Part shown: piece by piece, positions 1 to 39,203 of the stretch
Layout of the letters: each line of letters starts with the position of its first letter
Numbering within the stretch: the first letter of the stretch is position 1
DNA from: Chthonomonadaceae bacterium
GTDB lineage: Bacteria > Armatimonadota > Chthonomonadetes > Chthonomonadales > Chthonomonadaceae
Length of the DNA: 39,203 nt
Direction of reading: 5' to 3'
NCBI GenBank assembly: GCA_035650735.1
Contig: DASRGZ010000131.1
Span: forward strand, 1 to 39,203
Translations under genes and position numbers: made by a program
The notes under the pieces: generated by a model
What the model saw: only the letters and a program-made list of their open reading frames with translations
Told to the model about the DNA's origin: nothing
Databases searched by the model: none

Positions 1-131
1 AGAAAGGAGTCCGCGAAGGCGGACTTGGTGCCTTTGTTGCTGCGGCTGATGACCTTGGATTGTCTAAGGGGGCAGTTTTTCTAACTCAACACTATCCGGT
101 TAGATTGTCAAAGGTCATTAGCCGCCCGAAA
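1..131. repeat. REP-like palindromic repeat (AGAAAGGAGTCCGC..GCGGAC...GCGGCT..AGCCGC family) carrying a ~70-bp insert
   Basis: 1-47 and 118-131 match the reverse complement of 9993-10054; 48-117 is extra sequence with imperfect terminal inverted repeats. Confidence 0.75.
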
Positions 132-460
132 GGAAAACGCCGCTGCCAACCTTGCCGATAGGCCAGCAAGAAGACATTGAACGTCAGAGAGGGCTACTCC
201 TTCTGGCCGTGCGCTTATAATTTCCTTTTATGCGCTGCTATTGAAAAAGCGCAAGAAGGGCGCCGGCGCGAGAGGAAATCGAACGGCCGTAGGGAAAACA
301 TAAGCATCGGTGGCAGAAAGACCTCCCATGAGGCGGCGCATTGCTGTTATGCGGAGAGAGTCGGACAGGTCAATCGTCCGTTCCCTGGCACGGGACGGGA
401 TGAAGTCGTACTGTTGCCAACTCCTGGCCTGCCAGGGGTGAGAGCGAAAAGGAGACGCCA

Positions 461-706
461 ATGTGGGTACGTACCTACCATTCCAACGAAGACAAACGCC
501 ATCTGATTAACCTGGAACATTATGCCCAAATTCATCTCAACCAGACTGCCGACCCAAACCTATGCCACATCGTCGCCTCCGTCGCCGGGGACACTACCAG
601 GCATCTGGCGGATACGACGCCGGAGCATGCCCGCAAGATTATGAACGCCCTCAGCGCCGCCCTGATGGACAACAGGGGCTTTATTGACCTGAATACCATC
701 TCGTGA
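461..706 (+). CDS. Small hypothetical protein (81 aa)
   Basis: Strong SD (AAAGGAGA) just upstream of the ATG, protein-like composition, and a terminator downstream. No family recognised. Confidence 0.7.
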   Translation: MWVRTYHSNEDKRHLINLEHYAQIHLNQTADPNLCHIVASVAGDTTRHLADTTPEHARKIMNALSAALMDNRGFIDLNTIS

Positions 707-782
707 GGGCTCTCTATTCCGGGAGGGAGGGCCGACGCCCGCCACCGCTTATTGCTGGATCGACCCATCCTGGCAGGCTGAC

Positions 783-827
783 AAAAACGACACGGCTTAC
801 CGCTACAGGCGGAGCCGTGTCGTTTTT
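783..827. terminator. Intrinsic terminator, probably bidirectional
   Basis: Perfect 15-bp inverted repeat AAAAACGACACGGCT / AGCCGTGTCGTTTTT with A and T tracts at its ends. Confidence 0.75.
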
Positions 828-902
828 AATGCACGCCTCACGGAGAGATAGCCCTGCCCTAAGGCGTGGCTGCCTCTCGCAAGCTCCCTCTCAAAAGGAT
901 GC

Positions 903-929
903 TGGAGTTTTTGAATTGCAGGCCGATAA
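903..929 (+). promoter_or_regulatory. Candidate sigma28 (FliA/SigD) promoter for the pilus operon
   Basis: TGGAGTTT-N11-GCCGATAA versus consensus TAAAGTTT-N11-GCCGATAA: perfect -10, exact spacing, about 40 nt before the pilM start. Confidence 0.6.
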
Positions 930-968
930 TAGTACCAGCATGCTGGGTCCCGTGGGAGAAGCAAGCGC

Positions 969-2162
969 GTGTTCAGGCAGGTCAAAAAATCGGGAGCGCG
1001 GTGTCTTGCGCTGGGTATGGATATCGGCTTCTACACCATCAAAGCGGTCATCTTAGAAGAGACCGCGGAAGGGCCGGCGGTGCATCATGTGGCGCGCGCA
1101 TTGACCCCGGCCGAGTCCCTGCGCGATGGGGTCATCGTCAATCAGGAAAAGGTGGCGGCCCGGTTACGGGAGATAATCCGTCCCTACGCGGGGGCCTTGC
1201 AGGGGGCGGCCCTCTCCGCGCCGATGCAGTATGTGCTGGTACGCTGGATAGACCTACCGCAGATGGATCAAGAGACGCTTGCCGCCGCAACACGCTACGA
1301 AGCGCGCAAATACCTTCCCTTTCCTGTAGACAGCGCCGAGGTGGTGATCGTTCCCACAGAGCCCTCGGAGGCCGGCGACGAAGGACGCATGCGCGCTCTG
1401 CTGGCTGCGGCGCCGCGCAATATGATCGGCACGCGGGCCGAAACGCTGGAAAGGGCCGGACTGGAGGCGGCCAGCGTGGAACTGGAACCGCTGGCCCTGC
1501 TCCGCACGCTGAATTTGCCCTCCCGACAACAGGCAACGCTCTGGCGCGGACAGCCCCAGGCTTGCATTCAAATCGGCGAGGATTCTTCGGGCATCTGCGT
1601 GCTTCAGGACATGCAGTTACGGTTTGTACGCTCTATTTCCTGGGGCAGCCATCGCTTGACGGAGGCGCTGGCGCAGGAGTTGGGCTGTGCGTGGACGGAG
1701 GCGCAAGCGATCCTGGCCGATCCTTCCACTGCCATAGACACCACTGGCCTCTTCTCCTGGACCGATCAGGGCCAGCGCTGCCAGACGATGGCGCTGCTGC
1801 CGGAGTTGGAGCGCCTCCAGCGGGAGATACAGCGGCTATTGAACTACTATCGTTCGCTCTTTCCGGAACGGAGCTACCAGGGCCTTTTTGATCGGTTGAT
1901 CCTGTGCGGCGATATGGCCGATTTGCGGGGGCTCGACCGCTATTTCGCTTATACCTTTCGCACGGAGGTCAGTACGCATAATCCATTTCAAGCGGTTGTG
2001 GCGCGGATATCGCCTGAGAGCTTCGCCTCCATCCAGGGGCGCCAGGCGAGTTTCGGAGTGGCCATCGGCCTGGCGCTGGGGGAACTACAGCAGCACCACC
2101 CGCTAACGCACGCGGCTCATGGTCCCTCGCGTGAGATCGTATGGCGGAGAAAGGCCGCCTAG
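969..2162 (+). CDS. pilM: Type IV pilus assembly protein PilM (actin-like fold)
   Basis: N-terminal GMDIG motif, EARKYLPFP, LLAAAPR, IQIGE and ILCGD, C-terminal VAIGLALG. GTG start with GGGAG SD; first gene of the operon. Confidence 0.9.
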   Translation: MFRQVKKSGARCLALGMDIGFYTIKAVILEETAEGPAVHHVARALTPAESLRDGVIVNQEKVAARLREIIRPYAGALQGAALSAPMQYVLVRWIDLPQMDQETLAAATRYEARKYLPFPVDSAEVVIVPTEPSEAGDEGRMRALLAAAPRNMIGTRAETLERAGLEAASVELEPLALLRTLNLPSRQQATLWRGQPQACIQIGEDSSGICVLQDMQLRFVRSISWGSHRLTEALAQELGCAWTEAQAILADPSTAIDTTGLFSWTDQGQRCQTMALLPELERLQREIQRLLNYYRSLFPERSYQGLFDRLILCGDMADLRGLDRYFAYTFRTEVSTHNPFQAVVARISPESFASIQGRQASFGVAIGLALGELQQHHPLTHAAHGPSREIVWRRKAA

Positions 2163-2168
2163 CCCAAA

Positions 2169-2786
2169 ATGATCCAGCGAGCGCCCGTCATTTCTCCGCC
2201 TGCGTTGCCGCGCGTGGATCTCCATCAGGAACGCCGCGCGGAGCGTCGGCGCCTGTTACGGCAGAGCCGACGCGCTGCGCTCCTGCTGGCGATCCTGATT
2301 CTGGCAATGGGGATGGCGCTGGCGCCGCTGACCCGTCGGCTTATCCGCCTTCAGTCCCGGCTGGCGCGCACACGGCAGGAAGCCGTTGCGCTGGACCAAC
2401 AGGACCAGGTTCTCACGCAGGCGAGCGCGCAGGTTGATGAGCAGGTCGGCCGCTGGATGCGATTTCTGCAGGGGCGCAATCGGCGACGGGCCTGGAAAGC
2501 GACTTTGCGCGATCTTGCCGGCCGTATGCCGGCCGATGTCTCTTTGGAGAGTCTTCAGATGGAGAGCAAGGTCCAGCGTACGGAAGCTACCCTCCAGGGC
2601 TCGGCGGAGAGAATAGAAACGCTCCGGGCCTTTATGGATAGCCTGGCAAGGTCTTCCCGATTTACGCAGCTTTGCCTTACTGAGACAACGGCCGAGGATA
2701 CATCCGGCAGCGGCGGCAGGCATTTCCGAATGACGGCCTACGTCAGCGGCCCACTGGCGAATGGCGCCGTCGGGGAAGCGCGCTGA
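2169..2786 (+). CDS. pilN: PilN-like fimbrial assembly protein
   Basis: VDL (INL-like) motif, single TM helix, coiled coil, then LAGRMPADVSLESL...LQGSA...FMDSLARS PilN-type domain; follows pilM. Confidence 0.8.
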   Translation: MIQRAPVISPPALPRVDLHQERRAERRRLLRQSRRAALLLAILILAMGMALAPLTRRLIRLQSRLARTRQEAVALDQQDQVLTQASAQVDEQVGRWMRFLQGRNRRRAWKATLRDLAGRMPADVSLESLQMESKVQRTEATLQGSAERIETLRAFMDSLARSSRFTQLCLTETTAEDTSGSGGRHFRMTAYVSGPLANGAVGEAR

Positions 2787-2803
2787 CAGCAGTCCTAAAG
2801 GCA

Positions 2804-2988
2804 CCTAACCCCCATCCCCCTTCCCTCTTAGGGAAGGGAGGGAACCGGCTTCCCGGTTCCCCCTCTCCCGCAGCGCCGGGGTCGCAAGGCGGAGGGGCGA
2901 ATCATTGTAGCCCCGACCCTGGCAGTGGGGACAGGGGGGGAGGGCTTCTGCTCTCTCCTTCTAAAGGAGAGGGATCGGGGGTGAGGGC
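2804..2988. repeat. Composite REP-like palindrome cluster between pilN and pilO-like genes
   Basis: CCTAACCCCCATCCCCCTTCCC..GGGAAGGG hairpin, CCCTCTCCCGCAGCG, a nested reverse copy of the ACTGCCAGGGTCGG family (about 2878-2928), and a GGGGTGAGGG end. Confidence 0.7.
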
Positions 2989-3024
2989 CAGAACAGAAGG
3001 ACCCTGCGGGAGACGAGATGGGCG

Positions 3025-3696
3025 ATGCGCTGGGACCTATGGTTGGCACAACCGAAGACGGCGCGCGGTTTGCGCACCCTGGTGCAGGCAACGGCCTGTG
3101 TCTGTGCTGTCTGGGGGGGAACCCTGGCCTACAGCCTATGGACGACGCAGCGCGCCCTGGCAGACGAGCGGGCCAGTCTGGAGGCGCGCCGCAAACAGAT
3201 GGCCGGGATGGCCGCAAGCCTGCGGCAGAAGCAGGCCGATGCAAAGCGAGCCGCTTACCTGAGAATAAGCGCGCCCGACGGCGTAGGCAGCGCCGAGTTT
3301 GCGGCGGAGATCAGCCGGTTATGCCAGCGAACGGGTGTGGGGCTGATAGGGGCGCGCATCGGCTCTGGCAATCCGCCTTCCGCGGCCCCGGCCAGCCAGA
3401 CAGCCGGGCAGGCCGCGAGCAACAACGCTCAGCCTGCGGACTCCGCTCCCGTTGCGGCCAATGAACCGGTTGGCTCCTCGGCGGAGAGCCGCTGGAGACA
3501 GGCAAAGCTTGAGTGTCATCTGGTCGGCCCGTTTCAGAACTTGCTGGCACTCCTGGATGACCTGGCCGCGGAGCCCTTTGTGCTGGAGATTACCGGTATC
3601 CAGATGGTGCGTTACAAGATGGACGCCTCCACAGGCGTCGTTGTGCTTCAGATGAAGCTAACCGGCCTGTTATATGGCCTTGCGGACAAGCCATGA
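3025..3696 (+). CDS. PilO/GspM-like protein
   Basis: TM segment, coiled coil, C-terminal GPFQNLLALLDDL...LEITGIQM ferredoxin-like PilO motif; sits after pilN. Confidence 0.7.
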   Translation: MRWDLWLAQPKTARGLRTLVQATACVCAVWGGTLAYSLWTTQRALADERASLEARRKQMAGMAASLRQKQADAKRAAYLRISAPDGVGSAEFAAEISRLCQRTGVGLIGARIGSGNPPSAAPASQTAGQAASNNAQPADSAPVAANEPVGSSAESRWRQAKLECHLVGPFQNLLALLDDLAAEPFVLEITGIQMVRYKMDASTGVVVLQMKLTGLLYGLADKP

Positions 3697-4400
3697 AGGC
3701 AAAGAGTAAGAACAACCCTATCGTGGTCGGCGCGCTCCTCTGCATCCTCGTCGGCTCCATTGCCATGACGATACAGCAGATGCGCCGGGATAACGGCCCG
3801 GCTGCCCCTGTCACACAGACGGCGGCGGTTCCCGCCGGGACAGCCACAGTCGAGCCCGTCCCCTTAGAGCCAGAGCCGCCTGTGCGGGATCCGTTCTCGC
3901 CTCCCGCTCTGCGCCGCCCTCGCGCGCAGGCAGCCGTCGGTGCCCAAAGGCCCGCGCGCCCGCCTCTGCGGCCCGGTCCTGCTCCCGCGAGCCTGCCGGT
4001 GCTTACGACGCGGCCGCTCCCTGTGAGCCAGCGATCCCCTCAGAATCTCAGCGTTCCGCCAACCGGCAGCGCCGCCATAAAGCCGGATGCTGCGCCCGTT
4101 CGAAGCGAGCCGCCCGCGGCGGCGGCGTCCACCGAGGACCTGGAGCGCAGCCTGGTGGAAAAGCTGCGGCTGACGGCGGTGATTGACGGCCCACAACGGA
4201 GCGCCGTGATCGAAGGGGCCGGACCGCAGCCGAGGACCGTGCGCGTCGGCGATCACGTGGCAACCCTCCAGATCGCCGCCGTGAACGCGCAGGAGGTCGT
4301 GCTTGTCGGTCGGAACGGCCTGTGGACGCTGCCTTTGATGAGCAGTTCCGCGCCAAGCTCCGATCCTGCGCCGCAGGAGGCTGCCGATGCGCCGCATTAG
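3693..4400 (+). CDS. PilP/GspC-like protein
   Basis: N-terminal TM, RDPF motif, Pro-rich linker, LRLTAVIDG..SAVIEG..TVRVGD beta domain typical of PilP/GspC-HR. ATGA overlap with the upstream gene. Confidence 0.7.
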   Translation: MKAKSKNNPIVVGALLCILVGSIAMTIQQMRRDNGPAAPVTQTAAVPAGTATVEPVPLEPEPPVRDPFSPPALRRPRAQAAVGAQRPARPPLRPGPAPASLPVLTTRPLPVSQRSPQNLSVPPTGSAAIKPDAAPVRSEPPAAAASTEDLERSLVEKLRLTAVIDGPQRSAVIEGAGPQPRTVRVGDHVATLQIAAVNAQEVVLVGRNGLWTLPLMSSSAPSSDPAPQEAADAPH

Positions 4401-6087
4401 GGGCTTGCTGTGGCCCGCCCTCTGCTGGCTTCCGGCGCTCTGGTACGGCAGCCTGTCGGTTGGGGCATCGGCGGATATGCCTCCCGCCCGCCGACAGCCT
4501 GTCCTGATCCAGTCTATCCGCGCGCGCCCGGACCAGAACGCGACGGCACTCGATATCCGGCTGCAGGGCGTGACCGTGCCCGTTCTGGCACAGGAGCCAA
4601 GGCGGCTTATCCTGAGGCTGCCCAACGCGCTGCCGGGCCCGCAGCTAGCGGCCAACATGGCAAGCGGTGGACTGGTGGCGCGCATGGCGCTGGAAAGGTT
4701 TCCCGCCTCCCGGGCAGGGGTCGAGGTCCGGCTGGAGCTGAGCGCGCCTGCCCTCGGCGAGTTGGTGCCTGGCCCGGATCCGCGTACGCTGCGGGTTCGC
4801 ATCACCCCCACCGATAGAACGGTCCCGGCGACCTCCGTGCGCCTGGCAGGCGCGGGTCTCTACGACATCAACGCGTCCCAGTCGGATGTCATCGAGCTGC
4901 TGCGCACGCTGGCGCGCGAGTCCGGCCTCAGCATCGTGATAGTGGGCGCGGTCAACACGAAGTTAACCCTGGATCTCCATCAGGTTCCCGCCGAGAAGGC
5001 CATCGATCTGCTGACACGGGCCGCCGGGCTTGTCTACCGCCAGGATGGCGCCACCTATATGGTCGGCGCGGCCAAAGACCTGGAGCGCGCCTACCCGCAG
5101 CCCGAGCCGGCTAGGCCCCCGGCGCCGGTCCTGGTGGAGAAAATCTATCACTGTCAGCATATCACAGCCTCTGACCTGCTGACAACACTAGAAAAGATAT
5201 TCGGCAAGGATCAACTGACCGTCTCCCTCGGCGCTGCCGCCTCGTCTCCGCGTCTGGACGAGGCGACGACGGCGACCGTGACCGGAATTCAGGCGACGCC
5301 CCTGAAGAGTGGCGTCTCCACCGAATCGGGCTCCGGTTCGCGCGACCTCGTTCTCTATGGGGAGCAGTCCGTCGTCGCCCGCGCCCTCCTGCTGGCAGCG
5401 CAGTTAGATAACCGCCGCGCGCAGGTGCGAATCAGCGTGCGGATCACGGATATTTCCCTGGATGCGCTGCGGGAGCTGGGCGTGCAGTGGAACTGGAGCA
5501 GCTACATCGCGCGGGAGACCACGCCAAGCGGGATCAATTTCGGCACCTTCACTCACGATCCCGTCTCTATTGAGGCGAAGCTTTCAGCGCTAGAGCAGAA
5601 CGACCGCGCCAAGCTCCTGGCCGCGCCGACGCTCTCCCTGTTGGATGGCGAGCGCGGCTTCATCCTGATCGGGGAGCGGCTTCTCTATCCCAAGCTCATC
5701 GGCTACACGCAGGCGCAGACGCCGATCTTCGATAAGGAAGAGGAGCGGGTCGGCATCTATCTCCAGGTCGCCGTCCAGACAGATGGCAACGGCGAGATCA
5801 CGCTGACGATCTACCCGCAGGTATCGGTCGTCACCGGCTTCTTGACCGTCAACGGCGCAAGCTATCCCCAGATCAGCACGCGCGAACAGCAGACGACCGT
5901 CCGCGTCCGGGATGGCGAAAAGATCGTGGTGGGTGGTCTGATTCGCAACGAGGAGATCAATAATATTCAGCGCGTGCCGCTGCTATCCCGCATCCCTCTC
6001 TTCGGCGAGCTTTTTACCTATCGCAAGAAAACCAGGCACCAATCCGAAGTCATTATCATGATCACGCCTCAGATTCTGAAGGATTAG
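4387..6087 (+). CDS. Outer-membrane secretin (PilQ/GspD family)
   Basis: Signal peptide, N domains, QVRISVRI...LGVQW, AKLLAAPTL, TTVRVRDGEKIVVGGLI, VPLLSRIPLFGELF and IMITPQI secretin motifs. Confidence 0.92.
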   Translation: MRRIRGLLWPALCWLPALWYGSLSVGASADMPPARRQPVLIQSIRARPDQNATALDIRLQGVTVPVLAQEPRRLILRLPNALPGPQLAANMASGGLVARMALERFPASRAGVEVRLELSAPALGELVPGPDPRTLRVRITPTDRTVPATSVRLAGAGLYDINASQSDVIELLRTLARESGLSIVIVGAVNTKLTLDLHQVPAEKAIDLLTRAAGLVYRQDGATYMVGAAKDLERAYPQPEPARPPAPVLVEKIYHCQHITASDLLTTLEKIFGKDQLTVSLGAAASSPRLDEATTATVTGIQATPLKSGVSTESGSGSRDLVLYGEQSVVARALLLAAQLDNRRAQVRISVRITDISLDALRELGVQWNWSSYIARETTPSGINFGTFTHDPVSIEAKLSALEQNDRAKLLAAPTLSLLDGERGFILIGERLLYPKLIGYTQAQTPIFDKEEERVGIYLQVAVQTDGNGEITLTIYPQVSVVTGFLTVNGASYPQISTREQQTTVRVRDGEKIVVGGLIRNEEINNIQRVPLLSRIPLFGELFTYRKKTRHQSEVIIMITPQILKD

Positions 6088-6284
6088 CGCCAACTAACTA
6101 AACGTTGCCTCCGGCCCCTTGACGGCCCATTCGTTTAGGGGGCTTTTCCCGCCCGCGTAGGCGGGCGGCAAGCGCATCGCGCTCCACAGCGGCAGGGTTC
6201 AGCCTGCCGCCAAAGGGACGACGAATTTGCCGGAGGCCGCACCCACGTCGGGCGAACCGCTGACCGAAGGATTAGCGAGTAGCG

Positions 6285-8006
6285 ATGTTTTCGACTTATC
6301 ACGACCGGACTTTTAGCGACATCCTGATCGAAGAGGGGTTAATTACGCCCGGCGAGCTGGCGCGCGTCCTGGGAGAGCGCGAGGATCTGACCGAACCGCT
6401 CGGGGATCTGCTCGTGCGCCAGGGCATTCTGACCGAGAAAGAGAAGGCCCGCTGTCTCGGAAAGCAGATGGGAATCCCTTTTGTTGACCTGGCCCAGCGG
6501 GAAGCGGACCCCGGCGCGGCGCGCCTGATACCGCATCGGCTGGCGCTGCGCCTGCGCGCCCTGCCCATTGAGCGCAGCGACACGGCGGTTTCGGTGGCGA
6601 TGGCCAACCCCTTAGACCTGACCGCGATTGATGAGATTCACGCCCACACCGGCCTGGAAATAGACCCGGTGATCGCCGCGCAAGAGGACATCCGGGAAGC
6701 CATCTTGCGCGCGTTCGGCGTTGACGACGATCTGGAGGAGCTTGTCGGCGAGGCGGTACGCGGCCTGGATCCCGGAGAGATCGAGGTTCGCGAGGAGGCC
6801 GAGGAGCCGGAGGTCAGCCTGCGCCCGCTCACGGAGACGAGCGAGGGAGCGCCGGTCGTCCGCCTGGTCAATGCCATCATCACCCGCGCCATCGCCCGGC
6901 GTGCCAGCGACATTCACATTGAGCCGGAACGCCGCCGCGTGCGCGTCCGGTTTCGGGTGGATGGGATGCTACAGGAGGCGGCGCTCCTGCCCAGGGAGTT
7001 GCAGGAGTCCTTTGTGTCGCGCCTCAAAATCATGGCAGCGATGGATATTGCCGAGCGGCGTATGCCCCAGGATGGCCGGTTCACCCTGCTGACGCCGCAG
7101 GGCGAGTATGACTTTCGCCTCTCTACCTTCCCCTCCCTTTTTGGAGAGAACGTAGTCATCCGCATCCTGGACCGTAATGCCGGGCGCATCACCCTCCCGA
7201 ATATCGGGATGCTGCCGGATACGCTGGCCCGCCTGCAGGAGATCATTCTGCGTCCCTATGGCATGGTGCTGGCCTGCGGGCCGACCGGCTCCGGCAAAAC
7301 GACCACGATGTATGCCTGCCTCAACGCGATCAATTCCGTAGAGCGTAATATTATGACCATTGAGGATCCGGTGGAGTATCAGGTGGCAGGCATCATCCAG
7401 GGCAACGTCAACCCGAAAGCGGGGATCACCTTTGCCAACGGCCTGCGCACGCTGGTGCGGCAGGACCCCGACGTTATCCTCGTGGGCGAGATCCGCGACT
7501 CGGAGACGGCCCATATCGCCGTCGAGGCGGCGCTCACCGGCCACCTGGTTCTTTCGACCATCCACGCCAACGATGCGGCTGGAGCCATCATTCGGCTGAT
7601 GGATATGGGGGTCGCGCCGTTTCTGGTCGCCTCGGCCCTGGCCGCCACCCTGGCCCAACGTCTGCTGCGCCTGACCTGCGCCCAGTGCGCCGCGCCCTAT
7701 GCTCCTGACGCGGCCCTGCTGGAAGCCCTCGGCTGCGCGGATCTGCTCTACGCCGCCGATTTCCGATTTCAGCGCGGCGCGGGCTGCGACGCCTGTAGCA
7801 AAACCGGATACCGGGGCCGCACGGCGGCGCATGAGCTGCTGGAGGTGACGGAGGCGGTGCAGCGCCTTATCCTGGCGCGCGCCTCCTCGCAGGAGATCAA
7901 GGCGGCGGCGCTCGCGGGCAGGCGTACCCTCCAGGAAGACGCCGTGCTCAAGATCCGCCAGGGCCTGACCACGCCGGAAGAGGTACGGCGCGTCACGGTG
8001 GTCTAA
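6285..8006 (+). CDS. pilB: PilB/GspE assembly ATPase with N-terminal MshEN-like region
   Basis: ASDIHIEP, MDIAERRMPQDG, Walker A GPTGSGKTTT, TIEDPVEY, RQDPDVILVGEIRD, TGHLVLSTIHAN and a tetra-Cys Zn motif (CAQC...CDAC). Confidence 0.95.
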   Translation: MFSTYHDRTFSDILIEEGLITPGELARVLGEREDLTEPLGDLLVRQGILTEKEKARCLGKQMGIPFVDLAQREADPGAARLIPHRLALRLRALPIERSDTAVSVAMANPLDLTAIDEIHAHTGLEIDPVIAAQEDIREAILRAFGVDDDLEELVGEAVRGLDPGEIEVREEAEEPEVSLRPLTETSEGAPVVRLVNAIITRAIARRASDIHIEPERRRVRVRFRVDGMLQEAALLPRELQESFVSRLKIMAAMDIAERRMPQDGRFTLLTPQGEYDFRLSTFPSLFGENVVIRILDRNAGRITLPNIGMLPDTLARLQEIILRPYGMVLACGPTGSGKTTTMYACLNAINSVERNIMTIEDPVEYQVAGIIQGNVNPKAGITFANGLRTLVRQDPDVILVGEIRDSETAHIAVEAALTGHLVLSTIHANDAAGAIIRLMDMGVAPFLVASALAATLAQRLLRLTCAQCAAPYAPDAALLEALGCADLLYAADFRFQRGAGCDACSKTGYRGRTAAHELLEVTEAVQRLILARASSQEIKAAALAGRRTLQEDAVLKIRQGLTTPEEVRRVTVV

Positions 8007-8081
8007 ACACCCACGCAGAATAACCGCGTCGTTCTCAGAGACTGAAAATATAGGAAATTACCGTGAGGCGGTGTTTAGGCC

Positions 8082-9308
8082 ATGCATTTCACCTACACAG
8101 CCCTCGATCCCCGGGGCAAGAAAATCACGGATCGGGTGCAGGCCGAGGATGAGGATCAGGCGGTGCGCCTCCTGCAAAGCCAGGGATATGTCCTCCTGTC
8201 GGTCGCGCCCGGCGATCCGCAGCGGCCCCGCGCGGCTAGATCGTCGTTCCAGGGGTTCCCGCGCCTTAGCGACAGGGTGAAGCTGGATCAGGTTGTCGCC
8301 CTCACGCGGGAATTTGCCATTCTGATAGAGACGGGGGTTCCGGTCGTCGAGGCGCTGGAAACGCTCCAGGCGCACGCTGACAACGCCGCCATCCGGGAGG
8401 CCCTTCTGGCAACCCATGCCGATCTGTCTCAGGGCAAGACGATGGCCCAGGCCATGGGGGCGCATCGGCATGTCTTTCCCAGGCTCTACGTAGATATGGT
8501 GCGCACGGCAGAGACGGGCGGCAGCCTGAGCGCAACGCTCAACCAGGCCGCGGACTACCTGGAAGCGGCCCTGGAGATGCGCCGTAAAGTGGTGGGGGCG
8601 CTCACCTACCCGGCGGTGCTGCTCTGCGTGGCGCTGGCGGTCTTCCTGTTCATGATGACCTACCTGCTGCCGCAATTCAATCAGTTGTTTGACCGGATGA
8701 AGGCGGAAATTCCCCCGACGACCCGGTTTCTGCTGGCCATGAGCCGCTTTGTGAAGGCCCATTGGTGGCTGATTCCGATAATCCTGATCGGCTCGGCGCT
8801 GGGAGGCCGCGCCTTTTTGCGGCTGCCTGCCGGGCGCACCTTCCTGACGCGCGTTCTTCATCGCCTGCCCATCCTGGGCGATATCGCCAAAAAAGTGGCG
8901 CTCGCGCGCATCCTGCGCGCCCTGGGAACCTTATTGGGAACGGGAGTCTCTCTGCTGATCGCCCTGGAAACCGCAGTCCAGACCTCCCAGGACGTGATCT
9001 ATGAGCAGGCGCTGCGGCTGGTACGCGAGCAGGTGGAGCGGGGAGTCTCCCTCTCCGAGGCCGTCGCTCATACGGGGGTCTTTCCGGCGACGATCTGCCA
9101 GATCATCGCGGTAGGGGAAAAGTCGGGGAAGTTAAGCGCGGTGCTGCTGCGCGTGGCCCAGTTTTATGAGCGGGACGTGGATGCGCGGCTTAAAATGCTT
9201 GCCAGCATCATTGAGCCGGTCATGATCGTCGTGCTCGGCCTGATGGTCGGCTTCATCGCAGTCTCTATTCTGACCCCGATCTATTCACTGGCCACCAGCG
9301 TCAAGTAG
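8082..9308 (+). CDS. pilC: PilC/GspF inner-membrane platform protein
   Basis: Two T2SSF repeats (AETGGSL...ALTYP; VGEKSGKL...IIEPVMI...PIY). Confidence 0.95.
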   Translation: MHFTYTALDPRGKKITDRVQAEDEDQAVRLLQSQGYVLLSVAPGDPQRPRAARSSFQGFPRLSDRVKLDQVVALTREFAILIETGVPVVEALETLQAHADNAAIREALLATHADLSQGKTMAQAMGAHRHVFPRLYVDMVRTAETGGSLSATLNQAADYLEAALEMRRKVVGALTYPAVLLCVALAVFLFMMTYLLPQFNQLFDRMKAEIPPTTRFLLAMSRFVKAHWWLIPIILIGSALGGRAFLRLPAGRTFLTRVLHRLPILGDIAKKVALARILRALGTLLGTGVSLLIALETAVQTSQDVIYEQALRLVREQVERGVSLSEAVAHTGVFPATICQIIAVGEKSGKLSAVLLRVAQFYERDVDARLKMLASIIEPVMIVVLGLMVGFIAVSILTPIYSLATSVK

Positions 9309-9401
9309 CGCTCGGCTTTCCTGTCCGCACGATGACCCTGATAGATAACTTGCTGGCCGCCAACGTTCGGTGGAGTGGCCCGGCAGTTTGTCCCTCTTTG
9401 C

Positions 9402-9432
9402 CCCTAAATTTAGGGTGAAAGCAAGCCGAAAA
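9402..9432 (+). promoter_or_regulatory. Candidate sigma28 promoter overlapped by a 14-bp palindrome, upstream of the major pilin
   Basis: TAAA(9405)-N16-GCCGAAAA(9425-9432); perfect palindrome CCCTAAATTTAGGG at 9402-9415. Confidence 0.5.
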
Positions 9433-9498
9433 TGCGGAACAACTTTTCCAGACCTGTGTGCCGATGCTGGAGATTTGCAGGCTAAGGAGGTTAGAGAG

Positions 9499-9942
9499 AT
9501 GTTCATGAGGCTTCAGATGCGCCGTGCCTTTACCTTAATCGAGCTGCTTGTCGTCATTGTCGTCATTGCCGTGCTTGCGGCCATTGTGATCCCGAAGTTC
9601 ACCGACCAGGGCAGGCGCAGCAAGGACGCCGCTTTGAAAAGCAATCTTGCACTGCTGCGGAACGCCATCTCCGCCTACCAGACGGATACGGGCCTCTACC
9701 CGCTTACCCTGGCGGACCTGGCAGCAACCGCCGCGCCCGCTAACGGCGCAGACCCGACCTCAGGAGCGTCCACGGCCATTCCGTCCGGCTCCTGGCATGG
9801 CCCCTATATCCAGGGCTCTATCCCCAACGATCCGGTTTCCGGCAGTGCTTTTACCTACTCGGTCACCGCTGGCACCGTGGGCAAAGTGAGCAGCAGCGCT
9901 ACCGGCAACGATAGCAATGGCACAGCGTACAGCAGCTATTGA
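9499..9942 (+). CDS. Major pilin / GspG-like pseudopilin
   Basis: AAGGAGG SD before ATG 9499 (start revised from 9370). Class III signal RRA|FTLIELLVVIVVIAVLAAI, plus GspG-like AYQTDTGLYP and WHGPYI..P.DP motifs. Confidence 0.9.
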   Translation: MFMRLQMRRAFTLIELLVVIVVIAVLAAIVIPKFTDQGRRSKDAALKSNLALLRNAISAYQTDTGLYPLTLADLAATAAPANGADPTSGASTAIPSGSWHGPYIQGSIPNDPVSGSAFTYSVTAGTVGKVSSSATGNDSNGTAYSSY

Positions 9943-9992
9943 TCTTAGAGGCCAGAGGAGACAGCCCGCATCGGCCCTGCCGGCCCGTTTTG

Positions 9993-10212
9993 TTTCCGGG
10001 CGGCTAAAGCCGCAGCAACCAGGGCACAGAGTCCGCCTGCGCGGACTCCTTTCTCCCCTCTCCCGCAGCGTGGGAGAGGGAGTGGGGGTGAGGGCTTTGT
10101 TCGACCACCTGCTGTGGACTCAACAGCCCGCTTTTGGCCTGTTCCAGCACGCGCTCCAGTCCGCGCAGCCGTTCTAACCCGCAGCGTGGGAGAGGGGGTG
10201 GGGGTGAGGGCT
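9993..10212. repeat. REP-like palindrome cluster (insert-free copy of the 1-131 family plus two GGGAGAGGG..GGGGTGAGGGC units)
   Basis: GCGGCTAAAGCCGC and GTCCGCCTGCGCGGAC hairpins; direct repeats CCCGCAGCGTGGGAGAGGG.GTGGGGGTGAGGGCTTTG near 10062-10098 and 10178-10215. Confidence 0.75.
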
Positions 10213-10626
10213 TTGAATTCATTCGCCCGCCATCGAATCCGGTCTGGATTAACGCTGGTGGAGGTGCTTGTGGCCGTCACGGTTCTCTCGGTGGCGTTGC
10301 TGGCCTACGTGTCGGCCTCTCTGGCATCGCGTGCCGCCGTGGATAAGGGGGACTATTTTACTCTGGCCGCGCAGGCTGCCGGAGACAAAATCGCCGACTT
10401 GCAGGGAACGGGTTACGCCGGGCTTGTGGACGGAACGACCACTTACGCCGTGGCCGGGCTTCCTCAGGGACAGATGACCGTCGTTATCGGGCCGCTCGAC
10501 GGCGATCCCGCCAACACCAATATCAAGCAGATAGACGTGACCGTCGTCTGGAACGCCGCCAGCAGCCGCACTCCGCAGACGGCCGGAAGCGTCCGGCTCT
10601 CCGGCCTGATCAGCAACCGCCCATGA
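10213..10626 (+). CDS. Minor pilin (PilV/GspI-like)
   Basis: RIRSG|LTLVEVLVAVTVL prepilin motif with Glu5 and KQIDVTVVW C-terminal strand. Likely start TTG 10213, since the upstream part of the listed ORF is repeat DNA. Confidence 0.8.
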   Translation: MNSFARHRIRSGLTLVEVLVAVTVLSVALLAYVSASLASRAAVDKGDYFTLAAQAAGDKIADLQGTGYAGLVDGTTTYAVAGLPQGQMTVVIGPLDGDPANTNIKQIDVTVVWNAASSRTPQTAGSVRLSGLISNRP

Positions 10627-11225
10627 GCCGCAGACGCGGGCTGACGCTGGTGGAAGTCCTGATGGCGCTGACGCTCGGCGCCGTCGTCCTCGTGCCGGTG
10701 CTCCTGATCTTTGCCACCCTGAGCGGACAGTGGGCGCGGCAGATCAGCCGGTCGAAAGCCATCCAGGAGGCCAACCTGGCCGTGGATGGAATGGCCAAGG
10801 AGATCCGTGAAGCGATCTCCTTCCTGCCCTATGACGCCGCCACCAATACCGCCAACGTCTTCACCCTCCCGGCGAACCGGGATGCGTCCGGCAACTATGT
10901 GCCGGCCTGGCAGAACGGGACTTTGCAGTACCAGCCCGGCACGCAAGTGAGCTTTTATCTGGCCAATGCCAGGGGAAATGCGGGCGGCCCCAACCTCTGG
11001 CGTCAGTATAAGCTGCCCGGTGGAAACTGGACGGCAGATGCGGCATGGAGCCTGCTGCCCGGCTCCTCCGTTCCCAGGATAGGGGATGTCCAATCGCTGT
11101 CCTTTGACGCGACGGGCACGCCGCCCAACGTCGTCCGCCTTACGCTGACGGTGGCGGTGACAGAGGGCATCCGAACCTGGACCTATACGGTGCGGCGTGA
11201 TGTCTATATGGCCCATCACAATTAG
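10623..11225 (+). CDS. Minor pilin (PilW/GspJ-like)
   Basis: MSRRRG|LTLVEVLMAL prepilin motif, MAKEIREA helix, ATGA overlap. Confidence 0.85.
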   Translation: MSRRRGLTLVEVLMALTLGAVVLVPVLLIFATLSGQWARQISRSKAIQEANLAVDGMAKEIREAISFLPYDAATNTANVFTLPANRDASGNYVPAWQNGTLQYQPGTQVSFYLANARGNAGGPNLWRQYKLPGGNWTADAAWSLLPGSSVPRIGDVQSLSFDATGTPPNVVRLTLTVAVTEGIRTWTYTVRRDVYMAHHN

Positions 11226-12291
11226 AGGCGCGGGTCGAGGTCGAAATCGGGGAAGTGTTGCGCTGTCGGCGATTGCCGCCCTGGCTATTTTGCTGGTCGT
11301 CGTTCTCGGCATGATGGCTATCGGCAATGCGACGTTTCTGAGCGGCAAGCGGCAATTGCGCCTGCGCGGCGCGCGCGCTATGGCCGAGGCCGGCATCGAG
11401 TACGGCTACTGGCAGTACGCCTATAACAAGGCGACCTTGCCCTATACCGGCAGCCGCAGCCTGGGCAGCGGCAGCTTCCGCGTAACCGTCACGGACAATA
11501 GCGCCAGCATCCCTTCCACGATTCAGATCGTCAGCACAGGCACGCTCAACGGGGAGACCGCTGCCCGCACGGAAGTTCTGCCGTCGAGCAGCACCCGGAC
11601 TCCGTTCGACTATGCTCTCTGTAGCAACACCTCTATCAGCGGCCCCGATATGGTCACGGGCGCGGGAGGCACGAACGGGGACATTCGCGCTAACGGCGAC
11701 ATTTCGCTGACGAGCTCCACGATAACCTCCACCGTGAACGGGGATGCCTATGCAGGAGGCACCTTGAGCATTCCTGTCGTCACCGGGGCGAAATTTCCCG
11801 GGGCGGCGTCGCTGTCCTACCCCGCTATTGACCTGGCCTATTACCAATCTATCGCCAACCGGAGGTTTAACTCCAGCCAGACATTCAGCGGTTTCCTCTT
11901 TCTCAGGCCCAACGAGGTGGTCTATGTCAACGGCGATATTACCTTGAATTCCGGCTACATCGTTGGCACGGGGACCCTGGTTGCCGCCAACCAGATCGTG
12001 CTGAACGGCGACCTCGCCTATGCGTTCTCCACCGATAAATTTGCCGGGCTAGCGGCAAACGGCATTACCGTCAGCGCCGCCCAGATCAGCGTTGTGGGCT
12101 TCTACTATGCGCATAACAGCAGCAACACCGCCAACGCCAGCCTCAAGGGTAAATTCCAGTTGGCACAGGGCGCTCTGGCCGCGGATACCGTTACGGTAAG
12201 CGCAAAACCGAAAGACAAGCCCTATAGTCTGGTCCATGATCCCGCTATGAGCTCCGCCCTTGGAAGGCAGCTTCACCTGCCCGGCTACTGA
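11197..12291 (+). CDS. PilX/GspK-like minor pilin or tip protein
   Basis: RNRG|SVALSAIAAL without Glu5, ARAMAEAGIEYG PilX-N motif, and beta-solenoid-like repeats (IRANGDI, YVNGDIT). Confidence 0.8.
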   Translation: MMSIWPITIRGAGRGRNRGSVALSAIAALAILLVVVLGMMAIGNATFLSGKRQLRLRGARAMAEAGIEYGYWQYAYNKATLPYTGSRSLGSGSFRVTVTDNSASIPSTIQIVSTGTLNGETAARTEVLPSSSTRTPFDYALCSNTSISGPDMVTGAGGTNGDIRANGDISLTSSTITSTVNGDAYAGGTLSIPVVTGAKFPGAASLSYPAIDLAYYQSIANRRFNSSQTFSGFLFLRPNEVVYVNGDITLNSGYIVGTGTLVAANQIVLNGDLAYAFSTDKFAGLAANGITVSAAQISVVGFYYAHNSSNTANASLKGKFQLAQGALAADTVTVSAKPKDKPYSLVHDPAMSSALGRQLHLPGY

Positions 12292-12375
12292 CCGCAATTG
12301 TACTTTAAAAGGTGCCGTGCTGTGTGGAATAAGCAACAAGAACCCTTATCTTAATCCAGCCGAAAAGTAATTGAA

Positions 12376-13629
12376 ATGGCCCTGATCTTAATCTTCATTA
12401 TAGCCAGCCTGGCCGTTTTGCTGCTTCTGTTGAAGCGGCGCGAGGCGGCGCTGCAGCGCCGGGCGCGCAAGCTTTCGACCCTGCTGGAGTTTGGGGCTTG
12501 CTTCGCGAGCGGCCAGGATGCGGCCCAGATCATGGAGCAGACGCTGCGGGCTGCTATTCGGGATACCGGCGCGACGGCAGGTTATATTATGCTTGTCAAC
12601 GAGAGGGGCAACGCGCTGCTGACCGAGATGGCCGTCAGCATGGGGAAGGAGCATTCTTTCCCCAGGGACAGAGCCTGGGGCGAAGGCATGGAAGGTTATG
12701 TGGCAGAAACAGGCAAGCCTCTAGTTTTAGCGCGCGAACAGGAACCACGCGGGCAGAAATCCGTTGCGGCGCGCTCCGATCTCCACTACGAGGGAGAGGC
12801 CGCTTTGTGCCTTCCCATGCTGGAAAGCGGTTCCACCCTGCTCCATGGTGGGGTCATCGGCGTCTTCACTCTGCTCCACCACCGACCGGGCCACCGCTTT
12901 CTCGATGAAGATGTGGATCTGGCGCGCATGCTGGCCGGGCTGGCCACCATGGCCTTCGTCAATTCGCGGCTCTATGAAGACCAGCAGGCCGCCTTTCTGC
13001 GCTCTCTGCAAGCCCTGGCAAAGACCCTCGATGCCAAAGATCCGTATACGCAAGGCCACTCCTACCGCGTCTCCGAGCTTTGCGTGATGCTCGGTAAAAA
13101 GCTGGGGGTCGCGCCGGAGGTCCTGCACGATCTGCGCAACGGCGCGCTCTTGCACGACATCGGCAAGATCGGCATTCCAGATTTGATTTTACGCAAGCCT
13201 GGCCCGCTAAACGCCGCCGAGTTTGAAATTATGAAGCAGCACCCGGTCATCGGCTATGAGATCTGCAAGCCGCTGGGCCTGGGCGATGAGATCCTGAGGC
13301 TCATTCGCAATCACCATGAGAAATTGGATGGGACCGGCTACCCGGACGGGCTGAAACTCGGCGAGCTTCCTCTACCGCTGCGCATCATCTGCGTTGCCGA
13401 TGCCTTTGACGCCATGAGCTCGTCCCGGCCCTATCGGAAGGTGCTGGATAGCCAGCTTCGCAACGCGCAGCTTAATCGCTTTGCAGGCACGCAGTTCGAT
13501 CCCGTTGTTGTGGAGACGCTTAAGGGGATGGTGAATTCTGGCGAACTGGATGAGCTCTACAAAGAGCATTGGAGGCTGCAGCAGGAAGAGGATGCTGAGG
13601 GGGACATCTCTCTGTTTGAAGCCGCCTGA
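12376..13629 (+). CDS. Membrane-anchored GAF + HD-GYP phosphodiesterase
   Basis: N-terminal TM, GAF region, DPYTQGHS, LLHDIGKIGIP, HHEKLDGTGYP, VADAFDAM, RPYR and GTQFDP. Confidence 0.92.
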   Translation: MALILIFIIASLAVLLLLLKRREAALQRRARKLSTLLEFGACFASGQDAAQIMEQTLRAAIRDTGATAGYIMLVNERGNALLTEMAVSMGKEHSFPRDRAWGEGMEGYVAETGKPLVLAREQEPRGQKSVAARSDLHYEGEAALCLPMLESGSTLLHGGVIGVFTLLHHRPGHRFLDEDVDLARMLAGLATMAFVNSRLYEDQQAAFLRSLQALAKTLDAKDPYTQGHSYRVSELCVMLGKKLGVAPEVLHDLRNGALLHDIGKIGIPDLILRKPGPLNAAEFEIMKQHPVIGYEICKPLGLGDEILRLIRNHHEKLDGTGYPDGLKLGELPLPLRIICVADAFDAMSSSRPYRKVLDSQLRNAQLNRFAGTQFDPVVVETLKGMVNSGELDELYKEHWRLQQEEDAEGDISLFEAA

Positions 13630-13889
13630 TGGCTCACCTAGACTGTCCTGTTTTATTCCCGCAGGCTCCTCCCAGTCCGCAGATATGGGCAGCGGCCTCG
13701 GCCGGTTTTGACAGGAGCCTGAGAGCGTCTAACACAACCGTTCTCCCTCTGCCTTGCAGGGAGAGGGCGGGGTGAGGGTGAAGCCTTACAGCCAGGTTTT
13801 GTTACGGACTATAAGTAGATTTCCGGTCTCCGCCATAATAACAAGATGAGACGCCAAACGGCTGGATCCTTCAAGGAGAAATACCCGGT

Positions 13890-16505
13890 ATGCGGTGGTT
13901 TGGAAACCTGAGAATCATTTATAAGCTGGCTCTCGCCTGCCTGGCCTGCCTGGCCCTGCCCATGCTCACGAGCGTCATCGCTATCGGGTGTCTGTCTCAG
14001 CTTATCCAGGAGACGCAAGCTCTGCAAGGCGCTCTCCCCGGCCATCCTGACGCTAAGGAGAAAAACCTGGGCCTTTCCGGTCTACTGCCTCAACACGAGC
14101 AGACCGCCTCGGCCCACCCCCCGCGGGAAGTGCCCGACAGGAAGCCCAACAGGGCAGAGGCAGCGCCAGGGCTGGCCTCTCCTCAGCAAACTTACGCTTT
14201 CTACGAGTGGAGGATCCATTATCTCAAATTCACTCAGGCCCTCCTTATCGTTCTCTTGGTGGCTACTCTGCTGATTAGCCTGCTGGTAATCCGCTATCTG
14301 GCGCGCAGCCTGAGCCAGCCGCTCCTGGCCTTCACGAACCGCATGGCTACCTTACGTGACCGGTGCCTGACCAGTTTAGGCCAGGCCGCTACCGCTATGG
14401 CAGCCGGGGATCTCACGGCGGTAATCCAGGTGGAAACGAAGCCTCTCTACGGCCAGACGCGCGATGAGTTTGGCACCATGGCCCGGGTTTTTAACGGGAT
14501 GCTGACCCAGACACAGCAGGCGATGACGGCCTTCATGCAGGCCCAAGCTGCCTTACGGGAGCTGCTTGGACACGTAGCGCAGGCGGCCCATTCTGTCGCA
14601 GACACCAGCACCCAGCTCGCCGCTGCCGCGGCCCAATCCACCCAGGCCAGCGCGAAAATCGCCGCTTCGATCCAGGAGGTCGCTCACGAGGCGCAGCAGT
14701 CCGCGGAGACGAGTCAACAGATGGCCCAGGAGAGCGAGCAGCAGTGGCGCAGCGCCACCAACGCCAGCGAGGCCATGCAGCATCTTAAACAGGCCATGAG
14801 GCAGGTGCAAAGCAGCGTAGCGGACCAACAGGCAGCCTCCCAGCAAGCGGAGACGGGAATGCAGCAGGCCAGGCAATCCGTCGAGGAGGTCGCCTCCTCC
14901 GCCTGGCAGATGGCCTCTACGGCGCAACAGGCGCTTGCCATTGCCCAGGACGGAGGCAAGGCCATCGAGCAAACCATCGCCAGCATGAGCCGGATCAAAG
15001 AGCAGGTCCAGGTCTCGGCCCACAAGATGCATGAGCTGGGCCAGAAAGGAAAGCAGATCGGGGCCATCGCCGAAACCATTGACCAGATTGCCGAGCAGAC
15101 CAACCTGCTTGCGCTCAACGCGGCCATTGAAGCGGCCCGCGCCGGAGGGCATGGCAGAGGCTTCGCCGTGGTCGCCGAAGAGATTCGCAAGCTGGCGGAG
15201 CGCGCTCAGGCAGCCACGAAGGAGATTAGCGGCTCCATTAACCACATCCGCGCGGGCATGGAGGCAGCGCTCCAGGCGATGCAGGCCAGCACCCAGGAGG
15301 TAAGCCAGGGGGCAGCCCACGGGGAGGAGGCGGGCCGCGGCCTGGCTCAGATGCTGCAAGCCACCCAATCCGTAGCCATGGAAGTAGAGATAATGACAGA
15401 GGCTGCCCATAAGATGAGCGCCATGGTGCACTCCGTGCAAGCCTCCGTAGCCACCATGCGCCAGATTGCCGACAGCAACGAGCAAGCGGTCGCCGAGATA
15501 GCCATAGGAACGGAACAGGTCGGAACGGCGATCCGGGAGGTGGCCTCGATCAGTGAGCAGAATTTCGCCGGGGCCCAGACGATGCGCGCCTCGGCAGAGG
15601 AAGTTTCTGACCATAGCCAGACGGCCAGTGGGGTCATGGAGGAACAGACGGCCAGCATTCAGCAGGTCAGCAGCGCCGCGAACCAGCTCAGCCAGATGGC
15701 CGCGGGCTTACAGGGCCTGGTAGACCAATTTAAATTGACGGCGGAGCCGTCCCTGGCGCCTATGGCAAGGGGAGAACTCTGCGTGCTGCCCGACCCCGGC
15801 CCCTGGAAGCAGGCGGCGGAGTCGCCTGCGGCGCCCACTCCAGCGCCGGCCCTGTCCGAGCGCGCTGTGCCGCCTGGGCTCGCTCCGTGCCTGCCCGACC
15901 CACTTTCCCCTCCGGATTATCTGCGCTACCTGGAAGAGAGCTTGATTCAGCTCGGTCTGGAAAACGTCGATCTATTCCAACTCGCAACAACCGATGCCCT
16001 GACGGGCCTGAAGAACCGGCGGGCTTTTGAGGACTATTTCAACCAGGCCTTTTTTGAGGCCCTCCGCTATCAGCAACCCTTCTCGGTGCTGTTAGTGGAT
16101 GTGGACCATTTCAAGGACTATAACGATACCTTCGGCCACCAGGAGGGCGATCAAGTGCTTAGAGAGGTGGGCTCCCTGCTGCAAACCAACGTGCGCAAGG
16201 CCGACTTTACCGCCCGGTATGGCGGCGAGGAGTTTGTCGTATTGCTGCCGATGACGGATAGCCAGCAGAGCCTGCTCGCTGCCGAGCGGCTGCGGGCTGC
16301 GATTGCCGAGCATGCCTGGTCTCGCGATGGGGTGACGGTCAGTATTGGCGTCGCCTCCTTAGTCCCTTCGATCCAGGAGGCCGCGACTCTGATTGCCCAG
16401 GCCGATAAAGCGCTTTATGCCGCCAAGGCGCAGGGGCGCAACACGATTATTCACTATGCCAATCTCGAAGCACCTCTAGCATGCCAACGGGTCGTTGGGT
16501 GCTAG
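13890..16505 (+). CDS. Methyl-accepting chemotaxis protein fused to a C-terminal GGDEF diguanylate cyclase domain
   Basis: Two TM helices, [42 protein letters not shown], a Pro-rich linker, then [32 protein letters not shown]-x5-GGEEF and ADKALY.AK..GRN. Confidence 0.92.
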
Positions 16506-16515
16506 AGTGAACATA

Positions 16516-16690
16516 GCCCTCACCCCCGGCCCACTGCTAGGGGCGGGCCTGCAATGGACTGCCAGGGTCGGCAGGGTTAGGGCCCCTGCCTCCGCCTTGC
16601 CACAGCCCTCCGCCTCGCGACCCCCGACGCTGCGGGAGAGGGGGGAGGCATTCTCCTGCGAGAGAGTGCCCCGAAGGGGCATGGGGCTAG
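16516..16690. repeat. Composite REP-like element with nested ACTGCCAGGGTCGGCAGGG family
   Basis: GCCCTCACCCC left end and CGCTGCGGGAGAGGG right part; 16567-16615 is identical to the reverse complement of 39073-39121. Confidence 0.8.
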
Positions 16691-16715
16691 AGTGGAATAG
16701 AACCGAAGAACGCAT

Positions 16716-18035
16716 ATGGAGCCTACTTATCCACCCAAATCCGATCTGAGCGCCAGGATAGCCGCCCTGGAGGCCGAACAGGCTCGCCTGCAAGCCCGCT
16801 GTCAGCAATTGCAGCAGGACCATAAGCGCCTGCAAAGCCGCTATCAGAACCTGTCCGCTCAAATGTCTGCGACCCAGGCGCAACTCCAGCAGGCGGAAGA
16901 GAGCTTGAGGCAGCAGTTCGAGCAGTTTAGCGCCCTGCGGGCCATGGATGCCCTGGTCACCGCCAATCTGGGCTTGATGCCTCTGTTGCGGTTCTTTGTC
17001 GAGCAGGTGGCATTCCTGCTGCACGTAGATGCGGCGGCGGTGCTGCTCTGCGATCCCCAGGCCCGGACCCTGACCTTTGCCGTAGGCCATGGCTTTCGAA
17101 CGCAGGGCATTACCCATTCCTGCGTCTCCCTGGGAGAGGGACGGGCGGGCCAGGCTGCCCAGGAACATTGTCTGGACTTTGTTCCCGATTTGCGCGCGGC
17201 AAGCACGACGTTCACCCGCGCCGGCTTGATCGCAGGGGAGGATTTTGTTGCCTATTTTGTGATCCCTCTGCTGGCTAAGAACCAGGTCAAGGGGGTACTG
17301 GAGATCTTTCACCGTGGGGAACTAGAGCCCAGCCGGGAGTGGCTGGAAACATTAGAGATGCTGGCAGGCCACATGGCGATTGCGATGGATAATGCCATGC
17401 TCTTCCAGGAGCTCCAGCAGGCCAACGCCGAGCTTGTAGGCGCCTATGATGCGACCATTGAGGGTTGGGCGCGGGCCTTAGAATTGCGGGATAAGGAGAC
17501 GGAGGGGCACAGCCGACGGGTCACCGAGATGACCATGCGCCTGGCGCGCAAGCTGGGCATGAGCGCCGCCGAGCTGACCCATGTGCGCCGTGGAGCCATC
17601 TTGCACGATATCGGCAAGATGGGCATTCCCGACGCCATCCTGCTCAAGCCAGGCCCCTTGACCGAGGAAGAGAGAAAAGTGATGTGCCAGCATCCGGTCT
17701 ATGCTCACGAATGGCTCTGGCCGATCCAGTTCCTGCGCCCGGCCTTAGCGATTCCTTACAGCCATCATGAGAAGTGGGATGGCACCGGATATCCTCAAGG
17801 CTTACAGGGCCCGCAGATCCCCCTGGAGGCACGGATCTTTGCAATAGTGGATGTGTGGGATGCTCTCAACTCGGATCGGCCTTACCGGCCACGATGGGAC
17901 CAGGATCGCATCTACAGACATATCCAATCGCTGGCAGGCACCCATTTTGACCCTGAGTTGGTGGAGGTGTTTCTGAGTGTGATGGCTGAGGGGGAGAGCC
18001 CAGAACAGGCTAACGAGCTGCGTGAGGCGGCCTGA
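16716..18035 (+). CDS. Coiled-coil + GAF + HD-GYP phosphodiesterase
   Basis: Gln-rich coiled coil, GAF, AYDATIEGWARALELRDKETEGHSRRV, LHDIGKMGIP, HHEKWDGTGYP, RPYR and GTHFDP. Confidence 0.93.
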   Translation: MEPTYPPKSDLSARIAALEAEQARLQARCQQLQQDHKRLQSRYQNLSAQMSATQAQLQQAEESLRQQFEQFSALRAMDALVTANLGLMPLLRFFVEQVAFLLHVDAAAVLLCDPQARTLTFAVGHGFRTQGITHSCVSLGEGRAGQAAQEHCLDFVPDLRAASTTFTRAGLIAGEDFVAYFVIPLLAKNQVKGVLEIFHRGELEPSREWLETLEMLAGHMAIAMDNAMLFQELQQANAELVGAYDATIEGWARALELRDKETEGHSRRVTEMTMRLARKLGMSAAELTHVRRGAILHDIGKMGIPDAILLKPGPLTEEERKVMCQHPVYAHEWLWPIQFLRPALAIPYSHHEKWDGTGYPQGLQGPQIPLEARIFAIVDVWDALNSDRPYRPRWDQDRIYRHIQSLAGTHFDPELVEVFLSVMAEGESPEQANELREAA

Positions 18036-18281
18036 ACGCTTTCCGACCGCTGCCCCGGCAGGAAAGCGTCTCCGTTTTTCTATAAAAGGACGCCTCCGCT
18101 ATCTGAAAGGCCCATTTTACAGACATTGGAAGCGTTGCCAGGGTTTCCTCTCGACGAGGCTCTGACAGCGACCGGGAAGCATTTCGTCTCCCGTCGGGAT
18201 TGCTGGTAGACACTCCCAGCCGTGTGGATCAATCTCACGCAGCCTGCTGCTGAGGAGATACGTCCACACCGTTGGGAGGGA

Positions 18282-19487
18282 TTACCGGATTTCTGTTAGG
18301 CAGTTTTTTTTCGGTTTTCTGCTGGCTATTACCAACCGAAGCGGTCGCAGAAGGCAGTAGAGGCCATTCAGATACGAAGGAAGCGCGCAGAGGGCACGGT
18401 CGCGGGCGTTTACTCTAAACGCCCGCTGCAAACAAAAGCGCACGTACGGAATGCGATCCTGAAGGCGCTCCCGTACGCGCAGATGGAAGGCCGTTCTTTC
18501 CATCAGTTCCCAAATACCGGGAGACGCAGAGCCCTCCTGAAACAGATGCGCGCGCACCTGCCCAGCCAGCAAGTCTACGGCAGGCTCTGTCCCGGGCCAA
18601 AGTCCGTCCGGCGCAGGTAAAGCTATCCCCAACACATCCTTGACCAGTCGCAGGCCCAGGAGCAGTATGCGCGTACTGCCTAACCGAGCCGCCTGCCGGC
18701 CAACCCATTCCCAGTTCATAGCCGGCTGAGCCCGCAACAGTTCCGCTACATCGCAGATCCACGCTAACCGTTCCCAGCAGTGTCTGGCTCCATGCATACA
18801 TAAGTACAACAGGAGGTCTTCGGGCGCAAAGTGGTGTACGCTGCTCTCGACAAAGGAAAGGCACTCTAAGCGGTTCCACAAACCTTCGCCCGCAAGCGGA
18901 AAGGGAAAATACCATTTGCTGAGGTCCCAGTGCAGCTCCACGCAGGCCCTGCCCTCCGGGCCCATAAAGGCATAGGCGCCGTCCTCATGAAGCTTTTCCT
19001 GGTAGCCCTGATTGAGAAGTAAGGACCTAGCCACCAGGGCCGATTGCCTGGGCACTAAGATATCCAAATCGCCGCCCTGCCGCAAGGCTACGTTGCCGTA
19101 GATCTGAGCCGCGAGAAGTGGCCCCTTGAACGGAACCGCAGGAACGCCGTGCGCTTCGAACAGAGCTAGGAGCCGAAGCAGTTCTTGGGCGAGGCAACGG
19201 CTACGGCGTGCATTGGCTTCAAAATGATCGCGCAGATCCTCAAGGGTGGCTTGCGGCACCGCCTCCGGGCAGACAGCGTTTAAATTCTGATAGAGCAACG
19301 GCAAGATGCCATGCCGGATCGCCCCTAAGATGACATCGAGCCAATTCAACTTGCACTGTAATAATGCCCGGATGCGCTCGGCGGTTTCCGCGTCCACCTG
19401 GGTTCGGGCACAACATACAAGCAGGGCGGCTTCCGGACGCAGACAGGCGCCTGGAGCTACGAAGGAGTACGGGAGGCGGCTGTTCAT
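18282..19487 (-). CDS. Nucleotidyltransferase, NTP_transf_5 type (as in paeninodin/pseudomycoidin-type clusters)
   Basis: FKGPLLA..YG...LR.GGDLDILV catalytic motif, VELHW, LCMHGARH.W.RL.WICD. Confidence 0.85.
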   Translation of the reverse strand: MNSRLPYSFVAPGACLRPEAALLVCCARTQVDAETAERIRALLQCKLNWLDVILGAIRHGILPLLYQNLNAVCPEAVPQATLEDLRDHFEANARRSRCLAQELLRLLALFEAHGVPAVPFKGPLLAAQIYGNVALRQGGDLDILVPRQSALVARSLLLNQGYQEKLHEDGAYAFMGPEGRACVELHWDLSKWYFPFPLAGEGLWNRLECLSFVESSVHHFAPEDLLLYLCMHGARHCWERLAWICDVAELLRAQPAMNWEWVGRQAARLGSTRILLLGLRLVKDVLGIALPAPDGLWPGTEPAVDLLAGQVRAHLFQEGSASPGIWELMERTAFHLRVRERLQDRIPYVRFCLQRAFRVNARDRALCALPSYLNGLYCLLRPLRLVIASRKPKKNCLTEIR

Positions 19488-19528
19488 TTCGGTCAGCCCT
19501 TGTCTTCTTAAGCGGCCCAGGTGTCTGT

Positions 19529-20512
19529 TCAGGCGACAAGATCCGCTAACAGCCTGGGAGTAGTATCGAAATCACGGCCTGTCTCTAGCCGGTAGCAGGG
19601 TGTCGTGCGAACAAGCTCTGCCAATATGTCCAGGTGGGACTGGCAGGAACAGCGCTCGGTCAGCAGAATGTTGGGGGCGAGTTCCAAAAGCGCTTCACCC
19701 GGGCTCATCCGTTTGAGAAGGCTTGCTTGCTTGGCGGAGATCTGAGGGAAAACAACGACCGCCGGCCGACACTCGCGGACAAATTTAACATCGTAGACTT
19801 CTTCGACCAGGAGGGGATGCTTTGGCCACCCGACGGGACGGCGGCATCGCCTCTGAGAGGTAAGCTCTGGGAAGAAGCCTGCCGTTTCCTCCGTGATGTC
19901 AACCTCATCCGGGAAGGCGAGCATACGAATGCCCCCTGAATCCTGGCTTAGAAAAATCTGATCATCTCCGAGAAAATCAAAACCGGCGCGCAATAAAGCC
20001 AGAGTTAAGGTGGATTTCCCTGCTCCACTGGTGCCGGGCAGGAGGATGCCCTTATTCTGGAGGCATAAGCCCGCCGCATGCAGGCTGTAGCGCTGATGCC
20101 GCTTGCAGAGTTCGAGGAGCGGTAACGTGAACAGCGGGTGGGAGACGAGCCATACCTCCTGTTCCCGGTACGGGCGAAAGGCGATGTGGGTTCGGCCTTT
20201 CTCAGGATCACAGACACACCGCACGTTATCTCCGTAGCGGATATAAAGCTGGTCTGCCGTAGCGCTATAGACGACTTCTCCCATCTTCAAGTCGTAAACG
20301 GGGCGTAACGGTCCCGGTGGCTTTGTAATAGGAAGGTCGCTTTCCTGGGAGACTCGCTCTAGAACAAAGCACAGCTCGGCAAGAGGTTCCCTCAGGATCC
20401 TAAAATGCCGCAATCTCCTCTGCAAAGCGGCCAATACGGAGGCATCATTACTGCGGATTTGGAAAGCCAGGCCATGGAAAGCATAATGGTGAGTGCTGTA
20501 GGGAATACTCAT
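19529..20512 (-). CDS. HPr-kinase-like peptide kinase (lasso-peptide kinase family)
   Basis: LHAAGL catalytic His, Walker A GTSGAGKST, LGDD motif; ATGA overlap with the B2 gene. Confidence 0.85.
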   Translation of the reverse strand: MSIPYSTHHYAFHGLAFQIRSNDASVLAALQRRLRHFRILREPLAELCFVLERVSQESDLPITKPPGPLRPVYDLKMGEVVYSATADQLYIRYGDNVRCVCDPEKGRTHIAFRPYREQEVWLVSHPLFTLPLLELCKRHQRYSLHAAGLCLQNKGILLPGTSGAGKSTLTLALLRAGFDFLGDDQIFLSQDSGGIRMLAFPDEVDITEETAGFFPELTSQRRCRRPVGWPKHPLLVEEVYDVKFVRECRPAVVVFPQISAKQASLLKRMSPGEALLELAPNILLTERCSCQSHLDILAELVRTTPCYRLETGRDFDTTPRLLADLVA

Positions 20513-21018
20513 CCGCTGGGTGCCTGTTCCGATGGTGTGGTTTCTATGCTATTCACAATGGTTGTCCTGTGTGGCAGACGATAGACCTCGGCGAAAAGCA
20601 GGCGGGGATCCTTTCGCTCCAGATAAGGCTCCCCCGCAAGGATCAGCCAGCAATGGCCAACAAACTCATCTTTCACCTTGCCCATTCCGAAACAGAGAGT
20701 GACATCCAGCCCGGCTCTGTGGAGGAAATAGTACAGGGTCACGCCGCGCGTCAGACAGCCCGGACGAATGAGGGGCGTACCGATCCGGAGCGCCATGTCC
20801 ACATAGCGAACAATTCGCTGGATTCGATCCCGTCTCGGAGCAGCGCGGGGAGGCTTTGCCTCCAGCAGGACGGCCAGTTTAGACAGCTTCAGCCGCAGAA
20901 GCATCGGGACTAGGGCTGCGAAGCAGAAGATAGAAACGAAGAGGAGGAGGTTGTGTAGCCTATTCCGTTGCCGCAGGATCGCAAAGACGCTAGGGTTCCA
21001 GGACCACCAGGTTCTCAT
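20509..21018 (-). CDS. Lasso-type B2 leader peptidase (transglutaminase-like Cys protease)
   Basis: GCLTRG (catalytic Cys), LCFGM and GHCW (catalytic His); overlaps the RRE gene. Confidence 0.88.
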   Translation of the reverse strand: MRTWWSWNPSVFAILRQRNRLHNLLLFVSIFCFAALVPMLLRLKLSKLAVLLEAKPPRAAPRRDRIQRIVRYVDMALRIGTPLIRPGCLTRGVTLYYFLHRAGLDVTLCFGMGKVKDEFVGHCWLILAGEPYLERKDPRLLFAEVYRLPHRTTIVNSIETTPSEQAPSG

Positions 21019-21268
21019 GGGCCAGGTCCTCCAACAACTCGATCACATCGGCCTGGATAGTGGCGGCGGGCGCCTCGTACTCCTGGCAGAGAAGGGATAT
21101 GATCTCCGAGACAGGGCAAGTGCCATCGCAGCACTCCCAGATACGGCCGCCTACCTCGTCGAGAGCATAATACTGCCCGTTCTCCAGGTTGAAGAGCACA
21201 AAGTCCTCTGCGGCCCGCTGCTTGAGAATATCCTCTCGGCGGCGTGGGTGACTGGTGAGAGCGATCAT
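20990..21268 (-). CDS. PqqD-family RiPP recognition element (lasso B1)
   Basis: VLFNLENGQYYALDEVGGRIWE..DG...SEII..L..EYE......ADV..LL.DL...NLV; GAGGAG SD. Confidence 0.92.
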   Translation of the reverse strand: MIALTSHPRRREDILKQRAAEDFVLFNLENGQYYALDEVGGRIWECCDGTCPVSEIISLLCQEYEAPAATIQADVIELLEDLAHENLVVLEP

Positions 21269-21315
21269 CTATGCATGGGCTCCTCTTGATGATTTCCGAA
21301 TTGTCCCCTTGTATA

Positions 21316-21361
21316 GCAGCAGAGAACTTTCCAGGTGAGAAATCTGGTAGTTCCCTGCTGC
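21316..21361 (-). terminator. Stem-loop between precursor and RRE genes (mRNA stabiliser or attenuator)
   Basis: On the minus strand GCAGCAGGGAACT pairs with AGTTCTCTGCTGC (13 bp, one G-U), with an inner CCAG/CTGG stem. Confidence 0.65.
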
Positions 21362-21390
21362 CGTTTCTGATCTAGTTGTGCCAGTCCACC

Positions 21391-21477
21391 CTATTGAGGG
21401 ACTGAAAACCGAGTGAGCTGGCGAAGCAGTCCCAACCGTTTCAAGCGCGGCTTCACATAGGCTTTCTTGACAGGCAT
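21391..21477 (-). CDS. RiPP precursor peptide, 28 aa, MPVKKAYVKPRLKRLGLLRQLTRFSVPQ (lasso-type leader + 5-aa core); absent from the ORF track
   Basis: Hand translation. AAAGGAG SD 9 nt upstream; exact YxxPxLxxxGxxxxxT leader motif; lies directly upstream of the RRE and B2 genes. Confidence 0.88.
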   Translation of the reverse strand: MPVKKAYVKPRLKRLGLLRQLTRFSVPQ

Positions 21478-21704
21478 AGAATTGTTCTCCTTTCTGGCGA
21501 TTGAGATGATTGGCGGTCGATGATATCCGTGTGATCAACCGGTTGCTGCTTCAGAACACAGAGGAATTGCTGGGTAAGGAATGGGGAAGGCCCCGGAGTA
21601 GATCAAAACGCCTGAAATGAACATGCCAACAACGGTTAAGATGCTGGCAATCGGTTGGCAACAGCTAGCTTGAGGATCATGACGATCCGACAATTGTGCT
21701 GGCT

Positions 21705-21721
21705 TGCAGAAAGCGTGCCAA
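21705..21721 (-). promoter_or_regulatory. Candidate sigma54 (-24/-12) promoter for the RiPP cassette
   Basis: Minus strand reads TTGGCACGCTTTCTGCA versus TGGCACG-N4-TTGCA; GG-N10-GC spacing is exact. Confidence 0.65.
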
Positions 21722-21760
21722 CTATTCAAGAGCGAAACAATTTTTAATGTTTTTCAGGGT

Positions 21761-21930
21761 GTTGCCTATTTCGTACTGCCTCTGCTGGCTAAGAACAAGA
21801 TCAAGGGCATCCTGGGGATCTTTCACCGTGGGGAACGGGAGCCCAGCAGGGAATGGCTGGAGAGGAGCCAGAACAGGCTAACGATCTGCGTGAGGCGGCC
21901 TGAAGGCTTTCCGACCGCTGCTCCGGTAGG
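21761..21930 (+). pseudogene. Degenerate, internally deleted duplicate of the 16716-18035 HD-GYP gene 3' part
   Basis: 21761-21862 resembles 17247-17348 (VAYFV.PLLAKN..KG.L.IFHRGE.EPSREWLE). 21863-21930 resembles 17994-18062 (gene end and 3' flank). Confidence 0.85.
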
Positions 21931-21983
21931 GTTTCTCTCGGCCTGTAGACTTCGTCACTGTAAGGCAGGGCTTGCGCGCCTCG

Positions 21984-22847
21984 TTACGGAGACGGTTGCT
22001 CGACACGAGGCCGAGCATAACGAAAATCGGCACGGGGACCAGAGAGTTCCAGGCCGGGCAGCGTGCGTTCGGCCAAATCAAACGTTTCTTCTACCAGGCA
22101 TCGGACGCTCTCGGCGGCTTCGACAGGCGGGACACGAAAGAGACGTTGTATCCGTCCTGGCGTGTCAGGGGGCTGTAGCAGGAAGCTCTGCAAGGTATGG
22201 CTCATCCATTTCAGCTCCGGATAGTACTCCCGGTTGATACCGCACAGGGCGCCGAAGATACCCCGCACGGACTCGGTGAGCGCACAGGCGAACAGGAGCA
22301 GATCGTCGCGCTCTATGTAGGCGGACATATAATCCCAGGGCGGCAGGTCTAGCCAACGACGCACCATAGCATAGGCCAGGGCCTCTGGATACAAGCCGGT
22401 CTTTTCTCGCCAAGCGCTGAGCAAAGCCTGGCCGTAGAGAGGAAGGCCATGCCGAGCCACGTAGACGAGCCCTTGTCTTGCTTCGTCGGCGTCGGCATTG
22501 TCTACCACACTCGCCAATACACGTTCCATGCCCGCGACCGTCATGTGGCGCATATCTACCTTCAGGCTGGAGACCGCGTATTCTTCGAACTACACGTCCT
22601 CCGTCTCTGGATCAAAGGGATCAAGTACCCAGTCTTGTCCGCCCGCCTGTAGCATGAGAGTCGCATGGACAGAAGGTGACGGCAAGGCGCGCCAGAAGAC
22701 GCCGATTTCCACGTCCGAGAAGCGATCCGCGCATCCTCGCGCTACGGAGCCTCCCACGAGGATAGCTTCGACATCCGGGTGTTGCGCGTACCACGCCGCC
22801 ATGTTTTGCGCCTGGGCCAGGCGCCACGCGCTTTGTTCGTTGTGCAT
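21984..22847 (-). pseudogene. Pol-beta-type nucleotidyltransferase-domain protein interrupted by one in-frame TAG at 22590-22592
   Basis: GGSVARGCADRFSDVEIGVFW motif. The two ORF pieces share a frame and read ...PETEDV*FEEYAVSSLKVDMRH...; SD precedes ATG 22847. Confidence 0.8.
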
Positions 22848-22921
22848 ACCTTCTTTCTCGCCTGCGAAAGCCAATTTGCTAAGCTAATCTAGCGGAGCCT
22901 GGTATGCCGGCCAGTTCCTGG

Positions 22922-24043
22922 TTATTCTCTGTTCCGCACCACGCGGATGAAGTGGTCGGCCATCGCGACGCTAATCTGGGAGGCTGCCATCAATCGGCGC
23001 GAAGGCATGTGGCAGCCGATACAGTGTTCCTTCGGGCTCACGGGACATGGTTTGATCGCCACCGATTGTAACGGCGCGGGACGGTGGGAGGAGGGCGTTC
23101 CGGAGTGGCAATTCAGACAGACGGCTTCGTAGGCTTTCTGGTTGGTGCTGACGTTGGTGTGCGGGTCGTGGCAGGTAATACAGGAAAGCGTCTCTTTGCT
23201 CTGCTTGAAGCACCGGCTCTGCGCCAATCCATAGGCTTGAAAGCGATGGGTTGCGTCTTTTTGCAAGTTTTTCTTCCGGACGTCCTGCTCCGTCAGGTGG
23301 CATCGGCCACATAGCGTGTTGATGCGGGAGGCAGGCCAGGTTTCCAGCTTTGCCATTTGCCCCTGGTCATACTTGCCCGCGCTCATGGCCGCGATATGGG
23401 CGCTGCCTGGACCATGGCAGGCTTCGCATCCGACCCCGAAAAAGCGCTCTTCCGGCTCCAGGCTATCGGCGGGAATCGTGACAGCATGGCAAAGAACACA
23501 TTGCCGCGCGAAAGCTCCCGTGCGTACCATGCCCATCGAGTTGGCAGGCAGTTTTTCGTGCCCCGGCGTGATATACCACCTCTTTTGATGCGGAAAGTAG
23601 CTCATCCGCATTTCCGCTATCGCCGCGCTGCCCAGAGGCGTCACGTAGGTCATCCCGGTCTTTCCGGAGCCGAGCGCGTATTCCAGCGGTGGGAGATTGC
23701 CGGACTGGGAGGCGACGCCTATCCCGAAGCGGCCATTCTTCTCCTTCATGGTCAGCGGGGAATGGGGAATTGGCCCGGACGGCGGTGCTAAATCCCCCAG
23801 GCTCTGGCGCGACATGCGGTGAAACGTCAGCGCATGGTGGCTGCGGTGCTGGCTGTTATACTCGTTCTGGTGGCATGGCGCGCAGGCGTCACTACCGACA
23901 AAATCCGGGGGGCGCACGATCTGCTGTACCCTCGCCTGCGCAGCAGACGGCACTCTCTGGCTGCATCCAGCCGCCAGAGCCAATCCGACGGAGGCGGCCA
24001 GCAGTCCGCTTACCATAAAACGTAGGCCCAAGAGATTCCCCAT
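22922..24043 (-). CDS. Multiheme c-type cytochrome lipoprotein (7 CxxCH)
   Basis: Lipobox LAAGC; CAPCH, CVLCH, CEACH, CGRCH, CITCH, CLNCH and CIGCH; GVGCEACHGPGSAH c554-like motif. Start uncertain (24043 or 24079). Confidence 0.88.
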   Translation of the reverse strand: MGNLLGLRFMVSGLLAASVGLALAAGCSQRVPSAAQARVQQIVRPPDFVGSDACAPCHQNEYNSQHRSHHALTFHRMSRQSLGDLAPPSGPIPHSPLTMKEKNGRFGIGVASQSGNLPPLEYALGSGKTGMTYVTPLGSAAIAEMRMSYFPHQKRWYITPGHEKLPANSMGMVRTGAFARQCVLCHAVTIPADSLEPEERFFGVGCEACHGPGSAHIAAMSAGKYDQGQMAKLETWPASRINTLCGRCHLTEQDVRKKNLQKDATHRFQAYGLAQSRCFKQSKETLSCITCHDPHTNVSTNQKAYEAVCLNCHSGTPSSHRPAPLQSVAIKPCPVSPKEHCIGCHMPSRRLMAASQISVAMADHFIRVVRNRE

Positions 24044-24440
24044 GTGTGCCCTCGTTGGGTTCTGAAGCAGGATACGCAATAAGCTGCCGGACTATTCTTC
24101 CTAGCCATAGGGCGAGCCCTCCTTCAGGGTCTGCCTTCTTAATTCCGGCTCACGCCTCCTCTCTCCTCCCAAACTGCCGCATCTCTTCCTTGACTCAGAA
24201 AATGGGCCGTCCTCTCAGAGAGAGGCAGGCCCATATCGAAACGGCGCAAAATCGTCATGTAACGTTTACCGGCATGTTGTCCTGTTGTAACCTGGAGCGG
24301 TTATCCTTAAGCAACAACGGCTCGCATAAAGGCAGCCCTTTATCCGAGTTTATTGCACAAGCCTTGCCCTACCGGGCAAGAGCGCTCCGGTCTGTTTTGG
24401 GCGGCTGCGCCGCCCCTGCATCCATGAAGGAGAGAAAGCA

Positions 24441-25241
24441 ATGCACAAACGACTGCACGTCTGGATACTGTTAATGGCTTTGCCGGGTCTGATCCTGACA
24501 GGGATCGCACAGGCGCACGCTCAATACTCCGACTCGATGGGCGGCAGCTTTAATAACCCAATCTCCAGCAGTCTATCCAGTCAGATCTGGGGAAATCTCC
24601 AGATGCAGCAAAACCTGAATATGCAGCGCATGCTGATGCAGCGACGGCGACAGGTGGCGCCGCAGATCCGCACGGAGCCGACGCCTTCCCGTTCCACTGC
24701 GACCGCGCCACAGGCCACCACGACGTTCCGCCCTGTTGCGCCCCAACTGATGCCCAGGCAATTGGCCGCCATGATGGGCAAAACGCCCTCGCAACGTCAG
24801 CAGCTAGAGCAACTGTTGGCGATCTGCCTGAAGCTATTCGATTATCTGGAGAAAAAGCAGGAGCCCGCGCACAAAGTGGTTCCGCATGACGTGGCTTGCT
24901 CCTTGAGCTATTACCTTGCGGCCAACTACGAAGTCTACACGCAAAAAGAGGTGACGCCCCGCCAGTACGAAGCGCTCTGCGTCCTGACCCGCTCCCTGTT
25001 ACGGCAGTATCCGTCGTTCCAATCGCTGAGCAATCGGCAGCGGCAGCAGCTGCACGAGAGCTTCGCTATCCTGGGCTCGTTGCCGGCCCTGGCGGCCTAC
25101 GAAGAGGCCGCGAAGCATAACAACAAGCAACAGCTGGAGGCCGCGCGTCAGCTAGCACTCAAGAACCTGCAAAACCTGGGTCTTTCGCCGGAAACGATGC
25201 AGATTACGGATACAGGACTGGAGATCCGGCAGACGGAGTAG
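24441..25241 (+). CDS. Secreted helical protein (resembles DUF6683 family)
   Basis: AAGGAG SD, signal peptide ending AHA|Q, DVA.SL.YY...NY and SN.QRQQL.E motifs. Family assignment is from recall only. Confidence 0.7.
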   Translation: MHKRLHVWILLMALPGLILTGIAQAHAQYSDSMGGSFNNPISSSLSSQIWGNLQMQQNLNMQRMLMQRRRQVAPQIRTEPTPSRSTATAPQATTTFRPVAPQLMPRQLAAMMGKTPSQRQQLEQLLAICLKLFDYLEKKQEPAHKVVPHDVACSLSYYLAANYEVYTQKEVTPRQYEALCVLTRSLLRQYPSFQSLSNRQRQQLHESFAILGSLPALAAYEEAAKHNNKQQLEAARQLALKNLQNLGLSPETMQITDTGLEIRQTE

Positions 25242-25264
25242 TGAAGGGGCTTTCCCTCGATTTT

Positions 25265-25293
25265 CGGGCCGGGTACGTTCGATACCCGGCCCG
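25265..25293. terminator. GC-rich hairpin between convergent genes
   Basis: Perfect 11-bp stem CGGGCCGGGTA / TACCCGGCCCG; no clear U tract. Confidence 0.4.
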
Positions 25294-25439
25294 GAAGAGT
25301 TAATCTCGGCTTGGCAGAGAAAGCGTCATGTGAGCGCCGTCCTGAGCAGAGGCCGTTTCACGCCGAAACAAGACCGAACTCTATGGACGGCTCACACGTT
25401 CGCCGCAAGCCAAATTTTGATACTCCTTGCTGCTCAAGC

Positions 25440-25637
25440 TTAATATAACATCGGACTGTCATATAGGTCCAGAGGTCTATTCTCCTCGGACTTCTGCACC
25501 TGACCTAACCGTTGCATAAGCAATCGCTCATAGAGTAAATTCACGATATGCTGCTCAGGAGGAATACCTTCCCGCGCTGCCTGAGCCTCACAGAGCCGCA
25601 GCAGACTCTCAGGCAGGCGTATCGTTCGCTCTGTCAT
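25440..25637 (-). CDS. Small ribbon-helix-helix (CopG/antitoxin-like) protein
   Basis: GGAGG SD; TIRLPESL..L....AAREGI RHH-like pattern. Confidence 0.6.
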   Translation of the reverse strand: MTERTIRLPESLLRLCEAQAAREGIPPEQHIVNLLYERLLMQRLGQVQKSEENRPLDLYDSPMLY

Positions 25638-25734
25638 GCCCCTCCCTCCTTCCTGCGTAGTGTCCTGGTTGTTAGACGAGGAAAGTGCCGTAAAATGCTC
25701 ACCGATTTTTAGTTAGGCTCAACGTACTGCGCGG

Positions 25735-26856
25735 TCAGGACTTTGTTCGGTAGATGCGGATGAAGTGGTCTGGCATGGTCGTGGAGACCTTTGTATCGGC
25801 GAATACCTTTCGCCGGGGCATGTGGCAGCCAATACATCCGCTGTGCGCGTTTACCGGGCAGGTTTTGCCCTGGACAGTTCTCGTAGCGCTTGCCGTCCTT
25901 GCCGATTGTGCGGGGGAATGACATCCCAGGCACGCCGCCTCATAGGTCCTCCGGTCGGTGCTAGCGTTGGTGTGGGGGTTGTGGCAAGTCAGGCAGGAGA
26001 GCGTATCGTGGCTGTTTTGGAAACAGGCGCTTTTCATGAGGCCGTAGGCTTGAAAGCGGTGCGTGCTGCTAACGGAGGTAACGGTGGGCGTGGTAACGTC
26101 CTGGGCGGTACGGTGGCAGCGTCCGCAGAGCTCATTGATGCGCGTGGCCGACCAGGAACCGATCTGTTCCGTGTAGAGATGGGCGCGGTCTCCGGCACGC
26201 ATGGCGGCAACGTGGGCGCTTCCGGGGCCGTGGCAGGACTCACAGCCGACGCCGAAAAACTGCTTTTCCGGCATCAGGGAGTTGTCGGGCAGCGCGGTCG
26301 CATGGCAGAGAAGGCATCGGCGCGCAGTGGCGCCGCGATAGGTCACCCCGATCCCATAGTCTGGGGCATTCTCCTGCCCCGGCGTGACATACCACTTGCG
26401 CTCATGGGGAAAATAACTTGTGTGAACTTCCGCCAGCGTATCGTCGCTGACGATGGCTACGTAGGTCATCCCGGTCTTGCCGGAGCCAAAGGCCAGATCT
26501 AACGGTGACAGGCTCTCCGGCTGCCCGGTGATCTCGACCCCAAACCCTTCCCCCAAACGTTTGATAGTGACCCAGGTATTTGCGACAGAGCCAACCGGCG
26601 GAGCCAGCGATCCCAAGCTGGGGCGATTCATGGCGCGTAGGGTCAGGGCATGGCGGCTTGCGCGGTGGCTATTGAACTCCGCCTGGTGGCACTCTCCACA
26701 GACGGCATTGCCCACGTAGCTCACTGTGGCAGGCGCGACCACTACCTGCGGCCTGGCGGCAGGCACGCGTTGCGCGCACCCTGCCGCTAAAAGCAGCGCT
26801 GCCGTCGCCAGCGCACAAGTTCCGAGGAGACAGCGTATCGCAAAGCGCTCGGGCAT
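25735..26856 (-). CDS. Multiheme c-type cytochrome lipoprotein (7 CxxCH), paralog of 22922-24043
   Basis: Start revised to ATG 26856 (MPERFAIR...LAAGC lipobox); CGECH, CLLCH, CESCH, CGRCH, CLTCH, CLGCH and CIGCH. Confidence 0.88.
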   Translation of the reverse strand: MPERFAIRCLLGTCALATAALLLAAGCAQRVPAARPQVVVAPATVSYVGNAVCGECHQAEFNSHRASRHALTLRAMNRPSLGSLAPPVGSVANTWVTIKRLGEGFGVEITGQPESLSPLDLAFGSGKTGMTYVAIVSDDTLAEVHTSYFPHERKWYVTPGQENAPDYGIGVTYRGATARRCLLCHATALPDNSLMPEKQFFGVGCESCHGPGSAHVAAMRAGDRAHLYTEQIGSWSATRINELCGRCHRTAQDVTTPTVTSVSSTHRFQAYGLMKSACFQNSHDTLSCLTCHNPHTNASTDRRTYEAACLGCHSPAQSARTASATRTVQGKTCPVNAHSGCIGCHMPRRKVFADTKVSTTMPDHFIRIYRTKS

Positions 26857-27027
26857 TCGAGAAGTTCCCTTCCTGCTTCCAGGACTGTTGTCGGCACGTT
26901 TCTGTATCCAGAAGCGAAACTCCTTCCTGGAGCGGGGAACGCACCCACTCGCAGGAGAGGCTGGAGTTGGCGGCGAAGATAGCGGCGAACATCGCCTTTG
27001 CCCTGACATGTGGAAGGAGACGAGCGT

Positions 27028-27864
27028 ATGCGACTTGGCGGCCCTCTCTTTGCTGATGCCTCCGATCCGGAGCGCTGGATTGCGGCGCTGCGCCAACGCG
27101 GCTACAGCGCGGCCTATTGCCCGATAGATAACACGGCTACCGACGAGGTGATCCGCGCCTATGCGGAGGCGGCGCGCAAGGCAGATATCGTGCTGGCCGA
27201 AGTGGGCGCCTGGAGCAACCCCCTCAGCGCCGATGAGGCATCCCGACGCGCAGCTCTGGCCCACTGCCAGGCGCAACTGGCCCTGGCCGACCGGATCGGG
27301 GCGCGCTGCTGCGTCAATATCGCCGGTTCGCGCGGGGCGCAGTGGGATGGCCCGCATCCCGACAATCTCACAGAGGCCACCTTTGATCTCATTGTGGAGA
27401 GCGTGCGCGCCATTATTGACGCCGTAAAGCCGACGCGTGCCTACTACACGCTGGAGACGATGCCCTGGATGTATCCCGACTCGCCGGAGAGCTACCTGCG
27501 CCTGATCCGAGCGGTGGATCGCAGGCAGTTCGCCGTGCATCTCGACCCGGTTAATCTGATTTGCAGCCCGCAGCTTTTCTATGCCAATGGCGACCTGCTC
27601 CGCGAGTGCTTTGCCAAGCTCGGTCCTTATATCCAGTGCTGCCACGCCAAAGACATCACGCTTTCAGGAAAGCTGACGGTGCATCTGGACGAGACGCGTC
27701 CGGGCCTGGGCGCGCTGGACTACGGCGTGTTCCTGCAAGAACTGGATAAGCTCGATCCGGACACGCCTCTACTGCTGGAACATCTTTCGACAGAGGAGGA
27801 CTATACTCAGGCGGCGGAGTATGTCCGGTCGGTGGCGCAACAGGTGGGAGTGATGATCCGATGA
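27028..27864 (+). CDS. Sugar phosphate isomerase/epimerase (xylose-isomerase-like TIM barrel)
   Basis: AAGGAG SD; metal ligands in LETMP, HLDPVN, CHAKD and LLEH. Confidence 0.85.
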   Translation: MRLGGPLFADASDPERWIAALRQRGYSAAYCPIDNTATDEVIRAYAEAARKADIVLAEVGAWSNPLSADEASRRAALAHCQAQLALADRIGARCCVNIAGSRGAQWDGPHPDNLTEATFDLIVESVRAIIDAVKPTRAYYTLETMPWMYPDSPESYLRLIRAVDRRQFAVHLDPVNLICSPQLFYANGDLLRECFAKLGPYIQCCHAKDITLSGKLTVHLDETRPGLGALDYGVFLQELDKLDPDTPLLLEHLSTEEDYTQAAEYVRSVAQQVGVMIR

Positions 27865-28847
27865 ATCCCGGCAGAGAATACGCCGTCACGGTCACGGCGC
27901 GCGAACAGGCCGAGCTCCTTCCTATCGAGCGCGACCCGAACCCATTGGGGCCACACGAGGTTGCCGGGCGTACGCTCGCCACGCTCATCAGCGCGGGCAC
28001 GGAACTGGCATCCTGCTATCAGGGAACGCGCTTTCCCGCCGTGCCAGGCTACGCCGCCGTCTTTGAGGTCGAGGCGGTCGGGAGTGAGGTCGCCACGCTG
28101 CGCCCCGGTGATCGGGCGTTCTGCCTGGGGCCGCACCGCTCGTTTCAGCGGGTCGCGGAGGAGAACGCGCTCCCACTGCCGGAGGGCCTGGCGCCGGAGG
28201 TCGCGGTCTTTGCGCGGCTGATGGGCGTTGGGATGAGCACGCTGACCACCACAACGGCGCGGCCACCGCAGAAGGTGGTGGTGACGGGCCTGGGGCTGGT
28301 GGGGCACCTGGCGGCAAAGATCTTTGCGTCGTGCGGCTACGAGGTTCTCGCCTGCGACCCTTCCGAGGCGCGGCGAGAGATGGCGCGGCAGTCCGGCCTC
28401 CCGACCGTGCTGTCCGCCGTCCCGCTGGACGACCCCGCTATTGCCGGCAAGGTCGCGCTGGTATTGGAGTGTTCCGGCCATGAGGCGGCGACCCTAGCCG
28501 GCTGCCGTGTGGTGCAGAAGCGCGGCGAGGTGGCGCTGGTGGGCTGTCCCTGGCGCCGCCAGACTGACCTAACGGCCCACGAATTGCTGGACGTCATTTT
28601 TCACAACTACGTCGTGCTGCGCAGCGGGTGGGAGTGGGAACTGCCCCTGCACCCGACCGATTTCCGCACGAACAGCATCTACGGCAACTACCGGGCCGCG
28701 CTGCGCTGGCTGGCCGAGGGACGCATTGGGGTGGAGGGACTGTATGCGCTCGTCCCGCCGCGCGAGGCCCAGCGTGCCTACCAGGATCTGCTGCATCAGC
28801 GCGCGGAACGGCTCGCGGTGGTCTTCGATTGGGGGGATTGTCCTTGA
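27861..28847 (+). CDS. Medium-chain dehydrogenase/reductase (Zn-ADH-like)
   Basis: ISAGTE, PGY, GLGLVG Rossmann motif, LECSG; ATGA overlap. Confidence 0.85.
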   Translation: MNPGREYAVTVTAREQAELLPIERDPNPLGPHEVAGRTLATLISAGTELASCYQGTRFPAVPGYAAVFEVEAVGSEVATLRPGDRAFCLGPHRSFQRVAEENALPLPEGLAPEVAVFARLMGVGMSTLTTTTARPPQKVVVTGLGLVGHLAAKIFASCGYEVLACDPSEARREMARQSGLPTVLSAVPLDDPAIAGKVALVLECSGHEAATLAGCRVVQKRGEVALVGCPWRRQTDLTAHELLDVIFHNYVVLRSGWEWELPLHPTDFRTNSIYGNYRAALRWLAEGRIGVEGLYALVPPREAQRAYQDLLHQRAERLAVVFDWGDCP

Positions 28848-29092
28848 ACCTAACCCCCGACCCCCACTGCCAGGGTCGGCGCTGCAACGGTTCGCGCCAC
28901 TGCCAGGATCGGCCCTACAATGGTTCGGGCCTCCGCCTAGCGACACCTAGCGATCCTACGAGGGAAGGGGGTGTCGGAAGGCGGTACGTTACCAGGAAGG
29001 CAAGAGGAGCCGACGTTAGAGGCACAAGCTTGTGTCTCCCCTTCCCTGCGAACGTAGTGAGCGCATTAGGGAAGGGGGCCGGGGGGTTAGGT
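28848..29092. repeat. MITE/REPIN-like element with a nested ACTGCCAGG repeat
   Basis: Inverted ends ACCTAACCCCC / GGGGGTTAGGT and CCCCTTCCC..GGGAAGGGG hairpins; same architecture as 32226-32432. Confidence 0.75.
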
Positions 29093-30108
29093 TAAAACTC
29101 CACCATCGCCTTAATGACGCCGGTTTCCGGCTCTAGCCAGCGCGGGAACTGCCCGATCATCTCCTGGCAGGCGGCGCGGTGGGTTATCCAGGGCGTCGTG
29201 TCCACCTGGCCGGATTCGAGCAAGGAGATAATCCGCTGGAAGTCCGCGCCGGTGGAGTTGCGGGTGGCGAGGATGGTCAGTTCCCGGCGATGCAGGTCCG
29301 GATCGTGGAAACTAATGTCGGCCTGCACCAGCCCGACAAAGACGATCCGCCCGCCGTGAGCCACGTACTGAAACGCGTTATGCATGGACTGCGCGCTGCC
29401 GGTGGCATCGAAGACGGCGGTGGGCATGTCGCCTGCCGTAATTGCCTTTACCTGCTCCAGGGGATTCTCGTCGGCCCGCAGGGTGAACGCAACGTTTAGC
29501 TGTCGGCGGCAGAACTCCAGGCGGCGCGGGTTCACATCCAACACGATGACCTGCGCGCCCGCCGCCTGCGCAAACTGGATGACGGAGAGTCCGATTGGCC
29601 CCGCGCCGATGACCAGCGCGAACTCTTCCGGCTCCAGCTTCGCCCTATCAACCGCGTGCGCGCCGATGCCCAGCGTCTCGACCAGCGCCAACTGCTCCAG
29701 CGTCAGGACGGAAGATTTGTGCAGCTTGCGCACGGGCACGCGGATCAGCTCACGCATGCCGCCGTCCGTGTGGACGCCCAGAACTTGCAGGCGGACGCAG
29801 CAGTTGGTTTTGCCGCGCCGACAGGCGATGCACTCCCCACAGTTCAGATACGGCTCGACGGCGCAGCGGTCGCCCGGCTGCAAGCCTGCCTCGTTCGGGC
29901 CGACCTCCACGATCTCCACGCCCAGCTCATGCCCCAGGATGCGCGGATAGGTGAAAAACGGCTGATTGCCCTGATAGGCGTGCAAGTCCGTGCCGCAGAC
30001 GCCGACGCGCCGCACGCGCACCAGCGCCTCTTCCGCAGAGGAGAGCGTAGGCGATTCCGTTTCGCCGAGAGTGAAATGGCCCGGTTGTTCTAACGTGATG
30101 GTTTTCAT
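29092..30108 (-). CDS. Zn-dependent sugar-acid dehydrogenase (L-galactonate 5-dehydrogenase LgoD/YjjN-like)
   Basis: GVCGTDLH, GNQPFFTYPRILGHE, structural-Zn CGECIACRRGKTNCC, GAGPIG and FHDPDLHRRE. Confidence 0.85.
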   Translation of the reverse strand: MKTITLEQPGHFTLGETESPTLSSAEEALVRVRRVGVCGTDLHAYQGNQPFFTYPRILGHELGVEIVEVGPNEAGLQPGDRCAVEPYLNCGECIACRRGKTNCCVRLQVLGVHTDGGMRELIRVPVRKLHKSSVLTLEQLALVETLGIGAHAVDRAKLEPEEFALVIGAGPIGLSVIQFAQAAGAQVIVLDVNPRRLEFCRRQLNVAFTLRADENPLEQVKAITAGDMPTAVFDATGSAQSMHNAFQYVAHGGRIVFVGLVQADISFHDPDLHRRELTILATRNSTGADFQRIISLLESGQVDTTPWITHRAACQEMIGQFPRWLEPETGVIKAMVEF

Positions 30109-30134
30109 GGTAGCTTTCTGTGCCCCGCGGCAGG

Positions 30135-31271
30135 TCAGAGCGGCAGATTGGCGCTCTCCTGAATGGCTTCCTCCAGGCGACGGGGTGTTCGCCCGAACTT
30201 CGCGATAAACTCATCGCGCGTCGGCACGAGGCGTATCTTCACCTTGGCGTCGTGGTAGATGGCGATATCGCTGAACTTGTGATCCAGGAAGGGATTGGAG
30301 AAGCGCTCGAGCGTCTGCCGCGCGAACGTCTCCGGCTCCGCGACGCGCCCCTCCAGCACCGGCAAGACCTCCTCAAAGAGCAGTCCTTCCAGCCAGGAGC
30401 GCAGTTCCGCGTCCTGCATGGCCTCGCGCACCAACTTAATGCCGCGTGCCAGAGCTTTAGGCGTCATGGCGGTATGCGCGGCGTTGAGGATGCGCACCTT
30501 GCGCAAAAAGAAGGGCTTGACGTCGCCCGTATACTGGATGGCCCAATGCTGACACAGGGGAGCGCCGTTGGGCTTTTCCTGGATGGCCCAGAAGGCGAAC
30601 GGCTCGGCCATCGTCAGCAGAGGGTCCTGCGCCAGCAGGGGATGGCCCGCCGGTTTGTCGGTGACGATGCGATCCACGAGCGTGTTGGGCCAGGCGCACT
30701 CCGTTTGCAGCCACTCCGCCAGCGCCTCCGGCAGATTCCAAAGCCGCGCCTGCTCCAGCAGGAGCGCCCGCAGGCGGTCGGCGTTGTCCTCCAGCAGTTC
30801 GGTCGGCAGGATGGTCAAGCCCGGCAGACCGCTTTCATGCCGCGCCTTCAGCAACAGAAGGAGCTTGGCCGGGAAGGAGCGCGGCGGCGCATCCTCCAGC
30901 CTGTCTTCCGGGTTCAGGGCCAACCCCGCCTCGGTCGTGTTGGAGAGAATGTACCGGAGTTCCGGCGAGCGCGCCACCTCCAATACCTTGTCCCACTCGG
31001 TCTGGGCGACGAGGGCGCGGCGGATGCTGGCCGCCTCTTCCACCCGATCCACAAGCTGCCCCTCGGAAAGCCCGCGCACGGCGACGTGATAGCGCCCGCC
31101 CTGCGCGTTAAGCTGCTGCGCCCGCCCGGAGTCGGTGGATTGCACCACGACGACCCGGCCTACGTTCTGCCCTTGCTCGTTGGCCTGATGGATGAACAGA
31201 TCGGCGAAGGCGCGCAGGAACTTGCCGCCCCCAAACTGTAACACGGTCTCTGGAAGTTCAGTCATACGCAT
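30135..31271 (-). CDS. uxaB: Altronate dehydrogenase / tagaturonate reductase
   Basis: LQFGGGKFLRAFAD, SNTTEAG, SFPAKL, NTLVDRIV, RKVRILN.AHT and RFSNPFLDH. Confidence 0.85.
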   Translation of the reverse strand: MRMTELPETVLQFGGGKFLRAFADLFIHQANEQGQNVGRVVVVQSTDSGRAQQLNAQGGRYHVAVRGLSEGQLVDRVEEAASIRRALVAQTEWDKVLEVARSPELRYILSNTTEAGLALNPEDRLEDAPPRSFPAKLLLLLKARHESGLPGLTILPTELLEDNADRLRALLLEQARLWNLPEALAEWLQTECAWPNTLVDRIVTDKPAGHPLLAQDPLLTMAEPFAFWAIQEKPNGAPLCQHWAIQYTGDVKPFFLRKVRILNAAHTAMTPKALARGIKLVREAMQDAELRSWLEGLLFEEVLPVLEGRVAEPETFARQTLERFSNPFLDHKFSDIAIYHDAKVKIRLVPTRDEFIAKFGRTPRRLEEAIQESANLPL

Positions 31272-31276
31272 TCGCC

Positions 31277-32224
31277 TCAGGAGAAAGATTCGGGCGCATT
31301 GTTCTCCGGGCGCCCGCTCGGCCAGGTTTTGTTATGAATGGGCGCGAGGATTGCCTGCACCTCGGCCAGCAGTTCCCTGTCTATCGGCTCGGCGATCCAG
31401 GCGGCGTTCTTGCGCACGAGAGCCGCGCTTGCCATGCCGACCAGCGTCGTGGCGATACGCGGCTCGGAAACGGCAAACTGCAAGGCCAACTGCGTGATGT
31501 CCCGCCCTTTGCTGCGGCAGTGCGCGGCGGCGCGTGCACAGGCCGCTTTGATCTCCTCGGAGGCCGGATGCCAGGAGGGAGGCCCACCCTCCGTCAGCAG
31601 CCCCATCCCAAGCGGTGCGGCGTTGATGACACCGACCTGCTTTGCCTGGAAGTAGGGCAGCAGGCTCTCCAGGGAGGTATCGTTGAGCGCGTAGTGGCAA
31701 TAGGAGAGGATGGTATCCACCTCCGCCCTCTCCAGCACATAGGGGTATATCTTCAGCGGCAGGCCCGTGATGCCGATATAGCGCGCCTTGCCCTGCTCCT
31801 GGAGCCTGCGCAGGGCGGGCAGCGTCTCCGCGACGACCTGATCCAGCGCACCGAACTCGATGTCATGGCACTGGATCAGGTCTACATAATCCACCTGCAA
31901 ACGCCGCAGGCTCTCCTCCACGCTACGGGCAACGCGCTCCGCCGAAAAATCGAACTCCTGCGCGCCATAGCGCCCTACCTTCGTCGCCAGCAGAAAGCGG
32001 TCGCGCGGCACGCCCCGGAGCGCCCGACCTAGCACGGTCTCGGCCCGCGTCAGGCCATAGTAGGGCGAGACGTCGAAGAAGTTGATGCCCAAGTCCAGCG
32101 CCGCGCGCACCGCCCGAATGCCTTCGTCCTCCTCTATCTCCCCGAAGACGCCGCCCAGCGGAGAGGCGCCAAACCCCAGCGCGGAGACGCGCAGCCCCGT
32201 TTTGCCCAGCGTTCGGATTTGCAT
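31277..32224 (-). CDS. Aldo/keto reductase, L-galactose dehydrogenase-like
   Basis: LGFGASPLGGVF, FFDVSPYYG, TKVGRYG, QCHDIEF and ILSYCHY motifs shared with L-galactose dehydrogenases. Confidence 0.85.
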   Translation of the reverse strand: MQIRTLGKTGLRVSALGFGASPLGGVFGEIEEDEGIRAVRAALDLGINFFDVSPYYGLTRAETVLGRALRGVPRDRFLLATKVGRYGAQEFDFSAERVARSVEESLRRLQVDYVDLIQCHDIEFGALDQVVAETLPALRRLQEQGKARYIGITGLPLKIYPYVLERAEVDTILSYCHYALNDTSLESLLPYFQAKQVGVINAAPLGMGLLTEGGPPSWHPASEEIKAACARAAAHCRSKGRDITQLALQFAVSEPRIATTLVGMASAALVRKNAAWIAEPIDRELLAEVQAILAPIHNKTWPSGRPENNAPESFS

Positions 32225-32225
32225 A

Positions 32226-32432
32226 ACCTAATCCCCCATCCCCCTTCCCAACAAGGGAAGGGGGTGTCGGAAGTTTGTACCTCTACCTTGCTCTCCTCTT
32301 GCCCTCTGGTTCTCTTCACCTTCCAATGAGAATAAAGATAGAGCCAAGCTATGGAAAAGACAAAACTGGCATGAGACCGTACAACCTCTCTCCACCCCCT
32401 TCCCTACAAGGGAAGGGGGACGGGGGTTAGGT
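32226..32432. repeat. MITE/REPIN-like element
   Basis: Left end ACCTAATCCCCCATCCCCCTTCCC-AACAA-GGGAAGGGGGTGTCGGAAG; right end CCCCCTTCCC-TACAA-GGGAAGGGGGACGGGGGTTAGGT. Confidence 0.75.
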
Positions 32433-33391
32433 CACAGCCCGGCCAGGAAGTCATAGATCTTATCGTTGACGCCCGGCAGGCCCTCATGGCCGAAGTCGGG
32501 GTAGAGGATCAGGCTCTTTTTCGACCGGATCTTGTTGAACGCGGCGAACTGGGTTGAGGGCGGGCAGATGGTGTCCATCAGGCCGACCGCCATCAGCACC
32601 TCCGCCCGAATGCGCGGCGCCAGGTGCTGGTTATCAATATAGCCCAGCGTGGTGAAGGTCTCTTGCTCGCGCTCGTGCAACGGGTCGAACAGGCGGAAGT
32701 AGATGCGCAGCTCCTCATAGGCGCCGGTAGCCAAATCCATCTCCCAGACGCGCTGATAGTCGCAGAGGAACGGAAAGACGGGCGCGGCCCGCTTGATGCG
32801 CGGCTCCAGCGCGGCGCAGGCGAGCGTCAGGCCCCCGCCCTGCGAGCCGCCCGTCGCGCCCACGCGCTCGGCATCCACTTCGGGCAGGCTCATCACGATA
32901 GAGGCCAACTGCGCCGTATCCAGGTAGATCTGGCGGAACAGCAGCTTTTCGGGCGCGTCCTCCAATCCCCGGATGATATGCCCGCGATGCGTGTTGCCCT
33001 TGACGGCGCCGCTATCTTCGGAGAGGCCGCCCTGCCCCCGGCAGTCCAGCGCCGCCACGGAATAGCCCCGCGCCACATAGTTGAGCTTATCGCTCCAGTC
33101 GCCGCTGTTGCCGGAATAGCCGTGGAACATCAGCACCGCCGGATGAGGCTCGGTCGCGTTTTTGGGCCGCAGGTACTTGGCGTGGACGCGCGCGCCGCCG
33201 ACCCCGGTAAAGTAGAGATGGAAGCATTCGGCAAAGGGCGCCTCCAGCGTGTGGGGCACCAGCTCCACCTGTGGGTCTACCGCCCGCATCTCCGCCAGGG
33301 CTTTGTCCCAGTAGGCGTCAAAATCGGCAGGGCGCGGGTTGCGGCCCTGGTAATCATACAACTGCTCCAGCGGCATGTCTATGAGGGGCAT
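32432..33391 (-). CDS. Acetylxylan esterase / cephalosporin-C deacetylase (CE7)
   Basis: P.DFDAYW, FHGY, RGQ, GGSQGG nucleophile, [10 protein letters not shown] and GHE. Confidence 0.92.
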
Positions 33392-33504
33392 CGTTGGTTT
33401 CTCCTGCTTCGGAAATCGTCCACTGACCCGATTCTATGTCTCTACAGGCCAGGCGGGGAATTGGCGTTGTCGAGGGCGCCGCTAAGCGGCATGGCACCTA
33501 TTAG

Positions 33505-34815
33505 CTATTGGCGCGGGATTTCGCGAATATAGATGTTCTTAAACCAGAGCGGGCCACCGTGATGTTGAAGCTCGATCTGCCCGGTGGGATAGAGGGGTTT
33601 GTCGCGCTCCCAGTAGTTCTCCATCGTCTGGGCGTTGACCACCAGCACGTTATTGAGATACACGGTCACCCTGTCGCCCACCATCAGGATACGGAAGCGG
33701 TTCCACGCCCCAATCGGCTTATCGGCCCTCTGGAGGGGATGAGTCGAATGCTTCTCGTTGTTGTAGAGGCCGCCGGAGCCTTCGCCGTGCTCCTGCGGGT
33801 TGCGTTCCGGGTGGTTGTCCGGGTCCCATATCTGTACCTGTGGGCTGCCGCGCAGGTAGATGCCGCTGTCGCCGCCCGGAGGGATCTTCCAGTCTACCAG
33901 CAACTCGAAATCCCCGTAGTCTTTGGCCGTACAGAGGTTGTTGTTCTTGCCGTCGTAGACGATCTGGCCGTCCTCCACTTTCCAATGCTGGAACGCTTCC
34001 CGGTCGGCTTTCTGCTGTGCGGCGGCAAGCTCCGCCGTGGACATCTTCGCGCGCGTGGGCGGGTCGGCGACCAATCCCTTCCAGCCCTTCAGGTCTTTGC
34101 CATCGAACAGGGCCGCAAAGCCCGGCGGGGGCGTGTTGTCGCGCTCCGGCTTTGAGAGGTCTTTGATCCAGACATCGCGGAACTGTACTTCGCTGGGGCC
34201 GTGTCCGAGGAAGCCGATATGCCCCTGGTCGCGCAGCATACCCGGATGCTCCAACAGTGTCTCCGGGTCATGAACGTCGTTGAGGCTGGCATCCACGATG
34301 GTCTTGCCGTTGAGGACAACCTTGATACGCCGCCCGATGGCCGTGATCTCCTCCGCGTTCCACTCGCCAACGGGCTTGAGCGCGCCGCGCTTGGCCGGCA
34401 AAACCTTATAGATCGAGCCGCAATACTGGCCTGGCAGCAGGTGAGCGTACTCTGGCGCGCTGTCGTCGAGAATCTGGCACTCCATGCCGTTGTAGGCGGC
34501 GTCGCCCTCCAGCGGGGCGCGCAACCCGACGCCGTTGTTGCCGGCCCGGTCCAACTTGAACTGAAACCGGAAGATGAAATCGGAATACTCTTTTTCGGTC
34601 ATCAGCTTGCCGCCGCCGTCAGCGGGGCAGATGAGAACGCCGTCTCTGGCGATGTAGCCCGGCCCCACGCCGCCGACCAGCGTCCAGCCCTGAAGGCTGC
34701 GCCCGTCGAACAGGCGGATAAAGCCGTTGCGCTCCTCCGCTCCGGCATGGGACAGCAGGCCGCACAGCATAAGCGCGGCGATAAGCAGAACTCTATTCAG
34801 CTTCTTAGCGTGCAT
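33505..34815 (-). CDS. Secreted tandem DUF1080 (3-keto-disaccharide hydrolase-like) protein
   Basis: Signal peptide; two LFDG..L.GW...N/DSG...R...E/QI.D...WN...G.I....H domains. Confidence 0.88.
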   Translation of the reverse strand: MHAKKLNRVLLIAALMLCGLLSHAGAEERNGFIRLFDGRSLQGWTLVGGVGPGYIARDGVLICPADGGGKLMTEKEYSDFIFRFQFKLDRAGNNGVGLRAPLEGDAAYNGMECQILDDSAPEYAHLLPGQYCGSIYKVLPAKRGALKPVGEWNAEEITAIGRRIKVVLNGKTIVDASLNDVHDPETLLEHPGMLRDQGHIGFLGHGPSEVQFRDVWIKDLSKPERDNTPPPGFAALFDGKDLKGWKGLVADPPTRAKMSTAELAAAQQKADREAFQHWKVEDGQIVYDGKNNNLCTAKDYGDFELLVDWKIPPGGDSGIYLRGSPQVQIWDPDNHPERNPQEHGEGSGGLYNNEKHSTHPLQRADKPIGAWNRFRILMVGDRVTVYLNNVLVVNAQTMENYWERDKPLYPTGQIELQHHGGPLWFKNIYIREIPRQ

Positions 34816-34839
34816 ACTTCCTTCCTGGGATTAGGAGAG

Positions 34840-35022
34840 TGCACGGGCATCCGCTCTGCCCGGCCCTAAAGGACCGGGCTTCGGACGGCAAGCCCCATCA
34901 ATGGGGCTGCCAGAGGTGGGTTAGTCCCCTTCGGGGCTGCACGAAGGGTGATTAGCCCCCTTCAGGGGACTTGTAGCCCACAGCCCGGTCCTTTAGGGCC
35001 GGGCAGAGCGGATGCCCGTGCA
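34840..35022. repeat. 183-bp element bounded by perfect 41-bp inverted repeats (REPIN/MITE-like)
   Basis: 34840-34880 is the exact reverse complement of 34982-35022; three internal AG(C/T)CCC..GGGG(A)CT hairpins. Confidence 0.85.
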
Positions 35023-35130
35023 TTCTTTGGGAGTTTGAGGGTCGTCCTGATGTGAACCTGCCGGGACATTTCGGCGTTCGGGAGTCGGTTTCCTCTCTAG
35101 CGGGTCACCTCCATTGGCCCATTTTCCCTC

Positions 35131-35160
35131 TTGACAGACAGAGCGCATTCGGCGTATACT
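35131..35160 (+). promoter_or_regulatory. sigma70-type promoter of mntR-mntH
   Basis: TTGACA-N18-TATACT. Confidence 0.75.
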
Positions 35161-35170
35161 AAAGCGGAAG

Positions 35171-35188
35171 TTTTAACCAGGGTTAAAA
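35171..35188. promoter_or_regulatory. DtxR/MntR-type operator
   Basis: Perfect AT-rich inverted repeat TTTTAACC-AG-GGTTAAAA just downstream of the -10 box and upstream of a DtxR-family gene. Confidence 0.75.
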
Positions 35189-35211
35189 TAAAATGTGCAT
35201 GAGGTAAAATT

Positions 35212-35913
35212 ATGAGCGACACCGGCGAGCGCATCTTCAGCCAGGCGGTGGAAGACTACGTTAAGGCCATCTATAAACTGCAAAACGAGGGGCAGTCCGT
35301 TTCGACGACCGATCTGGCCAAAAAGATCGGCGCGACGCCTGCGGCGGCGACAAAGATGATCAAGCACCTGGCCGAGAATAGGCTGATTGATCACACGCCC
35401 TACTACGGCGTTCGCCTGACGCTGGCAGGCGAACGTGTCGCCCTGGAGATCATCCGGCATCACCGCCTGCTGGAGCTCTACCTGCACCAGGCGCTCGGCT
35501 ACGGCTGGGACGAGGTAGACGCCGAAGCCGAAAAGCTGGAGCACCATATCTCCGAGGAGTTTGAGGAGCGCATAGACCGGATGCTGGACTACCCGCGCAC
35601 CGACCCGCACGGCGATCCCATTCCCACCCGTGATGGCCTCATCGAGCCCAACCGGGGCAAGCCGCTGGCCGAGTCGGAGCCGGGCGAAACCTTGATGATC
35701 CTGCGCGTCCGCGACAGCAGCCCGGAGGCGCTGCGTTACCTGGCGAGCATCGGGCTGCATCTGGAGGTGGTGGTCCGGGTCAAGGAGAAGCAGCCCTTAG
35801 ACGGTGCGCTGACTTTGGACGTCAACGGCGTGACGCGCTCCGTCGGGCGTGAGTTAGCCGGATATGTCTTCGTGGAAGATCGCAAAGCCAGGGAGGAAGT
35901 GAGCGTGCCATGA
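35212..35913 (+). CDS. mntR: DtxR/MntR-family metal-dependent repressor with FeoA-like domain
   Basis: EDYVKAIY, RHHRLLELYL, EAEKLEHHISE and DPHGDPIP; co-transcribed with mntH. Confidence 0.92.
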   Translation: MSDTGERIFSQAVEDYVKAIYKLQNEGQSVSTTDLAKKIGATPAAATKMIKHLAENRLIDHTPYYGVRLTLAGERVALEIIRHHRLLELYLHQALGYGWDEVDAEAEKLEHHISEEFEERIDRMLDYPRTDPHGDPIPTRDGLIEPNRGKPLAESEPGETLMILRVRDSSPEALRYLASIGLHLEVVVRVKEKQPLDGALTLDVNGVTRSVGRELAGYVFVEDRKAREEVSVP

Positions 35914-37352
35914 CGACAGGGGAGGCTCAGATCGGGAAGGACGGACGGGCTGTGCTGCCCTCCTTACCGGAAGTCTATCGCAGTGTGCGCGTGCCCATAC
36001 GGGTGGGCTGGCTGCGCCGGTTCCTGGCGTTTGCCGGGCCGGGCTACCTGGTCAGTGTCGGCTACATGGACCCCGGCAACTGGGCGACCGACCTGGCCGG
36101 CGGCTCCAAGTTCGGCTATACGCTGCTCTGGGTTATTCTCGTCTCGAACTTGATGGCGCAACTGCTTCAAACGCTCTGCGCGCGGCTGGGGCTGGTCACC
36201 GGGCGCGATCTGGCGCAGGCGTGCCGCGACTACTACAAGCGGCCTGCCGCCATCGCCCTCTGGCTGCTCTGCGAGATCGCCATCATCGCCTGCGACTTAG
36301 CGGAGGTCATTGGCTCTGCCGTCGCCCTGAATCTGTTGTTTGGACTCCCGTTGGTCTGGGGCGTGCTGATTACCGGCGCGGACGTCTTGATGCTGCTGGG
36401 CCTGATGCGCTACGGCTTCCGCATGCTGGAGGCCATTGTTATCACGCTGGTCACTACCATTGCCGCCTGTTTTGCGGCGACGATCTTTATGGCGCATCCC
36501 GATTGGGGCGGGGTCGCCGCCGGGCTGTTCACGCCGCGCCTGCCGAACCTGGAAGCCCTCTATATCTCGCTGGGCATTCTGGGCGCGACGGTCATGCCGC
36601 ACAACCTGTACTTGCACTCCTCTATCGTGCAGACCCGCGCCCACGACCGCACACCGGAGGGGCTGCGGCAGGCCATTCGCAACAACACCGCCGATACTAT
36701 CCTGGCGCTGAGTGCTGCTTTCTTCGTCAACGCCGCGATTTTAGTGCTGGCGGCGGCGGTCTTCCACCGGACTGGGATCGTCGTGGAGGAGCTGCAGCAG
36801 GCGCATTCCCTGCTGGCGCCGCTGCTCGGCGGGTCGGCGGCGACCCTGTTTGCCGTAGCGCTGCTGGCTTCTGGGCAGTCGTCCACTATCACCGGCACGC
36901 TGGCCGGGCAGATTGTGATGGAGGGCTTCCTGAATATTCGGATCAAGCCCTGGCTGCGCCGCCTGATAACCCGCAGCCTCGCCGTCGTCCCGGCCATCTT
37001 TATGATCTCTGCCAGAGGCGGCAAAGGAACGGTAGAACTGTTAGTGCTGTCGCAGGTCGTCCTTTCGATGCAGCTTTCGTTCGCCATCTTTCCGCTGCTG
37101 GTGTTCACCTCCGATAAGCGGAAAATGGGCGAGTTCGCCAACCCGCTCTGGCTGAAGCTGACCGGCTACGTGGTCTGCTACATCATCGCCGGGCTAAACG
37201 TTTACCTGCTCGTTCAGACGGCGTATGAGCACTTCCAGATGCGCGGTGTCCTCCTGTTGGGCATGCTGGCGGCGCTGGCGCTTGGCTTTGCGCTCTGGGT
37301 GAAGTTCGGCTACAAAGAGCGGGCGCCCGTTCCTGAAAGCGTAACAGTATGA
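35910..37352 (+). CDS. mntH: Nramp-family Mn2+/Fe2+ transporter
   Basis: GYMDPGNW, GATVMPHNLYLHS and GQSSTITGTLAGQIVMEGF. Confidence 0.96.
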   Translation: MTTGEAQIGKDGRAVLPSLPEVYRSVRVPIRVGWLRRFLAFAGPGYLVSVGYMDPGNWATDLAGGSKFGYTLLWVILVSNLMAQLLQTLCARLGLVTGRDLAQACRDYYKRPAAIALWLLCEIAIIACDLAEVIGSAVALNLLFGLPLVWGVLITGADVLMLLGLMRYGFRMLEAIVITLVTTIAACFAATIFMAHPDWGGVAAGLFTPRLPNLEALYISLGILGATVMPHNLYLHSSIVQTRAHDRTPEGLRQAIRNNTADTILALSAAFFVNAAILVLAAAVFHRTGIVVEELQQAHSLLAPLLGGSAATLFAVALLASGQSSTITGTLAGQIVMEGFLNIRIKPWLRRLITRSLAVVPAIFMISARGGKGTVELLVLSQVVLSMQLSFAIFPLLVFTSDKRKMGEFANPLWLKLTGYVVCYIIAGLNVYLLVQTAYEHFQMRGVLLLGMLAALALGFALWVKFGYKERAPVPESVTV

Positions 37353-37401
37353 GGCGAATGAGGGAAGGGGAACGAGAAGCTAAGTCAAACGGGAGAAGAG
37401 G

Positions 37402-37896
37402 ATGCAGCCGTTGGTCGGTGTGATCATGGGATCAAGGTCGGATTGGGAGACGATGGCGCACGCCGCGCAGACCCTCGAAGAATTGGGCGTGCCCTACGAG
37501 GTGCGCGTGGTGTCGGCGCACCGCACGCCCGACCTGCTCTTTGAGTACGCGGCGGAGGCAGAAAGCCGGGGATTGGAAGTGATCATTGCCGGGGCAGGCG
37601 GAGCGGCCCACCTGCCGGGCATGGCGGCATCCAAAACGACCCTGCCGGTGCTGGGCGTTCCGGTGCAATCCAGAGCCTTGAACGGCCTGGACTCGCTGCT
37701 CTCCATTGTGCAGATGCCCGCTGGTATCCCGGTCGGAACGCTGGCTATCGGCAGAGCGGGCGCGATCAACGCGGCGCTGCTGGCGGCAGCCATCCTGGGC
37801 AGCAAGTATCCGGAGTTTCGGGAGGCCCTGCATCGCTATCGCGCGGCGCAGACGCGGACTGTCCTGGACCATCCTGATCCGAGGGAAGAAGCATGA
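37402..37896 (+). CDS. purE: N5-CAIR mutase
   Basis: [27 protein letters not shown] and [11 protein letters not shown]. Confidence 0.97.
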
Positions 37897-38981
37897 TCGT
37901 CGGCGTACTGGGCGGCGGGCAACTGGGCCGCATGCTGGCTTTGGCGGGCTATCCGCTGGGCCTGCGCTTCCGCTTTCTTGATCCATCGCCGGAGGCTCCT
38001 GCCGGGCACCTGGCCCCGTGCCTTACCGGCAACTATGACGACCAGGAGGCATTGGAGAGCTTTACGTCGGGCCTGAGCGTAGTCACCTATGAGTTTGAGA
38101 ACGTCCCGGCCTCTTCCGTGGGCTTCCTGGCCGAACGCCTCCCCGTCTATCCGCCCCCGGAAGCTCTGGAGGTCGCGCAAGACCGCCTGAGCGAGAAGAC
38201 CCTCTTCCGGAAGCTCGGCATTCCGGTACCTCCCTTCGCCCCAATAGATACGCCCGAAGACCTCCAAAGCGCCCTGGAGCGCATCGGCCTGCCCGCCGTG
38301 CTCAAGACGCGCCGCTTCGGCTACGACGGCAAGGGGCAGGTGGTGCTGCACCGGCCAGAGGACGCCGCGCCCGCCCTGCACGCCCTCGGCGGCAGGAACC
38401 TGATCCTGGAGGGCTTCGTCGCCTTCGAGCGGGAGGTATCCATTCTGGCGGCGCGAGGCCGTTCCGGCGCCACCGTCTTCTATCCGCTGGTGGAGAACCA
38501 GCACGCGGGCGGGATTTTGCGGATCTCCCTGGCACCGGCCCCCAACCTCACGCCCGAACTTCAAGCTCAGGCGCAGGACTATGCGGCGCGCGTACTGGAA
38601 GCGCTCGATTACGTGGGCGTCCTCGCCATTGAGCTTTTCCAGCGGGAGGGACAACTGCTCGCCAACGAGATGGCCCCGCGCGTCCACAACTCCGGCCACT
38701 GGACGATTGAGGGCGCCGAGACGAGCCAGTTTGAGAACCACCTGCGCGCCGTGCAGGGCCTGCCGCTCGGCTCGACGGCGGCGCGTGGGCACGCCGCTAT
38801 GCTCAACCTCATCGGCACGACGCCGGAGCCCGCCGCCGTCCTCGCCGTGCCCAACGCCCACCTGCACCTTTACGGCAAATCGCCCCGCCCCGGACGCAAA
38901 TTGGGTCACGTCACCCTGCGCGCCGACGACCCCGCCTCGCTGGAGGCGCACCTGACCGAACTGCGCCGCCTGATTCCCTGA
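37893..38981 (+). CDS. purK: N5-CAIR synthase
   Basis: [41 protein letters not shown] and GRKLGHV. Confidence 0.97.
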
Positions 38982-38989
38982 GGCAAGTG

Positions 38990-39203
38990 GCCCCCACCCC
39001 CTTACCCCTCCCCCAAGAACAGGGGAGGGGAGAGGAGAAGCCAGTATTCTCTCTGCCCGCGTAGGTGTCGCCAGGCGGAGGGCTGTGGCAAGGCGGAGGC
39101 AGGGGCCCTAACCCTGCCGACGGCCAGTATTCGCAATCCTTCCACCTTGATGTTGATGTCGCAAGGCGGAGGCAGAGGCCGTAACCCTGCCGACCCTGGC
39201 AGT
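38990..39203. repeat. REP-like hairpin plus two reverse copies of the ACTGCCAGGGTCGGCAGGG family
   Basis: CCCTCCCC..GGGGAGGG hairpin; 39073-39121 matches 16567-16615; a second partial copy at 39162-39203. Confidence 0.75.

Follow-up and report, generated by a model that had tools for sequence, protein, structure and literature searches.

What can lasso-type processing genes make when no ring-closing enzyme accompanies them? The question is raised by a cassette in a 39,203-nucleotide stretch of DNA from a Chthonomonadaceae bacterium (the window, which is the entire contig C131), in which a tiny precursor gene is followed on the minus strand by genes for an RRE, a B2 protease, an HprK-like kinase and a nucleotidyltransferase-fold enzyme. 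On balance the cassette is probably a functional five-gene operon for a very short linear RiPP carrying a phosphate-modified Ser, a product deduced from the genes: lasso-type processing genes, the lack of a ring enzyme and relatives ending in FSF together make a very short linear phosphate-decorated peptide the most likely outcome. The initial annotation had proposed a cyclase-free route to a short linear modified peptide, and this reading is now supported by cyclase-free relatives and their short cores, the chemistry being predicted.

The precursor gene

The precursor gene and the signals around it are arranged as follows.

21705..21720, minus strand: candidate promoter of sigma-54-like type, placed 243 nt upstream of where the precursor begins
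21487..21492, minus strand: Shine-Dalgarno AAGGAG, read from the sequence, 9 nt ahead of the ATG
21391..21477, minus strand: precursor peptide gene, 28 aa, from the leader profile and nine homologous precursors
21409..21477, minus strand: leader, residues 1-23, with Y-17, P-14, L-12, G-8 and T-2 in the computed register
21394..21408, minus strand: predicted core FSVPQ, with Ser25 as proposed phospho-acceptor; cut site placed by the T-2 register
21315..21362, minus strand: RNA hairpin between the precursor and RRE genes (z -3.15; 2 of 200 shuffles equally good)

The minus-strand ORF encodes the 28-residue peptide as first read, and the ribosome-binding site is where it had been described. Run against the genome's 183,987 six-frame segments, a leader HMM built from nine homologous leaders, with the window's own leader excluded, retrieves the ORF at E 9e-10; the runner-up stands at E 2.6, and no second substrate is found in the genome by this profile. 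On such sequence evidence the 28-codon ORF is a real precursor gene, beyond chance. Its leader is of lasso type (YxxPxL, Thr at -2), and the BsfA leader has the identical -17/-14/-12/-2 spacing (PMC10368454). Two runs that are possible sources of the assembly (X1 and X2) each yield one contig over 18260/18262-21900 with 0 differences, and a run from another study (X4) matches the leader and the Pro-Gln-stop end, with no sequence across 21402-21415, where the Thr-Arg-Phe-Ser codons lie.

In a comparison for which 5 of 10 loci were folded, a hairpin lies at the equivalent place in L010 (z -7.6), L047 (-3.9) and L144 (-5.0), and a weak one in L051 (-1.9). The promoter-like site, scored against the sigma-54 consensus, is the window's only match at no more than one mismatch, and 42 of 100 whole-window shuffles also yield one; such sites occur in the genome at 0.0025 per 400 nt and at 3 of 10 precursor loci, and sigma-54 is encoded in the genome.

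The processing genes

All four downstream genes named in the initial annotation were recovered by profile search.

20990..21268, minus strand: discrete RRE of the lasso B1 / PqqD family (PF05402, E 5e-22)
20509..21018, minus strand: B2 leader protease, Cys88 and His122 (PF13471, E 6e-16; NF033537 above cut-off); the true start may be internal
19529..20512, minus strand: HprK-like peptide kinase, His145, Lys166, Asp183 and Asp184 (PF07475, E 2e-6, below cut-off)
18282..19487, minus strand: NTP_transf_5 nucleotidyltransferase-fold enzyme, Asp140 and Asp142 (PF14907, E 3e-65)

The cassette thus has both the B1 (RRE) and the B2 (Cys protease) of lasso systems. The best solved relatives of the RRE are TbiB1 5v1u (E 4e-10) and 9x90 (E 1e-8), and sequence search gave no solved relative of B2 or NTP_transf_5. 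The predicted structure of the latter (pLDDT 80) resembles ANT(2'')-Ia, LnuA and MenT1 (E 1e-4 to 7e-4) and FKRP (E 4e-3). The kinase matches HprK_rel_A/B and HPr kinase structures weakly; its residues agree with the His-Lys-Asp-Asp signature of lasso kinases (PMC9266682) and are invariant in 42 of 42 sequences, as are the B2 Cys and His in 9 of 9 aligned and the NTP_transf_5 DxD in 11 of 11. The set is therefore intact as judged from its residues, with the reactions predicted. Assignment to the HPr-rel-A system (TIGR04352, TIGR04353) was rejected, the kinase scoring 58 vs 200 bits and the PqqD protein 18 vs 35 bits; a true member of that system in genome G335 scores 386.

The missing cyclase and the family core

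No Asn_synthase cyclase and no ABC exporter occur among 35 window ORFs, picked from 135 of at least 80 aa, as the initial annotation had reported. The search extended to the remainder of the 97.6%-complete genome found no lasso cyclase, the Asn_synthase-type matches being two AsnB-type genes and one weak unrelated match. A cyclase is likewise present in 0 of 20 homologous loci, whereas control lasso-type loci were detected 3 of 3 times; this count covers the loci themselves, with the whole genomes of G125, G335 and G342 outside it. Two other matches in the genome, a PqqD match (C149) and a Transglut_core3 match (C63, a 536-aa frame, judged by size and score only), lie outside any such cassette.

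A lasso peptide needs an acidic residue (Asp or Glu) at core position 7-9, together with a tail that can be threaded. All ten cores known here are 3-5 residues long and none contains an acidic residue. The nine homologous precursors end in FSF (6), LSF (2) or GPVPS (1), so that [FL]-S-F-stop closes 8 of 9 and, with the window's FSVPQ, ten loci are covered. The expected conservation of a leader-T-x-[FL]-S arrangement is thus borne out, and FSVPQ is indeed short and non-acidic, but it does not represent the family, whose core is the tripeptide [FL]-S-F; from the alignment, FSVPQ is a one-off extension, unique among ten precursors. These precursors are 23-28 aa long, with the leader consensus YxKPxLxxLGLLRxxT. 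Of 11 loci with sufficient upstream sequence, 8 have the gene directly ahead of the RRE, as does L179.

The gene order recurs at ~35-51% kinase identity in lineages named Pseudomonadota and Thermoanaerobaculia and in the window's own phylum. Fusions of B2 with kinase (P0122, P0236) and, in more distant systems, of RRE with kinase (L064, L175) indicate that the parts belong to one pathway. Homologs of the kinase are numerous: 771 of 8000 scored proteins belong to its family, and 810 clusters match at E <= 1e-30. Plasmids gave 5 distant kinases (26-31%) and viral contigs no relative; in the phylum of G335, that genome stands alone among 401 (5 candidates scored per genome). A quick kinase tree, built without the overly short L060, has [FL]-S-F-stop retained in five distinct branches, which implies selection on the core, and places the window kinase among FSF loci on an ordinary branch (0.57, median 0.5). 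An "xxVPx" subfamily joining the window to L010, the GPVPS locus, was rejected, L010 grouping instead with the FSF locus L144 (SH-aLRT 98), and six YxKPxF-G matches in G125 proved to be a DNA repeat, not peptides.

Proposed pathway

The RRE would bind the YxxPxL leader, to go by its homologs, and the HprK-like kinase would place one to several phosphates on Ser25 of the intact precursor, in the manner of BsfK, LppK and PsmK. BsfK (PMC10368454) and LppK (PMC13381572) phosphorylate Ser3 just behind the leader. B2, assisted by the RRE, would cleave after Arg23, as the T-2 register predicts, to give F-pS-V-P-Q, the equivalent product in most relatives being F-pS-F, and no ring would be closed. NTP_transf_5 would convert the phosphate to a phosphodiester, with a sugar as the most likely partner. 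The precedent is pseudomycoidin, where PsmN, a DxD nucleotidyltransferase, is required for hexose on phospho-Ser (PMC6993621, PMC9266682). In the weakest step of the scheme, the peptidyl-Ser-triphosphate may take the place of an NTP for NTP_transf_5, much as a phosphonate diphosphate does for FzmU.

Several observations stand against this linear-RiPP reading: FSVPQ is unique, and its Ser codon differs from that of the tripeptide loci; L010 has no Ser2; L010 has no nucleotidyltransferase within 6 kb, and L049 and L057 none just downstream; L057, with RRE, B2 and kinase, has no upstream precursor; the PF07475 match is sub-cut-off; the window encodes no exporter; and LppN showed no activity in B. 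subtilis (PMC13381572).

Alternative readings

The best surviving alternative, unlikely though worth weighing, is that the family makes a modified tripeptide and that the window copy is a relaxed, drifting orphan whose tail has mutated or slipped and whose partner is lost, leaving a poor or idle product. Two features flank the cassette.

21760..21930, plus strand: internally deleted copy of the HD-GYP gene 16716-18035 (86%/89% identical to 17246-17347/17991-18062)
18205..18290, no strand assigned: ~85-nt multicopy genomic repeat (~130 genomic blastn hits), reaching the final codons of the nucleotidyltransferase gene

The cassette looks acquired, three enzyme genes having a GC3 of 0.62-0.65 vs 0.80-0.83 in five host-like genes, and the class's 67 further genomes gave no such cassette at comparable score; a decayed gene copy adjoins it, and L010, with the other deviant core, also sits in a broken-up locus. 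All 8 tripeptide loci write the core Ser as AGY, whereas the window uses TCA, a rare codon that makes up 2.9% of the genome's Ser codons and 1 of 43 within the cassette, so the FSVPQ tail may not derive codon by codon from FSF. TTCAGT, noticed after the fact, is present in a shifted frame. The genome also lacks a domain of secreted proteins that is found beside four FSF/LSF loci. Against drift, however, none of the five frames is interrupted and the catalytic residues are in place, the kinase branch is not long, Phe-Ser-hydrophobic is retained, the Shine-Dalgarno, hairpin and promoter-like site are still there, and the second study carries the same DNA with one letter changed.

That secreted-protein domain bears on a second alternative, which we regard as doubtful: that the peptide is a ribosomally made tag or anchor, with a kinase-built Ser-triphosphate on a 3-5-residue core that NTP_transf_5, taking the triphosphate in place of an NTP, would graft by a phosphodiester onto a surface glycan or lipid-linked sugar, where secreted proteins would dock by an Ig plus jelly-roll domain, the window copy having lost or swapped its partner. 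An unnamed C-terminal domain of 180 residues with this architecture is carried by secreted proteins directly abutting the cassette in L051, L144, L179 and L054, on differing passengers (DUF3344, VWA, one with no family found, and ice-binding), and it lies ~15 kb from the cassette in G335. Among 394 genomes searched with both profiles, 4 have the cassette, 5 have the domain and 3 have both (p 2e-4 with G342, whose domain was in the query, removed), although kin are not independent and 7 and 11 candidates were scored per genome in the phylum searches. In G336, HprK-like kinases occur within 6 kb of 4 of 5 domain copies, and LPP and paeninodin clusters are often in capsule loci. On the other side, the domain was not found in the window's own genome, G182 has the domain without the cassette, no exporter or glycan locus adjoins the window's cassette, and the fold search was unspecific (best Z 7.3; Atlas look-alikes at most 0.79, Ig-like), with no NCBIfam or Pfam model found on the domain. 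If a surface tag is correct, paeninodin, pseudomycoidin and LPP would owe their polyphosphorylation and phospho-hexose to the same chemistry. The link to the domain offers a first testable lead on the role of these peptides. The initial suggestion of an intracellular signal receives no support, the neighborhood of the relatives pointing rather to the cell surface.

Still less probable is a third alternative, in which the peptide serves mainly as a leader in trans or sacrificial substrate while the kinase and nucleotidyltransferase modify other proteins. L057, without a peptide, would fit, as would L059, where RRE, kinase and nucleotidyltransferase, with no B2, stand behind a 217-aa ORF with a Tat signal (TIGR01409 above cut-off) and an internal YxxPxL motif; the selection on the core, the lone match to the leader profile and the retention of B2 argue otherwise. 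A decayed lasso locus, or a lasso finished by a cyclase encoded elsewhere, is hardly credible and largely refuted: leader, RRE and B2 are all of lasso type, and two Asn_synthase genes, the only matches of four lasso-type cyclases from other loci, lie on contig C179, but both begin with a Cys-Gly-Ile glutaminase start, which lasso cyclases are not known to have, and sit among polysaccharide-type genes (judged from ORFs) on a contig without RRE or B2, while the absence of cyclases from related loci and the FSF/LSF/GPVPS ends argue against decay.

Significance and comparison with known systems

Under the linear-peptide reading, lasso B1/B2 machinery here acts on a product unable to form a lasso, and B2-based mining would consequently miscall such loci. 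A 3-5-residue core with one Ser, no ring and no exporter also offers the simplest substrate for defining the role of an HprK-like kinase and NTP_transf_5, and all components of the cassette can be synthesized or expressed.

Pseudomycoidin and paeninodin (PMC6993621, PMC9266682) share the His-Lys-Asp-Asp kinase, there acting on the precursor, and a DxD nucleotidyltransferase, PsmN being needed for hexose or dihexose on phospho-Ser, but they form a ring, have the Ser as the C-terminal residue of a long core and encode an exporter. The Bsf lasso cluster of Bradymonas sediminis (PMC10368454) shares genes A, B1, B2, K and N, the leader spacing up to position -2, and phosphorylation, aided by the RRE, of a Ser close to where the core begins, as proposed for the cassette; it differs in its cyclase, ABC transporter, ~2 kDa core and Ile at -2. 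In fosfazinomycin (FzmZ, FzmT, FzmU; preprint PMC13622209) a 22-aa YxxP precursor was likewise missed by annotation, only its last residues enter the product, and the nucleotidyltransferase uses a kinase-made triphosphate-like donor, as suggested here; there, however, an asparagine-synthetase-like enzyme and phosphonate and hydrazine pathways are present, and B2 is absent.

Closest in working are the linear polyphosphorylated peptides, LPP (lppA-K-B-S-D-N, Bacillota; Popov et al. 2026, PMC13381572), whose cyclase-free clusters also combine a discrete RRE, YxxP leader, HprK-like kinase and NTP transferase. In LPP the kinase target is S3, a Ser immediately after the leader that becomes polyphosphorylated, as phosphorylation is predicted for Ser25. 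The cassette nevertheless falls outside LPP. The LPP leader peptidase is a SipW-like signal peptidase, whereas the cassette has a PF13471/NF033537 B2 and none of the 35 window ORFs is a signal peptidase; LPP has an MsbA-like exporter, which is absent from the same 35 ORFs and from beside the cassette in L051, L054 and L144; the LPP leader reads YxxPxVLxHQxIxFETxxS; LPP precursors are 35-200 aa with a 45-aa core in the studied case, against the tiny cores of this family; and LPP is restricted to Bacillota, the cassette family occurring in other phyla. The initial annotation knew of no described RiPP class of this kind. In the literature covered, which has few subscription journals, no B2-using, cyclase-free cluster with a 3-5-residue core was found, although the cluster tables of PMC13381572 may list such loci; with the analogous cyclase-free LPP family in print, the window system is a variant rather than an unprecedented class.

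The cassette and its precursor gene

The cassette is real, intact and a member of a widespread family. The window is the entire contig C131 of a 6.5 Mb genome (G000, completeness 97.6%), and the minus-strand 28-codon ORF with a Shine-Dalgarno sequence, placed by the initial annotation ahead of the RRE, protease, kinase and transferase genes, is present:

21391-21477, minus strand, precursor ORF of 28 codons, AAGGAG 9 nt upstream

A profile from nine homologous leaders recovers this ORF in the genome at E 9e-10, every other match being at E 2.6 or worse. It is followed on the same strand by genes for an RRE, a lasso B2 protease, an HprK-like kinase and an NTP_transf_5 nucleotidyltransferase, neighbours among these four overlapping or almost touching. 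Contigs of two sequencing runs (possible sources) cover the cassette with 0 differences, and a run of another study differs by one letter, leaves two gaps, of which one falls on the Thr-Arg-Phe-Ser codons, and otherwise agrees. A sigma-54-like site precedes the precursor by 243 nt, a match that is not significant window-wide; the site is rare per 400 nt and present in 3 of 10 precursor loci, and in loci L010 and L144 a sigma-54 activator gene directly follows the kinase.

No lasso cyclase was found elsewhere in this genome, a check that the initial annotation had proposed. A PF00733 search matched three places: two genes on contig C179 with a Cys-Gly-Ile start and polysaccharide-type surroundings (ORFs read by eye), and a third that, from its motif, we take to resemble argininosuccinate synthase. 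Four lasso-type cyclases from other loci, used as queries against the genome, matched the two C179 genes only. The single strong B2 and the single lasso-type RRE of the genome both lie in the cassette. Three more NTP_transf_5 genes plus one further HprK-like kinase occur at C182:38686-41901, C201:15801-16622 and C139:35691-36137, with no RRE, B2 or precursor near them.

Related loci and their precursors

Of 8000 proteins scored, 771 are relatives of the kinase; the best 120 share 44-56% identity with it, and source names come from Entotheonella, Thermoanaerobaculia and Gemmatimonadota. Homologous neighbourhoods free of a cyclase, as had been anticipated, were found: an asparagine-synthetase match occurs in 0 of 20 related loci (15 of 77 metagenome loci, matched with E no worse than 2e-30, plus L010, L144, L179, L132 and L174) and in all three lasso-type controls. 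The absence is firm only for L010, L051, L054 and L144, which have several kb on both sides, because many of the 20 are short contigs.

A precursor lies upstream of the RRE in eight of the eleven loci having an RRE and at least 400 nt upstream; none was found there in L057, L059 and L132, and the genome of L132 carries its precursor on a different contig. This split system of genome G125 comprises L179 (C146: secreted protein, FSF precursor, B2, transferase) and L132 (C411: RRE, kinase). The nucleotidyltransferase follows the kinase in nine loci and is upstream in L144; it was not found adjoining the kinase in L010, L049 and L057. Of 5 loci folded, 4 have a hairpin between the precursor and RRE genes.

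The expected short cores, with Phe-Ser or similar after a conserved leader and Thr-x, hold for most homologues: these residues are FSF in six of nine (L047, L048, L051, L052, L144, L179) and LSF in two (L054, L060), but GPVPS in L010. In a quick kinase tree (SH-aLRT only) the window kinase groups with FSF/LSF loci (support 93) on an ordinary branch and L010 pairs with L144 (support 98), so that the five-residue tails of the window and L010 probably have separate origins.

Several other arrangements were seen. In L059 a 217-aa ORF (3177-3830, plus strand) with a Tat signal, an internal YxxPxL leader motif and then Ala-Ser-Thr and a Pro run precedes RRE, kinase and nucleotidyltransferase genes, B2 being absent; this may be a protein-modifying variant in which signal peptidase does the cutting. 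L131 (G088:C2) has an RRE, a candidate precursor whose core is a Ser/Glu/Gly repeat, a kinase, an ABC exporter and a transferase; these adjoin a second RRE, a B2 and an ATP-grasp maturase. Protein P0257 (739 aa) fuses a radical SAM domain to a kinase of the cassette-kinase family. B2 genes also occur in relatives from the window's class (L041-L046; genomes G044, G003, G004, G002, G043 and G053), with RRE and cyclase-like genes in L041-L045 and candidate precursors with longer, Asp-containing cores in L045 and L046.

Proposed chemistry

The B2 protease retains its Cys and His and the transferase its DxD; the structure model of the latter resembles ANT(2'')-Ia and LnuA, and more weakly FKRP, enzymes that form phosphodiesters on sugar hydroxyls. 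The window kinase retains the His-Lys-Asp-Asp set described in PMC9266682. The leader register (Y-17, P-14, L-12, T-2) is that of BsfA from the Bradymonas sediminis lasso cluster, for which RRE-helped phosphorylation of Ser3 by BsfK and leader removal by B1/B2 are described (PMC10368454), and PsmN depends on its DxD to attach one or two hexoses to phospho-Ser (PMC6993621). Because of this shared register, the intact kinase, B2 and DxD residues, the transferase model and the PsmN precedent, the product would, with somewhat better than even probability, be linear F-pS-VPQ capped via its phosphate. In the last step, we suggest, a peptidyl-Ser-triphosphate could serve the transferase in place of an NTP, since such kinases attach as many as three or four phosphates and, with FzmU, a kinase-made triphosphate-like donor replaces NTP (PMC13622209).

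Peculiarities of the window copy

FSVPQ is unique among the ten precursors compared and keeps the Phe-Ser-hydrophobic pattern. Its Ser codon is TCA, compared with AGY in 8 of 8 tripeptide loci, and TTCAGT is readable in a shifted frame; the tail may have been remade by a small slip, a point noticed after the fact and given low weight. The cassette appears to have been acquired. Its GC3 values are 0.62-0.65 (B2, kinase and transferase) and 0.76 (RRE), compared with 0.80-0.83 for five host-like genes; the other genomes of the class (68 in all, including G000) gave no kinase match better than E 5e-25; and on its flanks lie a deleted copy of the neighbouring HD-GYP gene and a multicopy repeat of about 85 nt. 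The repeat copy at 18205-18290, one of some 130 in the genome (many 95-100% identical), overlaps the stop-codon region of the nucleotidyltransferase.

Elsewhere in the window lie:

969-12291, plus strand, Type II secretion/type IV pilus-like cluster (PilM, PilN, secretin, ATPase, GspF, pilins)
12376-18035, after that cluster, two GAF-HD-GYP genes and an MCP-GGDEF fusion
21984-22874, minus strand, upstream of the cassette, DUF4037 ORF (21984-22553) and Pol-beta-type nucleotidyltransferase ORF (22590-22874), apparently two pieces of one gene
22922-24079 and 25735-27645, minus strand, a pair of multiheme cytochrome c genes whose domains are related

A domain of neighbouring secreted proteins

Secreted proteins encoded directly upstream of the precursor (L051, L144, L179) or directly downstream of the operon (L054) have unlike N-terminal parts and a common 180-aa C-terminal domain:

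L051:4468-5031, plus strand, C-terminal domain
L144:7837-8391, minus strand, C-terminal domain
L054:8458-9054, minus strand, C-terminal domain
L179:3642-4238, plus strand, C-terminal domain

Its predicted fold is Ig plus jelly-roll (pLDDT 95.5), and a structural search with the model gave no specific match. The domain is also found in L174, L175, L176, L178 and L182; across all these loci the secreted proteins that carry it are 450-4500 aa long, and it has 117 homologues of 275-875 aa with Thermoanaerobaculia as source names. Domain-bearing proteins often lie beside RRE/kinase genes, and in L174 and L175 beside PEP-CTERM genes. Three of 93 genomes in the order of genome G335 have it, among them both kinase holders; in the third, G336, four of five copies have a more distant HprK-like kinase no farther than 6 kb away. 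G336 has ten kinase-profile matches, and its locus L177 (contig C5) holds a candidate precursor with a nine-residue acidic tail (2235-2450, minus strand) and a more distant kinase and RRE, divergent from two domain-bearing proteins. In the window's phylum the domain occurs in 2 of 301 genomes, G125 (cassette present) and G182 (cassette absent). The overlap of domain and cassette across genomes (p 2e-4 without genome G342, kin not being independent) is unlikely by chance, and suggests that the family acts at the cell surface; the domain was not found in G000, which makes the window copy an exception.

Comparison with described systems

The window locus does not belong to the lasso peptides. The closest described system is the linear polyphosphorylated peptides of Bacillota, cyclase-free products of an RRE, a kinase and an NTP transferase in which Ser3 is polyphosphorylated; the window locus would work alike, but differs in three of their defining features, namely peptidase type, exporter, and leader and core (PMC13381572). 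The initial view that no described RiPP class is alike stands insofar as a literature search found no described B2-using cluster with cores this short, and yields where the Bacillota peptides are closely similar (PMC13381572). The family would be a variant of linear phospho-RiPPs and no separate category.
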